64,000 nt of DNA from positions 3,136,001 through 3,200,000 of the forward strand of contig OZ219926.1 of the NCBI GenBank assembly GCA_964291405.2. Reading direction: 5' to 3'. The notes beneath the pieces are model-generated. The model was given only the letters and a program-made list of their open reading frames with translations. It searched no databases and had not been told where the DNA came from. Shown piece after piece: positions 1-64,000 of the stretch (within the stretch, counting starts at the first letter, position 1; every line of letters starts with the position of its first letter). Source of the stretch: Thermodesulfobacteriota bacterium. GTDB taxonomy: Bacteria > Desulfobacterota > Binatia > Bin18. The position numbers and the translations under genes are program-made.

Positions 1-1
1 C

Positions 2-589
2 TTTTGCCTGACTCGTCCTCTGACTGAACGCTTTGATAAAAGACAGGTTGTTCTCGGTTTAGCGGCTTTTGCCATCTTTTTTGGGCCCCTCCTGATTTTT
101 TTACGGTTGCTTGGCCTGATGCCCGAAAACGGGCATCCGAACCTGCTGCCCATTATCGCCGGCCATGTCATCCTCCTGGTCACTGCGGTAGTCGCTATCG
201 ATATCCTGATCCCTTCCATGATCGCCGATACTGTGGACGAAAATGAGATTGCGACCGGAAAACGCCAAGAGGGAATATTTTTCTCGACTATTACATTTTG
301 TGCAAAGGCGGCGTCCGGCATCGGCGGATTTCTGGCAGGTGTGGCTCTCGACCTCATCCAGTTTCCGACCATGGCAGAACCCGAAACGGTTGCGGACGCT
401 CAGGTTTTCACTTTGGGTCTTGCCGTTGGCCCGGGGTTAATGGTGCTTTTTCTGTGTGCGCTGGTCTTTTTATCCCGGTATCAAATGACGCGTACCCGTC
501 ATCTTGAGATCCTGGCTGAGCTCGACCGTCGCCAGAACGATACCGCCCGGCGCGAACCAGGCGTCGCTTCTGCTTCTGCCGGCTGTTAA
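2..589 (+). CDS. MFS/GPH-family (MelB-like) transporter, 5'-truncated by the window edge
   Basis: Frame is open from base 2. Hydrophobic helices and the C-terminal motif SMIADTVDENE..TGKRQEGIFFS typical of GPH symporters. Confidence 0.8.
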   Translation, partial: FCLTRPLTERFDKRQVVLGLAAFAIFFGPLLIFLRLLGLMPENGHPNLLPIIAGHVILLVTAVVAIDILIPSMIADTVDENEIATGKRQEGIFFSTITFCAKAASGIGGFLAGVALDLIQFPTMAEPETVADAQVFTLGLAVGPGLMVLFLCALVFLSRYQMTRTRHLEILAELDRRQNDTARREPGVASASAGC

Positions 590-749
590 GGTAGACAGAC
601 CCACGGCCGTGCCCGCCTCCGTTTTCTTTCCTTTTCTCTTGCATTTCTCTCTCAAAGAAGCCACAAGGAGAAAAAACGCCTCCCGCCTCTATGATGAGAG
701 GGGGAGGCGAGGGGATACACTAACGGACACTCGCGGAAGGAGGGCTGTC

Positions 750-1859
750 ATGAAAGTTGGCATGTCGGTTTTTATGCAGAATACAGGCGAGCGGTGGTCT
801 GACTACGAAGTCTATAAGAATGATCTTCGTCTGGCGGACCAGGCTGAAGACCTGGGCTTTGACTCATTATGGAGCGTTGAGCACCATTTTACGCCCTATA
901 CCATGGTCCCCAATGTCACCCAGTTCCTGACGTATATGGCCGGTCGAACGCAGAAGATTGAACTGGGAACCATGGTGATTGTCTTACCCTGGCACGATCC
1001 TGTGCGCGTTGCAGAAGAAATTGCCATGCTCGACCTCTTGTCCGATGGCCGCATCACCATCGGCTTTGGCCGCGGGGCGGCAACGGTGGAGTATGATGGC
1101 TTCCGCATTCCCATGGAAGAATCTCGTGATCGTTTTGTTGAAGCCGCCGAGGTTGTCGTCAAGGCGCTGTCTCAGGAGCAGTTTTCGCACCAGGGCAAGT
1201 TTTTTCAAATTCCTGAGACGAGCATCCGACCGCGACCCTTTTCCCACCCGGAACAGCGCCTCTATGGCGCGGCCGTCAGCCCGGATACGGCCGAGCGGAT
1301 GGCCAAGCTAGGATTAGGCGTCTTGGTTGCCGTGCCGCTGCACGGCTGGGATGCGGTTGCGAAAGACGTCCAGCGGCATGACGAGATCATTCGGGCCGCG
1401 GGCAAGGAGCCTGTCCCGCCCATTGTGGCCAGTTTTGTCCATGTTGGGGAGACCGAGAAGGAAGCACGCGAAGGGGCAATGCAGTATATGGGTGGCTATT
1501 GGGGCTCGGCCGACGCCCACTACCATTTCTCAGACGGACACCTCAAGCAGGTCAAGGGCTATGAGCACTATGGGGTGATTGCCGATAATGCGAAGACGAC
1601 AACCCCGGAACAAGGAGTGCAGGATTTTGTCAATCTCCAAGTAGCCGGAACCCCGGAGCAGTGCATCGCTCAAATTCATGCCATGCAAGAAAAAGTCGGC
1701 TTCGACCATTTGATTGCGGTCTTCAGCTATGGGGGGATGCCTCCTGAGCAGACCGAGCGGAATATGCGGCTGTTCGCATCTGAAGTCCTGCCCAGGCTCC
1801 AAAGCCAAGGGGCCCCTGTCACGATCGGTGCGAACGTGTCCCACATCCCGGCCAAGTAG
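750..1859 (+). CDS. LLM-class (luciferase-like) flavin-dependent monooxygenase
   Basis: ATG at 750 after GGAAGGAGG. Motifs GFDSLWSVEHHF and PVRVAEEIAMLDLLSDGR..GFGRG. Confidence 0.9.
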   Translation: MKVGMSVFMQNTGERWSDYEVYKNDLRLADQAEDLGFDSLWSVEHHFTPYTMVPNVTQFLTYMAGRTQKIELGTMVIVLPWHDPVRVAEEIAMLDLLSDGRITIGFGRGAATVEYDGFRIPMEESRDRFVEAAEVVVKALSQEQFSHQGKFFQIPETSIRPRPFSHPEQRLYGAAVSPDTAERMAKLGLGVLVAVPLHGWDAVAKDVQRHDEIIRAAGKEPVPPIVASFVHVGETEKEAREGAMQYMGGYWGSADAHYHFSDGHLKQVKGYEHYGVIADNAKTTTPEQGVQDFVNLQVAGTPEQCIAQIHAMQEKVGFDHLIAVFSYGGMPPEQTERNMRLFASEVLPRLQSQGAPVTIGANVSHIPAK

Positions 1860-1880
1860 CAACGTTGCATCCGGTATTAT

Positions 1881-1915
1881 AAAAGGGAGCCTCAGTGCAG
1901 GCTCCCTTTATTTTT
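1881..1915 (+). terminator. Rho-independent terminator, possibly bidirectional
   Basis: AAAAGGGAGCCT-cagtgc-AGGCTCCCTTT followed by ATTTTT. Confidence 0.75.
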
Positions 1916-1933
1916 GTGCGTAAAGGAGGCGTT

Positions 1934-3310
1934 GTGAGATTCGCCAAGGATATTCTGTGTATCGGGGCGGGCTATGTTGGCGGGCCAACCATGGCCATGA
2001 TTGCTGCTCGCTGCCCCCAGTACAAGGTGACCGTTGTGGACATCAACCACGCCCGTATTGCGGCCTGGCGGAGTGACCACCTGCCGATCTATGAGCCCGG
2101 TCTCGACGCGGTGGTGAGGCAGGCGCGAGGCCGCAACCTTTTTTTTTCAACTCAGGTCGAGCAGGGCATTCGTGACGCAGATATTATCTTTGTCTCGGTC
2201 AATACCCCTACGAAAACCTTTGGTCAGGGGGCAGGGAGAGCGGCGGATTTACAATACTGGGAAAAAACCGCGCGCCAGATTCTTGAGCACGCCGATCGCA
2301 ACAAGATTGTGGTGGAAAAATCGACGCTGCCGGTCCGGACTGCTGAGGCGATGGAGCGCATCCTCAACGCCAATACGAAGAACATCCGTTTTGAGGTACT
2401 CTCCAACCCGGAATTTCTGGCCGAGGGCAGCGCCATCACCGACCTGGAAGCGCCAGACCGTGTCCTGATTGGGTCGAAAGAAACGCCCGAGGGAATCACA
2501 GCCAGGAAGGTCATTGTCGATATTTACGCCAACTGGGTGCCGAGAGAGAATATTATTGAGTCGAACGTCTGGAGTTCCGAGCTATCGAAGCTGGCGGCGA
2601 ACGCCTTTTTGGCCCAGCGTATCTCTTCCATCAATACGATTTCTGCCCTGTGTGAAAAAACAGAGGCTGACGTGGATGAAGTCGCCTACGCCATTGGAAA
2701 AGATTCGCGGATCGGGCCAAAGTTCTTGAAGGCGAGCGTCGGCTTTGGTGGATCGTGTTTTAAAAAGGACATTCTCAACCTCGTCTACATCTGTCACAGC
2801 TACGGTCTCAGCGAAGTGGCCGAGTATTGGGAGTCGGTCGTCAAAATTAACGAATGGCAGGAGAGCCGCTTTGTGCGGACCATCCTCGAAAGCATGTTCA
2901 ACACGGTGGCTGGCAAACGCATCGCCCTGCTGGGTTTTGCCTTTAAGGCCAACACCGGAGACACGCGTGAATCTCCGGCCATTTATATTGCGCGTGGCCT
3001 TGCCGAAGAACGGGCCGAGGTCGTGGTGACCGACCCGCAGGCGCTCGCCAATGCGCAAGATGATCTGGTGGATATGGGAGACCGAGTGCGCTTCGAATCC
3101 GACCCCTATACCGCCGCGGAGGGAGCGCACGCCCTGGCGATTCTGACCGAGTGGGATATGTATCGCCAGCTCGATTACGCCCGCATTCTTGCGTCTATGG
3201 AGCAACCGGCCTTCCTCTTCGACGGACGCAACATCCTGGACCATCAACGGCTGTTTGAGCTGGGTTTCAACGTCTTCCCGATTGGAAAGTCCGCGCTCAA
3301 GCATTTCTGA
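1934..3310 (+). CDS. ugd: UDP-glucose 6-dehydrogenase
   Basis: GTG after AAGGAGG. Motifs [26 protein letters not shown] and catalytic [10 protein letters not shown]. Confidence 0.95.
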
Positions 3311-3367
3311 TGGTCCGGCCGACCCCTGGGCTGGACCGGGAATTCTTACGGGCTATTCCTCGGCGCC

Positions 3368-4036
3368 CTAGACCGACCATGTTTCGGTCCGATACGCCTG
3401 CTCCCAGAAGAGATATTCATACCGACTGCTCTGGATGAAATGCGCCTCCCACTGTTTCCGCTCATCCGTAGAACTGTCCTGGGCCAGACGGTCGATAAGT
3501 GCCAACTGTTGCTGGACGTGGGCGCCGAACCCTTCGCCGCTGTAGGCTTGAGTCCACTCTGCGTAGAGCGGGTCGGTGGGAGGTGGGGCGTTGAGCTTCT
3601 TCCCGACCTCCCAATAGATCCAGTAGCACGGCAGGACGGCGGCAACGATTTCCGCCAGGCTGCCACCATGCGCAACCGCCAGAAGATGCCGGGTGTAGGC
3701 CTGCGTGATGGGCGCACGCTCGGTGCGGGCTAGGTCTTGAGGGGTGAGGCCGAGCTTGTCGCTCCAGTTGGTGTGCAGATGGCGTTCCACCTGGACCACG
3801 GTGGCTGCATGGTCGGCGAACATCTGGAGGGTGTCCAGCGTGTCCGCCTTGGCGCCGCCCAGGCACAAGGCGCGGGCGAAGTCCTGTAAATACAGATAGT
3901 CCTGCTGAACGAAAAAAAGAAAGCGCTCACGGCTGAGCGTGCCGGCTCCGAGTTCTCGGACGAACGGGTGAGAAAAAATCGCATCCCAGATGGGTTGCGC
4001 TGCCGTGCGTAATGTGTGATGAAAAGGCTGCGACAC
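3368..4036 (-). CDS. tenA: Thiaminase II / TenA family
   Basis: Motifs HPFVRELGAGTL, QDYLYL, LPCYWIY (catalytic Cys) and SRYEYLFW. Confidence 0.9.
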   Translation of the reverse strand: MSQPFHHTLRTAAQPIWDAIFSHPFVRELGAGTLSRERFLFFVQQDYLYLQDFARALCLGGAKADTLDTLQMFADHAATVVQVERHLHTNWSDKLGLTPQDLARTERAPITQAYTRHLLAVAHGGSLAEIVAAVLPCYWIYWEVGKKLNAPPPTDPLYAEWTQAYSGEGFGAHVQQQLALIDRLAQDSSTDERKQWEAHFIQSSRYEYLFWEQAYRTETWSV

Positions 4037-4065
4037 GAAGCACTCTTCCTTTCTCGTGCGGTAAA

Positions 4066-5127
4066 CTAGGCCGGGAACTGTTTTAACACCGGTAAGACTT
4101 CGGTGTTAAAAAGTTCGTCGTGCAGCGTCAGATGAAAACACTCGGCTCCAAGCTGCTGGAACTCTTGCATTCGCCGCAAAATAGTATCCGGACTGCCGAT
4201 TAAGCCGCTGGCGTAGCCTTCGTTGGAATCGAGCATGGCGAGCTTATTCTCTCGGTCTGCCCACATGCCTTGCGCGCCACTCACCCGTCTTCCTCGGCGT
4301 TTCAGTAAGGTATCGTCGACCGCATTTATCATCGCCGTGATTTCTGCCTGCGCTTCCGCATCCGTGCGCCGACACAGGGGGATGGAGTAGAGGGCAAAGC
4401 GGAGCTGGCGGCCGGTTTTTGTGGTTCGTTTACGAGCAGCTTCAATGATGCCAGCTATTTTTTCCGGGGAGCCGCCGTTTAAGAACATCCAGTCCGAGTG
4501 ACGGGCGGCCATATTCATTGCCGCCTCGGATTGTCCGCCCTGAAACACCTCAAGCGGGCCGATGGGGCGCGGTTCAAGCCGCAGTCCATCGACCTGATAA
4601 AAGCGCCCGGCGAACGAAAACTCTTCGTGCGTCCAGGCGCCGCGCAGGATTTGGATGAACTCGCTCGTTCGCGCGTAGCGCTCATCGTGCTCGATGAGCT
4701 CGGCGCCGTACATTCCAAACTCGGCTTCATGCCAACCCGAGGTCACATTGATTGACCAGCGACCGTTAGTGAGACGGTTCAGCGTGGCGCTCCATTTGGC
4801 AATGGGGGCTGGCAAAAAAAATCCTGGATGAATAGCGGTAATCAGGTGGATATGGTCAGTATGTGCCGCATAGAAATCCGTCATCGCCAGACAGTCGTAT
4901 GAAGAGCCCTCAATCTCCGCTCCCGTTCCCCACCAGCGCTGGGCAACGAGTAGATAGTCGATGCCCAAGGCCTCAGCCTTCTGCACCGGGGAGAGCAAGC
5001 TCTGCACCAGCGCGGGACCAGACCGGCCAGCGCCCGTTCTCCCGGGCCTCTTTCCTGTGGCTTGCCGTGTCAGATTTGGAGCGGCCAGGGCGGTTGGGGC
5101 CCAGGTGCATGTTTTGATGGTGGCCAT
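4066..5127 (-). CDS. LLM-class flavin-dependent monooxygenase (SsuD/SfnG/RutA-like)
   Basis: Motifs AIHPG, GRWSINVTSGW, HDERYARTSEF, FQGGQS and GLIGSPD. Confidence 0.85.
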   Translation of the reverse strand: MATIKTCTWAPTALAAPNLTRQATGKRPGRTGAGRSGPALVQSLLSPVQKAEALGIDYLLVAQRWWGTGAEIEGSSYDCLAMTDFYAAHTDHIHLITAIHPGFFLPAPIAKWSATLNRLTNGRWSINVTSGWHEAEFGMYGAELIEHDERYARTSEFIQILRGAWTHEEFSFAGRFYQVDGLRLEPRPIGPLEVFQGGQSEAAMNMAARHSDWMFLNGGSPEKIAGIIEAARKRTTKTGRQLRFALYSIPLCRRTDAEAQAEITAMINAVDDTLLKRRGRRVSGAQGMWADRENKLAMLDSNEGYASGLIGSPDTILRRMQEFQQLGAECFHLTLHDELFNTEVLPVLKQFPA

Positions 5128-5171
5128 AATTGATGGGATGTCAGAGCGGGGTGAGGGTCTGTCTGAAGGCC

Positions 5172-5828
5172 TTACATGAATCGCAGCTCGGCATCGAGTA
5201 CGCCATCCTCATACTGGGCGACGATGTACCCGCCCGCTGCAAAAGGACCGGCGTTCAGTATTTTTGTGCGGCCGATCCTATCAACTCCCGGGGACTCATG
5301 GATATGGCCGGTGATACACAAATGGGGCTGTTTCTCCGCGATGAATTGGCGGACGGCGGGGCTGCCAACCGGTCTTCCATCGACGAGTCGATCGAGCTGC
5401 GTCGCATAGGGAGGTGTATGACAGACCATAATCTGACACGGAGTCGGTGGAACATCGGCAGCCGCTTGTTGCAGGATCTGCCACAGTATTTCATCCGTAT
5501 ATTCTAGCGGCGTCTGAAATGGGGTCAGATTTGATCCTCCACACCCATAGATGGTCACCTCACCATAGCACTGATGTTCCCCGTGCAAGCTGACCTGTTC
5601 GGTCTGAAGAAAGGCGATCGTCTCCGGTTGGTCCAAATTCCCCGGTAGAGCCCGGACTGTTGGACAGTATATTTGGGCGGCCCGAATGACCTGCCGGACG
5701 GCGCGTGGCCCCCCAAAGTTTGTCAGATCACCCGAGAGAAGGACTACATCGGCGCTCGTCAACTCCGCGCTGATGGTTTCCATGTGCGCGGTAGCCATAT
5801 GTATATCGCCAAACGACACGATTTTCAC
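5172..5828 (-). CDS. Metallophosphoesterase (Icc-like)
   Basis: Motifs GDIH, GDLT, PGNLD, HTPP and GHIHE. Confidence 0.9.
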   Translation of the reverse strand: MKIVSFGDIHMATAHMETISAELTSADVVLLSGDLTNFGGPRAVRQVIRAAQIYCPTVRALPGNLDQPETIAFLQTEQVSLHGEHQCYGEVTIYGCGGSNLTPFQTPLEYTDEILWQILQQAAADVPPTPCQIMVCHTPPYATQLDRLVDGRPVGSPAVRQFIAEKQPHLCITGHIHESPGVDRIGRTKILNAGPFAAGGYIVAQYEDGVLDAELRFM

Positions 5829-5992
5829 GGCGGTTGCCCTGGGGAAAGTAGAGAGAAAGCGGTACTTTTGGACTTGTAATGGATTCCCGAGTGAGGGTCA
5901 ACGGACCGACAAGGGGTCTGCCCTTCCACCGGTCTTGCAAAAGCCATCGGAATCAGGAAATACTACTAGGTCTTCTGGAATATGGTGCATGC

Positions 5993-6289
5993 ATGCCGAA
6001 AAAAATCCGATCGAAGGTGCTCGCTATTGGTCGTCCATTGCGAGTGGAGATCGAGCTTAATGGTGAATGGCTCGAACGCCTTCGTGGGGTATTACAGGAG
6101 ATAGGAGAGGGAGAGAAGTCCTACCCACTCCATCGTTATCTCGAAGAATTACTGGAAGCAGATATCGTCTACCGGGAAGGCGGCGTGCGGCATCGTAGAC
6201 GGCTCGTAGAACGAGAAGTGCTTATCCGCCGGCTGCGTGAACAGCGACCGTATGACCACACGCCACGAGCCTCTGCGAATAAGCGTTAA
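5993..6289 (+). CDS. Hypothetical protein
   Basis: ORF with ATG at 5993 (MPKKIRSK) filling an intergenic gap. No recognised motif. Confidence 0.45.
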   Translation: MPKKIRSKVLAIGRPLRVEIELNGEWLERLRGVLQEIGEGEKSYPLHRYLEELLEADIVYREGGVRHRRRLVEREVLIRRLREQRPYDHTPRASANKR

Positions 6290-6387
6290 TGGCGTGGGGG
6301 AGTGACTGTTTCCCTGTCACGCTCGCTACCGAGGCTTCCCGAGTAGGGTTGACACAACGCCCCTGAAGACGGTCGATCACTCTCCGT

Positions 6388-7191
6388 ATGAGCTTGGTCA
6401 ATCTGCGTATTGTTCTTGTTCGGCCGAAATACTCCGGTAATATCGGCGCGACAGCGCGGGCGATGCGGAACTGCGGGATGACTGATTTGCACCTCGTCAA
6501 TCCAGACCCGATACAGCGTAATGTGGCTGATGCGCTGGCGGTCCACGCCAAAGACGTGCTCGATACCATGCAGATACACTCTTCTCTGCGTGCGGCCGTG
6601 AGTCCCTGTGGTCTGGTTGTGGGGACCACGTGCCGGACCGGCCTGTATCGGGAAGGCGCAGGCACGCTTGAGGCGCGCGCGGCTGAGATTGTGGCCAGCC
6701 TCAAAAGCAATCGTGTTGCACTCGTTTTTGGTCCAGAAGACAGCGGCTTGAGCAATGAGGATTTACGGTGCTGCCATACCTTACTGAAAATCCCAACTGA
6801 TCCTGCGTTTGCCTCACTGAATATTGCGCAGGCCGTCTTGCTATGTTGCTATGCTGTTTTCCGTGGGACACAGCAGACAGAGGATGACAATCAGCCGGTG
6901 TTCGCGTCTTCTGAGCGACAGGAGTTGATGTACGAAAAGCTCAAAGCCGCGCTCTTGCAGGTTGGCTTTCTGCCCCAGGATAACCCTGAGCATATCATGC
7001 TCGCCCTCCGTCGTCTGTTTGGCCGAGCCGGACTGGAAGACCGCGACGTCCGCATTCTTCTTGGTATTGCCCATCAAATTGAGTGGTATGCCCAAGGAGG
7101 ATGGCAGCGCCGGGAGCAGGTCGAGCAGAGGTCGTCGCCGTACCGTACGGCAAAACACGATGCGCAAAAAGTGAGCGAAGATCGTGGCTGA
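6388..7191 (+). CDS. trmJ: tRNA (cytidine/uridine-2'-O)-methyltransferase TrmJ/LasT (SPOUT)
   Basis: Motifs GNIGATARAMRNCG, VFGPEDSGLSNEDL and SLNIAQAV. Confidence 0.9.
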   Translation: MSLVNLRIVLVRPKYSGNIGATARAMRNCGMTDLHLVNPDPIQRNVADALAVHAKDVLDTMQIHSSLRAAVSPCGLVVGTTCRTGLYREGAGTLEARAAEIVASLKSNRVALVFGPEDSGLSNEDLRCCHTLLKIPTDPAFASLNIAQAVLLCCYAVFRGTQQTEDDNQPVFASSERQELMYEKLKAALLQVGFLPQDNPEHIMLALRRLFGRAGLEDRDVRILLGIAHQIEWYAQGGWQRREQVEQRSSPYRTAKHDAQKVSEDRG

Positions 7192-7396
7192 GATCATTTA
7201 TTTGCGGAAAATCATCCAGGCTCGCCGTCGTGAGCAGCAACAAGAGTGTGCCGCTCGGTGTGTGGAGATTGTGGAAAGGAGTCTGCGACATCACATCGAG
7301 GAGTTTGCGCACGCCCCACCCCAAGAGTGGGCGGTTCGCGCCACCAAGATTCGTAAACTCGGAGAAATATTGGAGTATTCAACACATATCGTCTAG
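7184..7396 (+). CDS. Small hypothetical protein
   Basis: 70-aa helical ORF (MAEIIYL) overlapping the trmJ stop. Confidence 0.6.
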   Translation: MAEIIYLRKIIQARRREQQQECAARCVEIVERSLRHHIEEFAHAPPQEWAVRATKIRKLGEILEYSTHIV

Positions 7397-7459
7397 ACGA
7401 TATTCCTCTGTTTTCTTTGGGGTTGCCTCTTGGTGTGTGAACGAGAGGAAAGGAACGGT

Positions 7460-8050
7460 ATGGCAAAAGCAGCTTCACAATCGACAAGCAAGACAGCGGC
7501 AAAAAAGACCACTAGCGCGACAAAAAAGACCGGTCGTACGCGGAAAAGTCCGGCCAAGAAAACCGCCGTCGCAAATGAGTCGGCGGTCCATGCCGCGATT
7601 CTGACACTACAGCAACGGCTCGAAACCTTAGAGGGAAATCTCTCGCAAGGCTTGACCGCCCTCGTGGCTGAGATCAAGGAACTCCGTTCTGCCGCTCCGG
7701 TCGATCCGCCTCAATCCGGCTTGACTGAAGAAACGGTCGGAGCCCTCCTGCAAGAGACATTACGGAAGCATATCGAGGAGCAGATAGAGCCCGTGACGAC
7801 CACGCTCCGCCGCATTGAGGAGCGGGTTGGTTTTATCGGGAACCGTTTGAAATCGTCAGGCGGAGGGGGGAGGAATAAGTCGGGGCGCCGGGAGCAGTCT
7901 CCGAATACGCGCGCTAAGGGTCCGAATACGCCCCGCCCGGGCCAGAGCCCGGGACAGAATTGGGCACCTCCATCTGCCGCGTCGGTCCAAGGACATTTTA
8001 CGCCGCGTCCAATGAGCCTGGACCACTTGGCTCGAGAAGACGACGAATAG
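7460..8050 (+). CDS. Hypothetical protein with Lys/Ala/Thr-rich N-terminus and coiled coil
   Basis: ATG after GAAAGGA. AAKKTTSATKK..PAKK basic tail, then heptad-like segments. Confidence 0.7.
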   Translation: MAKAASQSTSKTAAKKTTSATKKTGRTRKSPAKKTAVANESAVHAAILTLQQRLETLEGNLSQGLTALVAEIKELRSAAPVDPPQSGLTEETVGALLQETLRKHIEEQIEPVTTTLRRIEERVGFIGNRLKSSGGGGRNKSGRREQSPNTRAKGPNTPRPGQSPGQNWAPPSAASVQGHFTPRPMSLDHLAREDDE

Positions 8051-8083
8051 GACTTAGGGCTGGCTATGACGAAGACCGGAGTG

Positions 8084-8557
8084 CTAGTCAACCGCGTGTG
8101 GGTCCGCTCGGAGCGCAATATCGCGGAGAAAAGTGTTCAGCCGCCGTTTGTCTTTCTCTAGGGAAAGAAAGAACTGGGTGGCGTCGGGGAGGTCGGGGTC
8201 CCAGTAAATGGCCTGCTCGTTATACTGCTGGGTCAGGGTTTGGCTATCCTCAAGGTCGTGAACAACCCGGGACCAGTGGTTGTGCCCTCCTTTTGGTGAA
8301 GCCTCTTCGGCTTCACTCCACTCGCCCTCCAACTCAGCGATTTTATCTTGGATACGCTGGGTAATGCGCTCCTGCTCTTCTGCGGCGGCACGCAGTTGAT
8401 CCCGACCCGCCTGATGGGGCGCAAGCTCCGCGTGGGCGAGGATTTGCTGGGTGAGCTGTTTTTCTGCCCGACAGCTCGTCACGAGTGTTGGCACTAACTG
8501 TTGCGGATCTTTATGCTGCGGCTCCTCAGAGCCGACAAAACGTTGCCAAAAACCCAT
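8084..8557 (-). CDS. Hypothetical protein, ferritin-like four-helix bundle
   Basis: Helical ORF with paired acidic motifs (AEEQER, LEKDKRR). SD GGAGA upstream. Confidence 0.6.
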   Translation of the reverse strand: MGFWQRFVGSEEPQHKDPQQLVPTLVTSCRAEKQLTQQILAHAELAPHQAGRDQLRAAAEEQERITQRIQDKIAELEGEWSEAEEASPKGGHNHWSRVVHDLEDSQTLTQQYNEQAIYWDPDLPDATQFFLSLEKDKRRLNTFLRDIALRADPHAVD

Positions 8558-8694
8558 AGCGTTCTCCCGGACCGGAAGTACCGTGCCGGGTATGACTTGT
8601 CAAGGTCGGAAACGGTCCCGTTTCTTATCTTCCTTCTTTGCCGATGATAAGCTACTATGATACAGAATGGTGAAGCGGATAAGAAGGAATCACA

Positions 8695-8904
8695 ATGGCA
8701 CGCATCACGGTTGAAGACTGTCTGGCCCAGATCCCAAATCGATTTGAACTCGTTGTCGTTGCCGCGCACAGAGCGAAAGAACTCCTCAAGGGATCGCCGC
8801 GGCTCGTCGACTCGGATAATAAAGAAGTCGTGACTGCCCTGCGTGAAGTTGCGGCTGGCAAAGTGTGGAAGGAAAAGGCCCAAGAGGCGATTGAAGAAGC
8901 GTAG
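8695..8904 (+). CDS. rpoZ: RNA polymerase omega subunit
   Basis: [36 protein letters not shown]. Confidence 0.97.
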
Positions 8905-9058
8905 CTTGTTGCCTTTTGCTTTGTGGTATCCAGCGACCTTCCCTCCATCAGACGCGGCGTATCGGGGTACGAGCCCAGCACAGAGCCAACGTGGTTTATG
9001 AGAGACACGGGGCCGTCAGGATCGCCCCTGTTCGTTTTCGCTGTGTAATAAAGCTTTC

Positions 9059-10087
9059 ATGAAACGTGTGGCAAAAGATACAGAGCCCGTTGCCGTGCCC
9101 GTTCTGGCCGAACCCGAACGTGCAGACTCTGTGCCGGTCGAGCAGAACGGGCAGTCAGAACCGCCCATCGAAGTCAGTGCCACCACAGCCGACGAGGCTG
9201 ACAGGATGGAAACGGCGCTCATCCCCACGGATTCTCTCAGTCGTTATATGGCAGAGATCCGTCGCTATGCCCTGCTCTCGCCCGAAGAGGAGCACGAGTT
9301 GGCGGTCCAGTATAAAGAGTACGGCGATGTGCAGGCTGCCTATCGGCTCGTCACCGCAAACTTACGCTTAGTGGTCATGATTGCCCGGAGTTACCAGCGG
9401 GCGTTTCAGAATTTGCTCGACTTAATCCAGGAGGGGAATGTCGGCCTCATGGATGCGGTTCGGCATTTTGACCCGTACCGGGGCGTCCGGTTTCCCTCCT
9501 ATGCGGTCTGGTGGGTGCGAGCGTATATCATTCGCTACATTATGAACAATTGGCGTATGGTGAAGCTTGGCACGACCCAGGCCCAGCGAAAACTCTTCTT
9601 TAATCTGCAAAAGGAAAAGGAACGGCTCGAAGCCGAGGGCTATTCCCCCGAGCCAAAACGGCTCGCCCACAACCTGGGAGTGAAAGAACGTGAGGTCGTG
9701 GAGATGGAGCAGCGTATGGCAGCCCGCGACCTCTCGGTTGATGCGCCGCTTGACGCGGGGGACGAGTCTGCCACGTTTCTTGACTTCCTGGCCGATCAGA
9801 GCGCGAACGCGGAGGAAGCGGTCTCGACGCTCGAATACCAGCAGTTGATCCGTCGTAAGCTGATGGACTTTGCCCAGACCCTGGAAGGCAAAGAGGAAGT
9901 GATATTCAATCAACGTCTCTTCGCCGAAGAGCCCCTGACGCTTCAGGACATTGGCGATCAGTACGGCATCAGTCGTGAGCGGGTGCGCCAACTCGAAAGC
10001 CGGCTCAAGAAAAAATTAAAGGAATACTTAGTCCGTGAGATTCCGGACCTGACGGACCTCGATATTGGCCTAGCTGACGCAGGGTAA
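9059..10087 (+). CDS. rpoH: RNA polymerase sigma-32-like factor
   Basis: Region 2 DLIQEGNVGLM, RpoH box QRKLFFNLQKEK and region 4 ISRERVRQLE. Confidence 0.85.
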   Translation: MKRVAKDTEPVAVPVLAEPERADSVPVEQNGQSEPPIEVSATTADEADRMETALIPTDSLSRYMAEIRRYALLSPEEEHELAVQYKEYGDVQAAYRLVTANLRLVVMIARSYQRAFQNLLDLIQEGNVGLMDAVRHFDPYRGVRFPSYAVWWVRAYIIRYIMNNWRMVKLGTTQAQRKLFFNLQKEKERLEAEGYSPEPKRLAHNLGVKEREVVEMEQRMAARDLSVDAPLDAGDESATFLDFLADQSANAEEAVSTLEYQQLIRRKLMDFAQTLEGKEEVIFNQRLFAEEPLTLQDIGDQYGISRERVRQLESRLKKKLKEYLVREIPDLTDLDIGLADAG

Positions 10088-10137
10088 TCTTTTCCTTCAT
10101 ATTGCCACCGAGCGGAGAATCGGTTTATAGTGTGACT

Positions 10138-10875
10138 GTGCATGAACTGGATGCGGGTATCGTCGTCATTGGCAACGAAATACTGTCCGGCAAGACGGTC
10201 GATACCAATTCGCCCTTCCTGGCAAAGGAACTCCGAGAGATTGGAGTGACCCTGAAGCGGGTCGTCGTGATCCCTGACGAACTCGACATCATTACCGAGA
10301 CGGTGCGTGATTTTCACCGCCAGTTCGATATTGTCTTTACCTCAGGCGGTGTCGGCCCAACGCATGACGACATTACCATCGAAGGGGTCGCGCACGCCTT
10401 GGAGCGAAAGGTTATCCGCCATCCCGTGCTAGAGGAAAAGTTACGCTCCTATCTCAACGGCCGGCCGGCAAATAGCGCCTATCTCAAGATGGCGGAAGCG
10501 CCTGAAGGGGCTGAGTTGATTGAGGATGGCGCGGTCCGTTTCCCGACGATCAAAGTGGAAAATGTGTATGTCCTGCCCGGTATCCCGGATATTTTTCGGC
10601 AGAAATTCCTGGCGTTCAAGAGTCGTTTTGCCGCAGACCCCTATTATCTCAAGGTGCTCTACACGCGCGAATATGAGAGCGTGATTGCTGGTTTCCTGAA
10701 TGAAACATTACGTGTGTATCCGGAGGTGATGCTCGGGTCGTATCCGAAGAATAACGATCCTGAGTACCGGGTCAAAATCACCCTTGAGTCAAAAGATAAA
10801 CATTACGTCGATCGGGCTTTTCAACATTTGATCACGTTGCTCCCTGAGGGGTGTGTGGTGAAAACAGAGGGGTGA
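10138..10875 (+). CDS. CinA N-terminal-like molybdopterin-binding protein (COG1058)
   Basis: Motifs IGNEILSG..DTNS, SGGVGPTHDDIT and LPGIP. No C-terminal PncC domain. Confidence 0.85.
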   Translation: MHELDAGIVVIGNEILSGKTVDTNSPFLAKELREIGVTLKRVVVIPDELDIITETVRDFHRQFDIVFTSGGVGPTHDDITIEGVAHALERKVIRHPVLEEKLRSYLNGRPANSAYLKMAEAPEGAELIEDGAVRFPTIKVENVYVLPGIPDIFRQKFLAFKSRFAADPYYLKVLYTREYESVIAGFLNETLRVYPEVMLGSYPKNNDPEYRVKITLESKDKHYVDRAFQHLITLLPEGCVVKTEG

Positions 10876-10885
10876 GGAGGATGTC

Positions 10886-11260
10886 ATGGGAAAAACGTTA
10901 TCGGTTTCATTGTGCGGCTGTGTGCTGGGGCTAGTGTTGTCTGCTCCGCCGCCCGCGTCGGCCAACCCCGACTATCTCGAAGACGCCGGACTTGGAACGG
11001 CGACCGTCGCGGCCAATGTGTTTTACATTCCGGCCAAGCTGACGTACGCCACCCTAGGTGGTATTACCGGCGGTCTGGCCTATGTGCTGACCGGGACCAA
11101 CCGCGAGATTGCCGAACGGGTGTGGAAGCCGTCCATGGGCGGAGACTATATTGTGAAGCGGCGGCATATTCAGGGAGAGGAAACCCTCTACTTCAGCGCG
11201 CCTCTCCCCCGGACGGATGACAGGGCTCTCAACGCGGAACCGCTCCCGCCAGCCTACTAA
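10886..11260 (+). CDS. Hypothetical secreted or membrane protein
   Basis: SD GAGGAGG, signal peptide ending ASA, hydrophobic segment. Confidence 0.7.
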   Translation: MGKTLSVSLCGCVLGLVLSAPPPASANPDYLEDAGLGTATVAANVFYIPAKLTYATLGGITGGLAYVLTGTNREIAERVWKPSMGGDYIVKRRHIQGEETLYFSAPLPRTDDRALNAEPLPPAY

Positions 11261-11280
11261 CCCGTCCCGAGGAATAGCGC

Positions 11281-11892
11281 ATGAGCAGGCTGCGACTAGG
11301 TCTTTCCATCTGCGTGCTCGTGCTGCTTGGCCTGGGCGTCTGGGCCGGTCTCTCTTTCCAGCGGATGCGGACTGCAGCGCTGCAATGGGAGGGGCCGGTC
11401 GCCGAAATCCTGAGTGAACGGCTCGACAAGCGCGCCGATACCATGACGATGGAGTTCACCTCCCGGCTCGACGCCCCGCTGGCCGATATCTGGCAGGCGT
11501 TCTCCGAGCCGGAACGGAGCGCGGAGTTCAGCGAGACCATCCGTGTGTCTCGTCTCCTTCAAGCCCAGGGCAACCGGAAGCTCATCCTCTTTGAGATGGT
11601 CATGCTCGGCCAGCCACAGCGGCTGAGTATGCAGTTCACCTTTCTGCCCGGAGAAAACCGGGTCCGTATCCGGAGCGTCGAAAGCCAAATGAGCGACATT
11701 CAGGGCGAATACCGCTTTACGTCTTCACCGGACGGAACCAAAACCCTGCTGACCTATACCGGTACGCTGAAAGACAAGGTCAGCCTGCCGGTCCCTCTGG
11801 CCCTGCAAAAGAACGCCGCGCGTGAAAGTTTCGTCTCCACCGTGCGTGCTTTGAAAAAGGGTGTGGAGAGTCAGAATACAGCAGGCTCATAG
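11281..11892 (+). CDS. SRPBCC/START-like protein with N-terminal membrane anchor
   Basis: TM helix followed by an IWQAFSEPE / GEYRFTSSPDGTKTLLTY cyclase-like pattern. Confidence 0.7.
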   Translation: MSRLRLGLSICVLVLLGLGVWAGLSFQRMRTAALQWEGPVAEILSERLDKRADTMTMEFTSRLDAPLADIWQAFSEPERSAEFSETIRVSRLLQAQGNRKLILFEMVMLGQPQRLSMQFTFLPGENRVRIRSVESQMSDIQGEYRFTSSPDGTKTLLTYTGTLKDKVSLPVPLALQKNAARESFVSTVRALKKGVESQNTAGS

Positions 11893-11942
11893 CCCGGCCA
11901 GCAGCCGGGTCAGGGTGACTGCGGAGGGACTGGATCATATAT

Positions 11943-12458
11943 CTATGTATCCTCCGGTTGCGCCTGTTCTGAGGAGGGGATCGTGGCAAAAACCTCTTCC
12001 TTATGTTCCCGGAGGAACTGCGCGACATCTTTTGAAGCGCGGAGCAGAATTTCAATATGGGCGACGTCCGCACTCGATACGCTGGCCAGCGTGTGGTGAT
12101 AGGCGCCCAGGGCGGCTATGAGGTCGGTCTGCCGGTCCGGGATCACTTCAAATTTCTCCGTTAGACAGGCGTTAATGCGTTCTGCCAACGCGTCGAAGGT
12201 CTCCTGCTCGACGCCTTCGGTCGTCCCTGAGATCAACTCCTGCCAGAGCATCTCTATGGCATACCGGGCGGGGTGCTCGCGCCGCAGGCCGGCGCTGAGC
12301 TGGTAGAGCTGATTGGCGAGGGGCTGCCAGCGCGCGGGACGTTTGTGGGAGACTAAGGCGTTGGCCTTCAGCAGACGGGCGTGCAAGGCGCTGAGACCGT
12401 ACTGTTCGGTTAAGAGCTGAATCAGCGTATCAAACTCACGTGACGTGACGTGTGCCAT
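11943..12458 (-). CDS. Hypothetical protein
   Basis: ATG at 12458 after AAAGGA. Helical ORF with no known motif. Confidence 0.65.
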   Translation of the reverse strand: MAHVTSREFDTLIQLLTEQYGLSALHARLLKANALVSHKRPARWQPLANQLYQLSAGLRREHPARYAIEMLWQELISGTTEGVEQETFDALAERINACLTEKFEVIPDRQTDLIAALGAYHHTLASVSSADVAHIEILLRASKDVAQFLREHKEEVFATIPSSEQAQPEDT

Positions 12459-12668
12459 GGTATTCCTTTCTGACGATATCCGGGCTCGGTTGGGTGACTC
12501 GTATGCCAGTAATCGCGCGATCATGACAAAAACCCGTGCCGCTCGCAATGCGCTCGTTTTCTTGCCCCTCGTTCAGACTTGGTCTAAAGAAGAAGAGGCT
12601 GTGGTTGGAAACTGCTGCGGGAGCGGTCACAGACCGGAGACCCTTCGAGAAAAAAGAGAGGGAACAGG

Positions 12669-13388
12669 ATGCCGACAGACCACGAAAAAATTCTTGAAAT
12701 TATCCGCCTCAAAGACAAGGCTCCACTTGCCTTGGCGCGGGACAAAACCGCCCTGCTGGTGATTGATATGCAGCGCTATTTTGTCAGCCCCCATTACCCG
12801 CTGATGCAAACCTTTGAGAAATTGGTCCCTGGGGTGAGCGCCGCCTACTGCGAGCGGGTCAATGCGTCCGTCATTCCCAATATCAATCGTTTGCTGGGCT
12901 GCTTTCGGACCAAGCAGATGCCGGTTATGTACACCGCCATTGGCACCTGCCTTAAGGATGGGCAGGATTTGAACCCCATGTGGAAGGCGCTCGATCAACT
13001 CAGCCTGGATACGATAGGCGAGCGCATGTTCCCTGCGGTTGACGAGCCGAGCTGGCAGATTGACGACAGCGTTGCGCCGCAACCGGGTGAGCTGGTTGTG
13101 AACAAAACATCGAGCGGCACCCTGAACTCTACCATGCTCGACCAGACGCTCCGCAATATGGGGATTACCTCGCTCCTGATCTGCGGGGTGACAACGGATG
13201 TATGTGTCGAAACCACGGCCCGGGACGCGGCCGACCGGGGCTTTGACGTCACCATTGTCGAGGATGCCTGCACGGCCTTCAGTTCGGACCTGCACCGGGC
13301 GGCTCTCCAGGCGTTCAGCTATGCATTCGGCCGGGTCCGCAAAACGCACGAGTTGATTCATATCGTGAACACCGCAGAGGCCGTGTGA
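12669..13388 (+). CDS. Isochorismatase-like cysteine hydrolase
   Basis: Motifs ALLVIDMQRYF, VVNK and GVTTDVCVETTARDAADRGF. Confidence 0.92.
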   Translation: MPTDHEKILEIIRLKDKAPLALARDKTALLVIDMQRYFVSPHYPLMQTFEKLVPGVSAAYCERVNASVIPNINRLLGCFRTKQMPVMYTAIGTCLKDGQDLNPMWKALDQLSLDTIGERMFPAVDEPSWQIDDSVAPQPGELVVNKTSSGTLNSTMLDQTLRNMGITSLLICGVTTDVCVETTARDAADRGFDVTIVEDACTAFSSDLHRAALQAFSYAFGRVRKTHELIHIVNTAEAV

Positions 13389-13398
13389 AAGAAAAAAA

Positions 13399-14598
13399 AT
13401 GAAAGCCCTGGTCTTTGCCAAGACGGCCCAGAAAGACGCGCCTCCGGCCCCGGAGTTTTTGCCCGGTCTGGCCAATCTCCAGTTATGCGACGTGCCCACC
13501 CCCGACCTGCCCAATGAACGCTGGGTGGTGGTCAAAAGTAAAATTTCCGGCATCTGCGGCAGCGACCTGGGCTTTTTGCAGTGGAAGCCTATGCCCGCGG
13601 CCGAGCCGTATTTCGAGCTGCCCCTGATTCCCGGCCACGAACTGTTCGGCGAGGTGGCCGCGGTGGGCAAGCGCGTGCGCGGGCTCCGGGTCGGCCAACG
13701 GGTGACCGTCGATCCCACGCTCGGCTGTCGGGAACGGGGCTTTCGGAAGCTGTGCCCACAGTGTCGAAACGGAAACCCCGGGATTTGTGAACATATTGCT
13801 GAGGGACAGCTTCGTCCTGGACTATTAATCGGCATCTGTCCCGATACCGGCGGCGGCTGGGGGGAATATTTTGTTGCCCCCGCACACCGGCTGACACCCT
13901 TGCCGGATACGATAGACGATGATGAAGCCTCGCTGATCGAACCGTTTGCCGTGTGTCTTCGGGCGGTGCTTAACAATCCGCCTCGGCGCAAAGAACTGGT
14001 GATGGTGATCGGCGCTGGGACGATTGGTCTGATGAATATCGCTGCGCTCAAGGCCGTTGAGCCGTCCTGCCGGGTGGCGTGTATTGCCAAGTACCCGTTT
14101 CAGGCCAGATTGGCGCGTCGTCTTGGGGCGGATCACATTATCGATGCCCAAAAGCAGGATGTCATGGTCCAGGTTGGCGAACTGGCCCAGACCAAGGTCT
14201 ATCCACTCTCCGGCGGCGGCGCGGTCCTGGCCGGTGGGGTGCGGCTGGTCTACGATACGGTCACCAATTCGGTCACACTCAATCAGGCGCTGCGCATGGC
14301 GCGAGGCCAGGGAGCCGTTATTGTGCTCGGTTTGGCCGCGCTGCCCGAAGGCGTTGACTGGACGCCGACCTGGATGAAAGAGATTGCTATCGTTGGGAGT
14401 CTGACGTATGGGGCCGAGACGTTTCGGGGCAAACGTCAGGATACGTTTGTGCGCGCGGTCGAACTCTTGAGACGCCGACGCGCAGACTTGCGCGCGATCC
14501 GCCCGCGCAAGTATCCGCTTGAGCAGTTCCGCCAAGCCCTGACCGAAGCCGCCAGCAAGAAAACCTCGGGGGCGGTCAAGGTCTCGTTTGTCCCCTGA
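13399..14598 (+). CDS. Zinc-dependent alcohol dehydrogenase (MDR family)
   Basis: Motifs GICGSD, PGHE, a structural Cys cluster and GAGTIG. Confidence 0.92.
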   Translation: MKALVFAKTAQKDAPPAPEFLPGLANLQLCDVPTPDLPNERWVVVKSKISGICGSDLGFLQWKPMPAAEPYFELPLIPGHELFGEVAAVGKRVRGLRVGQRVTVDPTLGCRERGFRKLCPQCRNGNPGICEHIAEGQLRPGLLIGICPDTGGGWGEYFVAPAHRLTPLPDTIDDDEASLIEPFAVCLRAVLNNPPRRKELVMVIGAGTIGLMNIAALKAVEPSCRVACIAKYPFQARLARRLGADHIIDAQKQDVMVQVGELAQTKVYPLSGGGAVLAGGVRLVYDTVTNSVTLNQALRMARGQGAVIVLGLAALPEGVDWTPTWMKEIAIVGSLTYGAETFRGKRQDTFVRAVELLRRRRADLRAIRPRKYPLEQFRQALTEAASKKTSGAVKVSFVP

Positions 14599-14621
14599 CT
14601 GCTCCCGATAAAGAAGATCGC

Positions 14622-15002
14622 TTATTTCATGGCTTCCACCAACGGGACAATGGTTCCACTGTCAAAATAATCGCACCATTTGCTAATCTTACCGCCGGTG
14701 ATGGTGAAGACGCCGAGAACAGGTAACAAGACCTGAACGTCCCCTTTGACCCAGGTCTCCATACGCTCGTTTGTGACGATATCACCGGAGGAGGCCGTGT
14801 GAGGGATCTCCATCTTTTGCAGTAAGTTTGCGCCGATAAAAGGATCAAGGACCTCACGCACACCGGCATGGCCGGTCACCGGCTCCCACGGTATGTTATG
14901 ATAGAAGACGTCCTCTGACAGATAAGACACCACCGTGTCCATATTCCCACTGCTCAAGGCATTGCAAAACTCCGTCACGAGGGCTTCATTCTCGGTGCTC
15001 AT
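14622..15002 (-). CDS. Limonene-1,2-epoxide hydrolase / NTF2-like protein
   Basis: Motifs YHNIP, VTNERMETW, LPVLGVF and ISKWCDYFD. SD GGAGG. Confidence 0.85.
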   Translation of the reverse strand: MSTENEALVTEFCNALSSGNMDTVVSYLSEDVFYHNIPWEPVTGHAGVREVLDPFIGANLLQKMEIPHTASSGDIVTNERMETWVKGDVQVLLPVLGVFTITGGKISKWCDYFDSGTIVPLVEAMK

Positions 15003-15187
15003 ACTTCCTCCTTTAGGTTCATATGCTCGTGTCTCGCTAGCATAGGGGGGTGGTGGCTGCAAGCGAACTGTCATGGCGGACTTCGGAATCCCGTCTTGTG
15101 GCACTCACCTGTATTGCGCTGAACGGGCGGAGTGTGCAAAACATGCAGCATGGGTCGCCCTGGTAGACCCCGTAGCAACCGTTTCTT

Positions 15188-17536
15188 ATGCGTGAGCGCG
15201 ACCTTCTGGCTTTAGAGTTTGACAAAGTCCTTCAGCTTCTAGCGGACTGCGCCCTGTCGTCCGCCGGTCGAGAAGCCTGCCTGGCCCTCAAGCCCCAGAG
15301 TGCCGGGCCGTTGGTCAAAGAAGACAGCGAGCGAACGTGGCAGGGCTTTCGTTTAGTGGAAGAACGCTTGAGTCTACCGCTCGGACCGTTCCCCGATATC
15401 CGTCCGACCTGTGAACAAGCGGACCACGGCGGTGCCGTGCTTGAGGGACAAAAGCTCCGCGACGTGCTGGCCGTGGTGACACGTGCCCGACTCCTTGCCA
15501 GGTTTTTCCGTCGAGACGCTGTAGCGTTTGACCGCCTGAAAGGCTATGCCGCCCGCCTGCCAGCTCTGCCTGACTTGGAGGCTGCCCTGGACCGCTGCCT
15601 GGACGAGAACGGCGGCCTCAAAGACGAGGCCAGTACAACGCTGCGTTCACTCCGGCGCCAGGTCCACAGCCTGAGCGAGGACATTGAACGCCGCCTGCAA
15701 CGCACCCTGCGCTCAAGCGAGGCCCAGGAAGTAGTGACCGACCAGTTTGTCACGATTCGGAATAACCGTTTTGTTATTCCCGTTCGGCCCAATTTTCAGG
15801 CGCGGTTGCCGGGGGTTGTCCAGGATCGTTCCGGGTCGGGTGAAACCGTGTTCATCGAACCGCTGTTTGTGGTCGAACTCAACAACAGACTGCTGCTCGC
15901 CCAGAAAGAAGTCGCGGCCGAGGAACACCGGATTCTGGTCTGGCTGACCGCGCTGGTGCGGGAGAGTCTCGATCAACTCGAACAGACGTTTGCAACCCTG
16001 ACGGAAATCGACATCCTCCATGCCAAGGTGGTGTTTGCGCAAAAATACGGCGCCACACAGCCGCACTTCGGCTCAGCCATCCAGCTCCGTGGTGCCAGGC
16101 ATCCCTTGCTGACGGCCTCGGATACCGCAGTTGTCCCCATCGATGTGATTCTGCCGAGCGATAAACGCGGGCTGATTATTACCGGTCCGAATACGGGCGG
16201 AAAAACGGTCGCCCTCAAAACCTTGGGTCTTATCTGCCTCATGGCCCAGGCCGGCTTTTTGATTCCGACGGACGAAGCCAATGAACTGCCCATCTTTCGG
16301 AGTGTGTTTGCCGACATTGGGGATGCCCAGTCCCTGGAGCACAGCCTCTCGACCTTCTCGGCCCATATCACCAATATCAGCGATATGCTGGTGACGCTGT
16401 CAGAGCCCGCGCTTCTCCTGCTTGACGAACCAGGTGGCGGCACAGACCCGGCCGAAGGAGGGGCTCTGGCAAACGGGCTGCTCACCGTTCTGAAAGATCG
16501 CCGGGTGTCCCTCGCTCTGGCCACGCATCTGAGTCCGGTCAAGCTCTTTGCGGTGAGTGACGGGAGTTATCAGATTGCGGCGGTGGCTTTTGACCTGGAG
16601 ACCCTCCAACCGCGCTATCAACTTCAGTACGACGTCATGGGCCAGAGCCTCGGGTTGCCCATGGCCCGGCGTCTCGGGTTACCGGAAGCCGTGTGTCGGG
16701 CGGCAGAGGCGGCCCTGTCCGCCGAAGCCCGTCAGTTCTCCGAAGCCCTGTCCCGGCTCGAAGCCGCCTCGGTCAGCTTGGAGCGCGAACGGACCCAGAT
16801 GCGGTCTGAACGCGAACAGGCGACCGCTCTGCGCGCGCGCCAAGAGCGCCTCCTGGCCGAAACCGAGGAAAAATGTCGTCAGGTCTGGCAGGACGAGGTG
16901 CGTGACGCCAAGCTGCTGGTCAGACGTGTCCGCGAGGAAGGCCGCGAGGTCATCGCGCAGCTACGCAAAAACCTGCAAACGCCGCAAACCTCGCCCGGTG
17001 ATGCTCGTCGAGACCTCTCACGGTTCTTGCATGAGAATCAAAGGGAGATCACGGCAAAAGAGCAGACGTTCCGGACTGAACCCGTCGCTGATACACCACC
17101 GCCACAGATCGGGGACGAGGTCGAGATTCGTGGTGGGAAAATTCGGGGTACCTTGCTGACGATCAACGGCAGCAAAGCGAGGGTGCGTCGGGGTGGGACG
17201 ACGTTTGAAGTCCCCCTTGTCCAGGTCCGGCGGACGTCCGAGCAAAAACCTGCGCCGAGCGTTCGGGTGGCCGTCGATCACGCGCCACCGAGTCGGCCCG
17301 AAATCAATCTGCTCGGCCTGCGGGTTCGAGAGGCACTGCCGCGTTTGGAAGTCTTCCTGGATCAGGCGATCCTGAATAATCAGTCGTCCGTGCGTATCGT
17401 GCACGGTATGGGAACCGGCGCGTTGAGGCGGGCGGTCCGGGCGTATTTAGCCGACTCTCCGTACTGTGCGTCCTTTAACGAGGCTCCCCGGAATGAAGGG
17501 GGCGGGGGGGCAACGGTCGTGGAGCTCTCCTCATGA
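15188..17536 (+). CDS. mutS2: Endonuclease MutS2 with Smr domain
   Basis: Motifs ITGPNTGGKT, LSTFSAH and LLDEPGGGTDP, with C-terminal Smr IVHGMGTGALR. Confidence 0.95.
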   Translation: MRERDLLALEFDKVLQLLADCALSSAGREACLALKPQSAGPLVKEDSERTWQGFRLVEERLSLPLGPFPDIRPTCEQADHGGAVLEGQKLRDVLAVVTRARLLARFFRRDAVAFDRLKGYAARLPALPDLEAALDRCLDENGGLKDEASTTLRSLRRQVHSLSEDIERRLQRTLRSSEAQEVVTDQFVTIRNNRFVIPVRPNFQARLPGVVQDRSGSGETVFIEPLFVVELNNRLLLAQKEVAAEEHRILVWLTALVRESLDQLEQTFATLTEIDILHAKVVFAQKYGATQPHFGSAIQLRGARHPLLTASDTAVVPIDVILPSDKRGLIITGPNTGGKTVALKTLGLICLMAQAGFLIPTDEANELPIFRSVFADIGDAQSLEHSLSTFSAHITNISDMLVTLSEPALLLLDEPGGGTDPAEGGALANGLLTVLKDRRVSLALATHLSPVKLFAVSDGSYQIAAVAFDLETLQPRYQLQYDVMGQSLGLPMARRLGLPEAVCRAAEAALSAEARQFSEALSRLEAASVSLERERTQMRSEREQATALRARQERLLAETEEKCRQVWQDEVRDAKLLVRRVREEGREVIAQLRKNLQTPQTSPGDARRDLSRFLHENQREITAKEQTFRTEPVADTPPPQIGDEVEIRGGKIRGTLLTINGSKARVRRGGTTFEVPLVQVRRTSEQKPAPSVRVAVDHAPPSRPEINLLGLRVREALPRLEVFLDQAILNNQSSVRIVHGMGTGALRRAVRAYLADSPYCASFNEAPRNEGGGGATVVELSS

Positions 17537-18153
17537 AAGTTGCTATCCGTGACGCATTAGCCGACCTGCTGCTTGAGGCCCTGGACGATGCGGCGAAAGC
17601 CGCTACGGTGCACGGTCTTGCCATCGACGTCCGAGCGGCCGCAGCCGGACCGCCCTCGCACGCGCTTGCCGAGAAGCTGCGCTGTGTGCTCCCGCCGGAC
17701 TTTGAGGCAGACTGGCCGGCGGTCAGGGCCAAACTCCTTCAATATGGAGCGGTACTGGAGGGCTGGTCCGGGCAGGCTGGAGCCTCGGCTCTCGAAGTTG
17801 TCCTGCAAAAAAGTGTCCTGCTCTTCAACTATCATCTCTTCTTTGAAGTGCACGAAGTCCTGGAGCCGCAGTGGATGAAGGAACAGGGTGAGGTCAAAAG
17901 CTTCCTGCAGGGGCTGATTCAGATTGCGGTCGCGTTCTATCATCTCGGACGTGGCAACCTGGCGGGCACCCGCTCGCTGCTGCACGAGGGACTAATAAAG
18001 ATAGCCCCACACTCGCCCGCTTGGCTCGGTATCGAACTCCAGGATTTCATTGCCGGGCTTGAGAAATGCCAGCAGGTCATCTCGGGTCTGAGCCCTGAAA
18101 CGTATAGGCAGTTCTCTCTGGACGCGGTTCCCCGGATGCGGCTCGTCGCCTAG
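17533..18153 (+). CDS. DUF309 domain protein
   Basis: LFN..LFFEVHEVLE..W..LQGLIQIAVAFYH. ATGA overlap with mutS2. Confidence 0.85.
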   Translation: MKVAIRDALADLLLEALDDAAKAATVHGLAIDVRAAAAGPPSHALAEKLRCVLPPDFEADWPAVRAKLLQYGAVLEGWSGQAGASALEVVLQKSVLLFNYHLFFEVHEVLEPQWMKEQGEVKSFLQGLIQIAVAFYHLGRGNLAGTRSLLHEGLIKIAPHSPAWLGIELQDFIAGLEKCQQVISGLSPETYRQFSLDAVPRMRLVA

Positions 18154-18169
18154 TTGGTGGTGTATCGTC

Positions 18170-18643
18170 ATGCAAGTGGATCGACTCATTATCACGGCCC
18201 GAGCGCAGACCGTCCCGAGCCCGCTTTCGAGTGCCGCCATTGTGGAGCGTATCGCGGATGGAAGCGGGGAGACCGGGGATGTTATTCTCCTGGCAACGGG
18301 CAAAGTCGGAGCCGGGGAGCAGTATATTCAGGCGGTCGAGGCGCTTCAGCAGCACGGCATTGCCGGCATTATCGCGCCCGTCTTTGCCTGGCCGTTCTTT
18401 CGGCTCTGTCTCAACATCGGTCTGCCGCCGCTGACCCTGTGGGAAGCGGGGGAAATTCGGATGGGCGACCGGCTGCGGATCGATGTGAATAACCGCATTG
18501 TGAAATCCATGAGCGCCGGTACCCGCTATCCGATTCGGGACCTGCCTGATCTATATATAGAGATTCTGGCCTGTGGCGGGATGGAAGGCTATGTACGGGC
18601 TCGGCTGGCGGAACAGCAAACGGTGATCTCTTCGGGCGGGTAG
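18170..18643 (+). CDS. Divergent LeuD/aconitase swivel-domain small subunit
   Basis: GIIAPVFAWPFFRLCLNIGLP and C-terminal ILACGG resemble LeuD/HacB. Confidence 0.65.
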   Translation: MQVDRLIITARAQTVPSPLSSAAIVERIADGSGETGDVILLATGKVGAGEQYIQAVEALQQHGIAGIIAPVFAWPFFRLCLNIGLPPLTLWEAGEIRMGDRLRIDVNNRIVKSMSAGTRYPIRDLPDLYIEILACGGMEGYVRARLAEQQTVISSGG

Positions 18644-18726
18644 GCGGACAGAAACCGCGCCCGGACGACCGGCGATCCTCTCTGCCTCCGACGTGCCTCC
18701 CGCCTTTTCCCTCTTCCGTGGGACTA

Positions 18727-18780
18727 AAAGAGTAAACGTATCCTTCCAATCGACAACAACGCTGGATACGTTTACTCTTT
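18727..18780. promoter_or_regulatory. Perfect 17-bp inverted repeat (putative operator or hairpin) upstream of the helicase
   Basis: AAAGAGTAAACGTATCC (18727-18743), a 20-nt spacer, then GGATACGTTTACTCTTT (18764-18780). Confidence 0.6.
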
Positions 18781-18799
18781 GCAGCATAGAGCTACGGAT

Positions 18800-21058
18800 A
18801 TGCGTCGCGTTCGAGACCTGCGGAAATATGAGCTGCCGGACACGCTGCTGGAGATCTGGGAACGCCAGCAGGGCGAGTTTCTCTTGCCTGTGCAGGAAGT
18901 TGCCGTGCAGCGCTATGGGCTGTTTGACGGTCGTAGCCTAGTCATCTCCTCTCCAACGTCATCGGGCAAAACCTTTGTGGGCGAAATGGCTGCCCTGCGC
19001 GCAGCCTTTGCCGGCCAGCGCGTGCTGTATTTAACGCCGCTGCGCGCCCTGGCGGAAGAAAAATACGAAACCTTTCGCGCGCGTTACGCAACGTACGGAG
19101 TCAAGGTCGTGGTGGCCACGCGTGACAGACGCGAGTTTGATAACGATATCGAACACGGTGACTTTCACCTGGCCGTCCTCGTATACGAAAAACTCGCCCA
19201 GTTGCTCGTCCGTCACCCGCACCTGTTGCGGACGGTCGCCCTGGTCGTGGTGGACGAACTCCAGATGCTGGGCGACCCGGAACGCGGGTCGGGGCTGGAA
19301 TTGACGTTGACAAAACTCCTCAGCGCCGTACCACGGCCACAGCTTTTGGGACTCTCGGCCGTCCTGCGCGAAGCGGAACAAGTCGCCGCCTGGTTGGACG
19401 CCGACCTCCTTTTACAAGATGAACGGCCAGTTGAACTCTACCGTGGTGTGGTACTCGGCGACCGCTTTCGCTACCGCATGTATAACACGGGCGAAGAAGG
19501 TGAGGAGCGCCTGGCTCCCGCTGAGTCAGACGACCCGCGTGAGCTCTTATACGCCCACGTTACGCATCTCGCGCGGCAGGGAGAACAAATCCTCGTTTTT
19601 TTGAAAGGTAAACGGGAGACGGTCCAGTGCGCCCTGGAGCTGACTGAAGCCTCCGAGCTGACACCGGCCGCCGATGCACTGGCAGCGCTTGAGCCCCTCG
19701 AAGAGACTTCCCTCAAGGCACAACTGCGTGATGCCCTTGCTGGGGGTGTAGCGTTTCACCATGCTGACCTGACCTCGGCGGAGCGGGCGACTGTTGAGGC
19801 TGCCTACCGCCAGGGCGAAGTGCGGATCATTGCGTGTACCACGACGCTGGCCTTTGGGGTGAATCTGCCCGCCTCCACGGTATTCATCGAAGCCGTCAAA
19901 TGGGACACGGACAAACGGACCGGCACGGCGATTGAAGTCCCGCTCTCCTGGGCCGAATATGAAAATATCTCTGGACGAGCGGGTCGACTCGGATTCGCGT
20001 CGCCCCCCCCTTCTTTGGGGGGCCGCCCTGAGCCAGTCGAAGGGCGAGGGGGCAAAGAGATATTTGGCCGGTCCGTCTTGATTGCCACCAATCAGTTCCA
20101 GGCCGACCTATTGTGGCGGGGCTATGTGATGGGCGAGCAGGAGCAGTTTACTCCAGCCCCCGGCCAGACCGGACTCACGGACCGTATTCTCAATCTGATT
20201 GCCTCCAAGGTCTGTCTTTCGACGGATGAGATCCAGGCTTTTTTAGACCTGACCTATCTCGGCTTTCAGCAACGGGGCAAACGCGCACCCGCCTCAGACG
20301 AAGCAGAGCGAGCGCTGGACGTTCTGGGCACCACGCAGCTTGTCAATCGCAGTGAAGACGGACGGCTGGTAGCGTCAACGCTGGGAGAGGTCGCAGCCCG
20401 CAAAGGCATACGTGCGGCAACCGCGGTGAAACTGGCACGATTTTTTGAGTCGGCTCAGGGACGCGACGTGTCCGAGCTGGAACTCTTCTATGCATTAAGC
20501 CTAACCGAAGACGGCCAAAAAATGCAGATTCCGTTGTCGTCGGCCGAACACCGCGGTCGGGGATATGAAAGCAAAGTGGGCGAGTGGATACGCGAACGCG
20601 GCTATGAGCCGGGCGATGAACTCCAGAAGCTCCTCAACGCCCGCATGCTCCCGACAGCCCAGGAGGCCCGGTCGGCCAAGCTCTCGTTGCTGCTGCTGGG
20701 CTGGATTAACGGGGCCGAACTGTCGTCTCTGGAAAACCGCTGTCAGTGTTATGCCGGTACGATTCTCAGCCTGACAGATGAGGTCAGTTGGCTGGTGGAT
20801 GCGGCGGCGGAGATTGCCGAGGTCATGGGTTGGGCATCGGCCAAGCAACTGTCCGAACTCGCGGAGCGGGCGCGGTTCGGGGTCGATCCACCGAGCCTGG
20901 AGTTGGCCCGGGCTCAGTTGCCCGGACTCAACCGTGAAGAAATCAAAACGCTGGTGTCCGCGGGGTTCGACTCGCCCCTGGCCGTGCGCGAAGCGTCTCC
21001 AGAAGCGCTGGAGCCCTACCTGTCGCCGCCACAAATTGAGGCGCTACGCACGCACTGA
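18800..21058 (+). CDS. Ski2-like SF2 helicase, Hel308/Hjm type
   Basis: Motifs SPTSSGKT, PLRALAEEKY, VVVDELQ, GLSA, FHHADL, TTTLAFGVNLPA and GRAGR, with an HhH-like C-terminus (FGV..LPGLNR). Confidence 0.9.
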   Translation: MRRVRDLRKYELPDTLLEIWERQQGEFLLPVQEVAVQRYGLFDGRSLVISSPTSSGKTFVGEMAALRAAFAGQRVLYLTPLRALAEEKYETFRARYATYGVKVVVATRDRREFDNDIEHGDFHLAVLVYEKLAQLLVRHPHLLRTVALVVVDELQMLGDPERGSGLELTLTKLLSAVPRPQLLGLSAVLREAEQVAAWLDADLLLQDERPVELYRGVVLGDRFRYRMYNTGEEGEERLAPAESDDPRELLYAHVTHLARQGEQILVFLKGKRETVQCALELTEASELTPAADALAALEPLEETSLKAQLRDALAGGVAFHHADLTSAERATVEAAYRQGEVRIIACTTTLAFGVNLPASTVFIEAVKWDTDKRTGTAIEVPLSWAEYENISGRAGRLGFASPPPSLGGRPEPVEGRGGKEIFGRSVLIATNQFQADLLWRGYVMGEQEQFTPAPGQTGLTDRILNLIASKVCLSTDEIQAFLDLTYLGFQQRGKRAPASDEAERALDVLGTTQLVNRSEDGRLVASTLGEVAARKGIRAATAVKLARFFESAQGRDVSELELFYALSLTEDGQKMQIPLSSAEHRGRGYESKVGEWIRERGYEPGDELQKLLNARMLPTAQEARSAKLSLLLLGWINGAELSSLENRCQCYAGTILSLTDEVSWLVDAAAEIAEVMGWASAKQLSELAERARFGVDPPSLELARAQLPGLNREEIKTLVSAGFDSPLAVREASPEALEPYLSPPQIEALRTH
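19999..20053. repeat. Palindromic REP-like element in frame within the helicase gene
   Basis: CCCCCCCC-ttcttt-GGGGGG and GCCCT-gagccagtcga-AGGGC hairpins encode SPPPSLGGRPEPVEGRGG just after motif VI. Confidence 0.55.
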
Positions 21059-21080
21059 ATCCGTCTCAGCAACCGGACAT

Positions 21081-22559
21081 ATGACCAGCCCACTCCCTGC
21101 TGACGTTTTGGAACTGGCTCTCCAGACCCTGGAAGCCGAACTGGTCGAGGCCGACCGCTTGGTGTCCTTTCGGGCCGTGCTGGATACCACCGAGCCGGTC
21201 GCCGAGGCGGACCGTTTCCGCTGGTATGCGAACGGGCAGGTCTGCCTGGAACGCTCTGCTCACGGGACGCTGACATTCTTCCTGCCGGCCATTGCCCCGA
21301 GTTCAGCTCCCCGCCGTCTGGGGACTTTTGATCGCCACGGACGTTTACTCTCTCTTTTTTTCTATGCTGCCGATGGTCTGGTGCGGCAGTTTAAGGTGCG
21401 CAATATGGACGGCCACTTTCTCGGCGTCGTCCGCGGTGCGGCGTCCCATCTGGGCTGGGGCAGGTCTGACGTGATCGGGGCCTTGGCCGGTGAGGGCGGC
21501 TTTGAGATGGAACGGATACTCACCTTCTTCCGTTCGGTCTCGTACGAAGACATGGATACCCTCCCGCCGTTAGACGCCCCGATGAGTCTCCCGTCCGGTG
21601 GCGGGGCAACCATCTTGAATGTGCTGGCGCGCTTAGGGCAGGACCAGGAAAAACAGGCACTACGCTACTACGGACCGTACCCCAGCGATCAGCTCTTTTT
21701 TACTCTACGGGAGTCCTTCATCTGCGGAGGAGAAGTTGGGGCCAATCGCGAGCGTTTCACCCAGGGGGCTGAAGAGGCCGCCCTGCATATGACGATGGTT
21801 GAGGCTGCGGTTGACTGGCGGCCCGCCCCGCATGAACGGTTTTATCCGGGAGCGCATACCTGCGTACAACTGCGCAATGGAGTCGAAAAAGTCTATGACC
21901 ACGGCCATACCTATTATCGGGCCGACCTGGTGGCCGAAGCTCATCGGCTCCGCGTGCTCCAGACCGAAGAGGGACAACGCCGCTATATCGCCAGCTTGAC
22001 CATACTGGGACAGGGGCTTGAGGATCATCTTATCCTGGATGAACACGGAGAGATTCTCGAACGTCTGCCGCAGCCCGTACAGCCCATTCTGCGGGGCGAT
22101 CCGGTCCTCTCTCCAGACTGGAAGGCTGCCCTCGTTCGCCTCATTGCCGCAGAGAGCACGAAGCTGCTACACGCCGCGCTGTGGCCGGCGATGGATGAGC
22201 TGACTATTCTGTGGGGCAGGGTGCCTAAAGAACTGTGGGCGCTGAGTGGCAATGAACTCGTTTTGCACGCGGGGATGATTGCGGTCCATCAGGACATGCA
22301 GAGCCGGGCCAACAGCGCGGCCGAAAAAATCCTCATCGCCTCTCGCTTTCTGTCCGAATTAGCGCGGCTGGTCGGTCCGGTGATCCGCAGCCGTGCCCAA
22401 GCTCAATTGGCCAGCCTCTCGCCCGCTGACCAGAATGTGGCGCTGCTATTCGCCGCCTCGGATACGCCAGGGCTGTCGGATGACGAACTACGAGCGTTTC
22501 TAACGGGCCTGGCGCAGGGGGAAGAGCTGCCGCTGGTACAGAAGGAGCGGCAAGAATGA
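21081..22559 (+). CDS. Hypothetical protein
   Basis: 492-aa ORF 22 nt downstream of the helicase, with protein-like composition. No family recognised. Confidence 0.75.
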   Translation: MTSPLPADVLELALQTLEAELVEADRLVSFRAVLDTTEPVAEADRFRWYANGQVCLERSAHGTLTFFLPAIAPSSAPRRLGTFDRHGRLLSLFFYAADGLVRQFKVRNMDGHFLGVVRGAASHLGWGRSDVIGALAGEGGFEMERILTFFRSVSYEDMDTLPPLDAPMSLPSGGGATILNVLARLGQDQEKQALRYYGPYPSDQLFFTLRESFICGGEVGANRERFTQGAEEAALHMTMVEAAVDWRPAPHERFYPGAHTCVQLRNGVEKVYDHGHTYYRADLVAEAHRLRVLQTEEGQRRYIASLTILGQGLEDHLILDEHGEILERLPQPVQPILRGDPVLSPDWKAALVRLIAAESTKLLHAALWPAMDELTILWGRVPKELWALSGNELVLHAGMIAVHQDMQSRANSAAEKILIASRFLSELARLVGPVIRSRAQAQLASLSPADQNVALLFAASDTPGLSDDELRAFLTGLAQGEELPLVQKERQE

Positions 22560-22631
22560 GTGTTTTAGAGTGGTTTCAGTTGGCCATTGGTGCAGGCTTA
22601 TTTATCTCACTCGCTGTCCTGGCATGGGGAT

Positions 22632-23555
22632 TCACCCGACACTCACGCCGAGATAGGGGCCTGTAGTTTTTGCCGCTTTTATTGTCTGACAGTGGGCGGT
22701 CACAATCCTATTGATATCCCGCGCGTAGCCGCCGCCTAAGGTCACAGCAAGGGGGATTCCCGCCCGCCGGGCGAAGTCGCACGTTATCCGGTCCCGCTCC
22801 CCGACCCCGGCCATCGACAGCGCCAGTTTTCCGAACCGGTCGCCTTGGAGCACATCCACGCCGGCTTGGTACAGAATCAGGCCCGGTTGGGCTCGCTCGA
22901 GGAGCACGGGCAGACTCTCCTCCAGCCGGCCTAGATACTGTTCGTCCGTCGTGCCGTCTGGCAGTGCGATATCCCACGAGCTGTGTTCTTTGTGGGCAGG
23001 GTAGTTATTGGCCGCGTGCATGGAAAAGGTGAAGGTATCCAGGTCGGCCTGACATAACGCGGCCGTGCCGTTCCCCTGATGCACATCAAGATCGAGAACG
23101 AGAGCGCGGCCGATACGGCCCTCTGCCCGTAGTCGCCTCAGGACAATGACCAAGTCGTTAAAAATACAGTAACCTTCGCCGTGGTCGGCGAAGGCATGGT
23201 GAGTGCCCCCGGCCAGATTAGTGGCAATCCCGTCTCTCAGTGCGGCCCGAGCCGCCCCCAGCGTTCCACCAATCACGGCAAACGCGCGGTGGACAAGTTG
23301 CCGAGACCAGGGCAGGCCGAGGCGGAGCAGGGCCTTACGTTCCAGCGTCCCGTTCAGAAAGGCGTGGACATATTCCGGCGTATGCACACGAAGAATATCT
23401 TCGAGGGCTATCGGCTGCGGCTCAACTATTTCCTCTGGCGTGAGGATGCCCTCGGCCAGCAACCGTTCCGGGACCAGACGATACTTGTCCATGGGATAGG
23501 AGTGATTTCCCATGGGAGCGGTATAGCGAGCGGAAGTAAAGGCTTGCATCCTCAC
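22632..23555 (-). CDS. Histone deacetylase-family (class IV-like) amidohydrolase
   Basis: Motifs NLAGGTHHA, GYCIFND, DLDVHQGNGTA, AGVD and GGGY. Confidence 0.93.
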   Translation of the reverse strand: MRMQAFTSARYTAPMGNHSYPMDKYRLVPERLLAEGILTPEEIVEPQPIALEDILRVHTPEYVHAFLNGTLERKALLRLGLPWSRQLVHRAFAVIGGTLGAARAALRDGIATNLAGGTHHAFADHGEGYCIFNDLVIVLRRLRAEGRIGRALVLDLDVHQGNGTAALCQADLDTFTFSMHAANNYPAHKEHSSWDIALPDGTTDEQYLGRLEESLPVLLERAQPGLILYQAGVDVLQGDRFGKLALSMAGVGERDRITCDFARRAGIPLAVTLGGGYARDINRIVTAHCQTIKAAKTTGPYLGVSVG

Positions 23556-24109
23556 TCTCTGAAGACCGCCTTCAGCAACGCTTGAACATTAGTGACCCGG
23601 ACGATGCGCCACCGACCCTCAGGGGTATAGCGGAGTCCAATCTCAATCTCTTCGCCGCTGTCGAGTGGAACGGAAAAGTAGCGGATATCTTCCCGCGTAT
23701 CCCCGCCGATGACCGTTCCGATGAGGGCAACGGTCGGGATCTGCGGGAGCGTCAGGTCTGAATTCTGAAAGGCCTGCTGTACGGCAAACGTCACTCCCGC
23801 CTTGGCGAGGTCCTGAACATCCCGAGTCAGACTCTCAAGTCCCCTGTGCAGGAGCCCGACGAGGGAGTCCGACGGCGTGTCATGCTGTTGCGGAACATCT
23901 GGCACACTCTGCCCCAAATCCTCTAGGGCGTAGCTGACTACACTGTCTATATCGACATAGTGCGTAAAGGTCTCATAGTTGCGTGTCTTGAGAGCTTGCT
24001 GGATGTGATAGATCGAATAGGAGGGGGTTTGCATCCAGGCGTAGATTCCACCCAGCCCGAGAAAGACACACAGCACGATCGCTCGTAGGCTTTTCATGCG
24101 CCCCATCAT
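23552..24109 (-). CDS. DUF2939-like membrane-anchored protein
   Basis: TM helix then TPSYSIY..A..YVDIDSV, ending WRIVRV. Confidence 0.65.
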   Translation of the reverse strand: MMGRMKSLRAIVLCVFLGLGGIYAWMQTPSYSIYHIQQALKTRNYETFTHYVDIDSVVSYALEDLGQSVPDVPQQHDTPSDSLVGLLHRGLESLTRDVQDLAKAGVTFAVQQAFQNSDLTLPQIPTVALIGTVIGGDTREDIRYFSVPLDSGEEIEIGLRYTPEGRWRIVRVTNVQALLKAVFRE

Positions 24110-24208
24110 ACGGGAGGAATATCCGGTACGAAATGTGGGGTGCGGATAGGGTCGGACTCTGGTATGCAGGGGTGATCGTTGTTGAGCAGCTTAATGGAGA
24201 GAGACGCG

Positions 24209-25096
24209 ATGCAAGCCATAGGCATCCTCTACCCTGGTGACATGGGCCATAATGTAGGGCGTGTACTGAAAGAGGACGGCTTCTCCGTTGCGACGACACT
24301 GGTCGGGCGGAGCTCGCGCACACGACAGCTCAGCACACAGGCCGGAATAACCGAACTCGATTCTCTGGTGGCGGTCGTTGAGCAGGCGGATATCGTTCTC
24401 TCAATTATTCCCCCAACGGCCGCTCAAACAGTCTCACACGATTTTGCCTACGCTGTTCAGCAGGCGAACCGGAGACCGTTATTTGTCGACGCGAATGCCG
24501 TCTCTCCCATGACCGTTGGCCAGGTGGGTGAGACGATTCGGGCGGCGGGTTGTGACTTTCTCGATGCCTGCATCATCGGTCCGGCTCGGGATGTACGGGG
24601 CCGCTGCACCATGTATGTCAGCGGTCCGCACGTCCAGAAGTTTGAGGCGGCGCTCGGGAAATCGCTCCGCATGCATCCCTTAGGGGACGCCATTGGTCAA
24701 GCATCTGCTTTTAAGATGTTGTTCTCCGGACTCAATAAAGGCCTGGTTGCCGTGCTGAGTGAACTGACAGTGGCCGCGCAGGAATATGATTTCCTGGATG
24801 ATTTGCTCGCCTGTTACACCGAACTTTTTCCGGGAGTCATGCAGTCGCTGGAATGGCTTGTGCCGACCTATCCCTTTCACGCCGCCAGACGGGCCGAAGA
24901 AATGCGTGAGCTGGCCGAAACACTGGAACACTTACGCTCTTCCGCAGTCATGGCGCGCGGGACTCAGCAGACTCTGGCCGAGATTGGCCAGCTCAACCTG
25001 ACCGACCGATTCCCGGAGAATGGAGAGCACGACTGGACTCTGCGTAAAGTGCTTGAAGCGCTCGGCCAGTGTGGGGCGCTGAAACGGAGTTCCTGA
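24209..25096 (+). CDS. NAD(P)-dependent oxidoreductase (6PGDH-like with DUF1932)
   Basis: Motifs PGDMGH, FVDANAVSP, ASAFKM..GLNKG and RRAEEM. Confidence 0.85.
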   Translation: MQAIGILYPGDMGHNVGRVLKEDGFSVATTLVGRSSRTRQLSTQAGITELDSLVAVVEQADIVLSIIPPTAAQTVSHDFAYAVQQANRRPLFVDANAVSPMTVGQVGETIRAAGCDFLDACIIGPARDVRGRCTMYVSGPHVQKFEAALGKSLRMHPLGDAIGQASAFKMLFSGLNKGLVAVLSELTVAAQEYDFLDDLLACYTELFPGVMQSLEWLVPTYPFHAARRAEEMRELAETLEHLRSSAVMARGTQQTLAEIGQLNLTDRFPENGEHDWTLRKVLEALGQCGALKRSS

Positions 25097-25219
25097 TACG
25101 GTTCGTATGTTGCTGACATTATCCAGACGTGTTGACACGGATGGGGGTATTAGGCTAAGAATGAACTCGCCTGTTCTAATAATGAACTATCAAGTAAATT
25201 TCAGAATAAGGAGTGTCCG

Positions 25220-26215
25220 ATGTCACAGACGCATACGGTGAAGGCCACCTCCGATGCAATTTTTACCCAACTGCTCGATGTCCAGGACCAGGACATGCGC
25301 CGTCTATATGAGAAGGCGAAACGCGACCAGTGGAACGCTTCGACCGATATTGACTGGGACGCCGGGGGCGACCCGGACTGCGGTATTTTACCCGATGGAT
25401 TAATTGATATTTACGGCACGAAATACTGGGACAAGTTGGACGACAAGCACCGACTCGACCTGAACCGGCACTTCTCCGCCTGGCGAATCAGCCAGCTCAT
25501 GTACGGCGAGCAATTCGCCCTTATGGTCTGTGGTCAGATTGCCAATGTCGTGCCGGGCATCGACTCGAAGTTTTTTATGGCGACCCAGGTCGCTGATGAG
25601 GCGCGCCACTCAGAGGTGCTGGCCCGCTATCTGTACGACAAAGTCGGGGTGACGTATCCACTGACCGCCAACCTCAAGAATCTGTTCGACCACGTCCTGG
25701 CCATGCCACAGTGGTACCTCAAGACCGTGGGAACTCAACTCGTAGCGGAAACCCTGGCAGTATCGCTGTTTCGGATGCTGGCCGACCACAGCCCGGACCC
25801 GTTAATCAGCCAGATCTGTCGCCGCATCCTCTCTGACGAATCCCGCCATATGGGCTTTGGGATGTTAAGCCTGCCTGACCAGATACAGGAATTATCCGAG
25901 CAGGAGCTCGAAGAAGTCGAAGAGTTTGCCTGTGAAGCAACCGCCGGACTCTTGCAGGGACAGTTTCCGCGAGAAGCGTATGAAGCCGTCGGCTTTACCA
26001 AGGCCGAGATAGAAGACATCCGAACCATGCGTCACGAAGTTGCCAAAAAGAACGAATATGTGGCGTTTCGGACGTTCTTTAAGAAAGACTTTCATGCCGC
26101 CCTGTGGAGCAATATGGAGAAAGTCGGTCTGCTGAGTGAGCGGGCGATCAAGAAGCTCGGAACTATGGGCATCGTCGCTCCACAGGCACAGCAACGAGAA
26201 CAGGCGGCCGCGTAA
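25220..26215 (+). CDS. Ferritin-like diiron protein (AurF/N-oxygenase-like)
   Basis: Ligand pattern GEQ..DEARH..AE..DESRH and LYEKAKRDQWN. SD AAGGAG. Confidence 0.85.
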   Translation: MSQTHTVKATSDAIFTQLLDVQDQDMRRLYEKAKRDQWNASTDIDWDAGGDPDCGILPDGLIDIYGTKYWDKLDDKHRLDLNRHFSAWRISQLMYGEQFALMVCGQIANVVPGIDSKFFMATQVADEARHSEVLARYLYDKVGVTYPLTANLKNLFDHVLAMPQWYLKTVGTQLVAETLAVSLFRMLADHSPDPLISQICRRILSDESRHMGFGMLSLPDQIQELSEQELEEVEEFACEATAGLLQGQFPREAYEAVGFTKAEIEDIRTMRHEVAKKNEYVAFRTFFKKDFHAALWSNMEKVGLLSERAIKKLGTMGIVAPQAQQREQAAA

Positions 26216-26225
26216 AGATAGACAT

Positions 26226-26292
26226 AGAGGGGCGGGGTTTGAAACCCGGCCCCTCTTTTTTTAGCAGGATGCTTGAGCGTCCTGCTTTTTTT
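26226..26292 (+). terminator. Two tandem Rho-independent terminators
   Basis: AGAGGGGCGGGG..CCCGGCCCCTCT plus a T-run, then AGCAGGATGC-ttga-GCGTCCTGCT plus a T-run. Confidence 0.8.
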
Positions 26293-26462
26293 GTGCTTGA
26301 ATCCCCCTCGACTCTGTGGGCTCCATACTCGGCTTGTTCCCTTCCCGCTAATCGGTATACTCTCCCCGCTCGTATAGTATAATCAGGCGCGGCGACGGAC
26401 GGCCCAGAGACATGGTGGGCCGATCGTTGACGCTCATCACACAGGTAATAAGGAGGACTATC

Positions 26463-27242
26463 ATGGGTGAATTTGTTGAGGTTGCAGAGGCCAGAAAACT
26501 GTCCGGATTGCGACTCGTGCTGACGCTCGGCGTGCCAGGTCCGTGGAGCGAGGCTGCCAAAGGTATTTTGTACGTCAAAAAGATTCCCTATGTGCGCGTC
26601 CGTCAGGAACTCGGCGGTCCCAACCCGGAACTGACCGAATGGACCGCGCAGGCGACAGCCCCGGTCGCGATCTGGAACGATGAACCGCCGCGCTCAACCT
26701 GGATAGAGCAGCTCTTTCTGGCCGAGCGCCTTGAGCCGACGCCGGCTTTGATACCGGACAATATCGAGGATCGGATGCTGATGTTCGGCTATTGCAACGA
26801 GTTGTGCGGCGAGCACGGCTATGGCTGGTCCAAACGGCTGATGCTGCTCCACGCGGTCCTGACCGACTCGGGCGCGGACGAATCGGCACGGGCCTTTGCC
26901 ACGCATATGGGGAATAAATACGGCTATACTCGGGAAGAAGCCGAGGCCGCGCCGGCCCGAGTGGCCAATATTGTGACAACGCTCGGCTCCCGCTTGGAAC
27001 AGCAGCACAACAATGGCAGTCGGTTTTTTATCGGCAACCAGTTGTCCGCTCTCGATATCTATTGGGCCACATTTGCCGCGCTTATCCAGCCGCTGCCGCA
27101 CGAACTGTGTCCGATGCCCGATGCCTTTCGGGCCATGTACATTAACACCGACCCGGTGGTGCAATCCGCGGTGAAGCCGATACTGCTCGAACACCGTGAC
27201 TTTATCTATCACGAATACCTTGAGTTGCCGATTGATCTGTAG
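26463..27242 (+). CDS. Glutathione S-transferase-like protein
   Basis: N-terminal PGPWSEAAK and C-terminal FFIGNQLSALDIYWA. SD AAGGAGG. Confidence 0.75.
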   Translation: MGEFVEVAEARKLSGLRLVLTLGVPGPWSEAAKGILYVKKIPYVRVRQELGGPNPELTEWTAQATAPVAIWNDEPPRSTWIEQLFLAERLEPTPALIPDNIEDRMLMFGYCNELCGEHGYGWSKRLMLLHAVLTDSGADESARAFATHMGNKYGYTREEAEAAPARVANIVTTLGSRLEQQHNNGSRFFIGNQLSALDIYWATFAALIQPLPHELCPMPDAFRAMYINTDPVVQSAVKPILLEHRDFIYHEYLELPIDL

Positions 27243-27262
27243 GTCGGTTGCATTTGCCGCTC

Positions 27263-28360
27263 TCACCGCTCCGCACCGCGCTGGAACTCTGTTCCCGTGG
27301 TGGTCACGGTAAACGTGGCGCTGTCGAACTCTACCCCATCAGCGAGGGCGCGCACCGTATGCGTGCCATCGTCCAACAGATTCCAGTTGAATGGCAGGAT
27401 AAAGCCGTTATTGCTATCGCCGCAGACGCTCGTCGTATCACGCCGCTCGGTCCCATACGTAGCCGGAATTCGGATCGTGTCGTTAATTTCAATCTCTACG
27501 TTGGACACCTCGGAACGGCCCGGAACATACGGCTGCAAAATGTTCACCACGTACATATCCCGGCCTAGTTCATCCATGGTTTGGGTGAGCGGAACAGGGA
27601 CCCAGGGGGAACCGTCCTGATTCCTTACGGTCGCGCCTGGCGCGACATCGATGGTGATCCGTGGTGGGATGACTGTGCCTGCCGGGCTACGCGAGTCCGG
27701 CGGTAGGATGTTTTCTGACAGCCTGGTAATGGGCCAACTCAGCCGCACGTTGCCGATGTCGATAGTGAATATCCTACTCGCACCCAGTAGCGTCTCGTAG
27801 AACTCTGTTCGGTCGTGCCCGGTGTCGTCCACGTAGGAAATCGTGAAACGTCGGACTTGGTCAGCCACCTCCTGGACGGTCGTCCGGCCTGTGATGTGTG
27901 TTTTGTTCCCTGAGCCGGTTCGCGCCCACCAGTTCCCCTGGTTGTCTACCGATGACTCGCGGTGCTCAAGTCCATCATAAAAATACCGCTCGGCCACTTC
28001 GGGCACGGCGGGAGGTGGGGGTTCTCACCCTGGTCCGGTGACGCACACCCAGCCGGAGAACCGCACGACACCGCTCTCCTGCGATGAGCCGTGGGAAGGA
28101 CTCTCCAACCTGCCGGTTAAGCCAGGTCGAGATAATGGAGGGCGGCGGTAGATGACGCCCATCTCGGCATTCTCCAAATGCCAATCATCTTCTGATAAAT
28201 TACCGTCTCTTACTTTTAAGACACTCCGTGAGGGGGCGTCCCAGATGGTCAGCCGCCCGCTGTAATGCGGTCTGTTCTGTGAGCTCTGGGTCCTACAGGC
28301 AATAACCAAAAGCGAGAGCACGAGAAGGACAGGCAGTGCTCTGGAATGGCATAGAGCCAT
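27263..28360 (-). pseudogene. Putative lipoprotein gene interrupted by an in-frame TGA (28025-28027)
   Basis: ORFs 28025-28360 and 27263-28006 are in the same frame (GWVCVTGPG*EPPPPAVPE). Lipobox-like VIAC and a beta-rich C-terminal module (YGTER.DT..VCGD.NNGF..FNWNLL). Confidence 0.6.
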
Positions 28361-28377
28361 CGATTATCTGTACCCGA

Positions 28378-28851
28378 CTACTCAAAGCCGACAATACGAA
28401 CGTTTTCGAGTCGGAACTCGCCGTCACGCTGCGCGTACCAGCCGGTGAGTTCAAGCGGGGTGCCGGGCTGGGCCTGAGCGATTTTTGCGAGTGTGTCACG
28501 GGGACCGGTCACGTCGAGATCGGCTTTTCTCTTGCCGGCCCGGTGCAGAAAAATCTGCCGCGGGGTGAGCTGGGGCGAGTTGGGCGCGGTGACATTCGTG
28601 ACTTCGAGTTGGAAATCGCCCCGATAGCCGGTCACGCCAAGCTGAATGACCGCCAAGGCATCAGGAGCCGGGTCCGTATTGAGAAAGCCGGTCACCACCA
28701 CTTTGAAAGGAAAACGGCGGGTCTTGGCCGAGGGCCGGTCGCCGCCCACGCCCACGCCGCCTTGCGCCCAGACTGAGGGAGCGGGTAGCAGGCTCAGGTA
28801 ACAGAGGAGGAGGAGTGATGTTGTGAGTGCTTTACAAATACGATACGCCAT
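28378..28851 (-). CDS. Hypothetical secreted protein
   Basis: Signal peptide ending VWA, followed by a beta-rich mature region. Confidence 0.65.
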   Translation of the reverse strand: MAYRICKALTTSLLLLCYLSLLPAPSVWAQGGVGVGGDRPSAKTRRFPFKVVVTGFLNTDPAPDALAVIQLGVTGYRGDFQLEVTNVTAPNSPQLTPRQIFLHRAGKRKADLDVTGPRDTLAKIAQAQPGTPLELTGWYAQRDGEFRLENVRIVGFE

Positions 28852-28862
28852 ACCAAACCTTC

Positions 28863-29344
28863 TTACGCGGTGCTTTTTTGAATAGACTGGGCTAACAAAT
28901 CAAGGGCGGTCTGCGTGAATGTCCACATGTTTGCTTCCCGGTCCGGGCTGCCGGTCTCTAAGGTCAACGTTTCTTCAACCGGTCCGACGATAGCAAAGCA
29001 CGCATGCCCGGCCGCATCACCGTAGCGGTTGCCGGTCGGTCCGGTTGCTCCGGTTTCACTCAGCCCCCAGAACGCTCCCGCACCTGACGGGCAAGACGTA
29101 GCGCATATTCCTCAGTGCTCGCTCGAATACCCTCTAGCGCTTCGTCGGGCATGGCCAGCAGGGACCGACGCGCCTCGTGGGTATAAATCACCCCGCTGCC
29201 CAGAAAATACGCCGACGCTCCCGGTACAGTCAGGAGGGTCGCCGAGATCAAACCGCCGGCTGAAGACTCGGCTACCGCAATCGTGTGGTCATGCGTCTTG
29301 AGCAGTTCGCCAACCGTCTGTCCTAAGAGTGTTAAATCTTTCAT
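28863..29344 (-). pseudogene. CinA C-terminal / NMN deamidase PncC-like gene, frameshifted near 29068
   Basis: AVAESSAGG..PGASAYF in one frame. WGLSETGATGPTGNRYG..REANMW..TAA(28863) continues in another frame. Confidence 0.8.
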
Positions 29345-29401
29345 GCCTCTCTTTTACTGTGAGCGGCGAGGAAGAAAAAGCCCCGGAGGGAGAGGGTCTA
29401 T

Positions 29402-30367
29402 TCAGACAGGGGTGCATCGCTCGTAGGCGTTGCCTTTACTTCCGCTTGACGTGGCCGCTCGATCCAGCCACGTCAAGGCGGCCTCAATAAACGGTGGCAA
29501 ATTTTTATACTGCCGGACGGGCTGGGGGAGGGCGCGCAGGGCCGCGGCAAGCCGGGCGGCGTGGTCTGGCTGGGTGGCAAGATGGACGAGTGGTCTGACG
29601 TAGACACGGATGGTGAACAGAATATCGCGGGTATGCGGCAGACGGCGGAGGGTCTGTCGTTCGATGCGCAGCCAGATGCTGTCTCCGGCATTCTCCGGCG
29701 TGATGTCGGTACGTTTTCGACTGCTCCTGGTCGGCTGAAAAAGGGTCGGGTCGTCCATCAGGGCCCAGTTGAGTCGCCAGACGGGCTTCTCGACTTTCAG
29801 CCGATCAAAAAACTTGTCCATAGTGGTGGCAAGCTGTTCTGCATAGCCGGGAATCGGCGCATGAATCGTGTTGAGTGGCTTGCCGATTTTATCCGCCAAA
29901 CGCCAGCGCGTCGGAAAGCATAAAGACGCTCCGACCAGGTGGTAGACCTGGGTGTGCGCCTGCCGCTGCATGAGGCATAAATCTTCTTGGACAAGCCGCC
30001 CGGCCAGATCGAGTGGATGTAAAGGCGGGTCGTGAATTCCCCACCGCTGGCCGGTGGCGAGATTGTCGAGCCGATCTCCGTTTCTCTTGTACAACTCTGG
30101 AAATCGGTTGGGGAGATGCTCAACAAGTAGAGCCAAGGTTTCAGCCGAACCTGGGTCTGCTTCAGGCAGGGCGGCAAATACTTCAGCGTGTCGTCCGGTG
30201 AGAAGGCGTTCTTTCTCTTTGAGTTCGGCGGCGCACTGGGCATCGGGCTCGATCCAGTCTTTGAGATCGAGCGGCATGAGCCCCATCGAGAGCCGAAACG
30301 GTCCGGCCTTGAAAGGCGCGTAGTCAGGTGGAGACGGAAAGGGGAAATCTGAGGCTGAAGTGGTCAT
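29402..30367 (-). CDS. DUF3445 / heme-dependent oxidative N-demethylase alpha-like protein
   Basis: Motifs LVQEDLCLM, CFPTRW, IHAPIP, WRLNW and RIERQTLRRLP..LFTIR. Confidence 0.88.
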   Translation of the reverse strand: MTTSASDFPFPSPPDYAPFKAGPFRLSMGLMPLDLKDWIEPDAQCAAELKEKERLLTGRHAEVFAALPEADPGSAETLALLVEHLPNRFPELYKRNGDRLDNLATGQRWGIHDPPLHPLDLAGRLVQEDLCLMQRQAHTQVYHLVGASLCFPTRWRLADKIGKPLNTIHAPIPGYAEQLATTMDKFFDRLKVEKPVWRLNWALMDDPTLFQPTRSSRKRTDITPENAGDSIWLRIERQTLRRLPHTRDILFTIRVYVRPLVHLATQPDHAARLAAALRALPQPVRQYKNLPPFIEAALTWLDRAATSSGSKGNAYERCTPV

Positions 30368-31764
30368 CAGTCTGCAACCTGCACGGAAGCGGCTGTCTGT
30401 TCTCTCCTCTTACGCCGCGTAGCGAAAATATCAATCTCCCGCCAGCGTTCTCGGGAGAAGCGCCACCATAGACCAAAGCCAAACAGAGAGACGTTAATGG
30501 TTCCGGCCAGCCACGGTCCCAGGGATTCGAGGTTAGTAAAGAGCACGGAACCCAGGCTGAGCGGCGTGAATACACACACTAAAAGTGTCATCGTCAGCCC
30601 GGCAATCCAATGCGTATCTCCCGCCCCGCGTAGGGCTCCGGCAAAGGTAATGCCCATACTGTCAAAAACTTGCAGCAGGGCCGCGCATATCAGCAAAGTG
30701 CTGCCGACCTGGATGACGGTCGGGTCCTGGCTGAAAAAACTCAGGAAAGAGAATCGAAACAGGACATAGCACATACCCATCAGGGCCATATACGACATGG
30801 CCAAAAGGAACGCTTCATACGTGCGTTGAACGGCAAGATCGGGCTTGCCCTCTCCAATATAGCGTCCGACCAGCGCGGTCAGCGCCTGGCCGAGCCCCAG
30901 CGTGGGCATGAATGAGACCGTCATGTATTGAATGGCGATATTACTGGCGGCCAGTTGCTGTTTGCCAAACTGGCCAACCATCAAGATAATTAAGACGCCC
31001 CAGCCTAAGACATCGATGGCCATTTGCGTCCCAGCGGGCAAGCCGATATGCAGCAGCCGGCGGGCCGCTGTCCAGTTTGGCTTCCAGACCGCCCGGGTGG
31101 CAAACTGGGTTGCGTACGGCTGGGAGAGGAAGACCCGAAAGAGCACCGCGAACTGGACGACAAAGCTGAACACCATCGCCAGAGCTGCCCCCTTGAGACC
31201 CAGGGCTGGCGCGCCAAATTTGCCGAAGATCAAGGTGTAGGCGAAACAGACGTTAGCGATATTGGCAATCACCGTAGCAACCAGGGGGACCTTGGGCCGG
31301 TGCATGCCGTAGAAGAAGCCACTTAGCGCGCCGATGGCAACCGAAAAACCTATCCCCCATAGCCGGACGCGGAAGTAGACGACTTCAAGCGCAATAATGT
31401 CCGGCTCGTGTCCGAACGGGGAAAAGAAGTAGGGGGCGGCCGGCCACAACGCGAGGAGCGCGAGACCGACCGCCCCACTTAAATACAGCCCTTGCCAGGC
31501 GACTATTGAGCCTTCGTCGAGTTTCTCCTTCCCCAGGGCCTGGGCGGCGAACGTGCTGACGCACTGCGTAATGCCTAGCGGGAGGGCGGTGAGCGTATAG
31601 GCAATAATGCCGGCCGGCATGGCCGCGGCCACTTCAGCCGTGCCGACCTGGGCCACCATCCAGGTGTCAACAAAGCCGATCACTGTGTATGAGGCCATCG
31701 ACATAATAATCGGCAGGGCAAAATGCAGAATTTCGCTCAGCCCGGCTCGGGTGGGAGTAAACAT
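30367..31764 (-). CDS. MATE family efflux transporter
   Basis: About 12 TM helices. Motifs FVDTWMV, LLHIGLPAG and GALRGAGDT. Confidence 0.92.
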   Translation of the reverse strand: MFTPTRAGLSEILHFALPIIMSMASYTVIGFVDTWMVAQVGTAEVAAAMPAGIIAYTLTALPLGITQCVSTFAAQALGKEKLDEGSIVAWQGLYLSGAVGLALLALWPAAPYFFSPFGHEPDIIALEVVYFRVRLWGIGFSVAIGALSGFFYGMHRPKVPLVATVIANIANVCFAYTLIFGKFGAPALGLKGAALAMVFSFVVQFAVLFRVFLSQPYATQFATRAVWKPNWTAARRLLHIGLPAGTQMAIDVLGWGVLIILMVGQFGKQQLAASNIAIQYMTVSFMPTLGLGQALTALVGRYIGEGKPDLAVQRTYEAFLLAMSYMALMGMCYVLFRFSFLSFFSQDPTVIQVGSTLLICAALLQVFDSMGITFAGALRGAGDTHWIAGLTMTLLVCVFTPLSLGSVLFTNLESLGPWLAGTINVSLFGFGLWWRFSRERWREIDIFATRRKRREQTAASVQVAD

Positions 31765-31833
31765 AGGCACGGTTTGCAGTGAGTGAGTGTTTTGTATAGG
31801 CAGATAGAATAGAATGTCGTTCCTGGGTGCACG

Positions 31834-33048
31834 ATGGCAGACCAGTTTGACCTTATCATCATTGGCGGTGGAATCCTGGGTCTGGCCACCGCCCTGACCG
31901 TTACCCGCCAATACCCCAGGATCAAACTGGGAGTCCTCGAAAAGGAGACCCGCCTGGCCGTACATCAAACCGGTCATAACAGCGGGGTTATTCACTCGGG
32001 TATTTACTATAAACCCGGTTCGCTCAAGGCCCAGACCTGTGTGAGCGGCGGCGCGCTGTTAACCGAATTTTGCGATCAACACGATATCCCGTATGAACGG
32101 TGTGGGAAAGTCGTTGTGGCAACCTCGGTGGACGAGCTCCCTCGGCTTGAGGAACTCCACCGGCGCGGGACGGCCAACGGTGTTGCAGGGATGGAAATGA
32201 TCGGTCCCGAGCGGCTGCGGGAAATTGAACCGCACGCCGCCGGCATCCGAGCCCTGTACGTCCCCCAAACAGGGATTATCGACTATGTGCGGGTGGCGGA
32301 GCAGTATGCCGCCCTCGTCCAAGAAGCCGGGGGCGAGATTCGGTGCGCGCAGCAGGTACAAAAAATTGTCTCGACTGACGGTCAGCTGGTTGTGGAGACG
32401 GCCACCGATACGATCCGGACGCGAGCGGTCATTAACTGTGGCGGTCTCCAGTGCGACCGGATTGCCCGCCTGGCAGGGGCTGAGCCGGCATTGCAGATTG
32501 TCCCGTTCCGAGGCGAATATTATACCCTTGCCCCGGACAAACACGCCCTGGTGAATCATCTCATCTATCCGGTTCCAGACCCGGCCTTTCCTTTTCTGGG
32601 CGTCCATTTCACCCGGACTATGACCGGGGAGCGGGAAGCTGGGCCGAATGCGGTTCTGGCCTTTGCCCGAGAGGGCTATCAGTGGGCGGATCTGATCCCT
32701 CAAGACTTGTGGGAAACGTTGTGTTTCTCCGGGTTTCGGACGATAGCGCGCAAATATTGGCAGACCGGCCTGGGGGAAATCTACCGTTCTCTGAATAAAG
32801 CGGCGTTTCTGCGTGCTCTCCGGCGTCTGCTCCCTGAGCTGCAGGCAGAGGACTTACTGCCGGGCGGCAGCGGGGTGCGCGCCCAGGCGATTTCCGTCGA
32901 TGGTGCTTTGGTCGACGATTTTGTCATTACCAGCTCGCCGCACGCCATCCATGTGCTAAACGCTCCCTCGCCGGGCGCAACCGCTTCGCTCGCTATTGGG
33001 CGACAGATTGCGAGACAGGCCGCGCAGGCATTCTCGTGGAAGGCGTAA
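31834..33048 (+). CDS. lhgO: L-2-hydroxyglutarate oxidase
   Basis: Motifs GGGILG, HQTGHNSGVIHSGIYY, PFLGVHFT and NAPSPGATASL. Confidence 0.93.
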   Translation: MADQFDLIIIGGGILGLATALTVTRQYPRIKLGVLEKETRLAVHQTGHNSGVIHSGIYYKPGSLKAQTCVSGGALLTEFCDQHDIPYERCGKVVVATSVDELPRLEELHRRGTANGVAGMEMIGPERLREIEPHAAGIRALYVPQTGIIDYVRVAEQYAALVQEAGGEIRCAQQVQKIVSTDGQLVVETATDTIRTRAVINCGGLQCDRIARLAGAEPALQIVPFRGEYYTLAPDKHALVNHLIYPVPDPAFPFLGVHFTRTMTGEREAGPNAVLAFAREGYQWADLIPQDLWETLCFSGFRTIARKYWQTGLGEIYRSLNKAAFLRALRRLLPELQAEDLLPGGSGVRAQAISVDGALVDDFVITSSPHAIHVLNAPSPGATASLAIGRQIARQAAQAFSWKA

Positions 33049-33062
33049 TTGGAGAAGGGGCA

Positions 33063-33548
33063 ATGGGTAGCCGCGTCTTTATTGGCGTCGGGTCAAATCT
33101 CGGCAACCGCCGAGGGTATTATCAAAAGGCACTCGACCTGATGGCTGACCTCCCGCAGACGGCCATTGTGCGCTGTTCCTCCTTGTATGAGACTGAGCCG
33201 ATTGGGGAGGCGAAGAACTGGTATATCAATGGCGTGGTTGAATTGGAGACCGCGTTGAGCCCGCAGCACCTCCTGAGTCGCCTGCAAAAAATCGAGTCGG
33301 CACTCGGGCGCACACGGACAAAAAAATGGGCGTCTCGCACAATTGATCTCGATATATTACTCTTTGACAAGCAGGTTGTGAATGAAGAGCGGTTGAAGAT
33401 CCCGCATCCGGAAATGCACCGGCGACGGTTTGTTCTTTTACCGCTCTCTGAGTTGGCCCCACGGTTTGTCCATCCCCTCCTCGGTTCGACTGTGGCTGAA
33501 CTCCTGGTTGGTCTTGCGGATGACAAACAGGTCCTGCGCTTCGGCTGA
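33063..33548 (+). CDS. folK: 2-amino-4-hydroxy-6-hydroxymethyldihydropteridine diphosphokinase
   Basis: Motifs GSNLG, SSLYETEP, RTIDLDIL and IPHPEMHRRRFVL. Confidence 0.96.
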   Translation: MGSRVFIGVGSNLGNRRGYYQKALDLMADLPQTAIVRCSSLYETEPIGEAKNWYINGVVELETALSPQHLLSRLQKIESALGRTRTKKWASRTIDLDILLFDKQVVNEERLKIPHPEMHRRRFVLLPLSELAPRFVHPLLGSTVAELLVGLADDKQVLRFG

Positions 33549-33549
33549 C

Positions 33550-34011
33550 TTATTCGGAAGCCAGGAGCGCCTCGACTCTCGTCGCCTGGTCTCGCACTGC
33601 CTGGGTCTGAGACCGAAAATGATCGAGGCTGCCAGGTTGAACGCGGAGTCGGTCAGCTTCCGTAACGAGGCTGTGATACAGATCGAGGAGCTGGTTAAAG
33701 GCGGTGAGCGAGGGCCGGTCGGCGTAGCGCTGGGTCACAATGCGGGAGAAGTCCCGCGCCCGTTCGAGAGGATACAGAAACTCATTCATCATGGCTGGGG
33801 TCAGCGGGTCGTTGTCTTCCAAGAGCCGGTTCATCTTGTCGGTCATCGCCCGCATGAGTTGGATATGGGTGTGCATGAGTTTTTCGTACTTGAGCCAGTA
33901 GCATCCGCCCAGACTGCACGGCAGAAGAAGGCACAGCAGGATGCTGACTCGAGCCAGCCGTTGGGAAGCGAGAGGCCGGGCTTGACGATTAGGAAACCAG
34001 CGGCCTAACAT
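33550..34011 (-). CDS. Hypothetical lipoprotein
   Basis: Basic then hydrophobic N-terminus with LGGC lipobox. Start uncertain. Confidence 0.6.
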   Translation of the reverse strand: MLGRWFPNRQARPLASQRLARVSILLCLLLPCSLGGCYWLKYEKLMHTHIQLMRAMTDKMNRLLEDNDPLTPAMMNEFLYPLERARDFSRIVTQRYADRPSLTAFNQLLDLYHSLVTEADRLRVQPGSLDHFRSQTQAVRDQATRVEALLASE

Positions 34012-34093
34012 AGTAAAAAAAGAATACTCCTGAGCATCGTTCTCCGAATAATGCTCAGCGCTCGGTGCAGAGTGAACAAGTAAGTGGTCTTCC

Positions 34094-35578
34094 ATGTTCC
34101 AACTTTCCTCTGTGTATTTTGAACGGCTCCTAGAAAGTTCTCTCGACATTGTCATTGCCGTCGATCATCGAGGACAAATCATCTTCTACAATGACGGGGC
34201 GAGCAAGACCCTGGGCTATGCCCGAGAGGAGGTCCAAGGAAAACGGGTCATGCTCTATCCCAGCCTCGAAGAAGCTCGGCGGGTGCTAGGGGCGATGCGC
34301 AGTGAGGACATTGGGGAAAAGGGCAAGCTCAAGAATTTTGAAACCACCCTGGTCGCAAAGAGCGGCGAGCAGATTCCCATCTCGTTCTCGGGCTCAATTA
34401 TTTACGACGAAGACGGGGCCGAAATTGGTTCGATCGGCTTTCACCGCGACCTGCGTGAGCTCCGGTTACCGCCGGGATATTTCGAGCGTCTGCTGGAAAG
34501 CTCCCTCGATATCGTGATTGCGCTCGACCATAAGGGTCAGATTATTTTTTATAACGATGGGGCGCATCAGACGCTCGGCTATACCTCACGAGAGATCCAC
34601 GGCAAGCGGGTTTGGGCCTCTGTCTACCCGAACATCGATGAGGCGCGTCGCGTCATGGAGGCCATGCGGAGTGAAGAGGTCGGCGAGAAGGGCAAGGTGA
34701 AGAATTTCGAGACCACGCTCGTGACAAAGAGTGGCGAGCACATTCCCGCCGCCATTTCCGGTTCCATTATTTATGATGATGCGGGAAACGAGGCCGGCTC
34801 GGTTGGCTTTTTGAAAGATCTGCGGGAGATCCGCCGCCGAGATCAGTTGGCGACGCTGGGTGAATTAGCCGTCGGTCTCGGGCATCGGATCAATAACCCG
34901 CTAGAGGTCATCTTTAATAATCTGGATATTCTGACCAAACACATGGCGCAGAGTTTTCCGGACGAAGAATACGTTGTCCAGGAAGAACGGGTGGAATCCA
35001 TCCAGCGTGAGCTGGCAAAGATCCGGGGGATCGTCGCGCGGATTGACGATATGGCCCATGGTGAGCGCTATGATACGACCGAGTACCTGCACGGTTCTCG
35101 GATGGCGGACCTTGGCCGGGACGAAGTCGTTGCTCCCCATCATGTAAGTGTCCGACCGGAAACCCAGGCACTGGCCGGTCTGCGTCTCTTGGTGGTCGAT
35201 GACGATCTTGGCGTGTGTTACTCGTTGCGTGACTTGTTAACCGAAGATGGCTGTAGTGTTGAGGTCGCAACCAACGGGATTGAGGCGCTGAAGATCCTTG
35301 ATCAGAACTTTCTCGACCAGAATCCCTTCCACATGGTGTTGAGTGACGTGGTGATGCCTGACCTGGACGGGTACGATCTCTACATGGAGGCAAAGGAGCG
35401 CTACCCGCAACTACCGGTTGTCCTGATGACGGCCTATTTTTACGACAAAGACCACGTAATCAAACGGAGTCGTCTGGAAGGATTAGAGGACGTCTTATTC
35501 AAGAAACCGGTCGATCCGGACCGGCTGAAAGAGATGATTCTCAAGCTGTGCAAACCCGAAGAAGCGAGTCAAGCCTAG
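34094..35578 (+). CDS. PAS-PAS-HisKA-receiver signalling protein with no HATPase domain
   Basis: Two similar PAS repeats, H-box GLGHRINNPL, and receiver motifs LVVDDD..SDVVMPDLDG..MTA..KP. Confidence 0.85.
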   Translation: MFQLSSVYFERLLESSLDIVIAVDHRGQIIFYNDGASKTLGYAREEVQGKRVMLYPSLEEARRVLGAMRSEDIGEKGKLKNFETTLVAKSGEQIPISFSGSIIYDEDGAEIGSIGFHRDLRELRLPPGYFERLLESSLDIVIALDHKGQIIFYNDGAHQTLGYTSREIHGKRVWASVYPNIDEARRVMEAMRSEEVGEKGKVKNFETTLVTKSGEHIPAAISGSIIYDDAGNEAGSVGFLKDLREIRRRDQLATLGELAVGLGHRINNPLEVIFNNLDILTKHMAQSFPDEEYVVQEERVESIQRELAKIRGIVARIDDMAHGERYDTTEYLHGSRMADLGRDEVVAPHHVSVRPETQALAGLRLLVVDDDLGVCYSLRDLLTEDGCSVEVATNGIEALKILDQNFLDQNPFHMVLSDVVMPDLDGYDLYMEAKERYPQLPVVLMTAYFYDKDHVIKRSRLEGLEDVLFKKPVDPDRLKEMILKLCKPEEASQA

Positions 35579-35695
35579 CTTCTTGAGGCGACATGCCTCT
35601 CGGTGGAAACGAACCGGTGAGTCCTCCCCCGACTCCTCCTTCCCAATACTGGACGGAACTACCCGAAAAGTCTATTCTTTAAGCTAGAGGTATTA

Positions 35696-35724
35696 TTGAC
35701 GCTCCCCCTGGGACGAGATATAAA
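35696..35724 (+). promoter_or_regulatory. Sigma70-like promoter of pckG
   Basis: TTGACG, 17 nt, TATAAA. Confidence 0.6.
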
Positions 35725-35791
35725 AAAAACTTATCATCTTTTGTTCTTAGTATTAGCATCCACTCTATACCCAGAGGAGACCACCCCGACT

Positions 35792-37537
35792 ATGCCAACC
35801 CCACTCGAACAATGGGTCGAAGAAACGGCCCAGCTCACGCGACCAAAGAACATTCACTGGTGTGACGGCTCGGAAGAGGAAAACCAACGCTTGATTGAGG
35901 GCATGCTCGATGACGGGACGCTGATGGCGTTAAATCAGGAGAAATATCCGAACTGTTATTTACACCGGAGCGACCCCAAAGATGTGGCGCGCACCGAGCA
36001 TCTGACCTTTGTGTGCACGCGGGAAAAAGAAGACGCCGGTCCGAATAATAACTGGATGGCCCCGGCGGAGGCCAAGGAGAAAGTTGGTGGGCTCTTTCAG
36101 GGGGCGATGAAAGACCGCACGCTGTACGTTGTGCCGTATATCATGGGGCCCGTCACGTCGCCCTACAGTCAGGTTGGCGTCGAAATCACGGATAGTCCCT
36201 ACGTCGCAGCCAGTATGCGTATCATGACCCGCATGGGCAAGGTTGCGCTTGAGCGGCTGGGTTCGTCGGAGAATTATGTCCAGGGTCTCCATTCGCTTGG
36301 CGACCTCAGCCCTGACCGCCGGTTTATCATGCACTACCCTGAAGACCGCGCGATCTGGTCTGTTGGCTCCGGCTACGGTGGGAACGCCCTGCTTGGGAAA
36401 AAATGCTTCGCTTTACGCCTGGGGAGCTATATGGCGCGTGAGGAGGGCTGGCTGGCTGAGCATATGCTGATCATCGGCATTGAGGAGCCGAGCGGTCGGA
36501 CAACGTATATTGCAGCCGCGTTCCCCAGCGCCTGCGGAAAAACGAATCTGGCCATGCTGATCCCACCGGAGAGCCAGAAGGGCTATAAAGTCTGGACGGT
36601 GGGAGACGATATTGCCTGGATGCATCCCGGACCGGATGGGCGGCTGTGGGCGATTAATCCGGAGGCCGGGTTTTTTGGCGTTGCGCCGGGAACAAACTCT
36701 CACACCAATCCGAATGTCATGGCAACTGTCGCGAAGAACTCCATCTTTACGAATGTCGCCCTCACCCCGGACGGCACCCCATACTGGGAAGGCCTGGATG
36801 GTGGTCCGCCGGCCGAGGCGATCGACTGGCAGGGCAAGCCGTGGACGCCACAGTCCGAGGGCAAGGCCGCCCACCCCAACTCTCGCTTTACCACGCCAGC
36901 TCGCCAGTGTCCGGTCATGTCTTCAGAGTGGGAATCGCCCCAAGGGGTACCGATCTCGGCCTTCCTCTTTGGCGGCCGACGCGCGGGCTTGATTCCGCTC
37001 GTCTATCAGTCTTTCAACTGGCAGCATGGGGTGTCGCTTGGCACGACGATGGCGTCCGAAACAACAGCCGCAGCGACTGGAAAAGTTGGCAAGATCAGAC
37101 GTGATCCCATGGCCATGCTGCCCTTCTGCGGCTACAACATGGGTGACTATTTCGGCCATTGGCTCAATATGGGCCAAAAGATTGCCAATCCACCGAAAAT
37201 TTTTCGGGTGAACTGGTTCCGGACAGATCAAGAGGGCAAATTTCTCTGGCCCGGCTTTGGAGAAAACCTGCGGGCGCTGCGTTGGGTCATTGCTCGGGTA
37301 CACGGCGAGGTCGAAGCTCGCGAGACCGAAATCGGTTACCTGCCGCATACCAATGACATTGATACGACCGGGATTGATGTCTCGCCGGCGGTGCTCGACG
37401 AACTCCTCAGTGTGGATCGTCCGGGCTGGGTAAAAGCCGCGGAGAGTCAGCGCGAATTCTTCCACCAGTTTGGAGACCGGCTCCCGCAGGCGCTCTGGAA
37501 AGAAAACGCGGCGCTGGATAAGCGTCTCCAAGCCTGA
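35792..37537 (+). CDS. pckG: Phosphoenolpyruvate carboxykinase (GTP)
   Basis: Motifs GSGYGGNALLGKKCFALR, FPSACGKTNLAM, GDDIAW and HPNSRF. Confidence 0.97.
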   Translation: MPTPLEQWVEETAQLTRPKNIHWCDGSEEENQRLIEGMLDDGTLMALNQEKYPNCYLHRSDPKDVARTEHLTFVCTREKEDAGPNNNWMAPAEAKEKVGGLFQGAMKDRTLYVVPYIMGPVTSPYSQVGVEITDSPYVAASMRIMTRMGKVALERLGSSENYVQGLHSLGDLSPDRRFIMHYPEDRAIWSVGSGYGGNALLGKKCFALRLGSYMAREEGWLAEHMLIIGIEEPSGRTTYIAAAFPSACGKTNLAMLIPPESQKGYKVWTVGDDIAWMHPGPDGRLWAINPEAGFFGVAPGTNSHTNPNVMATVAKNSIFTNVALTPDGTPYWEGLDGGPPAEAIDWQGKPWTPQSEGKAAHPNSRFTTPARQCPVMSSEWESPQGVPISAFLFGGRRAGLIPLVYQSFNWQHGVSLGTTMASETTAAATGKVGKIRRDPMAMLPFCGYNMGDYFGHWLNMGQKIANPPKIFRVNWFRTDQEGKFLWPGFGENLRALRWVIARVHGEVEARETEIGYLPHTNDIDTTGIDVSPAVLDELLSVDRPGWVKAAESQREFFHQFGDRLPQALWKENAALDKRLQA

Positions 37538-37540
37538 AGG

Positions 37541-37574
37541 ATCAGGATTAAAGGATTGCCAGGATAATCCTGAT
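37541..37574. repeat. Intergenic palindrome with internal AGGAT repeats
   Basis: ATCAGGATTA-aaggattgccagga-TAATCCTGAT. Confidence 0.5.
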
Positions 37575-37579
37575 ACGCA

Positions 37580-38257
37580 ATGGTCCGGATTACAAAGGTT
37601 TATACTCGGACAGGTGATAAGGGTTCGACCCGGCTCGTTGGGGGGAAAAAGATCCCTAAGGATGCTGCCCGTATCGAGGCCTATGGGACGTTGGACGAAC
37701 TGAACTCGGTTGTGGGTCTGGCTCGGGTATTCAATGACGACCTGAAGCCAGAGCTGCAGGCCGCCGAACACTTGGACGATATTCTCCGCCAACTCCAGAA
37801 CGAACTGTTCGACCTCGGGAGTGAACTGGCCACCCCCGCAGACTTTTCCTACGAGGGCATGTTTCGAGTCGGTGAGTCGGAGGTCAAGGGCCTCGAACGT
37901 ATCATCGATTCCTGCCAGAAAGACTTGGAGCCCCTCAACTCTTTTATCCTGCCCGGTGGTGGGAAAGTGGGTGGCTTCCTGCACCAGGCCCGCACCGTCT
38001 GTCGGCGGGCTGAACGAGATATTCTGCGCCTCTCGCGTGAAGAAGAGCTCAGTCCCTGGCCCCTCACGTATGTGAATCGACTCAGCGACCTGCTGTTTGT
38101 GCTATCTCGCTGGGTGAGTCAAAAGCTGGGAGAGCCGGAATATCTCTGGGAGCGTGGCCTGCGCAGTAGCGAGCGAAAAGCTGCCCGGTCCGGCAGGACA
38201 AAATCCACCCGTAGCGCCAAAAAAGCCGCGAAAAAACGCCCACGGAAGGGGACGTGA
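37580..38257 (+). CDS. PduO-type cob(I)alamin adenosyltransferase
   Basis: Motifs KVYTRTGDKG, AYGTLDELNS, RTVCRRAER and YVNRLSDLLF. Confidence 0.95.
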   Translation: MVRITKVYTRTGDKGSTRLVGGKKIPKDAARIEAYGTLDELNSVVGLARVFNDDLKPELQAAEHLDDILRQLQNELFDLGSELATPADFSYEGMFRVGESEVKGLERIIDSCQKDLEPLNSFILPGGGKVGGFLHQARTVCRRAERDILRLSREEELSPWPLTYVNRLSDLLFVLSRWVSQKLGEPEYLWERGLRSSERKAARSGRTKSTRSAKKAAKKRPRKGT

Positions 38258-38940
38258 TGGCGGAGTCTTCCCTGTATTTCAAACAAATTGAAATTGGCCC
38301 CATGCAGAATTTCACCTACCTGATTGGGGATACGGCCACGCGTAAAGCGATCGTTATCGACGCCGCCTGGGACATTCCGGCCATCATCCAGACCGCGGAA
38401 CACGACGGTTTCACCATTACCCAAGCACTGGTGACCCACTATCACCAGGATCACCTCGGCGGCGATTTGTTCGGTACCCATATCCAGGGTGTGGCTGAAC
38501 TGCTCGAACAGGTGAAAGCCAAGGTGTATATCCACAAGGCCGAATCCGAGTTTCTGGGCCGTCTGGTTGGTGTGTCCGGTTCTGACATTGTTCAGGTCGA
38601 GGGTGGTGATACGACCGCTGTGGGCGCGCTCACCATCAAGTTCATTCACACGCCCGGACACACGCCCGGCTCACAATGTTTTCTGATTGAAAATCGTCTG
38701 GTGGCCGGTGACACGCTCTTTATTAACTCGTGCGGCCGGGTTGACCTGCCGGGCAGCAGTCCAGAAGACATGTACTCGAGTCTGCAGACGCTCTCACAAC
38801 TGGCGGACGAGACCGTTCTCTATCCTGGTCATAATTATGCCTCTCAGCCCTGGGATACCCTTGGAGCGCAAAAACGTCACAACATGTATCTGCATCTCAG
38901 CGCCAGGGGGCGCCAGGAATTTCTCTCGGCACTGCGATAA
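38257..38940 (+). CDS. MBL-fold metallohydrolase (glyoxalase II-like)
   Basis: Motifs THYHQDHLGG, TPGHTPG, GDTLF and PGH. Confidence 0.92.
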   Translation: MAESSLYFKQIEIGPMQNFTYLIGDTATRKAIVIDAAWDIPAIIQTAEHDGFTITQALVTHYHQDHLGGDLFGTHIQGVAELLEQVKAKVYIHKAESEFLGRLVGVSGSDIVQVEGGDTTAVGALTIKFIHTPGHTPGSQCFLIENRLVAGDTLFINSCGRVDLPGSSPEDMYSSLQTLSQLADETVLYPGHNYASQPWDTLGAQKRHNMYLHLSARGRQEFLSALR

Positions 38941-38960
38941 ACGGACACAAAGGAGGGCGG

Positions 38961-40019
38961 GTGCGTATCCGGAAAAAGCGGGGCAATTTCCTCGAAGATT
39001 TCTCGGTTGGTCAGTTGTTTCGGCACAAGGTCGGAAAAACCGTAACCGAAGGCTTGTTCAACGCCTTTACCGAATTCGGCATGACAACCAATCCGCTGTC
39101 GAAAAACGTGCGCTATGCCGAACAGTACGGTTTCCGCGGGCTGGTGGCCCCGCCGGGTTTGGTGATGAATATCGTCTTCAGCCAGAGCGTTGAAGACATT
39201 TCTGAAAACGCGCGGGCCAATCTCGAATACCGTGACATGCGCTTTGGCGCACCTGTGTATATCGGCGATACGATTGAGGTTGAGACGACCATCCTCGGCA
39301 TCAAGCCCTCCTCACGGGACCAGGACCGGGGCGTCGTCCACGTCCAGACGACCGGCCGGAACCAGCATGGTGAAATTGTGCTGACCCTGCAGCGCAAGGT
39401 GCAAATCTGGAAAGATAATATGGATGCTCGGGTCGAAGACGTAGCCCTGGATGATATCCCCCATATCCCCTGCGAGCTCGTTGTGCCGGAGTATGACAAG
39501 AGTCGGCGTTACGAAAACCTGGCCCACCTGGCCAATGACGACACCTATTTTGAGGACTTTCAGCCCGGAGACACGCTCGAACATTCCCGCGGACGGACGC
39601 TGACCACCGCCCATATGGAATGGACCGCGCTGTTGGACAACACCTCTCAGGTCCACTCCAACCAGTATCTGATAGACCAGAATCCAGAGCGCTATATTGG
39701 CGGCCAGTTGATCGTCTATGGTGGGATTCCGTTTAATCTCTGCCTGGGTCTATCCTGTCCCGACGTTGGCGATAATGCGGTTGGGGACGTGCGCTATGTG
39801 ACCGGCCGACACACGGGACCGGTTTTTGTTGGGGATACCGTCTTCGCCTCAACCGAAATAACCGGCACCCGTGAGTATCCCAGTCGTTCCGACCTGGGGA
39901 TTGTCGAGACCATCCTGCGCGGTCATAAATTCATCCCAAAAGACGGGGTTGGGGAAAAGATTGAGATTTTCTATCTCGAACGTGAACTGGCCGTAAAACG
40001 GCGCAGCCATTATACCTGA
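38961..40019 (+). CDS. Double MaoC hot-dog dehydratase (mesaconyl-CoA hydratase-like)
   Basis: Two MaoC repeats: GNFLEDF..PVYIGDT and YFEDF..PVFVGDT. Confidence 0.8.
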   Translation: MRIRKKRGNFLEDFSVGQLFRHKVGKTVTEGLFNAFTEFGMTTNPLSKNVRYAEQYGFRGLVAPPGLVMNIVFSQSVEDISENARANLEYRDMRFGAPVYIGDTIEVETTILGIKPSSRDQDRGVVHVQTTGRNQHGEIVLTLQRKVQIWKDNMDARVEDVALDDIPHIPCELVVPEYDKSRRYENLAHLANDDTYFEDFQPGDTLEHSRGRTLTTAHMEWTALLDNTSQVHSNQYLIDQNPERYIGGQLIVYGGIPFNLCLGLSCPDVGDNAVGDVRYVTGRHTGPVFVGDTVFASTEITGTREYPSRSDLGIVETILRGHKFIPKDGVGEKIEIFYLERELAVKRRSHYT

Positions 40020-40098
40020 CCCTCCAATCACAGAGCGGCACGTAGAGTGCCTGTCTCGCCTTTTACCCGGTCTCGACGGCTGATAAAGCGTCAACAGC

Positions 40099-41277
40099 AT
40101 GACCTTCCGTCGGATCGTATGGCCGCTGGCGGTTGCGGAAACGCTGGTCTGGGCGGCGCTCTACTATTCGTTTCCCGCACTGTTGCTTGAGTGGGAGCGC
40201 GACCTGGGCTGGTCGAAAACCGAGCTTGCCGGGGCGCTCACGCTGGCTCTGATTACTTCGGCCCTGCTCGGGCCCGTGACCGGGCGCTTCATAGACCGCG
40301 GTTTCGGGCGGGTCGTCTTCAGCGGCAGTGCCGCCCTGGGGGGCGTCTTCCTGGCTGGCCTCGCCTGGGTTGAACACCAGTGGCAATTCTACTGTCTATG
40401 GTTCGGCATTGGCGTAGCCATGGCCGGCTCGTTATACGACGCGTGCTTCTCCGTCCTGACGCGCTCGCTGGGCGACAAAGCTCGTCGGGCCATTACCCTT
40501 GTCACCTTAGTCGCTGGGTTTGCCGGGACACTCGCCTTTCCGAGTATCCACCTGCTCGTCGGCTGGGTCGGCTGGAGAGGTGCCGTGGTCATTGTCGCTG
40601 GCGTCAATCTCCTGGTTGCCGTTCCCCTCATCTGGAACGCGTGCCGACATGCGGACCAGCATCGAGCCGATAAAAATGCCCCAAGCAGCGCTCACCCTGG
40701 AACTGCCTCACGCGTGCTCAAGGCACCGGTCTTCTGGCTACTCGCCGTGGCATTCGGCATGGCCTATATGGAACATTTCAGCCTGCTGACGCATCTCCTA
40801 CCGCTATTGTCTGAACGGGGTCTGTCAGACGAAGCGGCAGTCCTCACGGCCTCTTCCATCGGACCCATGCAGGTGGCGGGTCGCCTGGCGATGTTGGCAG
40901 TGGAGAAATACGTTTCGACGTTTTGGATCGCTCTCGCCTGTTTCCTTGCTATGAGCGGTGCGGCAACCGCCCTGTTATGCTCCCAGGCCGTTCCCCTGCT
41001 ACTCCCGCTTTTCGTGGTACTCCAGGGAGCGGGGATTGGGATGAGCAGCATACTCCGCCCGGTGATGACCGCCGAACTGTTGGGTAGAGCCCATTTCGGG
41101 ATCATCTCCGGCTTTCTCGCTATCCCATCCATCCTGGCCGCGGCCCTCGCTCCCACCCTGGCCGCACTGGTGTGGGGAATGGGCGGCTATGAGATGGTCA
41201 TTTTGATGGCGGTCGCTACCACAATAGTTGGGCTGGGCTGCATCAGCAGCATCCCTCTGCTGGCATCCCGCCGGTGA
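40099..41277 (+). CDS. MFS transporter
   Basis: About 12 TM helices, with motif A GRFIDRGFGR. Confidence 0.9.
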   Translation: MTFRRIVWPLAVAETLVWAALYYSFPALLLEWERDLGWSKTELAGALTLALITSALLGPVTGRFIDRGFGRVVFSGSAALGGVFLAGLAWVEHQWQFYCLWFGIGVAMAGSLYDACFSVLTRSLGDKARRAITLVTLVAGFAGTLAFPSIHLLVGWVGWRGAVVIVAGVNLLVAVPLIWNACRHADQHRADKNAPSSAHPGTASRVLKAPVFWLLAVAFGMAYMEHFSLLTHLLPLLSERGLSDEAAVLTASSIGPMQVAGRLAMLAVEKYVSTFWIALACFLAMSGAATALLCSQAVPLLLPLFVVLQGAGIGMSSILRPVMTAELLGRAHFGIISGFLAIPSILAAALAPTLAALVWGMGGYEMVILMAVATTIVGLGCISSIPLLASRR

Positions 41278-41349
41278 TGGACTGCCAAATCGGAGGGTTT
41301 GTCGGGTCAGGGGCAGAGAGTAAAGCCGCTCGACTCACCTCCCTTCGTG

Positions 41350-41378
41350 TTGCTCCCCATATCCCGGTTGGTTATGAT
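41350..41378 (+). promoter_or_regulatory. Possible sigma70 promoter of the monooxygenase operon
   Basis: TTGCTC, 17 nt, TATGAT, about 50 nt upstream of the ATG. Confidence 0.4.
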
Positions 41379-41428
41379 ACTCCCCTTATCGGAAGTACGG
41401 ATACGCCTGGCATAGGAGGGAACACCGT

Positions 41429-42946
41429 ATGGCGCTCTTGGACCGAGCCGACTGGTATGACATTGCCCGCGACACCAATTGGACGCCGCAATATGTCACT
41501 GAAGACGCGCTTTTCCCGGAAGAGCAGAGTGGGGCGCTGAGCCTGCCGCTTGAGGCGTGGGAGAGCTATGACGAGCCCTATAAAGTCACCTATCGTGAAT
41601 ATGTGCGGACCCAGCGCGAGAAGGATGCCGGGGTGTATTCGGTCAAAGCCGCGCTCCAGCGGGCCAATTTCTTGGATCAGGCCGAGCCCGGCTGGGTGAG
41701 TATTCTCAAGCTGCACTACGGCGCGTTTGCCACGCTTGAGGCCATGGCCTCGAGTGCGGAGTCCCGTATGGCCCGCTTTGGCAAGGCCGGCGGTCTGCGC
41801 AATATGGCGACCTTCGGCTCGCTGGACGAGAATCGCCACGGTCAGATTCAACTCTATTTCCCGCACGAACACGTCCACCGCAGTCGGCAGTTTGACTGGG
41901 CGACCAAGTCGATGCACACCAACGAGTGGGCGGTTGTTGCCGCCCGTCATCTGTTCGATGACATCATGGCCGGCCGCGACGCGGTTGGAGTGGCGCTGAT
42001 GCTGACCTTTGCCTTTGAGACCGGATTTTCCAATCTGCAATTTCTCGGACTGGCGGCCGATGCCGCTCAGGCCGGTGATATTTCCTTTTCCAATCTCGCC
42101 TCCAGCATTCAAACCGACGAAGCGCGCCACGCCCAGATTGGCGGTCCGGCCGTGAAAATCCTGATCGCAAACGGGAAGAAGGCCGAAGCCCAACGACTGG
42201 TTGATGTTGCCATCTGGCGGGCTTGGACCTTGTTCGCCACCGTGACCGGTCCGTCCATGGATTATTACACCCCGCTCGACCGCCGCGAGAAATCCTTCAA
42301 AGAGTTCATGCAGGAATGGGTCTTTGGCCAGTTTGAGCGGACCCTGCTCGACATCGGCCTGGAACGCCCCTGGTATTGGGACACCATGCTGGCCGACCTT
42401 GATACCCGCCACCACGGGATGCATGCGGGAATCTGGACCTTTCATAAATCAGTCTGGTGGGATGTCCCGCCCGGCATCAGCCGAGCCGAACGCGCCTGGC
42501 TGGAGGAGAAGTATCCCGGCTGGGAAGAGACCTGGGGAGCGCATTTCTGGGACCCGATCATTGTCCGTTTTCTGAAAGACGGTCCGGTCGATACGGTCCT
42601 GCCCTCTATGGTGCAGTTGTGCAATATGGCCCAAGTGCCGATCACCGGTACGCCCGGCTGGGCTCCGGGCAAGACCGGCCGGCCCTTGCAGGATTTTCCG
42701 CTTGAACACGAAGGCCGCCTGTATCATTTCGGCTCGGAGGTGGACCGCTGGATTTTTCAGCAGGACCCGGACCGCTACAAAGATCATCTGAGCGTTGCCG
42801 ACCGGATGGTGGCTGGGATGATCCAGCCGCCGACCCTCGAAGGGCTGCTCGACTATTTTTCGCTCAAAGAGGGAGAACAGGGAGAGGATGCCCTCAATCA
42901 CAGCTGGTTGGAGGAGTACCGCCAAGAGCAGGCCCAGGCCGCCTGA
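41429..42946 (+). CDS. tmoA: Toluene/benzene-type soluble diiron monooxygenase, alpha subunit
   Basis: Co-linear with T4MO TmoA as I recall it. Ligands E104, E134, H137, E197, E231 and H234 present. WESYDEPYK and YHFGSEVDRW. Confidence 0.93.
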   Translation: MALLDRADWYDIARDTNWTPQYVTEDALFPEEQSGALSLPLEAWESYDEPYKVTYREYVRTQREKDAGVYSVKAALQRANFLDQAEPGWVSILKLHYGAFATLEAMASSAESRMARFGKAGGLRNMATFGSLDENRHGQIQLYFPHEHVHRSRQFDWATKSMHTNEWAVVAARHLFDDIMAGRDAVGVALMLTFAFETGFSNLQFLGLAADAAQAGDISFSNLASSIQTDEARHAQIGGPAVKILIANGKKAEAQRLVDVAIWRAWTLFATVTGPSMDYYTPLDRREKSFKEFMQEWVFGQFERTLLDIGLERPWYWDTMLADLDTRHHGMHAGIWTFHKSVWWDVPPGISRAERAWLEEKYPGWEETWGAHFWDPIIVRFLKDGPVDTVLPSMVQLCNMAQVPITGTPGWAPGKTGRPLQDFPLEHEGRLYHFGSEVDRWIFQQDPDRYKDHLSVADRMVAGMIQPPTLEGLLDYFSLKEGEQGEDALNHSWLEEYRQEQAQAA

Positions 42947-42954
42947 GGGTCCGT

Positions 42955-43242
42955 ATGGCACAGATTCCCATTGTCCATAATCTGCATCAGGAGTTTGTCC
43001 TGTACGTCTCTATCGTCGATACCGAGAACACGATGGATGAAGTGTGTCAGACGGCCGCCCAACTGAGCATCGGCTTCGAGAAGAACCAGAAGCCGGACGC
43101 GCCGCTGCGGGTGCGGAAAGTCGGAGCTGAGAAACCGTTTCCGCGCGATATGACGGTTGCGGAGGCCGGCATCACCCCAATGACGAGCCTCGAACTCTTT
43201 TATGAAGCCGCCGAGGCTGCTTCGCCCGAGCCTACACCATGA
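42955..43242 (+). CDS. tmoB: Monooxygenase gamma subunit (TmoB-like)
   Basis: DTENTMDEV and PFPRDMTVAEAGI, ubiquitin-like. Position after the alpha subunit. Confidence 0.8.
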   Translation: MAQIPIVHNLHQEFVLYVSIVDTENTMDEVCQTAAQLSIGFEKNQKPDAPLRVRKVGAEKPFPRDMTVAEAGITPMTSLELFYEAAEAASPEPTP

Positions 43243-44231
43243 GCGCCAAATCCGAACCGCTCAAGCCGCTACGGACCTGGAGTCATCTCACAGGTAGACG
43301 CCGTCGCCCGAGCGAATATGAGATTGTCTCGACCAATCTCATGTACGACGCCAAGAATGCGGAGTCTCCGTTTGAGCTGGGGCCGAATATCCCGCTCTCC
43401 AAGTGGTTCAAAAAATACCGCCACGCCTCTCCCCTCACCGGTCGGGACTGGGAGGAATTCCGTGACCCTGACGAGCTTACCTATCGTGCCTACAATACCC
43501 TGCAAGACGGCCAAGAGACCTATATCGAAGGGCTGTTCGACCAGCACAACGAACTCCAGTACGATACCGGCCTCGCTGCCGCCTGGGTTGCTGTCCTGCC
43601 GCGCTTGTACACCCCGGCCCGCTATGCGTTCCACACCGTGCAGATGGCTTCGCACTATCTCGTCCAGATTGTGCCGTCGAGTACGATTCGGAACTGCGCG
43701 ACCTATCAGGCCGCGGATGCCCTGCGCTGCGTATCCCATCTTGCGTATCGGACCGCCGAGCTGAAACAGACTTATCCGGATAGCGGATTTGGGACGGCTG
43801 AGCGCGCTGCCTGGGAAAATGCCGCCGCCTGGCAAGGCTTTCGTGAGTTGATGGAAAGGGTTTTGGTCGCCTATGACTGGGGCGAGAGTTTTGTCGCCCT
43901 CAATCTGGTAGCAAAGCCGGCCATTGACGAGGTGCTGCTGCGTCAACTGGCAGCCACCGGCCGTCGGCAGGGCGACAGTTTGCTCGGCCTGATTGCCGAT
44001 TCCGAATATCGTGATGTCCAGCGCTCCAGAACCTGGAGTACCGCCCTGGTCCGCTTCGCGGGTGAACGGCCAGAAAACCTGACGGTGATACGCGGCTGGG
44101 TGGAGCAGTGGCTCCCTCTGGCTGAACGGGCCATCGACGCATACTGCCAGGATTTGCCCGACAGCCCGCAGGCCGCAGCCACGGCTACCCAGGCCGTGCA
44201 CGGGTTTTTACAAGCTCTCGACTTACACTGA
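43239..44231 (+). CDS. tmoE: Monooxygenase beta subunit (TmoE-like)
   Basis: Motifs LKPLRTWSHL..RRRPSEYEIVS, FRDPD..YRAY..QDGQE and DWGESFVALNLVAKP. Confidence 0.92.
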   Translation: MSAKSEPLKPLRTWSHLTGRRRRPSEYEIVSTNLMYDAKNAESPFELGPNIPLSKWFKKYRHASPLTGRDWEEFRDPDELTYRAYNTLQDGQETYIEGLFDQHNELQYDTGLAAAWVAVLPRLYTPARYAFHTVQMASHYLVQIVPSSTIRNCATYQAADALRCVSHLAYRTAELKQTYPDSGFGTAERAAWENAAAWQGFRELMERVLVAYDWGESFVALNLVAKPAIDEVLLRQLAATGRRQGDSLLGLIADSEYRDVQRSRTWSTALVRFAGERPENLTVIRGWVEQWLPLAERAIDAYCQDLPDSPQAAATATQAVHGFLQALDLH

Positions 44232-44241
44232 GTTCCCCTGC

Positions 44242-44580
44242 ATGGCGTTTACCCGAGTCTGTAGCCTCGACGATGTATGGGAGGGCGATATGGCCGCGTA
44301 TGAGGTTGACGGGCAACCCATCGTCTTAGTCTATCCCATAGATGGTGAGATTATCGCCATTCAGGGGTTTTGTCCGCATCAGCAGTTTTCTTTAGCCGAG
44401 GGTGATTTCGACGGCCACAAGGTGCTCACATGCAGCGCCCATGTGTGGCAATTCGACGTCACGACGGGCAGTGGGGTCAATCCCCAAGACTGCGAACTGG
44501 TCCGCTATCCCGTCAAAATCGAGCATGACGAAATCTATGTAGACACTGTTGGCATAGAGCCAAAGCGTGTCGGGGTGTAG
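44242..44580 (+). CDS. tmoC: Rieske ferredoxin (TmoC-like)
   Basis: CPHQ..CSAHVWQFD Rieske ligands, and LDDVWEG. Confidence 0.92.
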   Translation: MAFTRVCSLDDVWEGDMAAYEVDGQPIVLVYPIDGEIIAIQGFCPHQQFSLAEGDFDGHKVLTCSAHVWQFDVTTGSGVNPQDCELVRYPVKIEHDEIYVDTVGIEPKRVGV

Positions 44581-44582
44581 CT

Positions 44583-44882
44583 ATGGACAAACAGACAAGC
44601 AACAACAAAGTCGGCCCGGTGCTCCGTGCCGGGGATATCGCGGATGCGGCAATTGACGCGATCTACGAAGACAATCCGGACAAAGAGGTGCGGGTCGAAA
44701 ACCACCACGCTTACGTTCGGGTCGAGACCGATACCGAGTGTATTATCAGGCGCGAGACCATGGAGGCCAACCTCGGCCGGCCGTTCCATATGCAGGAACT
44801 GGAGACCGTCCTGAGTTCTTTTGCCGGACAGATCGAAACCAGCGCTCACTATATGCGCTTCTACTTGACAAAGAATCTCTAG
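44583..44882 (+). CDS. tmoD: Monooxygenase effector protein (TmoD/MmoB family)
   Basis: NKVGPVLR, DNPDKEV..AYVRV and LSSFAGQI. Confidence 0.92.
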   Translation: MDKQTSNNKVGPVLRAGDIADAAIDAIYEDNPDKEVRVENHHAYVRVETDTECIIRRETMEANLGRPFHMQELETVLSSFAGQIETSAHYMRFYLTKNL

Positions 44883-45141
44883 GGAGAGTTCGGTATTTAC
44901 GTATGTCGCCTGTTGTTGAAGAATCGTTTGCCGCTCACCTGCTCAAGACTAATCGCTAGCACCTGTAGCGGAAGATAGAGAAATATCAGATCGATAGTGG
45001 AGACTGATCCTCTATTAGCCTGTGACCCACCGCACGAATCTGAGAGAATCCATAGACAAGAAGGGACAGGGGCGTCTTGGTCGCTGGTTATTCACAAACC
45101 ATGGCCTTGCCGTACTCTCTCCTCTGGATACTATGGGAGAC

Positions 45142-45390
45142 ATGAAAACGACGCTTGATATCCACGACGAACTTCTGGCACGGGCGAAACGCCACGCCAA
45201 GAAGACGGGCCGCCCCTTGCGTGCCGTGGTTGAGGACGGGCTCCGTCAGGTGCTTGCTGCGTCTCCCTCTCAGGACCGCTACCGGCTGCCCGATTTGAGT
45301 ACCGGCCATGCCGGCGCGGAGGACCCTCTTGAGGTCTATTCGTGGCAGGACCTGCGCGGGTTGATCTACGGAGAGACTGAAACACGATGA
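45142..45390 (+). CDS. VapB-like (RHH) antitoxin
   Basis: MKTTLDIHDELLARAK..LRAVVEDGLR, with ATGA overlap to a PIN remnant. Confidence 0.8.
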   Translation: MKTTLDIHDELLARAKRHAKKTGRPLRAVVEDGLRQVLAASPSQDRYRLPDLSTGHAGAEDPLEVYSWQDLRGLIYGETETR

Positions 45391-45431
45391 TTGCGGTCGA
45401 TACGAACCTGCTCGTCTATGCCCACCACTGA
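45387..45431 (+). pseudogene. VapC/PIN toxin remnant (first 14 codons only)
   Basis: MIAVDTNLLVYAHH*, the classic PIN N-terminal motif, then a stop. Confidence 0.75.
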
Positions 45432-45446
45432 ACAGAGGAGAAAATC

Positions 45447-45650
45447 ATGAAATTAAAGGTAGTCGTCCATGAAGCGGAGGAAGGTGGTTATTGGGCAGAG
45501 GTGCCCGCCATCCCCGGATGCGCGACGCAGGGAGAATCTTTTGAAGAACTGCTGAGCAATCTCTACGAAGCGATTGAAGGGTGTCTGTCCGTGGATGTCC
45601 AGGAGATTCCCACGTCGGACAAAGGCAAGATCATCGAAATCGCGGTATGA
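45447..45650 (+). CDS. hicB: HicB-family antitoxin (short form)
   Basis: EEGGYWAEVPAIPGCATQGES..EAI. Confidence 0.9.
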   Translation: MKLKVVVHEAEEGGYWAEVPAIPGCATQGESFEELLSNLYEAIEGCLSVDVQEIPTSDKGKIIEIAV

Positions 45651-45852
45651 AGATCGTCAGTGGGAAGCGGTTCTGCCAAGTGTTAGAATCGCGAGGGTGG
45701 CAGTTAATGCGCGTCCGCGGTAGCCACCATATCTATGCCAAAGGGCTACCCCCGTTCGTATTTCGGTTCCGGTTCACGGTGGCACCCCTCTCAAACGTGG
45801 CCTACAGAGACATCTCATGAAGTTGGCGGATATTGAGGAATCGGAACTGTAG
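45647..45852 (+). pseudogene. hicA: HicA toxin, frameshifted near 45745
   Basis: GWQLMRVRGSHHIY, then PVRISVPVHG..LKRGLQRHLMK in a shifted frame. The span is 206 nt, not a multiple of 3. Confidence 0.8.
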
Positions 45853-46017
45853 GCGCCGAGGAAAAGATTGACTTCGATGGCTCAATCTCGGAGTAAGGAG
45901 GCTGCTAAGACCGTCGAAACGCTCACGGGCCACGACGCGTTGCATAAGAACATCCTCACAGTAGAGTTTCAGTCCATGATGTGGAAGAACGCGTTTTGCA
46001 GGAGAAGATTCAAGCCA

Positions 46018-46209
46018 GCCTATTTCCTCGGAGCCAACGACCCCTACAAAGCCCTCAAGACCACCCTCAAGGCCGAGATCAACGCAGACGCCTGGACAAC
46101 CCTCAACAGCGACACCTCCCGCCCGTTCGACAAACCCACGTCCGGCCGGATTGCGGTCAAGGTCATCAACCATCTAGGGGATGAGGTGATGAAGGTGTTT
46201 CGGGTGTGA
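46018..46209 (+). pseudogene. 3'-terminal fragment of a type III-like site-specific DNA methyltransferase (mod) gene
   Basis: AYFLGANDPYKALKTTLKAEI..SRPFDKP.SGRIAVKVINHLGDEVMKVFRV*, recognised from memory as the C-terminus of this family. Confidence 0.75.
46109..46209 (+). repeat. 101-bp direct repeat, copy 1
   Basis: Matches 46899-46999 with 5 mismatches. Confidence 0.95.
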
Positions 46210-46255
46210 CAATACCTTCTTGACAATCGTGCAAAAACGTACGACGTAGCGACTG

Positions 46256-46462
46256 GTGAAGAGTAATGAATTTGTCAGGCGGGCCAAGCGCTATGCAAGA
46301 AGAGTTGGGCTGGTAGCCTCCTTCAATCCAAGCCGTGGCAAGGGCAGTCACGGACGGCTTCACATCGGAGACCGCTTCACTACCGTGCCACGCAAGGAAA
46401 TCGGTCCAGGTCTGTTGGCCGCAATGTTGAACGATCTGAATATCGACAAGAAGGAGTTCTGA
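46256..46462 (+). CDS. hicA: HicA-family toxin
   Basis: RGKGSHG..TTVP..EIGPGLLAAMLNDL. Its stop overlaps the hicB ATG. Confidence 0.85.
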   Translation: MKSNEFVRRAKRYARRVGLVASFNPSRGKGSHGRLHIGDRFTTVPRKEIGPGLLAAMLNDLNIDKKEF

Positions 46463-46890
46463 TGCGATACGCTTATCCTTGTGTCTTGACGCCCGAAGAA
46501 GGCGGGGGATTTTTCGTGCGTTTCCCCGATGTGCCGGGAGCGCTGACCTGTGGCGAGGACCGGGCCGAGGCGTTGCTGATGGCCGAGGATGCCCTCGCTG
46601 TCGCCCTCGCCGGCTATGTGCAGCAGCAACGGGACATTCCCGCCCCAAGCTCTGCTAAAAAAGGCCAGGAAATTGTGACCCTGTCACCCCTTGTCGCCGC
46701 GAAGCTCGCGCTGTACACGGCAATGCGTCAGCAGGGCGTGACCAAGGTGGCCCTGGCGGCTCGTTTGGGCCTGAGCGAGGCAGTTGTGCGCCGACTTGTG
46801 AATCTCGATCACCGCTCCCACATCAGTCAGGTCGAAAAAGCCCTCCGCGCCGTAGGACGCAAACTCGCGGTCGAGGATCAGGCGGCATAA
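46462..46890 (+). CDS. hicB: HicB antitoxin with C-terminal HTH
   Basis: FFVRFPDVPGALTCGE..AEDAL..IPAPS, then the HTH TKVALAARLG. Confidence 0.9.
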   Translation: MRYAYPCVLTPEEGGGFFVRFPDVPGALTCGEDRAEALLMAEDALAVALAGYVQQQRDIPAPSSAKKGQEIVTLSPLVAAKLALYTAMRQQGVTKVALAARLGLSEAVVRRLVNLDHRSHISQVEKALRAVGRKLAVEDQAA

Positions 46891-46898
46891 GGTCTATG

Positions 46899-46999
46899 GC
46901 GACACCTTCCGCCCGTTCGACAAACCGCAGTCCGGCCGGATTGCGGTCAAGGTCATCAACCATCTTGGGGATGAGGTGATGAAGGTGTTTCGGGTGTGA
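46899..46999 (+). repeat. 101-bp direct repeat, copy 2 (second mod 3' end)
   Basis: Encodes DTFRPFDKPQSGRIAVKVINHLGDEVMKVFRV*. Confidence 0.95.
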
Positions 47000-47008
47000 G
47001 AACACTCT

Positions 47009-47833
47009 CTAGCGATTATCCCCAAACGCGGCGTCGCGCTCCTTGGCCCGCTTGGACCCGGAAAAGGTATCCTCGCCTTTCTCCAGCCGGTACATGCGGG
47101 TAAGGGCGTACGACTGAAACGCGCCGGTGACGCCGGTCCGAAAGCCGGCTTCGTCCTGCATCTGGTTCATCGAGAATTTGGCAATCCGCAACGCGTAGGC
47201 GTCCTGCAGGGCAATGCGCTGGGCGAGTTCCAGGGTCTTGGCTTCGAGCTGGTCGCGCGGCACAACCTCGTTGACCAGCCCCAGCCGCTCGGCCTCCACG
47301 GCCGTGATCCAGTCGCCGGTAAAGAGGTATTGCTTGGCCTTGCGAAAGCCAATGTCCCAGGCCAGGCTGGCGTACTGGACATGAGCGCCCGCCCAGCGCA
47401 CCGTGCGGTCACAAAACTTGGCGTCGTCCGCAGCAATAATGAGATCGCAGGCCGAGGCCAACATCAGCCCGCCCATAATGCAGTAGCCCTGGACCTGGGC
47501 AATGGTCGGTTTGGGACAATCCCGCCAGCGCAGAGTGCAATCCAGATAGAGGTCTCGTCCGCGTTTATATTCGCCCGGCATGCCCTTCGGATACGGGCGC
47601 TTTTTCCAGTCTTCCCGTTCCTGCGGCGTGCCAATGTCATGGCCGGCGGAAAAATGCTTGCCCGCACCGGCCACGATAATGACTTTGACCGACTCGTCTT
47701 CCGCGGCGGCGGCCATGGCCCGATCAAACTCTTCCAGCATCAAGCGGCTCTGGGCATTGAGTGCCTCAGGGCGATTGACGGTGATGGTCAGGACCGCCTC
47801 ATCCTGTTTCTGGGTCAGGGTTTCATAGCTCAT
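47009..47833 (-). CDS. Enoyl-CoA hydratase/isomerase family protein
   Basis: Motifs NRPEALNA, FSAGHD and KPTIAQVQGYCIMGGLMLASACD. Confidence 0.92.
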   Translation of the reverse strand: MSYETLTQKQDEAVLTITVNRPEALNAQSRLMLEEFDRAMAAAAEDESVKVIIVAGAGKHFSAGHDIGTPQEREDWKKRPYPKGMPGEYKRGRDLYLDCTLRWRDCPKPTIAQVQGYCIMGGLMLASACDLIIAADDAKFCDRTVRWAGAHVQYASLAWDIGFRKAKQYLFTGDWITAVEAERLGLVNEVVPRDQLEAKTLELAQRIALQDAYALRIAKFSMNQMQDEAGFRTGVTGAFQSYALTRMYRLEKGEDTFSGSKRAKERDAAFGDNR

Positions 47834-47872
47834 GGCTCCCTCCTTCATTGTTCGGTTTTGTTCGTTCGGTAG

Positions 47873-47900
47873 GTAGGGGCAATTCATGAATTGCCCCTAC
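47873..47900. repeat. GTAG-type REP palindrome
   Basis: Perfect 28-bp palindrome GTAGGGGCAATTCATGAATTGCCCCTAC. Confidence 0.75.
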
Positions 47901-47955
47901 GGAGACTCTCCGCCGGGCGAGGCGAGAAGACGTGAAACCGAGGGGTGCATGTGGC

Positions 47956-48603
47956 CTAGGAACGGACCTCTTCTTCTGCTTCTTTGCGGGCGCGTCTCCC
48001 CAAATAGCCCCCGTGGTGGAACTTGGCGTAATCGGCTTTGGTAAAGCGTTTACGGGTCATGAGGACGAGGGTCAAGGCATCGCCTAAGGCCAGGATGGCC
48101 GTGGTGCTGGCCGAGGGGGTCAGGCCGATCGGGCAGGGTTCTTTAATGGCCCCGACGCTGAGAACGAGATCACTTTTCCGGGCAATGGGCGAGCGCGGAT
48201 GGCCGGTCACGGCGAGGAGCGGGATGTCGTACAACTGTTTGGCCCGGTGGATGGTTTCCAGGACCTCACGCGTTCGGCCGCTATTGGAAAACGTCATGAG
48301 GACATCGTCTTTGCCGACCAGCCCCAGGTCGCCGTGAGCCGCTTCGCCGGGGTGTAGAAAACAGGCCGGTGTGCCGGTTGAGGAAAGCGTGGTCGCAATC
48401 TTCATGGCCATAATCCCGACTTTCCCCATGCCGGTGAGAATCACTTTGCCTCGACAGTGCTCCAGCATATCCACCGCACGAAGAAAATCGTTGTTGAGAC
48501 GAATAGAACGGATCGCCTCGGCTTCTGCTTCGAGAATGGCTCGGGCGTGAGTCAGCTCATCCGGGTGTTTGGTGTGGGCTTTGTGGTCTTTTGACATGGA
48601 CAT
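47956..48603 (-). CDS. KdsD/GutQ-like sugar-phosphate isomerase, SIS domain only
   Basis: Motifs TGMGK, STGTP..LHPGEAAHGDLG, SNSG and FHHGG.LG. No CBS domains. Confidence 0.88.
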   Translation of the reverse strand: MSMSKDHKAHTKHPDELTHARAILEAEAEAIRSIRLNNDFLRAVDMLEHCRGKVILTGMGKVGIMAMKIATTLSSTGTPACFLHPGEAAHGDLGLVGKDDVLMTFSNSGRTREVLETIHRAKQLYDIPLLAVTGHPRSPIARKSDLVLSVGAIKEPCPIGLTPSASTTAILALGDALTLVLMTRKRFTKADYAKFHHGGYLGRRARKEAEEEVRS

Positions 48604-48740
48604 TCCTTCGGCTAGGTCTGGCTGTCCGCTTTTAGCAGTTTACGAGTGGAGCGAAAGTACCCTGATATTCTACGAGGAAGCCAGCCTACCACAAAGCCGC
48701 GTCTCGTCAGTCGCGCTCGCGCGGCATCACCCGACCACGC

Positions 48741-50891
48741 TCAGCGTTGCCAGCGCGCTCGGCGGCCGCGGGACAGGGCTTTGTTTGCGCTGCGCGCAGC
48801 GGCCCTTTTCGGGCGACCCCGTGCGACCGGTTTCTTGGTTGGTGATATCGGCGTTTCTGAGGCCGTGGGTGCAGCAGCGGCTGCTTCACCGGGTAAACCC
48901 AGGGCACGCCGTTCCAAATCCTGCACGCGGTCACGGAGCTCTGCGGCCTGTTCAAAGTCCAGGGCCGCGGCCGCGGCCTTCATTTCCTTGCGGGTCTGTT
49001 CGATCAGTTTGGGCAGGTCTTGAGCAGCAATATATTCTTTGCTGTCCTCAGAAACGATGGGGACCGTCATATGATCGGCTTCATAGACCTTCACCAGGGG
49101 CGAAGACAGGGCCTTGCGAATACTCTCGGGGGTGATGCCGTGCCGCTTATTATACCTGGACTGGATGCGCCGCCGCCGCAGGGTTTCATCAATGGCCCGC
49201 TGCATCGAATCGGTAATTTTATCGGCGTAGAGGAGGACGGTCCCATGCACATTCCGGGCGGCCCGGCCAATGGTCTGGATCAGGGAACGCTCAGAGCGCA
49301 AATAGCCCTCTTTGTCTGCATCCAAAATGGCCACCAGAGAGACCTCGGGAATATCGAGCCCCTCACGGAGGAGGTTGATGCCAATCAGGACATCGAAGCG
49401 GCCCTGGCGCAGCGCGCGGATAATTTCTACCCGCTCAATCGTGTCGATATCCGAGTGGAGATAGCGAACCCGAACGCCTATTTCCTGATAGTAATCGGTC
49501 AGATCCTCAGCCAGCCGTTTGGTCAGGGTGGTGGTCAGCACCCGCTCGCCTTTTTCACTCCGCAGCCGGATTTCTTCCAGCAGATCGTCGACCTGTTCCC
49601 CGGCCGGTCGGACCGCAATTTCGGGGTCTAACAGGCCGGTGGGACGAATGAGCTGTTCAACCACGCGGCCGTTACTCTGTTCGCGTTCATAGTCACCCGG
49701 TGTCGCCGAGACGTAGACTGTCTGGCCGGCGCGCCGCTCGAATTCATGAAAGCTGAGGGGTCGGTTATCCAGGGCAGAGGGTAGCCGAAAGCCATACTCC
49801 ACCAGGGTGGTTTTGCGCGAGCGGTCGCCACGGTACATGCCGCCAATCTGGGGGACGGTGACATGGCTCTCGTCAATAAAGACGAGGTAGTCGTCGGGAA
49901 AATAGTTGAGCAGTGTATGGGGCGGTTCTCCCGGCTGCCGGCCATCCAGATGGCGCGAGTAATTCTCAATGCCCGGACAAAAGCCCATTTCGCGCAAGAG
50001 CGCGAGATCGTACAGGGTGCGCTGCTCCAGGCGTTGGCTCTCAAGGAGTTTGTCTTCCTGTTGCAGTTCTTTGAGCCGCTCTGCCAGTTCCTCTTGGATT
50101 GCCTGCGTGGCGCGTTTCAGCCGGCCGGAGGTGGTGACATAGTGACTGGCCGGATAAATGGCGATTTTATCCAGCCGACGCAGCACCTTGCCCCTGAGCG
50201 GATCGATCTCGGCAATTGTCTCAACCGTATCGCCAAAGAATTCAATCCGTACCGCCCGGCTCTCCTCATAGGCGGGAAAGACCTCGACCACATCGCCTCG
50301 GACCCGAAACGTGCCGCGATGAAAATCAAAGTCGTTACGCTGGTACTGAATATCGACCAGCTTGCGGAGTAGCGCGTCCCGGTCCACCTCGCTGCCTTCT
50401 TCGACAAAGAGGATGAGATCAAAATAGGATTCGGGCGATCCGAGCCCATAGATGCACGAAACACTGGCGACGATAATGGTATCGCGCCGCTCTAACAGCG
50501 CCTTGGTGGCGGAGTGGCGCATCTTATCGATTTCTTCGTTAATCGAGGCGTCCTTCTCCACATAGGTATCGCTCTGGGGGACGTAGGCTTCGGGCTGATA
50601 GTAATCGTAATAACTGACGAAGTAGCGGACCGCGTTGTCCGGGAAGAGTTCCTTGAATTCATTATAGAGCTGGGCCGCCAGCGTTTTATTGGGCGCCATC
50701 ACCAGCGCCGGCCGGTTCAGCCGGGCAATGACATGCGCCATGGAAAAGGTTTTGCCCGAACCGGTCACACCCAGCAGCACCTGATGTGGTAGTCCGTCTT
50801 GCAAGCCTTGGGTGAGTTGATCGATCGCCTGGGGCTGGTCGCCCTGGGGCTGAAAGTCTGAGACGAGTTTGAAGGCGGCGTGGGTTGGCAT
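48741..50891 (-). CDS. uvrB: Excinuclease ABC subunit B
   Basis: Motifs [34 protein letters not shown] and QTIGRAAR, with a C-terminal UVR domain. Confidence 0.98.
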
Positions 50892-51018
50892 GCCAGCGCA
50901 TCATAGCAAGGAAGTGGGAGAGGGTCAGCCCTGGAAGCGAACGAACAGGTGCTCCCGTTGCAATCAGTGCAGGGTTATGGCTCACTACACGTATCCTAGC
51001 GCAGTGAAGGAGGACGGT

Positions 51019-51432
51019 ATGATCCAGCAGTGGTGGAGCATCACACGAACAACGCTGAGCCTGCTCGCACTCGGAGCGGTGACGGTCACGCCTGCGGCCT
51101 GGGCCGACCAGCATGCTGAAGGAGAGGCGGCCGCGGTGCGGAAATTTACGGTTGTCAATGTGTTATACGAGGGCGACAAGATGTTTGTTCCCTCCGTGCT
51201 GATCGCCGAGCAGGGCGACACGGTCCGGATCAAGGTGGTGAATAAAATCCCCGGCGAGCCGCCCAACCACGGCTTTGCCATTCCGGCCTTTGACATCGAA
51301 GAGGTAGTCAACAGCGGCGAGACCAAGACGGTCGAGTTCGTGGCCGACAAGGCCGGTCTGTTTGACGTGAAGTGCCAGCTCCACCCCGCCCACCTCTCTG
51401 CCCAACTGATTGTGCATGAGGGGGGGAAGTAG
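51019..51432 (+). CDS. Secreted cupredoxin-domain protein
   Basis: SD AAGGAGG, signal peptide ending AWA, HGFAI..CQLHPAH. Confidence 0.85.
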   Translation: MIQQWWSITRTTLSLLALGAVTVTPAAWADQHAEGEAAAVRKFTVVNVLYEGDKMFVPSVLIAEQGDTVRIKVVNKIPGEPPNHGFAIPAFDIEEVVNSGETKTVEFVADKAGLFDVKCQLHPAHLSAQLIVHEGGK

Positions 51433-51502
51433 AGAAGAGCGCGGCGTTTTCCCGCTGCTCCAGGGGCAGTTCTGCGGGCTGTTACCCCGGAGCAGCTCTG
51501 TT

Positions 51503-52246
51503 CTACGAATCCCCGCCCACCAGGGGGACAAAGCGGACCAGCCCCAGGTTTTCCTCGACAATCCGGCCGTTCCGTTTGTGGAGTCTCAGCAGGTGTTGTT
51601 CCTCGCCCCGGGCGACGGGTAGCACCAGCCGGCCACCCTCGGCGAGTTGTTCAATAAGCGCCGGCGGGATACGCGGAGCCGCGGCGGTGACGATAATCGC
51701 GTCATATGGGCTGTCTTTTTCCCAGCCAAGGTTCCCGTCGCCGAGCAGAACCGTCACATTGTCATAGCCGAGCTGGGCGAGCAGCTCACGCGCGGAGGAC
51801 ATCAACTCGGGCACAATTTCAATGGAATACACCTGTTTTGCCAGGAGGCTCAAAACCGCGGCCTGATAGCCGGAGCCCGTGCCGATTTCCAACACGCGCT
51901 CATCGCCGCCAAGTTCCAAACGCTCGCTCATGAGCGCCACGATGTACGGCTGGGAGATGGTCTGCCCCTGACCGATGGGGAGCGGGCCATCGTCGTACGC
52001 GTGGTCCCGGTAGGCGGGCGGGATAAACAGATGACGCGGGACCGTGGTGAGCGCGTGTAAGACGCGCTCATCCTGGATGCCCCGATTCCGTATCTGCTCT
52101 GTTACCATACGGTTCCGAGCGGCCTTGAAAGACGTGCCCTCGTAGCCGCTGTCAGTATTGGTCGTGCAGCCCGTGCTTGTCGGCAGACTACACCCCAGCC
52201 ACCATAAAATAGGTATGAGCCTGATAACAGCGTTGCGTGTTTTAAT
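51503..52246 (-). CDS. pcm: Protein-L-isoaspartate O-methyltransferase, probably with an N-terminal signal peptide from an ATT start (alternative ATG at 52108)
   Basis: Motifs GQTISQPY, LEIGTGSGY, YDAIIVTAA and RFVPL. The frame is open upstream to ATT at 52246, with SD AAGGAG 8 nt away. Confidence 0.9.
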   Translation of the reverse strand: MKTRNAVIRLIPILWWLGCSLPTSTGCTTNTDSGYEGTSFKAARNRMVTEQIRNRGIQDERVLHALTTVPRHLFIPPAYRDHAYDDGPLPIGQGQTISQPYIVALMSERLELGGDERVLEIGTGSGYQAAVLSLLAKQVYSIEIVPELMSSARELLAQLGYDNVTVLLGDGNLGWEKDSPYDAIIVTAAAPRIPPALIEQLAEGGRLVLPVARGEEQHLLRLHKRNGRIVEENLGLVRFVPLVGGDS

Positions 52247-52281
52247 TTCTCGTTCTCCTTCTTCCGTCCATGATGACAGGC

Positions 52282-54542
52282 TCAGCCCTGATTACGCCAG
52301 GCAAAGGCGCCGGCCAACAGCGTCGCGCTGAGCGCTGGCCCCCAACCGGCTAGGGTGGGCGACAGAGTCCCGCCATAGCCGAGTGAGGCACACACCCCGG
52401 TCAACAGGACATAGCCGACGCCAAGGACGCTACTCACCAATAAGGTTACGGCCGGGCCCGGAAACGGCGGACCGTGCAGAGCAAAGAACAAGACGATAGC
52501 CGGGAGCAGCATGCAGGCCAGGGGCGCGGCGTATTTGACGTTGAGGTCAACGCGATAGGTGGTGACGTCATAGCCGGCCATTTCGGTCCCGGTGATTTCC
52601 TGGGCCAACTGCCAGACGCTCAGATGCATGGTGTCAAGCTGGATATCCGGGGCCTCCCCTAATCGGATAAGCGGCTCGGCCGGCTCTCGCTCGAGGCCGT
52701 TTTCCGAGATGCGAATCCGGACCGGATCATCCAGCTCCCACATTCCATCGCCGATGTGCCTGGCCCGGCGTGCGTCGGTCCGGCTGAGGGGTAAGCCCTG
52801 GTCTCCAAGTTCGTAGATCGACAGGTCGGTGGCTTCGTCCAGGGCCGGGTCGAGCCGGGTTGCCTGGGACACATGGCTACCGGCCCGGTACCAGACTATT
52901 TTCTGTAACACGCCGGTGGGGAGGGCGCGATCCTTGACTTCCGTCTCTTTGAGGCGGTCGGCCAGGGCGTTTGAGCGTGGCACGACGGATTCATTCAAGA
53001 CAAAGGAGAGGGGCGTGACGAGGCCGGCAACGAGGAGGATACAGGACAGTGTGCGGGTGGCTGAAATCCCGCACGCGCGCATGCCAATCAGTTCCCGGTG
53101 GAAGGACAGGAGACTGACGGTCAGGGCGGTGGCCAGCAGGAGGGCCATGGGAACGATCCGTGAGGCCAGCAGGGGGGTGCGGGCGCTGTAGAAGCGGAGG
53201 GCTTCGGCTGGCGTGGCATTGTGGCGGGCAAACCATTCGAGGCGTTCAAGAATATCAACCAGGAGATATCCCACGAGCAAAAAGCCGAAAGCCAAGCCCA
53301 GCATGAGAAGGTAGTGTTGCAGTACGTAGCGTGGCAGGAGGACCTGTCGCGTTTGGAGAGCCATTGGAGACGCTGCCTGGGCGGGATCCTGGACCGGCTG
53401 TCCATCGGGAGTGCGCCGTCTCACCCAGGGCCGGTCTTGTAGCCCGAGGAGGAGAGCGGCGAGCATACCAACAAGAATATTGGGCAGCCAGACTCCCAGC
53501 CCGACCGTCACCGCACCCGCCTGGACAAGTCCGTCGCCGAGTTGCGTCAAACCGTAATACACCACGCTAAGAACCAGTCCGAGGACGCCACCCGACGCGC
53601 GTGAGAAGCGTGGTCCCAGACAGGCGAGGGGCAGAGCTAACAGGCTGAAGACGAGACCGGCCGCGGGGGCTGCAAAACGACGATGCAGTTCGGTGCGAGC
53701 GCGGCGCGCTTCCGGACTCTCTCCTACGGTTTGGTCAATGAGAGCCTGCAACGAGAGCCGGGTGAGCGGCTGGACGGGCCAGGCCTCGGTGCTCTGTGGT
53801 TCCCGGATCACGGTCTCAAAGATCTGGAAGCGGGTCTCCCCGCCGCCTTCCTGGGGAGAGAGAAGAATAACGCCATCGTATAAAGCCAGCCGAGCAGTCC
53901 CATGCGCCAGGGGCTGTATACTCCCGCGTTCGGCAAAAAGCGTCTGCCCGGCAAAATAGTCCTGCCCCGTATCAGACACCCACAACAGCACGCCGCGCAG
54001 GGTATCGCCACGCGCTGAAATTTCTCGGGCGACCATACGGGTATCACCGAACTCATGCACGCTGCCGGGACGAAGCGCCACGCGGGGTTTTGCCGGATCA
54101 TACTGCGTAACGCGTCGTCCAGTGAGCGGAGGGCGGCCGGTGCGGTAAACAGAGAAAAGCCGAGCCCAAGGAGCGTCATGGCCGTGGCAAAGCCCAGAAT
54201 CGGCAGAACCAAATGCCGACGGGCCAGACCGGCAGCCTCAATGGCAAGCAACTCCCGGTCAGCCCGGAGACGGCCCAGCCCGACCAGGGTGCCCACGAGC
54301 ACGGCGAAGGGCAGGGTGCGAGAGAGGAGGGGGATCAACTCATAAAAGGCGATCCAACCTACCGCAGCAGGGCCCAGACCCCGATTGATCACCAGGTCAG
54401 AGAAGCCGAGCAGGTCTTTTGTCAATACCAGTGCGGTCAGCCCGAATAACGCCCACAGGGTTGGCGCAAACAATTCGGCGACAATATAAAAGCCGAGCGG
54501 TTGGCCGAGCTGTCGCGAAGAGCAAGAAGGGAGGACGCGCAT
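52282..54542 (-). CDS. Fused LptF-LptG permease, with a 1-nt frameshift near 54083
   Basis: Two YjgP/YjgQ halves (LGRLRADRELLAIEAAG..ELHRRFA..WLPNI and RELIGMRACGIS..KYAAPL). The frame break at NP-[G]-VALRPG is repaired by one base. Confidence 0.8.
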
Positions 54543-54645
54543 TGCTGGAAGTCCATCTTTGGTTGCCAATAGCCTTATCCTGCTTGATTCGTTGCTTGTT
54601 TTCTCTTATACCGGGCAGAATAATTCGGCTACTGTGTAATAATCC

Positions 54646-55425
54646 ATGAAGGCTATTATTCTGAGCGCGGGGCAGGGCAAGCGCCTTTTGCCCCTCACCG
54701 AAACAACCCCTAAATGCCTGTTACCGGTTGATGGCAGTCGGCCCGCTCTGGAAATCCAACTCCAGACGCTGGCCGCGTGCGGCATTCAACGCGCAACGGT
54801 CATGGTCGGCTTTGGGGCAGACAAGGTGGAACAGTTTCTCGCCCGCTGTCCGCTGCCGGAGATTGAAGTGACCAGCCGCTTTAATCCTTTTTTTGCGATC
54901 TCGAACAATCTGGCCACATGCTGGACTGCCATCCCGGAGATGACCGAGGATTTTGTTCTGCTGAACGGCGATACCTTATTTGAGCCCGCGGTGTTAGAGC
55001 GCCTCCTGCTCGCTCCGTTCGCGGCTGTCAGTCTGGCAATTGATTGCAAGCCCAGCTATGACGACGATGACATGAAGGTCTCGATTCGGCGTGAGCGCAC
55101 CTTGGCCGCGGTGGGGAAGAACCTGTCACCGGCCGTCGTGCATGGCGAATCCATCGGACTCATGACTTTTCGTGCCACTGGCGTGTACGCCTTCCGGGTT
55201 GCTTTGGAGAAAGCCATGCGCGATCCGACCGCGCTCCAGCGCTGGTATTTGTCAGTCATTGATTCCATGGCCAACTCATCAATGGTCGAAGTGGCCTCAA
55301 TCGAAGGTCTGTGGTGGGCCGAGACCGACACGCCGGAAGACCTGGCGGACGTGCGGGCCTATTTTTCCTCTCAACGGACCACGCTCGCCGCTTTTGAAAC
55401 AGCCGCGCCAGTTGGCGAGCCATAA
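54646..55425 (+). CDS. Phosphocholine/phosphoglycerate cytidylyltransferase-family NTP transferase
   Basis: Motifs ILSAGQGKRLLPLT..PKCL, LLNGDTLF, DDDDMKV, GESIGL and WAETDTPEDL. Confidence 0.85.
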   Translation: MKAIILSAGQGKRLLPLTETTPKCLLPVDGSRPALEIQLQTLAACGIQRATVMVGFGADKVEQFLARCPLPEIEVTSRFNPFFAISNNLATCWTAIPEMTEDFVLLNGDTLFEPAVLERLLLAPFAAVSLAIDCKPSYDDDDMKVSIRRERTLAAVGKNLSPAVVHGESIGLMTFRATGVYAFRVALEKAMRDPTALQRWYLSVIDSMANSSMVEVASIEGLWWAETDTPEDLADVRAYFSSQRTTLAAFETAAPVGEP

Positions 55426-55601
55426 GCATGGGCCGATCTGCCCGTGCCGAGCACCACCGGGGGTGCGTCCGGCTGAAACCAAGGATGATCGAGGGGCGCG
55501 TGTGCCTTGGTGTGCAGGTCTGGAGTGACAACAGGATTGTAGATAGTCGTGATACGCCCCCTGCGCTCAAGTCGGGGATGAAGAAAGCGAGATGGACCAT
55601 C

Positions 55602-56618
55602 TCACAAACTCGCGTGCACAGCCTGTCCCAAGCGTGCAACAATACCTTTCCGCAAAGGGGACTGAAAAAAAGCATTCCAGGCGTTTCGGCCCATACCGGC
55701 TCGGGCCGCCCAGCACGTTTGTAGCCATTTCTCACTTACTGCGCGGGCGAATGCCCGCTCGGAGTATCGCCGGACCCGTCGGTTGGCCGCTGTCAGTCCG
55801 AGCAACCACGCCTCGGCCCAATCAAGGTATGCGCGGTCTGGGACAAAGCGGAATTTTCGCATGCGCGACAGCATGAGGTGGGCGCGCAAATCTTCCTCCA
55901 CACAAGGCACACCTAAATTCGTAAGCTGATGTCGCACGATCTCGGCTTTTTTGGTGTTCCCGAGTTCCTGAGTACGGACGGTGATCTGGCCAGGATGGAC
56001 GCGGGCGTACGTCAAGACCTGCGGAAGATTGGCCATCTTGTGGCGCGCGGCAAGCCGCACGTGGAGGTCATAATCCTGACAGCGGGCAAAGCCGCTCCGG
56101 TATCCGTACTCCCGTAGCGTGGCGGTCCGGCCCATGATGGTGGTGTTAGTCAGGCTACAGCGGAACAAGAGTTGCGCGTGGATATCCGCTGAGTAGGTCG
56201 GCTGACGTTTGATCTTTCTCAGCACGCGCCCGTGCTCGTCCATGTCTTGCTTCCAGCCGCCGACTTGGACGTAGTCCGGGTGGCGGTCGAGAAAGGCCGC
56301 CTGTTTCTGGAGCCGCCCCGGGCGTGCCGCGTCGTCACTGTCGAGCAAGGCGATGTATTCGCCGCGCGCCAGTTCGAGCCCGCGGTTACGCGTACGAGGA
56401 ATCCCGAGGTTGCGCCCGTTACAGACGACGCGAACGCGAGGGTCGTCATAAGAGCGGAGCACTTCGACACTGCGGTCAGTCGAACCGTCGTCGATCAGCA
56501 GGAGCTCAAAATCCCGAAAGCTCTGTACCAGTACGCTGTCAATGGCCGCACCGACGTAGGCTTCCCGGTTATAGATCGGAATAAAGACGGTGACTTTGGG
56601 TGGATCGTGTGACGTCAT
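55602..56618 (-). CDS. Glycosyltransferase family 2
   Basis: Motifs IPIYN, IDDGSTD, RNRGL..GEYIALLDSDD and QDY. Confidence 0.92.
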   Translation of the reverse strand: MTSHDPPKVTVFIPIYNREAYVGAAIDSVLVQSFRDFELLLIDDGSTDRSVEVLRSYDDPRVRVVCNGRNLGIPRTRNRGLELARGEYIALLDSDDAARPGRLQKQAAFLDRHPDYVQVGGWKQDMDEHGRVLRKIKRQPTYSADIHAQLLFRCSLTNTTIMGRTATLREYGYRSGFARCQDYDLHVRLAARHKMANLPQVLTYARVHPGQITVRTQELGNTKKAEIVRHQLTNLGVPCVEEDLRAHLMLSRMRKFRFVPDRAYLDWAEAWLLGLTAANRRVRRYSERAFARAVSEKWLQTCWAARAGMGRNAWNAFFQSPLRKGIVARLGQAVHASL

Positions 56619-56708
56619 AGCCGTGTGGAGGACTGACTTGCTTTGTGTCTCCCGTCTTGGATATACAACACGCGTCTTCTCAGGAATACTAAGCGCGGGG
56701 CGTCTCTC

Positions 56709-57509
56709 GTGCAACAGCAGATTGTCTACTGGCTGAGCCGTATGCTAACGCGTTTCCTCAACCTCCGTGGCCTCCGTTTGCGCAAGGCGAAAAGCCTGCA
56801 TTTTGTAACCATGAACGGACAACGCTTCAAGCGGCTACAGTTTGCCGACTCAGCTATTACTAGAGATATAGAACGCAATCTTGAAGCCTTCCGGGCTGAT
56901 GACATCTTCCCGCGATTAGTCACCCGCTACGAACACGAGATTTGGGTTGACTTTGTTGAGGGGGAGCGGCCCAGGCAGGTGACAGAGCAGGTCGTGCGTC
57001 AGGTCGCCGCATTCTATACGACCATTTACACCAAACATCCAACGCTGACCGACACCACCCAGACGGCCTTTCCTACCCGTCTTGCCCAAGACCTGCGTTT
57101 TTTACATCAGGTGGGTGTCCTGTCCGACCCCCTGTACGCACAGCTTCAGCGCGTCGTTGAGCAACTCGCGCCACCCCGGGTCTGGACAGGATTTGACTAC
57201 ACCGACCCGGTGCTCAAGAATTTTATTCTCAGCCACAAGAACGGAGGGCTCTACGCTATTGACGTTGAAGGGCTTGCTGACAACCAGTTGATCGGAATGG
57301 GCACGATCAAGGCGAGTCTGCGCTGGCTTGGGGAGTTCCGTCCACTTTTTTACACACACCTTGCCGAACTCGGTGCTCCTGACTTTCAGCCCTATTTGCC
57401 GTTTGTGGAGCTGTGTTTTCTGGCCAAATGGACTAAGCGGAATTTCTTTGAAGGAAAAAAGAAGAAGATCGATCCAGGGTTGTTTGAGCGGTTTTGCAAG
57501 AGATGTTGA
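56709..57509 (+). CDS. Kinase-like (APH/Kdo-kinase fold) hypothetical protein
   Basis: WVDFVEG, catalytic-loop-like YTDPVLKNF and AIDVE. Confidence 0.6.
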   Translation: MQQQIVYWLSRMLTRFLNLRGLRLRKAKSLHFVTMNGQRFKRLQFADSAITRDIERNLEAFRADDIFPRLVTRYEHEIWVDFVEGERPRQVTEQVVRQVAAFYTTIYTKHPTLTDTTQTAFPTRLAQDLRFLHQVGVLSDPLYAQLQRVVEQLAPPRVWTGFDYTDPVLKNFILSHKNGGLYAIDVEGLADNQLIGMGTIKASLRWLGEFRPLFYTHLAELGAPDFQPYLPFVELCFLAKWTKRNFFEGKKKKIDPGLFERFCKRC

Positions 57510-57580
57510 TCTTCTCGCTGGCTTCCCACTCCTGAACGATGACGGCATTGGGGGGACAAAGCGCCGCCGGGGGATATCCC

Positions 57581-58738
57581 TCACCCAACGTCAACGCCGT
57601 ACTCTTTCAGCAAGGTGCGACTGATCACGACATTTTGAATTTCCGTTGCGCCGTCCGTATAGTGGGTCATCTTGGCCATGGCCAGGTGCCGACCAAACGG
57701 GTAGTTGGTGCGTAAACCTTCTGCGCCCATGACCTGCATACACTGTGAGATGCCGCTAAAGGCCACGCGGCTGGCGAATTTCTTGGCATGGGCGGCCTCC
57801 ACAACGGCGCTCTCTCCCCGGTCCAGGGCCAGCGCGGCACGATAGGTCAGCAGACGGGCAGCCTCAAGCTCCGTTGCCACATCCGCGAGTTCCCATTGCA
57901 GACCCTGAAAGTTCAGAATCGACTTGCCAAAGGCGTGTCGCTTTGCTCCATACGCCAAAGCGGTCCTGAGGCTGGCCTGCAACATGCCGCAACAGCCCGC
58001 ACCAACAAACGTCCGCGCCATATTGATGCCCCGCATGGCGGCCTTGAATCCATCCCCTGGACCGAACAACAGATCGGCCTCGGAAACCGGACAGTTGGTC
58101 AGCCTGAGTCCCGTGACTCCCAGCGCCTGTCCGCCCAGCATGGTGTACTGGGGGGTGCGTTCAAGACCTGGAGTATCGCCAGCCAGCAGAAAGCTGGCAA
58201 TACCGCGCCATCCCAAGGCTGGGTCGGTTTGCGCATACACGCCGAACACATCCGCACTGACACCGTTTGTGACCCAGGCTTTCTCCCCGCTCAGCCGCCA
58301 GCCGTCGGACGATTGCTCGGCTCGTGTGGTAATCGCTGTGGCATCACTGCCGGCACCGGGCTCCGTCAGGCAAAACGCGCCGATTCTTTCCCCTGCCAAC
58401 ATCGGTGGAACGTAGCGTGCGATTTGCTCCGGGGTGCCATTACGCGCAATGGTGTTGAGCATGTTGTTGTGAACCCAGAGGCCAAAGGTAAAGGCAAAGC
58501 ACGCTCCGGCCAGTTCTTCCAGCATTTTGGCAGCCGCCAGGAAACTGGCGCCTTGTCCTCCGACTGATTTGGGTGCCAGTACGCCGGTCAGGCCCACGGC
58601 CGCCGCCTCCCGGAAAACAGCGTATGGTACTGTCCGGTTGAGGTCCCACTCTGCGGCAAAAGGCGCAATCTTTTCGACCGCAAACGTCCTCGCCGTTTCA
58701 ACCAATTGCGTTTCTCGGGCGCTTAGCTCACAATCCAT
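57581..58738 (-). CDS. Acyl-CoA dehydrogenase
   Basis: Motifs FCLTEPGAGSD, GEKAWVTNG, R.AFGK and DGATEIQ. Confidence 0.93.
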   Translation of the reverse strand: MDCELSARETQLVETARTFAVEKIAPFAAEWDLNRTVPYAVFREAAAVGLTGVLAPKSVGGQGASFLAAAKMLEELAGACFAFTFGLWVHNNMLNTIARNGTPEQIARYVPPMLAGERIGAFCLTEPGAGSDATAITTRAEQSSDGWRLSGEKAWVTNGVSADVFGVYAQTDPALGWRGIASFLLAGDTPGLERTPQYTMLGGQALGVTGLRLTNCPVSEADLLFGPGDGFKAAMRGINMARTFVGAGCCGMLQASLRTALAYGAKRHAFGKSILNFQGLQWELADVATELEAARLLTYRAALALDRGESAVVEAAHAKKFASRVAFSGISQCMQVMGAEGLRTNYPFGRHLAMAKMTHYTDGATEIQNVVISRTLLKEYGVDVG

Positions 58739-58802
58739 GCTGTCCTCGTATTTGCTCCAGTCGGCAGAACCTCTTAATGCTCTACACATGGGAGGAAAAC
58801 CG

Positions 58803-59507
58803 CTACCATTTTTCTCCGAACGGGCGTAACTCGACCAGAAACGACCAGGCCGACTTGGGCTGATGGGCGGTATGAAAAACCGTTTCCGCTAAATCCGCTG
58901 GCTGGGAAAAGAAATCCTTGGGCTTATCGGGGAGGCGCCGCCGGGCAAACGGCATATCGATCATGGCATCGACCACAATATAGGCCACATGAATTCCGTT
59001 TGGCCCCAACTCGCGAGCTAGGCTTTCGGCCAGGATACGTTGCCCGGCTTTGGTTGGCGACCAGCCGACAAAATTCGGCGTGCCACGCAGCGAGCCTGTA
59101 TTCCCGGTGACCATGAGAGAACCGGAGCCACGCTCTACCATCGCCGGAGCCAGCTCCTGGGCCAGGATCAGAAGGCCGGCGGTATTTATGCGGAAATTGA
59201 GGCTAAAATCCTCCATGCTGATGTCGCGATAATGTCCCAACGTCGCCCGCGCTGCGTTATACACGACGACTTCCGGGAGTCCGTGCTCGGCGACAATGTG
59301 GTTGAGCGTCTGACGGAATGCCCCTTCGTCGGCGATATCAACGGGAAATCCCGCACTCTTCTGGATTTCAGCAGCCCAGGACGCCAGCCGACCAGCATGC
59401 CGGGCAATCATCGATACCCGGTAGCCACCGGCCGCAAAGCGACGCACACACCCCATGCCTAAACCGGGCCCAACGCCGACTACTAAACAATGCGGGGAGG
59501 CAGTCAT
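58803..59507 (-). CDS. Short-chain dehydrogenase/reductase
   Basis: Motifs GVGPGLG, YNAA and KAGQRILAESLARELGP. Confidence 0.9.
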   Translation of the reverse strand: MTASPHCLVVGVGPGLGMGCVRRFAAGGYRVSMIARHAGRLASWAAEIQKSAGFPVDIADEGAFRQTLNHIVAEHGLPEVVVYNAARATLGHYRDISMEDFSLNFRINTAGLLILAQELAPAMVERGSGSLMVTGNTGSLRGTPNFVGWSPTKAGQRILAESLARELGPNGIHVAYIVVDAMIDMPFARRRLPDKPKDFFSQPADLAETVFHTAHQPKSAWSFLVELRPFGEKW

Positions 59508-59568
59508 AATAAATTTCTCCTATGGTTAGAAAAGCAGGGGGCATTATTTCTGGCGGGCTCTACCGGTG

Positions 59569-59804
59569 CAAGGCTGCACCGAATTCTTCTCAAATGCGCT
59601 TACAGATACAAAGACTATTGGTGACCGCTCTGCTCACAATAGGTATTATACGGCGACTCGGCCAGATCTTGATCAGCTTCAGTCAGGAATGCGACTTGTC
59701 GTTGAGGAGTTAATCCAGCTTGGTGATTTGAAGAAAAGGAATTAATTTCTCAAGTTCTTCCTCTTAATTCCTGTCAGGTTCTCTCCGCACAAGGCTGCAC
59801 CGAA
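59569..59804 (+). other. AT-rich insert bounded by 15-bp direct repeats, carrying a 3' gene remnant
   Basis: CAAGGCTGCACCGAA at 59569 and 59790. Frame 59581-59745 reads ..KTIGDRSAHNRYY..VVEELIQL..*. Confidence 0.6.
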
Positions 59805-59813
59805 CACCTTCGC

Positions 59814-61076
59814 TTAATATCCCTTCGCCTTCCGGCCAAAAATTCGTTTTATACGTTCGACCGGTCCAAAGCGACTGACCACCACAATAAAGACCTTGCG
59901 CAGCCGGTCTTCCGGACACTGAAGCGGCCGCATGGCGTGCCAGGAGCTGCCGTTGCGGGCGAAGAGCAGGCTGGAGTTACCGATAGCGTGTGATGCTGAG
60001 ACGCTATCAAAGTCCTCTATGTGTGGTGCGGAGTTGCGCGGGAAGCGACCCCCGTCGTCGAGGAGCAAGGTTTGTCCCCCCCAGGCCGGGTCCCAATCCT
60101 GCTCGGTATTGAAATAAAAAATATGCGAACCCAGCTTGTCCTTGGCGTCGCAGTGCGGCGAGATGGAACAGCCGGGCGGGGTGTAGTGCCAGTGAAAGCG
60201 TAAGGCAAAGGCGTGCGTGTCGAGTAAACGACCAAGAAAATTCTGATAGGTCGGGCCGCGCAGCTCGGCAATAAAATCCTTCCAGACTTGGGCTACCGGT
60301 AGGGAGTCGTGGTAGGCCAATAAAAAGCGATCATGGCTACGCTGGCCGTGGGCGCGCGGTTTGCCAAAGACCCAATGCCACGCCCGGGATTGCCGGCGGA
60401 CCTCGTAGCGGCGCAGCGGGTTCGCATCACGGTCGAACTCGTACACGAACGGCGTACCGGTCAGTGGCCGTTTGACGCGCGGGATGTCGGGTTCGGGCAC
60501 CCCATCGAGCCAGGTCGTCAGGGCGCGCAGGCTGTTACCGTGCGCGACGACCAATACCCGCCGGCCGGCCCTGATGGCCGGAACCAGAGCGTCGCGCCAA
60601 TAGGGTAGTACGCGTGCCCTGACGTCACGAAGGCTCTCGGTCAGCGGCTCTCGATTGTCCGGCCCGGCGTCCCGCAGGTCCATATCGACCAGATCGTCGC
60701 CGGTTTCTCGGGCCGGCGGTGCAATCTCGAAGTGTTGTTGCCATATCGTGACCTGTCGGTGTCCGTAGCGTCGGGCGACATCGGCGCGGCTCATACCCTG
60801 CAGGGCGCCGTAATGCCGTTCGTTGAGCCGCCAGCTTGTCTGCACCGGGATGGACAGTGCCAGGGCGTCTAGCACAATGCTGAGGGTGTCGATGGAACGC
60901 CGCAGCGCCGAACTAAAGGCGATGTCGAACGAGAAACCGTGCGCCCGGAGCAAGTCGGCCGCGGCGCGCGTCTGCTCGCGGCCATGTGAACTCAGTGGGA
61001 CGTCGGCCCAACCCGTAAAACGGCGCGCCTCATTCCAGACGCTGTGGCCGTGGCGCAGAAAGACGACCGGCGTCAT
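59814..61076 (-). CDS. Fusion of a cofactor-dependent phosphoglycerate mutase (GpmA-like) and a 2OG-Fe(II) oxygenase
   Basis: N-half: LRHG..WN..RFTGWAD, RLNERHYGALQG, AHGNSLRAL. C-half: PHCD..WGG..SWH..R. Confidence 0.85.
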   Translation of the reverse strand: MTPVVFLRHGHSVWNEARRFTGWADVPLSSHGREQTRAAADLLRAHGFSFDIAFSSALRRSIDTLSIVLDALALSIPVQTSWRLNERHYGALQGMSRADVARRYGHRQVTIWQQHFEIAPPARETGDDLVDMDLRDAGPDNREPLTESLRDVRARVLPYWRDALVPAIRAGRRVLVVAHGNSLRALTTWLDGVPEPDIPRVKRPLTGTPFVYEFDRDANPLRRYEVRRQSRAWHWVFGKPRAHGQRSHDRFLLAYHDSLPVAQVWKDFIAELRGPTYQNFLGRLLDTHAFALRFHWHYTPPGCSISPHCDAKDKLGSHIFYFNTEQDWDPAWGGQTLLLDDGGRFPRNSAPHIEDFDSVSASHAIGNSSLLFARNGSSWHAMRPLQCPEDRLRKVFIVVVSRFGPVERIKRIFGRKAKGY

Positions 61077-63568
61077 GGCTGCACGCGGAACGGGAGTAGG
61101 CCGCGGACTTGCTCCGTCACCCTGTCGAGTTCCCGCAGGGCCGGCCGCGGCCGGAGTTCGAGTGGATTGTTCGAGACACCGGCATCCGGAAAAAGCGCAG
61201 CGCTGCCCTGTTCGATCAACGCGACGTGAAGCGCGTTCAGGTCACGCCGCGGCTGGACGATGCCGCGTTCGATCAGCCGCCCGCACACATACGCCAGGCC
61301 GCGTTGTGGCCGCGGGCGACCCCGTTTGTTTCTCTGCTGGGATTGGGCGCGCATGAGGATCCAGTCTTTAGCCCGCTCCAGGACACCGGCCGACCGCTCC
61401 GCGAGGGGATAAATATACACGGGCTTTTCTGTTGCCACGGCTTCGGCCAGCATGGATTCGCTCTCGCCCGTCACGATCAGGAGGTCGGCCAGCGCCAGAT
61501 AGCCCAGGTAAGGGTTGTCGGCCCGGTCTGGTCGCCACGCATACACCGAGTGCCGCGGCCCCAGGCTAGCTGCCAGCGCCTTAGCCGCGGCATGGCCGGT
61601 TCGACGGCTGGTCGTGGCGAACACTGTACCGTGGAGGCGTTCGGCGAAGGCCCGGACCTCGGCGCCAAGCCGGTCGGCTTGGTCGGGGGTCAACTCGTGT
61701 CTGGCGGTCGCGCCGCCGACCAGTAGCATGATCCAGGGGCGCGGCGCGGCTTCGACCTGATCCCGCCACGTGTCGGCTGCGGTTTCAAGCCGTTCGGGAT
61801 TGACCTGGGTGACCGGCGCGCCGGTCTCGATACGTCGCGGGTGGGGTGGGAGACGGAAATGCTCGCAAACGACACTGATGTCGGTCGGCGCGACTGGTCG
61901 GCTGCCAATGCGGCCCAACAACACGAGATGGGTTCGGCCGTGGCTTTCGTGCTGAATCCAGCGCGCGACCCGACCCGGGCGCCAGCCCGCGACGATCACC
62001 AAGTCTGGCCAGGGTGGGCCGAGTACGTCGGACTGGCTGATGTCCAAGCCACGGCGTGTCGCCCGGTCGGTGCCGAGCAGGTATTTGTACAGGCCGGTCG
62101 GCCCCCGGAAGTGCAGGGTCTTGGTCGTGTACGGCCAGCCGAGGGCATCAGCCAAGCCGCGGGCCTGCGTGGTATGCCCTGGCTTATGCGAGATCAGCAC
62201 CCACACGATGGGTTCATGTCCAAGGGCTCCGCCGGCATAGTCGCCGTCCGCACGTCCGCTGTCGGTCGGCGCTTCGAGACGGAGATGCCAGCGCAGCTTC
62301 GGGTAACGACGGCTGGCGGCGTCCAAATGCGTCTGCCACCAGGGTAGTGGTCGCACCCGGCCCTGGAGACGGGTGCCGTTTGGTAGACGGTGTTCATACG
62401 GAACCACGTTGACCGAGACAGACACAAAGCGATGGGCGCGACGAAAGAGCTCTTCCAACATCCACGGGACATCCTCGTCAGGAAGAAAATCCAGGGTATC
62501 TGTACAGACAACGCCGTCTGCGACTTCGCAGGCGGAAGGGGTTGGGGCGGCAAAGGCCGGATTATAGTGGGATACGAGAGGGTCATGACTACGAGTCAAA
62601 GAGGGACTGAGGCCAAAGGAATAATCCAGTAGGGTGCGACTCTGTGTGGTTACTCTGAGTTTTTCTATATGCTTCTGAAAGTCGTTCTTATGACCATTTC
62701 GAGTTGCTTGCATCGAGCAGGCCGGCGGGGCGGACTGGGGCGAAGCGTCCCGTATGTGAGCGCACACCGCTAGGTATTGGGTGCTTGGCCGGTGGACCTG
62801 AAATACCTGATAGCCGGCTTCGTTTGCTGCCTGTTCCAGGTCAAGCCAGACCTGCCCGACGGGGTTGTGTTGGTAGGCGAATCGCTGGGGAAACGGTTGC
62901 CAGGGCTGGGCATGAATCGTGGTATAGTGCAGCAGCTTGGAGCGTCTCGGGTCATACTCATCGTCCCGCGCGTTCCAGTGGGAGTCAAGCTGGCCCCAGA
63001 GGCCGGAGATGGCGCGTGCCTCAGCCTCCAACCGCTGGCGCCGCTGCCGTTGGGCGGCCTCCAGCGTCCAGGCTGAGGCCATCCGTTCACAATCGATCAA
63101 CATAACCGAGGTATCGTGATCGTGAATGGACAGAAAACCGGAGTTGCCCATAGCGGTGTCGAACAGCTCGCCGGGATCGGCCAGATAAATCTGGTCGGTG
63201 TCATTATAGATGGCGCGCCCGCGCCCCCCGGCAAAATGCGGGATGGCAAAGCGGTAGTTCGTAAAGCCCGTCAGCCAGCCGCGCCGGTCAAAACCGGCCA
63301 GGTCTTTCATCAAGTATAATTCGTAGACGCGCGCCGGGTCGCGGACCCGTTCAATCGACCAGACGAAGACCCGCTCGGCCCGATACTGGTCCGGTTCCGT
63401 TCCGATGAAGATACGGACCGGTGGTCGCTCGCTCGGAGTCATCCCTTCTCGAACACCGAGGACGACACGTTCGAGCTGGGTACGGGTGCCCGGTCTGGCA
63501 TACGGCTCTGCCCGCAGCAGTGCCGCTATTCTCTTACGCAGTGGTACTGAAAAACCCGAAACGCCCAT
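61073..63568 (-). CDS. Three-domain protein: GT-A (GT8-like) glycosyltransferase, methyltransferase-like domain and ELM1/GtrOC1-family domain
   Basis: RIFIGT..TGFTNYRF..AIYNDTDQIY, then DGVVCTDTLDFLP, then KPGHTTQARGLA..TTSRRT..NPYLGYL..VTGESESMLAEA. Confidence 0.8.
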   Translation of the reverse strand: MGVSGFSVPLRKRIAALLRAEPYARPGTRTQLERVVLGVREGMTPSERPPVRIFIGTEPDQYRAERVFVWSIERVRDPARVYELYLMKDLAGFDRRGWLTGFTNYRFAIPHFAGGRGRAIYNDTDQIYLADPGELFDTAMGNSGFLSIHDHDTSVMLIDCERMASAWTLEAAQRQRRQRLEAEARAISGLWGQLDSHWNARDDEYDPRRSKLLHYTTIHAQPWQPFPQRFAYQHNPVGQVWLDLEQAANEAGYQVFQVHRPSTQYLAVCAHIRDASPQSAPPACSMQATRNGHKNDFQKHIEKLRVTTQSRTLLDYSFGLSPSLTRSHDPLVSHYNPAFAAPTPSACEVADGVVCTDTLDFLPDEDVPWMLEELFRRAHRFVSVSVNVVPYEHRLPNGTRLQGRVRPLPWWQTHLDAASRRYPKLRWHLRLEAPTDSGRADGDYAGGALGHEPIVWVLISHKPGHTTQARGLADALGWPYTTKTLHFRGPTGLYKYLLGTDRATRRGLDISQSDVLGPPWPDLVIVAGWRPGRVARWIQHESHGRTHLVLLGRIGSRPVAPTDISVVCEHFRLPPHPRRIETGAPVTQVNPERLETAADTWRDQVEAAPRPWIMLLVGGATARHELTPDQADRLGAEVRAFAERLHGTVFATTSRRTGHAAAKALAASLGPRHSVYAWRPDRADNPYLGYLALADLLIVTGESESMLAEAVATEKPVYIYPLAERSAGVLERAKDWILMRAQSQQRNKRGRPRPQRGLAYVCGRLIERGIVQPRRDLNALHVALIEQGSAALFPDAGVSNNPLELRPRPALRELDRVTEQVRGLLPFRVQP

Positions 63569-63587
63569 GGCCTGACAATTCTATACC

Positions 63588-64000
63588 TTACGCAATTTTC
63601 CGTGCGTCGTGAAACGACGCGGTCGCGTCAACTGGTCTGAGCCGCCCGTCCTCTAACCGGTAGACATGGTCAGCAATATCCAACAGGGCCGGCTGGTGGG
63701 AAATCGCCAGAATCGTCATGGTTCCACGCAGTTGCTGAACGGTCTGGCAAATAGCGGCCTCACTCTCAGGGTCAAGCGCAGTGGTGGCTTCATCCAAAAT
63801 GAGGAGTTGAGGCGTGTGCACCAGAGCGCGGGCAATAGCAATCCGCTGCCGCTGGCCACCGGATAAACGGGCGCCCCGCTCTCCGACTCGCGTCGCCATT
63901 CCGTCCGGAAGGTTTTGCACAAACTCCCAGGCTCTCGGCGGCGCGTAAGGCCGCTTTTACGTCCGTCCTCGGTCAGCGCGGTATCGCCCAGCGTCACGTT
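63588..64000 (-). CDS. ABC exporter ATP-binding domain (MsbA-like C-terminus), cut by the window edge, with frameshifts near 63935-63965
   Basis: Motifs LSGGQRQRIAIARAL, LILDEATTALD and ISH. Confidence 0.88.

Follow-up and report, generated by a model that had tools for sequence, protein, structure and literature searches.

Integron cassettes are small, promoterless or self-contained units that all face the same way from a fixed point, and commonly encode toxin-antitoxin (TA) pairs. Units that accrete in tandem at the 3' ends of genes, e.g., streptococcal cis-mobilizable elements, are separated by att repeats. A further rearrangement, insertion with long target duplication, is said to have been treated early on by Nobusato et al. 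in 2000 (Gene 259:99). In the cases described by Furuta et al. 2010 (NAR 38:2428, PMC2853133), insertions without mobility genes are accompanied by direct repeats of >30 bp, which often cross a start or stop codon and thereby keep the target gene intact. The inserted units in that account were restriction-modification (R-M) genes, one of the targets was the M gene of a Type III system, and the insertions were proven by the empty site in a sister genome, with the mechanism left unexplained. Payne et al. 2024 (bioRxiv 10.1101/2024.01.29.577857) described cargo lying in the same orientation between the genes of host defence systems, with ABC-ATPase systems, GmrSD-like proteins and TA-like pairs as frequent cargo. 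The hosts given there are Hma, BREX, DISARM and Type I R-M, a BPTD_3080-type operon not being among those named, and the main text is free of the word 'recombination' and describes no insertion scars. Insertion scars offer a handle on how defence and TA genes become embedded in other defence operons, since partial duplications of gene ends mark the position of the join. Among literature titles and the beginnings of abstracts, we found no account of duplicated methylase tails around embedded cargo.

Here, we describe such a duplication in a 64-kb stretch of DNA, which as a whole is referred to as the window. A preliminary description, made from the letters alone, had claimed a 101-bp direct repeat with 5 mismatches at a spacing of 790 bp. 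Alignment of the two copies (Table 1) reproduced this repeat (96/101 identical), and a repeat search of the window extended it to 112 nt (46109-46220 and 46899-47010, 92% identity, spacing 790), with the similarity being lost within ~10 nt of the TGA. An exact 32-nt core occurred twice in the window and in none of 100 shuffles. Both copies terminate on the stop codon of the tail of a Type III-like Mod methyltransferase, copy 2 ending 10 nt short of the stop codon of the convergent enoyl-CoA hydratase gene. The five differences between the copies are TCC/TTC (S/F), CCC/CCG (synonymous), ACG/CAG (T/Q, 2 nt) and CTA/CTT (synonymous); the S/F, T/Q and CTA/CTT changes had been noted before, and the synonymous CCC/CCG change had been overlooked.

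Table 1. Features of the segment around the duplicated mod tail (positions in the window)
Feature	Position	Strand	Description
MmoB/DmpM-type effector gene	44583..44882	+	left flank; Pfam MmoB_DmpM, E 5.8e-28
VapB-like / DUF6364-like antitoxin ORF	45022..45390	+	122 aa; without toxin partner
Short HicB/UPF0150-type antitoxin gene	45447..45650	+	67 aa; from the upstream hicB-hicA pair
Upstream hicA pseudogene	45651..45845	+	frameshifted
113-aa mod remnant ORF	45868..46209	+	head-to-tail fusion of a ~940-aa Type III-like Mod gene
Repeat copy 1	46109..46209	+	final 33 codons and stop codon of the mod remnant
hicA	46256..46462	+	68 aa, complete open frame of typical size
hicB	46462..46890	+	142 aa; N-terminal HicB-like domain, weak C-terminal helix-turn-helix match
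Repeat copy 2	46899..46999	+	orphan tail fragment, outside any ORF >=30 aa
Enoyl-CoA hydratase gene	47009..47887	-	right flank; NCBIfam NF006140, 290 bits; Pfam ECH_1

The assignment of the repeat to mod rests on homologue searches and PADLOC, as the 113-aa ORF and a 35-aa tail gave no usable match to Pfam and NCBIfam. The PADLOC MTase_III profile PDLC03632 matched the 113-aa ORF with an E value of 6e-36 at profile positions 919-983 of 983, i.e., in the tail only, and the final 63 residues of the ORF were identical at 62/63 positions to the C-terminus of a 938-aa PF01555 methyltransferase (P0002). The earlier assignment to a Mod C-terminus was thus upheld by a profile. By BLASTP, residues 4-41 of the ORF correspond to residues 1-38 of P0002 (63%) and residues 51-113 to residues 876-938 (98%), so the ORF joins approximately the first 40 Mod residues, which are decayed, to the last 63, which are pristine. 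The N6_N4_Mtase catalytic domain and the target-recognition region are absent, and the ORF is a remnant and not a working Mod. At conserved columns, 5/13 positions were mismatched in the head and 0/41 in the tail, and the translation of copy 2 had a single mismatch in 26 conserved columns of the Mod tail. Because the head has decayed so much more than either tail, one internal deletion would be insufficient to explain the remnant, a point that weighs against the scar reading given below; the window tails must be younger than the head or have been kept fresh by some other process.

The 689 bp between the copies hold hicAB and nothing else, two adjoining genes on the same strand that overlap by one base, 46462. 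The hicB product exceeded the cut-off of Pfam HicB_lk_antitox (PF15919; E 2.2e-9, 37.9 bits), with a C-terminal match to HTH_3 under its cut-off (17.7 bits). The hicA product matched HicA_toxin (PF07927) at profile positions 13-58 with an E value of 9.9e-5, its 22.8 bits falling below the cut-off of 27. Both frames are open, in agreement with the intact module reported for this position, and we regard hicAB as a predicted type II TA pair whose toxin match lies under the family cut-off. The TTGACA that had been pointed out upstream is present at 46221-46226, but a promoter scan of 44800-47200 found no sigma-70-like hexamer pair, so its role as a promoter is unsupported.

How this arrangement relates to the described systems depends on the feature compared. 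As in accretion at gene 3' ends, partial copies of a gene end part the cargo units and the gene remains whole through the first of them; in those elements, however, a site-specific recombinase is required together with a fixed core, and here we found neither. The likeness to integrons is smaller, as there was no intI among the scanned window ORFs of >=110 aa and no attC-like structure or conserved DNA. With one unit in the window and at most two elsewhere, the initial wording of an integron-like array was overstated. Matches to integrases or transposases were likewise absent from these ORFs (first scan at E 1e-30; 15 rescanned ORFs matched nothing). With the cases of Furuta et al. 2010, the locus has in common a short unit without mobility genes, repeats of >30 bp that copy the target across a stop codon and a link to R-M genes, and its 101-bp repeats and 689-bp insert lie within the limits given there (repeats >30 bp, insert <20 kb, no mobility genes). 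The same definition asks for homologues of R and M in the insert, whereas here the insert is a TA pair, and the likeness therefore concerns the rearrangement only. Furthermore, their cases include the empty site of a sister genome, ours is a putative case, and here, unlike in the cases described there, one gene end has been struck repeatedly across unrelated lineages.

Judged from its predicted genes, what remains in 45022-46999 is a ruined res-mod-helicase/exonuclease operon with TA cargo embedded in it, and the decay of this operon in the window is evident at the level of its reading frames. No res, exo or additional mod sequence was found in the window, including by tblastn with two res proteins; the absence of a full mod or res gene, an integrase and a transposase had been stated before. 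The 122-aa VapB-like ORF matched Pfam VapB_antitoxin (E 6.2e-4) and DUF6364 (E 2.5e-4), each under its cut-off. A homologue, 67% identical, lies in the res-mod gap of another locus (L069, 13600-13857) and exceeds the VapB_antitoxin cut-off with 26.8 bits; the window ORF is probably residual cargo from a former res-mod gap. The 67-aa product of the upstream hicB exceeded the cut-offs of both UPF0150 (29.4 bits) and HicB_lk_antitox (28.3 bits). In the adjoining hicA, the N-terminal half up to a GSHH motif is read in frame 45653 and the C-terminal half, with VPVHGG, in frame 45652, and the HicA_toxin match was limited to profile positions 1-28. The preliminary description had passed over this broken hicBA pair and the VapB-like gene just upstream, as well as the position of copy 1 within the 113-aa fusion ORF. 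On the left flank, the MmoB/DmpM gene closes a multicomponent monooxygenase cluster.

In other genomes, the host operon consists of res (BPTD_3080-type), mod (MTase_III) and a gene for a UvrD-like helicase/exonuclease (exo), and both of its gaps hold variable TA and defence genes. A full-text literature search for 'BPTD_3080' returned no paper. An assignment of the operon to the Hma system was considered and rejected, PADLOC recognizing mod as MTase_III and the third gene as GajB/UvrD-like, and returning nothing for res. The res start was present in 48 other loci. Among the 43 loci with both the mod end and the exo start, the mod-exo spacing was <=120 nt in 8 and 596-7,671 nt in 35. From 33 of the filled gaps we collected 70 ORFs, almost all on the operon strand, of which 36 had a Pfam family (E <= 1e-5), including SIR2+HerA, ABC ATPases, MNT/HepT, PIN, GmrSD, Zeta, Fic, AbiJ and KAP, with a single transposase among these 36. 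With 35/43 mod+exo loci filled, these relatives qualify as embedded in the sense of Payne et al. 2024, whereas the window does not, its host operon having decayed. With its two cargo slots, the operon is a rich source for 'guilt-by-embedding'. No match was found in E. coli genomes (blastn, distant mode) or in phages (tblastn).

To place the window copies among other tails, we compared them with 119 other loci. The copies were 95% identical to each other, and the best of these loci, which are matches to the tail pattern among which near relatives of the window are absent, reached 87% tail DNA identity. Between loci, the median identity was 74%, and >=95% was reached in 1/7,021 pairs, both members of which come from one order. 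Full-length Mod proteins whose tails are 97-98% identical (P0002, P0006, P0007, P0010, P0011, P0015 and P0018) are encoded in near-complete genomes with contigs of 4.6-5.2 Mb, and one of these contigs also encodes a UvrB sharing at least 90% identity with that of the window. The T and Q states of the window copies are both present in the tails of other loci (DKPTSG in 2/119 and DKPQSG in 3/119 of the loci with tails read, some of them without an intact mod), which agrees with the early suggestion that the copies are two alleles. The step from CCC ACG to CCG CAG, with three adjacent bases changed, could instead be one complex mutation.

From these data, we lean by a modest degree towards reading the repeat as the scar of recombination at an operon junction that is permissive for insertion, of the class 'insertion with long target duplication', with no dedicated recombinase or DNA site at work. 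This leaning holds for the reading as a whole, which includes that the two window copies represent one allele or very closely related alleles. Recombination would have put hicAB right behind the mod stop codon and duplicated the last 101 bp of mod, and the duplication would have left the mod gene with a complete 3' end. Afterwards, the operon decayed, with res and the helicase gene lost, mod cut to the 113-aa fusion and the upstream hicA frameshifted. The hicAB pair itself is still intact, plausibly owing to selection against losing a TA pair. As to the route, we favour a single homologous crossover by which 'end of mod plus hicAB' from the operon of close kin would have joined the resident tail, which would thereby have been shifted beyond the cargo. 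We propose that the repeat boundary lies at the stop codon because the homology of donor and recipient ended at the start of the cargo. Which way the event ran and where each copy came from are what we infer on this route, for which Campbell-style entry, put forward in the preliminary description, is one possible form. A single crossover needs a circular or 'ends-in' substrate, which is hypothetical, and the usual outcome between a donor and recipient of close kinship, a double crossover without duplication, weighs against the route we prefer. Also counting against the scar reading are two same-strand mod 3' ends on one chromosome (L114/L115; OZ242214.1, around 6,903,000-6,912,000), 5,081 bp apart and with at least 346 nt in common, as larger second copies therefore exist.

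Under the scar reading, tail fragments would recur because the slot is permissive and often used for cargo and because, beside an active restriction enzyme, only those events survive that leave mod intact. Duplicated gene ends would further suggest exchange between close relatives. Both the embedding of defence genes and insertion with long target duplication being already known, this looks like no new integration machine, and the window itself appears ordinary, an addictive TA pair outliving a decayed R-M operon.

The tail had initially been cast as a reusable anchor, such that circles of 'cargo plus tail' would excise and re-enter related tails by Campbell-type crossover, building arrays without an integrase. 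We consider this unlikely, even though several loci could be read in its favour. In a Nitrospirales locus (L011), mod is followed by Dsr2, an 80-nt tail (96%), a PD-T4-4-like ABC-ATPase pair and a 49-nt tail (90%). This array of three tails and two defence systems has the fragment more similar to mod's own tail lying closer to mod, and the gradient of 96% vs 90% is expected under stepwise accretion. The window copies show two natural allele states in a near-identical synonymous background, the junction 'start of exo :: tail' in L005 resembles the joint of a closed circle or of a tandem duplication, and in many metagenomic ORFs the last 57-80 Mod residues, and no other part of Mod, follow unrelated sequence.

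The wider survey speaks against such an anchor. Extra same-strand tail copies behind cargo were found in 3/79 fully examined places (L011, L030 and L082) in addition to the L114/L115 pair. The expectation that tails recur behind intact mod genes together with TA or defence cargo was thus borne out in these loci, but the tail repeat was present in none of the 35 filled mod-exo gaps. As the three direct cases also lack exo, a tail duplicate is no regular product of cargo gain. The cargo linked to tail fragments elsewhere was Dsr2, a PD-T4-4-like system, or IetA with PDC-M41, and none of the cargo types accompanied a tail in more than one locus. A search of all fetched loci with both genes of the intact pair, both genes of the upstream hicBA pair and the DNA of the island found no hicAB beside another tail, the only match to a relative being that of the VapB-like gene to L069. 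The fragments are of unequal length, and that of L082 lacks the 3' end, i.e., the final 8 codons. Among the five repeats observed, those with the greatest divergence lie around decayed cargo. Mirror-image duplications of the start of exo, the downstream gene, were present in L037 and L005, at a rate (2/45 loci) similar to that of the mod tail (3/73 loci), and the tail is therefore not special. Between genomes, tail identity was 49% at third codon positions compared with 87% at the first two, and this synonymous drift would restrict pairing to close relatives, which argues against a portable site. Finally, it is not obvious how a 790-bp circle that does not replicate would pass from cell to cell, and all 20 plasmid records with a tail contain one copy only; two plasmid records without a mod CDS annotated under the match (probably unlisted pseudogenes) contained no tail-only copy. 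The filled gaps devoid of tail repeats, the similar duplication of the exo start and the drift of third positions in a tail without a conserved DNA fold all speak against a dedicated site. A related idea is that the conserved mod tail and helicase head act as portable homology arms that move TA and defence cassettes via the general recombination of the host. Together with the notion that this amounts to a recombinase-free cassette system, with the L011 arrays, the metagenomic tail-only fragments and the fresh window tails as footprints, we hold it to be doubtful.

A deletion remnant would give the same structure if tandem copies of the operon or of mod, possibly from a plasmid-chromosome cointegrate or a segmental duplication, had lost everything between the end of hicB and a point in the terminal 101 bp of the second mod copy. 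The long common 3' ends of L114/L115 are in keeping with this, as is L030, where a tandem duplication repeats at 2,762 bp and part of the second copy has been deleted. For L030 and for the exo-head::tail junction of L005, tandem duplication is as good a fit as insertion. In addition, the operon is also carried on plasmids, and metagenomic ORFs in which tail fragments are joined to broken housekeeping genes indicate that deletions are common around it. However, two full same-strand mod genes were seen in 0/79 fully examined places, and second copies of readable extent are all short, their left ends lying ~50-100 nt from the mod 3' end (about 51, 54, 82 and 100 nt before it). Copies so short would seldom be left if deletions ended at random in a 2.9-kb gene, with the caveat that long repeats may be unstable, and what separates the window copies is natural allele states and not random decay. 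Deletion is thus, in our view, quite improbable as the origin of the repeat.

Still less probable, to the point of being very hard to defend, is site-specific integration, in which the last ~50 bp of mod would be recognized, in the manner of an att site, by Xer or by a tyrosine or serine recombinase supplied in trans, much as happens with islands that insert at the 3' ends of tRNA genes or protein-coding genes. Such a site is hinted at by the last 48 nt of mod, which are included in 5/6 tail fragments, by the arrays of partial gene ends, which are typical of tandem att accretion, and by a serine-recombinase-like ORF near L010. Yet no recombinase was found among the ORFs scanned in the window, around the L011 and L030 arrays and beside L082, the left ends vary, L082 is without the final 8 codons, and the DNA is unconserved between genomes. 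An attC-like or hairpin site was rejected as well, as no significant or conserved fold was detected: fold z-scores of the tail DNA were -0.3 to -2.0, no better than shuffles, and the structures of the window and L011 differed. An assembly artefact, in which two strain variants were merged via their common tail, is scarcely credible, given that reads must cover the unique sequence at the junction 'end of hicB :: tail position -101', that copies differing at 5 positions are not collapsed, that the window belongs to a 4.9-Mb contig and that analogous structures exist in other, independent assemblies.

Two further candidates from the survey were set aside. A clustering of metagenomic ORFs at a possible break-point ~63-80 residues from the Mod C-terminus was given no weight, as this sample was biased by ranking with a 63-aa query and by 50% clustering. 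A repeat in the res-mod gap of L011 (4575-4734 and 6067-6226) was not accepted as a gene end, being non-coding and locus-specific. Outside these loci, the exact sequence of the window hicB is the representative of an 8-member cluster (90% identity), and that of the upstream 67-aa hicB occurs on 13 contigs.

The direct repeat around hicAB that was put forward in the preliminary description was recovered by a repeat search of the window, which extended it to 112 nt (92%; spacing 790). Over the 101-nt repeat, 96/101 bases were identical between the copies, and a 32-nt core occurred twice in the window and in 0 of 100 shuffles. Similarity set in abruptly at GCGACACCT and, past the TGA, faded within about 10 nt. 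The copies differed by TCC/TTC (S/F), ACG/CAG (T/Q) and the synonymous changes CCC/CCG and CTA/CTT. Pfam and NCBIfam gave no coverage of this tail part of the protein. A search for longer proteins with the tail of the 113-aa ORF returned at least 8,000 matches; the 120 listed were 905-1,134 aa long, all carried PF01555, and their C-termini were 90-98% identical to the last 63 residues of the ORF, with Aromatoleum, Sedimenticola, Pirellulaceae, Phycisphaerales and Zixiibacteriota among the named sources. Together with these homologues, a match of the PADLOC MTase_III model PDLC03632 (E 6e-36) that runs to the final profile position confirmed the earlier assignment of the tail to the C-terminus of Type III-like Mod methyltransferases.

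Features of the hicAB islet and its flanks
Feature	Coordinates	Position	Remarks
Multicomponent monooxygenase cluster, toluene/phenol-type	41429-44882		two Phenol_Hydrox subunits, TmoB, further ORF, MmoB/DmpM
MmoB/DmpM gene	44583-44882	left flank	final gene of the monooxygenase cluster
VapB-like orphan	45022-45390	upstream of mod remnant	no toxin gene adjoining
Short HicB/UPF0150 gene, 67 aa	45447-45650	upstream of mod remnant	intact
Upstream hicA	45651-45845		frameshifted: frame 45653 for the N-terminal half, 45652 for the C-terminal
113-aa ORF (mod remnant)	45868-46209		Mod head 45868-46030, tail 46018-46209
Repeat copy 1	46109-46209		112-nt form, 46109-46220
hicA	46256-46462	between copies	Pfam score just under cut-off; size and position right
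hicB	46462-46890	between copies	Pfam score over cut-off
Repeat copy 2	46899-46999		112-nt form, 46899-47010
Enoyl-CoA hydratase gene	47009-47887	right flank	convergent

By BLASTP, residues 4-41 of the 113-aa ORF corresponded to residues 1-38 of the 938-aa PF01555 methyltransferase P0002 (63%), and residues 51-113 to its residues 876-938 (98%); the ORF is a head-to-tail fusion from which about 840 internal residues, the catalytic domain included, are missing. We compared both parts with 44 full-length Mod proteins of the fetched loci (37 for the head alignment), counting columns at least 90% conserved among them. In the head, 5 of 13 conserved columns were mismatched (average of the other sequences 0.46, maximum 3), whereas tail copy 1 had 0/41 mismatches, 12 of the 41 being fixed by the search pattern itself, and tail copy 2 had 1/26. 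Head and tail seem to differ in age. A lone internal deletion within one gene does not predict this difference; the tails would have to be younger than the head or be kept fresh in some way. Younger tails are allowed by both the explanation preferred here and the earlier cassette model, in which the mod tail is a recombination anchor that builds integron-like arrays from units of cargo plus tail.

The islet, 2 kb between the MmoB/DmpM and enoyl-CoA hydratase genes, contains hicAB as its sole intact unit. A second pair, hicB-hicA (45447-45845), has the gene order opposite to that between the repeats. A member of the 90% cluster of this upstream HicB lies on a 38,026-bp contig, and the full-length Mod P0005 on a contig of equal length, so relatives may hold hicBA 5' of an intact mod. 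As claimed before, the window yielded no full mod or res, integrase or transposase: tblastn found no res, third operon gene or additional mod sequence, and neither integrase nor transposase was among the scanned ORFs of at least 110 aa (51 ORFs at E 1e-30; 33 at E 1e-8, 15 of these unmatched). The TTGACA reported upstream of hicAB was found at 46221, but a promoter scan of 44800-47200 gave no sigma-70-like hexamer pair. We saw no sign that the 101-bp repeat has a function today. Homologous recombination between its copies could delete hicAB, a loss that TA addiction would select against.

On annotated plasmids, the parent operon consists of a BPTD_3080-family restriction endonuclease gene (res), a site-specific DNA-methyltransferase gene (mod) and a gene for a '3'-5' exonuclease' or UvrD-helicase protein (exo), in this order, with small genes intervening on some; plasmid records with the tail had one each (20/20). 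A degenerate-pattern scan for the peptide INHLGDEVMKVF, one genome per species, gave at least 122 stretches. Of these, 80 had up to 10 kb of flanks and, with L011 and L012 overlapping, represented 79 distinct fully examined places, besides 41 short ones. By tblastn with res, mod and exo, the order was the same almost everywhere. The mod-exo gap measured 120 nt or less in 8 of the 43 loci with both ends and 596-7,671 nt in the other 35; the res-mod gap was likewise variable (16 nt to >5 kb). Among 70 ORFs from 33 filled mod-exo gaps, 36 could be assigned to a Pfam family at E <= 1e-5: SIR2 with HerA, seven AAA_15/AAA_21 ABC ATPases, Peptidase_M78 with DUF4411, MNT with HepT, PIN, RiboL-PSP HEPN, GmrSD, Mrr, Zeta toxin, Fic, AbiJ, KAP NTPase and others, including one transposase. 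Given this content, both gaps of the operon serve as slots that carry TA and defence genes. By 'guilt-by-embedding', the 34 ORFs with no Pfam family at that threshold (loci L003-L082) qualify as candidate defence genes of unknown kinds.

A relative with 67% identity to the window's VapB-like gene lies in L069, a Latescibacterota locus, within the res-mod gap (13600-13857), and window positions 45022-45845 would fit the remaining cargo of an old res-mod gap, with hicAB in the slot behind mod. L069 also has a 29-nt direct repeat at 12792-12820, just upstream of the mod start, and 13852-13880, at one end of the VapB-like gene. Direct repeats flank the entire res-mod operon in L060 (102 nt, 93%; 2915-3016 and 17616-17717) and L006 (157 nt, 90%; 7846-7999 and 16149-16304); these could be long target duplications, or att sites for the whole operon. 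In L026 (6907-15533), where res unusually follows mod, a ~40-nt repeat has at least six copies around the operon, one directly 3' of the mod stop.

Recurrence of the tail after cargo behind an intact mod, as the cassette model had it, was observed but rare: extra same-strand tail fragments were present in 3 of the 79 fully examined places. In L011, a Nitrospirales chromosome, res, small genes, mod (7160-10045) and Dsr2 (10051-13854; PADLOC E 1.9e-179) are followed by an 80-nt tail fragment (96% to the tail of this mod), a PD-T4-4-like ATPase and its 175-aa partner, a second tail fragment (49 nt, 90%) and a convergent gene. In L030 (Spirochaetia), the last 54 nt of mod and ~950 nt of the IetA-type gene that follows it recur 2,762 bp further on; the first unit includes PDC-M41 genes, and part of the second IetA copy is deleted. 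In L082 (Entotheonella), a 70-nt fragment (84%) without the last 8 codons lies 375 nt past mod, with a truncated ORF and a 77-aa ORF that matched no Pfam family in between. Among the short loci, one Latescibacterota chromosome has two mod 3' ends of at least 346 nt each on the same strand, 5,081 bp apart (L114/L115; OZ242214.1, 6,905,923-6,911,638); they are 98% identical across all 346 nt compared and diverge right after the stop.

Other arrangements were also seen. Two inverted mod tails in L010 (9991-10313 and 13268-13590; 323 nt, 93%) lie on either side of a DDE transposase gene, and a serine-recombinase-like ORF is close by; here the same mod gene end has undergone an IS-linked rearrangement. 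In metagenomic ORFs, the Mod tail was doubled in frame (P0121) or followed a fragment of another protein (P0188, P0213, P0244, P0251 and P0152; NuoG-like, P-type ATPase, topoisomerase I, ClpB and Res fragments). Deletions and fusions around the operon seem common.

Several results speak against the tail being a dedicated integration site. A tail repeat was seen in none of the 35 loci whose mod-exo gap is filled, and exo was absent from all three direct tail-repeat cases (L011, L030 and L082). In a programmed survey, direct repeats touched the mod tail boundary in 3/73 loci (the window being extra), the exo head in 2/45, the mod head in 1/50 (29 nt) and the res tail in 1/29, the last being non-coding and locus-specific. 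In L037, 170 nt of the exo start is duplicated ahead of a 160-aa ORF and a frameshifted exo gene. In L005, ~210 nt of exo head runs straight into the final 21 codons of mod, after which come an AAA_16 gene and another exo head. A mirror-image duplication therefore exists on the opposite side of the slot. At L037 2794-5111, two overlapping ORFs, apparently separated by a frameshift, stand where one ~690-aa helicase/exonuclease gene is expected. The left ends of tail fragments varied: ~100 nt (window, L082), 82 and 51 (L011), 66 (L005 joint) and 54 (L030). Between genomes, third codon positions of the tail were 49% identical, versus 87% at positions 1 and 2, and the tail DNA folded no better than shuffles, with structures unlike between the window and L011. 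It is the tail protein that is under constraint; no conserved DNA site exists, and only close kin can pair.

Across the last 101 nt of the tails of 119 loci (7,021 pairs), median identity was 74% and the 99th percentile 85%. Just one pair reached 95% (L010-L037, both Vicinamibacterales), followed by L114-L115 at 94%. The window copies are 95% identical, compared with 87% for the best match of either elsewhere among the 119 loci, and therefore derive from a single sequence or from very close alleles rather than unrelated donors. Three of their five differences are adjacent (CCC ACG vs CCG CAG) and exchange DKPTSG, natural in 2/119 loci, for DKPQSG, natural in 3/119 and with identical codons in L082. 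Six of the seven differences between L114 and L115 fall inside the variable RPF-x-(K/R)-P-x-S-G patch. The window differences look more like allelic variation than random decay, in line with the two alleles first suggested, although a single complex mutation is the alternative.

The window structure fits the class 'insertion with long target duplication' (Furuta et al. 2010). By the route we prefer, a donor piece with a mod end and hicAB, from a closely related operon, would pair with the resident tail; a single crossover would set the cargo behind an intact tail, and the resident tail fragment would be displaced past the cargo to adjoin the old flank. The repeat would then stop at the stop codon because homology ends where the cargo starts, and the copies would be near-identical yet of different allele states. 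Displacement of the resident tail would also explain why the terminal fragment adjoins the chromosomal flank in the window, L011 and L082. This route gives no origin for the circular or ends-in substrate. Target-duplicating break repair, or tandem duplication, would leave similar end pictures, L030 and L005 being structures of this kind; the discussion of Furuta et al. 2010 (PMC2853133) left the mechanism open and suggested double-strand breakage. Beside an active restriction enzyme, the survivors are only events leaving mod intact, and such selection alone would favour duplications spanning the stop. A deletion remnant is a weaker explanation, since none of the 79 fully examined places contained a same-strand pair of full mod genes, and second copies were all short wherever their extent was readable.

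Payne et al. 2024 (bioRxiv 10.1101/2024.01.29.577857) described defence genes embedded in the defence operons of Hma, BREX, DISARM and Type I R-M, and Furuta et al. 2010 (PMC2853133) described long target duplications for R-M units. Measured against the portions of these sources cited here, the host operon (res-mod-exo) is new relative to Payne et al. 2024, the inserted unit is TA and defence cargo where Furuta et al. 2010 had R-M genes, and relative to both the reuse of a single gene end, in one case as an array of two units, is new. Titles and abstract openings, outside subscription journals and supplements, gave no description of duplicated methylase tails around embedded cargo.

To the left, the monooxygenase cluster stops where the islet starts, and no reductase gene was seen directly after it. 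One of its ORFs may encode a Rieske ferredoxin.

Follow-up and report, generated by a model that had tools for sequence, protein, structure and literature searches.

An island of about 26.5 kb in the genome of a sponge-associated, uncultured Candidatus Binatia (a MAG, 97.5% complete) very probably serves the synthesis and export of a predicted anionic sphingolipid of the ceramide-phosphoglycerate type with extra decoration. The left half of the island lies inside the window, the whole stretch of 64,000 nucleotides that was analysed, and the right half past its end, from window position 52282 to the equivalent of 78753 (C3:3188282-3214753, where C3 stands for contig coordinates and window position 52282 is C3:3188282). 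Inside the window, the genes named by the first-pass annotation were found by Pfam and NCBIfam matches where it had placed them. Past the window end there are genes for two CDP-alcohol transferases, a CofC-like nucleotidyltransferase, a metallophosphoesterase and a DAG-kinase-type (ceramide) kinase, together with a gene in the position of CpgC and desaturase, CerR-like, Spt-like and GNAT (bCerS-like) genes. LPS genes are retained in the host genome in addition to the island, the LpxC gene being located elsewhere.

The known system of comparison is the ceramide (di)phosphoglycerate locus of Caulobacter crescentus (CC_1152-CC_1168 / CCNA_01210-01226), which encodes CpgA-D, Spt, bCerS, CerR and LptF2/G2/C2 (PMC11324152). 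By the gene list given there, the island holds counterparts of CC_1152, 1153, 1154, 1155/56, 1158, 1159, 1160, 1161 (by position), 1162 and 1164, and both loci gather in one place, as judged by homology, a LicC-type cytidylyltransferase, a CofC/MobA-like nucleotidyltransferase, a GNAT ceramide synthase, a second lptF/lptG, a calcineurin-type phosphoesterase, a CDP-alcohol transferase, Spt, a CerR-type reductase and a DAG-kinase-type kinase with a conserved partner gene behind it. Against that gene list, however, several differences stand out. LptF2 and LptG2 form one polypeptide in the island, which lacks LptC2 and the HIT gene, a TMD-NBD ABC exporter replaces the Wzx-type CC_1166, and a GT8 plus GT-B/ELM1 protein replaces the TagF-type CC_1167. 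The ACP gene that had been sought did not turn up either, no dedicated ACP or acyl-ACP synthetase (AcpR/AasR) being seen among the island ORFs and inspected gaps. A second CDP-alcohol transferase, an own dPGM and a 2OG oxygenase are extras of the island, whereas a GT2, an APH-like kinase, an ACAD and an SDR are extras of the host genus. Moreover, the distribution given in that source covers alpha-, beta- and gamma-proteobacteria, whereas the host belongs to Binatia.

Candidate ceramide and phosphoglycerate genes

The recurrence of these genes was followed in 80 related loci, taken from the surroundings of CofC-like gene homologues and counted by best blastp matches. The metallophosphoesterase and the DAG-kinase recur in 54 loci each, the CpgC-position gene in 52, the GNAT in 44, the ELM1 protein and a CpgA-like transferase in 35 each, the cytidylyltransferase and LptF/G in 34 each, Spt in 30, the ABC exporter in 26 and CerR in 24, with at least one gene of the ceramide or ceramide-kinase module in 69 of the 80. 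The module adjoining the CofC-like gene, which includes the cytidylyltransferase and in many cases the ELM1 protein, occurs in MAGs that bear the labels Alphaproteobacteria, Myxococcota, Nitrospirales, Spirochaetales and Binatia.

The serine palmitoyltransferase gene, sought beyond 64 kb after the first-pass annotation, appears to be the Spt-like gene of 470 aa found 12 kb past the window end (C3:3212145-3213557). Its best NCBIfam model is the serine palmitoyltransferase NF047600, of Bacteroidota type, with 525.5 bits against 391 for BioF and below the equivalog cut-off of 640, and it shares 36-42% identity with Spt from alphaproteobacterial loci. A CerR-like gene of the epimerase family and the GNAT (bCerS-like) gene flank it, the latter (375 aa, PF00583) sharing 35-43% identity with the GNAT found ahead of the CofC-like gene in those 44 loci. 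Besides this candidate ceramide synthase, the CDP-alcohol transferase that had also been looked for was found as two PF01066 genes between the window end and the Spt-like gene. The remaining members were recognised as a CofC-like nucleotidyltransferase (PF12804; TIGR03552 CofC, E 6e-7), a metallophosphoesterase (PF00149) and a DAG-kinase-type kinase (DAGK_cat, E 2.2e-8). The domain types of the CDP-alcohol transferases, the nucleotidyltransferase and the phosphoesterase agree with those given for CpgA, CC_1153 and CC_1158 (PMC11324152). Two bases after the kinase gene starts the CpgC-position gene, whose 327-aa product gave no Tam41/IPR015222-type Pfam match, and this pairing holds in 52 of the 80 loci. 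PF09139 found no match in the genome, and the model was also silent in the Caulobacter control.

Activation of phosphoglycerate would fall to a CpgD-type cytidylyltransferase of the LicC/IMPCT fold at 54646..55425 (+ strand, PF00483/PF12804), which diverges from lptF/lptG across a gap of 76 bases, a divergent pair also present in Binatia and Myxococcota loci. The protein is 44-57% identical to the nucleotidyltransferase that neighbours the bCerS-like and the CofC-like gene in loci of Alphaproteobacteria, where the gene order equals the published order of Caulobacter CC_1161..CC_1152 (PMC11324152). Residues R13, K23, N107, D109, M143, K144, K158, E168 and W200 are invariant in 35 cytidylyltransferases of sphingolipid-type loci; among them are residues of the kinds published for CpgD, matched by residue number with offsets of 1-4 positions. 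Alphaproteobacterial synteny and these residue kinds point to a putative orthologue of CpgD, for which a CTP:2-phosphoglycerate cytidylyltransferase activity is proposed. In this regard, CpgD favours 2-phospho-D-glycerate (Km 0.8 mM) over 3-phosphoglycerate (10.9 mM) (PMC13228409). Both this preference and the genome's other, short dPGM gene outside the island agree with the idea of the first-pass annotation that the island keeps a dedicated mutase. The candidate mutase is the dPGM part (residues 1-247) of a 420-aa ORF at 59814..61076 (- strand), which reaches 244.6 bits with TIGR01258 (cut-off 81.7) over residues 4-225; a dPGM gene is also built into four Kiloniellaceae loci.

Proposed decoration and export genes

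The three-domain GT/ELM1 protein of the first-pass annotation is supported by a structure model of pLDDT 81.2. This 831-aa product of 61073..63568 (- strand; ELM1, PF06258, 182 bits against a cut-off of 27) is predicted to comprise a GT8-type GT-A part at about 48-254, an alpha/beta middle at about 295-450 and a GT-B ELM1/DUF1022 part at about 450-831. The modelled N-terminal part resembles 3tzt, WbbM and LgtC (VIA Z scores 17.1, 15.9 and 15.1), and the C-terminal part UDP-GlcNAc 2-epimerase, MurG and MGD1 (18.0, 16.7 and 16.3).

Other genes of this region do not extend beyond near relatives and may have nothing to do with the pathway. The GT2 glycosyltransferase at 55602..56714 (- strand; PF00535, E 1.9e-34), found in two of the 80 loci and also in the genus relative G010 and G019, is placed in the pathway by inference only. 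It overlaps the ORF at 56643..57509 (+ strand), the protein of which (288 aa) likely starts downstream of the overlap and is probably an APH-type small-molecule kinase, as judged from modelled structure. The kinase fold that had been claimed for it is weakly suggested by structural look-alikes: the Foldseek rows listed within the top 50 are all APH, macrolide, maltose or fructosamine kinases or CcrZ (E 1e-3 to 4e-2), and the ESM Atlas look-alikes are APH with a score of 0.97. On the other hand, the model is of low confidence (pLDDT 56.9) and no Pfam, NCBIfam or PDB sequence or profile match was obtained; D188-x4-N193 and D207, read as motifs in this analysis, are conserved. The acyl-CoA dehydrogenase at 57581..58789 (- strand; PF00441/PF02771/PF02770) possibly tailors acyl chains. 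Its membership is uncertain, with best matches in 10 of the 80 loci that reach 90-94% identity in near Binatia only and 25-33% elsewhere. The same uncertainty applies to the short-chain dehydrogenase/reductase at 58803..59507 (- strand; PF00106), 13 bases from the ACAD gene.

Export would be served by two systems. The TMD-NBD ABC exporter, a proposed flippase (PF00005/PF00664, - strand), has its 3' end at 63588..64000 and continues to the equivalent of 65332; an intact relative of 587 aa scores 281 bits with the HepA family and 227 bits with MsbA, both under the cut-offs, and a better MsbA candidate (599.4 bits) is encoded elsewhere in the genome. The lptF2::lptG2 gene (52282..54569, - strand, PF03739 twice) joins an LptF-like to an LptG-like half. 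In an intact relative of 758 aa these correspond to residues 19-372 and 408-754, with 221 bits against the LptF model and 292 bits against the LptG model. As in the sphingolipid LptF2G2 and LptB2FG(C) systems, the two PF03739 halves match the LptF and LptG models and coexist with a housekeeping pair, but here, in contrast to Caulobacter LptF2G2, they are covalently fused, a fusion (758-806 aa) conserved in Binatia and Myxococcota; a phrase search of the literature found no description of a fused LptFG. In a tree of 27 rows the fused LptF2G2 form a clade with support 100/100 and the fused F halves share one fork with Binatia housekeeping LptF (86/73), while the forks between the fused proteins and alphaproteobacterial LptF2/G2 stay open. 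The separate housekeeping lptF/lptG pair, which the first-pass annotation had marked for a search, was located at C3:626421-628816. A single LptB gene, adjoining LptC, occurs in the genome, as Caulobacter likewise has one LptB, where LptF2/G2 bind LptB and are required once the anionic sphingolipid is produced (bioRxiv 10.64898/2026.04.12.717747). A profile search of the genome with PF06835 (LptC) matched at C3:1672081 and weakly at C3:587765, and no LptC2 was found in the island.

Interrupted reading frames in the deposited assembly

The fused LptF-LptG described by the first-pass annotation is a single open frame of 758-779 aa in relatives, but not in the deposited assembly, where two overlapping ORFs (53808-54569 and 52282-54081), both matching PF03739 and TIGR04407/TIGR04408, result from one base missing near 54082. 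The contigs of three public runs from three studies (X1, X18 and X19) were compared; X18 may be the source sample and is thus not independent. An extra C is carried by the run contigs at this site (L023:4082), at depths of 8.87 out of 8.87 in X1, 8 of 14 in X18 and 97.7 of 170 in X19. The ABC exporter shows two extra bases in the deposited assembly, near 63933 and 63966, neither of which occurs at any depth in the contigs of the three runs. A third frame break of the island affects a CDP-alcohol transferase gene past the window, where the run contigs have a 7-base insert at depths of 27.7/27.7 in X19 and 2.3/2.3 in X18, X1 having no depth there.

The fusion of phosphoglycerate mutase and 2OG oxygenase, also proposed in the first-pass annotation, comes down to a deletion in the deposited sequence. 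In G010, G019 and other relatives, two neighbouring ORFs encode the dPGM (252-255 aa where not over-called) and the oxygenase (237 aa) separately, and their joining is explained by a clean gap of 216 bases at 60369 in the alignment with G010, which is 96% identical. The X18 contig match ends exactly at this junction (L023:10369). The oxygenase part of the 420-aa ORF, truncated at its 5' side, has lost about its first 53 residues and matches 2OG-FeII_Oxy_3 (PF13640) at E 2.7e-4, under the Pfam cut-off.

The three frame breaks and the 216-base deletion are assembly faults or minor variants. That they are real and the pathway a relic of an island decaying in the deposited strain is highly improbable. 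Four lesions within 12 kb of deposited sequence and the partial depth of the extra lptF base in X18 and X19 speak for such decay, but frame-restoring states occur in the contigs of the three runs, with the reservation made for X18, relatives at 89-96% identity keep intact lptF2G2 frames and the exporter frame is intact in G010.

Alternative readings and proposed pathway

It is rather unlikely, though less so than decay, that the island makes a sphingolipid but activates a unit other than phosphoglycerate for its head group. In that case the APH-like kinase would pair with the LicC-type cytidylyltransferase in the manner of LicA/LicC, and the two would phosphorylate a small alcohol, be it choline, ethanolamine, glycerol or a sugar, and turn it into a CDP derivative that the CDP-alcohol transferases transfer to ceramide or ceramide phosphate. 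In this line, LicC (1jyk, E 1.7e-9) and the Thermotoga IMPCT that makes CDP-inositol (4jd0, E 3.1e-6) are matched about equally by the cytidylyltransferase, with the same fold and catalytic R/K/D positions, public annotations call its relatives phosphocholine cytidylyltransferase or "choline kinase", the kinase-fold gene lies 1.2 kb away, and the best scores of the CDP-alcohol transferases are with inositol-phosphate-type synthases, far under cut-offs. However, the kinase recurs in six of the 80 loci against 34 for the cytidylyltransferase, mostly without the kinase, and the family takes the place of CpgD in those alphaproteobacterial loci that are ordered as in Caulobacter. Moreover, M143, K144, K158, N107 and W200 are invariant (residue kinds in PMC13228409), a phosphoglycerate mutase sits within the operon here and in the four Kiloniellaceae loci, choline and inositol genes are missing beside the cytidylyltransferase, and no myo-inositol-phosphate synthase was found in the genome (97.5% complete).

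Less probable still is that the lptFG paralogue, GT2, kinase, GT8/GT-B protein and ABC exporter of the window form an LPS-core, O-antigen or exopolysaccharide cluster abutting an unrelated sphingolipid cluster. All these families are typical of LPS or glycan assembly, and the genome does encode LPS machinery; PF06258 genes reportedly occur in outer-core loci of Acinetobacter, the modelled folds resemble LgtC, WbbM, WaaG and MurG, and GT2, kinase, ACAD and SDR are not conserved past near relatives. The ELM1 homologues nonetheless accompany ceramide or ceramide-kinase genes in 32 of their 35 CofC-selected loci, under several phylum-level labels, the module is repeatedly accompanied by the ABC exporter and by the lptF2G2-cytidylyltransferase pair, and the housekeeping lptFG and MsbA candidate lie about 2.5 Mb off. 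The first CDP-alcohol transferase, the ABC exporter, the GT8/GT-B protein and the dPGM-oxygenase also run in one direction and are spaced by 36, 19 and -4 bases, a layout suggestive of a single operon in which "glycan" and "phosphoglycerate" genes are mixed. LPS core assembly is a parallel, as its GT8 LgtC-type and GT-B MurG/WaaG-type enzymes share the predicted folds of the two transferase domains and its general logic resembles the one proposed here, the lipid anchor being decorated before ABC flipping and Lpt extraction, but in the island the linked genes are those for ceramide and phosphoglycerate, while those of lipid A are elsewhere. The core kinases of LPS assembly, such as WaaP/KdkA, are another point of comparison.

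For the preferred ceramide-phosphoglycerate lipid, a pathway can be drawn from homology and gene context, with enzymology from Caulobacter only. Ceramide would be built by Spt, the CerR-like reductase and the GNAT ceramide synthase, modified by the desaturase-family enzyme and phosphorylated to ceramide-1-phosphate by the DAG-kinase-type kinase in the CpgB position, and the CpgC-position protein may aid addition of the first glycerate unit. The island's own dPGM would supply 2-phosphoglycerate, which the CpgD-type cytidylyltransferase would convert to CDP-glycerate; one or both CDP-alcohol phosphatidyltransferases would transfer phosphoglycerate, assisted by the CofC-like nucleotidyltransferase and the metallophosphoesterase as shown by Caulobacter genetics. 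Sugars would be added by the GT8 plus GT-B (ELM1) protein and, in the host genus, perhaps by GT2 too, where the lipid may also receive a phosphate on its head group from the APH-like kinase and a hydroxyl group from the 2OG oxygenase. The ABC exporter would flip the product, and the single-chain LptF2-LptG2, presumably driven by the only LptB of the genome, would draw it out of the inner membrane and towards the outer one. Altogether, the related but elaborated phosphoglycerate-sphingolipid pathway first suggested for this DNA gains support from the Spt-like gene, the CDP-alcohol transferases, the housekeeping lptFG and the alphaproteobacterial synteny; were the four lesions real, this putative pathway would be broken in the deposited strain.

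Gene content of the island and its likeness to the Caulobacter system

The genes under study form an island between positions 52282 and 78753 that is split in two by the end of the window, where coordinates above 64000 are window-equivalent (contig C3 positions are obtained by adding 3,136,000). ORF listing together with Pfam and NCBIfam scans confirmed within the window all the genes named in the first-pass annotation. These are two PF03739 units, LptF-like then LptG-like (52282-54569, minus strand; Pfam/NCBIfam), an NTP_transferase divergent from them across a 76-base gap (54646-55425, plus; Pfam), a GT2 (55602-56714, minus; PF00535), a 288-aa protein without family match (56643-57509, plus), an acyl-CoA dehydrogenase (57581-58789, minus; Pfam), an SDR (58803-59507, minus; Pfam), a 420-aa ORF joining a 2,3-BPG-dependent phosphoglycerate mutase (dPGM; TIGR01258, 244.6 bits, cut-off 81.7) to a weak 2OG-Fe(II) oxygenase match (59814-61076, minus), an 831-aa protein with an ELM1 domain (61073-63568, minus; PF06258, 182 bits) and the 3′ end of an ABC exporter whose remainder lies beyond (63588-65332, minus). 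Since genes for SIS, UvrB and PCMT proteins (Pfam) flank the island on the left, 52282 is a sensible border. A 98-aa ORF without family match (55428-55724, plus) runs into the 3′ end of GT2 and is probably no real gene.

The annotation had left the lipid backbone to be looked for beyond 64 kb, and the next 18 kb on the right, once fetched and scanned, indeed contained Spt-like, GNAT and CerR-like genes and two CDP-alcohol transferases. In order, we find the first CDP-alcohol phosphatidyltransferase (65369-66615, minus), a MobA/CofC-like nucleotidyltransferase (66650-67606, plus), a SnoaL-like protein (67561-68319, plus), an HtrA-like protease (68413-69447, minus), a calcineurin-type metallophosphoesterase (69517-70467, minus), the second CDP-alcohol phosphatidyltransferase (70580-71875, plus), a DAGK_cat kinase (71990-72973, plus), a 327-aa protein without family match (72976-73959, plus), a fatty-acid-desaturase-family protein (73928-75055, minus), a CerR-like protein of the NAD-epimerase family (75100-76269, plus), a 470-aa Spt-like alpha-oxoamine synthase (76145-77557, plus) and a 375-aa GNAT (77626-78753, plus), followed by a glyoxalase-family ORF and by ORFs without Pfam match. 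The best family of the Spt-like protein is serine palmitoyltransferase (NF047600, 525.5 bits for a cut-off of 640), with BioF at 391.

In Caulobacter, anionic phosphoglycerate sphingolipids can replace LPS, and to our knowledge it is only there that they have been worked out so far. A literature search by the names of the lipid found only the Caulobacter work or papers citing it, and the literature naming both Binatota and Binatia gave no mention of sphingolipids. The locus description in PMC11324152 runs from CC_1152, a LicC-like nucleotidyltransferase now called CpgD, through CC_1153 (MobA/CofC-like nucleotidyltransferase), CC_1154 (bCerS), CC_1155/56 (LptG2 and LptF2), CC_1157 (HIT protein), CC_1158 (calcineurin-type phosphoesterase), CC_1159 (CpgA, with a CDP-alcohol transferase domain), CC_1160 (the ceramide kinase CpgB), CC_1161 (CpgC, with a Tam41-type InterPro domain), CC_1162 (Spt), CC_1163 (AcpR), CC_1164 (CerR), CC_1165 (AasR), CC_1166 (Wzx-type) and CC_1167 (TagF-type) to CC_1168 (LptC2). 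In the passages covering their distribution, the same source traces sphingolipid pathway genes to alpha-, beta- and gamma-proteobacteria. Counterparts of CC_1152, 1153, 1154, 1155/56, 1158, 1159, 1160, 1162 and 1164 are found in the island, whereas CC_1157, 1163, 1165, 1166, 1167 and 1168 have none. CpgC is matched by position, its counterpart being the 327-aa protein; the Tam41 Pfam model, which is also silent in the Caulobacter control, had no match in the source genome at E <= 10. Altogether, counterparts of most of the listed Caulobacter genes, and the recurrence of the module in related loci, support the reading of a phosphoglycerate-sphingolipid-type locus. The island is best taken as a variant of the anionic sphingolipid system of Caulobacter type in which the putative Lpt extractor is a single chain, the putative flippase is of another kind and further transferases are present; the host phylum is uncultured.

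The cytidylyltransferase has thousands of relatives under generic source names, those at 60-66% identity belonging to MAGs labelled Binatia, Thermodesulfobacteriota or Deltaproteobacteria. No close relative was found in the PDB, where the matches were weak ones to LicC and IMPCT-type enzymes (best E 5.9e-10, generic nucleotidyltransferases). CpgD, a CTP:phosphoglycerate cytidylyltransferase, has a Km of 0.8 mM for its preferred substrate 2-phospho-D-glycerate and of 10.9 mM for 3-PG; it has the IMPCT structure 4JD0 as its nearest known one, and was described with the residues R16, K26, N110, G111, D112, M147, K161, S170 and W201 (PMC13228409). Across the island enzyme and 34 homologues of related loci, R13, K23, N107, D109, M143, K144, K158, E168 and W200 are invariant. 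Compared by numbering rather than by alignment, the island enzyme has residues of the CpgD kinds 1-4 positions off. Such a likeness makes the identity with CpgD suggestive rather than shown. Neither an iPGM nor an inositol-phosphate synthase was matched in the source genome, which is 97.5% complete. A second, short dPGM is present elsewhere in it, and the dPGM of the locus is therefore an extra copy, which fits the earlier proposal of a dedicated mutase and accords with a dedicated supply of 2-phosphoglycerate. The short gene itself occurs twice, at C3:2125847-2126476 and at C2:3623-4222; the latter copy, on a contig of 13 kb, might stem from a repeat left unplaced, from a haplotig or from contamination.

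Integrity of the genes

Several island genes are interrupted or joined in the deposited sequence, which was compared with relatives and with contigs derived from public sequencing runs, mostly sponge and coral metagenomes. Three of the runs (X1, X18 and X19) come from three studies, X18 being possibly the source sample. In lptF2G2, one base present in relatives and run contigs is absent at 54082; the extra base accounts for 8 of 14 depth units in X18, 97.7 of 170 in X19 and all 8.87 of 8.87 in X1. The ABC exporter carries two surplus bases (near 63933 and 63966) that are missing from the entire depth of the three runs (3 + 7.7 of 10.7; 26.9 + 54 of 80.9; 4.7 of 4.7). Likewise, the first CDP-alcohol transferase lacks seven bases (window-equivalent 66039) that are found in 27.7 of 27.7 depth units of X19 and 2.3 of 2.3 of X18, with no X1 depth at the site. 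A gap of 216 bases at 60369 joins the dPGM to an oxygenase deprived of its first ~53 residues, and an X18 contig match ends exactly there, leaving 240 letters unmatched. The raw Hi-C reads of a further run, X24, gave eight partial reads of 90-95% likeness, with no information on the sites.

Because relatives and read-derived contigs differ from the deposited sequence, we take the island genes to be undamaged in the population; likewise, the "PGM/2OG fusion" listed in the annotation is taken for a product of the gap and not for a real architecture. Four such indel or deletion discrepancies within 12 kb call for mistrust of any further frameshift or fusion that this genome seems to contain, unless reads support it. 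A 96%-identical relative (L024/L025, G010:C1:297900-306750) contains ~6.7 kb of extra DNA between the SnoaL-like and HtrA-like genes, and its first CDP-alcohol transferase is just a 146-aa ORF; true variation of the locus or one more fault of assembly may explain this.

Proposed lipid extraction and flipping

The source genome also encodes LpxC and, as the annotation had asked, a separate housekeeping lptF and lptG (C3:626421-628816), with a single LptB over cut-off, adjoining LptC (C3:1672081-1674015). In this regard, the single LptB of Caulobacter is bound by LptF2 and LptG2, and deletion of LptF2/G2/C2 is tolerated there only without anionic sphingolipid synthesis (bioRxiv 10.64898/2026.04.12.717747). 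The fusion of LptF to LptG holds as a single chain in relatives, although its frame is broken in the deposited sequence by the base missing at 54082. The open frame is of 779 aa in eleven relatives of the genus, both halves share a 779-aa frame in a genome of another family (G019), and ORF calling in Binatia gave lengths of 758-772 aa. MAGs labelled Myxococcota, Deltaproteobacteria or unclassified bacterium also have the fusion, at 743-806 aa; the loci of Alphaproteobacteria and Nitrospirales have two separate genes.

In a tree of 27 LptF/G sequences, LptF-type and LptG-type proteins split at 100/100, and within each type the halves of the fused proteins, from Binatia and Myxococcota, group in a single clade, again at 100/100. 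Their relation to the alphaproteobacterial locus copies falls in open forks, which means that the tree does not demonstrate a common origin with LptF2/G2 of the Caulobacter type, and the fused protein may have been recruited independently. No paper on a fused LptFG was found with the phrases tried, and this natural single chain is offered for structural work on lipid extraction.

The ABC exporter is a TMD-NBD half-transporter whose best scores, 281 bits for the HepA family and 227 bits for MsbA, are far below the cut-offs; a much better MsbA candidate lies at C3:567158 (599.4 bits). Elsewhere, the whole genome of Marinimicrococcus flavescens (G135, L078) has just two PF03739 matches, both within its sphingolipid-type locus (C79:54954-57184), and this sole LptFG may serve sphingolipids; Sphingomonas wittichii likewise has a PF03739-type pair only in the sphingolipid locus (bioRxiv 10.64898/2026.04.12.717747). 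In a Nitrospirales MAG (G138; L120/L124, C205:47303-49704), the branches leading to the locus LptF/G are very long (2.3 changes per column) relative to those of the other pair of the genome.

Recurrence of the module and a possible lipoglycan

Related loci were sought with the CofC-like gene, for which HMMER gave 283 matches at E <= 1e-30 among 1.84 billion representatives, and an alignment of 13 of these (A2) matched 599 stretches in genome_contigs, of which 591 were confirmed. The best 80 of these 591 were analysed with 10-kb flanks, many of them cut by contig ends, through ORF calls followed by blastp against the genes of the source genome, of which the best hit at E <= 1e-10 was taken. Metallophosphoesterase and DAG-kinase were each found in 54 of the 80 loci, the 327-aa partner of the kinase in 52, GNAT in 44, the ELM1 protein and the second CDP-alcohol transferase in 35 each, the cytidylyltransferase and LptF/G in 34 each, Spt in 30, the ABC exporter in 26, CerR-like in 24, the first CDP-alcohol transferase in 15, the desaturase in 14, dPGM and oxygenase in nine each, the kinase-fold protein in six and GT2 in two. 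Of the 80 loci, 69 have one or more of the genes for Spt, CerR, GNAT, DAG-kinase and its partner, and 11 have none of them.

The nearest of these loci belong to Candidatus Binatia MAGs; the alphaproteobacterial ones come from Kiloniellales, Rhodospirillales, Geminicoccaceae and Hyphomicrobiales, and further labels are Myxococcota, Nitrospirales, Spirochaetales and Gemmatimonadales. Cultured carriers are Roseospira marina, Marinimicrococcus flavescens and an Azospirillum, the last with the order partner, kinase, CDP-alcohol transferase, phosphoesterase, LptF/G, GNAT, CofC-like and cytidylyltransferase, which is that of Caulobacter from CC_1161 to CC_1152. Of 121 genomes sampled from the class, 28 gave strong Spt-like matches (E <= 1e-100), among them all 14 other sampled members of the source genome's family; most other families had none. 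These distributions suggest that the head-group module occurs widely, in MAGs labelled Binatia, Myxococcota, Nitrospirales, Spirochaetales and Gemmatimonadales, that an own Lpt-type extractor is frequent in such loci, as a single chain in Binatia and Myxococcota, and that the module is often accompanied by a phosphoglycerate mutase and by a large glycosyltransferase of ELM1 type, neither of which is listed for the Caulobacter locus. In four Kiloniellaceae MAGs (L072, L075, L076 and L080), a 252-aa dPGM of 40-42% identity adjoins ELM1-type genes; in these alphaproteobacterial loci, a second and distant lineage links a phosphoglycerate mutase to the module.

The glycosyltransferase and ELM1 domains that the annotation had assigned to the 831-aa protein are borne out by its predicted structure (pLDDT 81.2, 30-sequence alignment). 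Foldseek and VIA-align relate residues 48-254 of the model to the GT-A fold of GT8 (3tzt, Z 17.1, rmsd 2.8 over 188 residues; WbbM 15.9; LgtC 15.1) and residues 450-831 to the GT-B fold (VIA Z of 18.0 for UDP-GlcNAc 2-epimerase, 16.7 for MurG and 16.3 for MGD1), and a methyltransferase or GT-A in the middle part (~295-450; Atlas 0.85-0.88) is a lead only. Kiloniellaceae have one gene for the N-terminal part and another for the ELM1 part. Among 14 control genomes, that of Caulobacter vibrioides alone had a PF06258 match, and no PF06258 gene is among those described for its sphingolipid locus in the gene descriptions of PMC11324152. The 288-aa protein, for which the annotation proposed a kinase fold, is weakly suggested to be an APH-type kinase; Pfam was silent for seven of seven homologues and a PDB profile search was likewise empty.

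The island and the 80 loci supply specific candidate genes for those steps of the pathway that lack an assigned enzyme. In a tentative scheme, which as a whole we consider rather unlikely, a ceramide with phosphoglycerate unit(s) is extended by a glycan, flipped and extracted as an LPS-like lipoglycan on a sphingolipid anchor. The GT8 plus GT-B transferase, reminiscent in architecture of the bifunctional polymerising enzymes WbbM and LARGE1, would extend ceramide bearing at least one phosphoglycerate unit; in the genus of the source genome, the GT2 and a core-type kinase would decorate it further; the island's own ABC exporter would flip the product and the single-chain LptF2G2 would extract it. 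If true, the ELM1-type transferase, found in 35 of the 80 loci under several phylum-level labels, would stand for a step of bacterial anionic sphingolipid synthesis that is common and has not yet been assigned, and sponge symbionts would display a lipoglycan at the host interface beside LPS.
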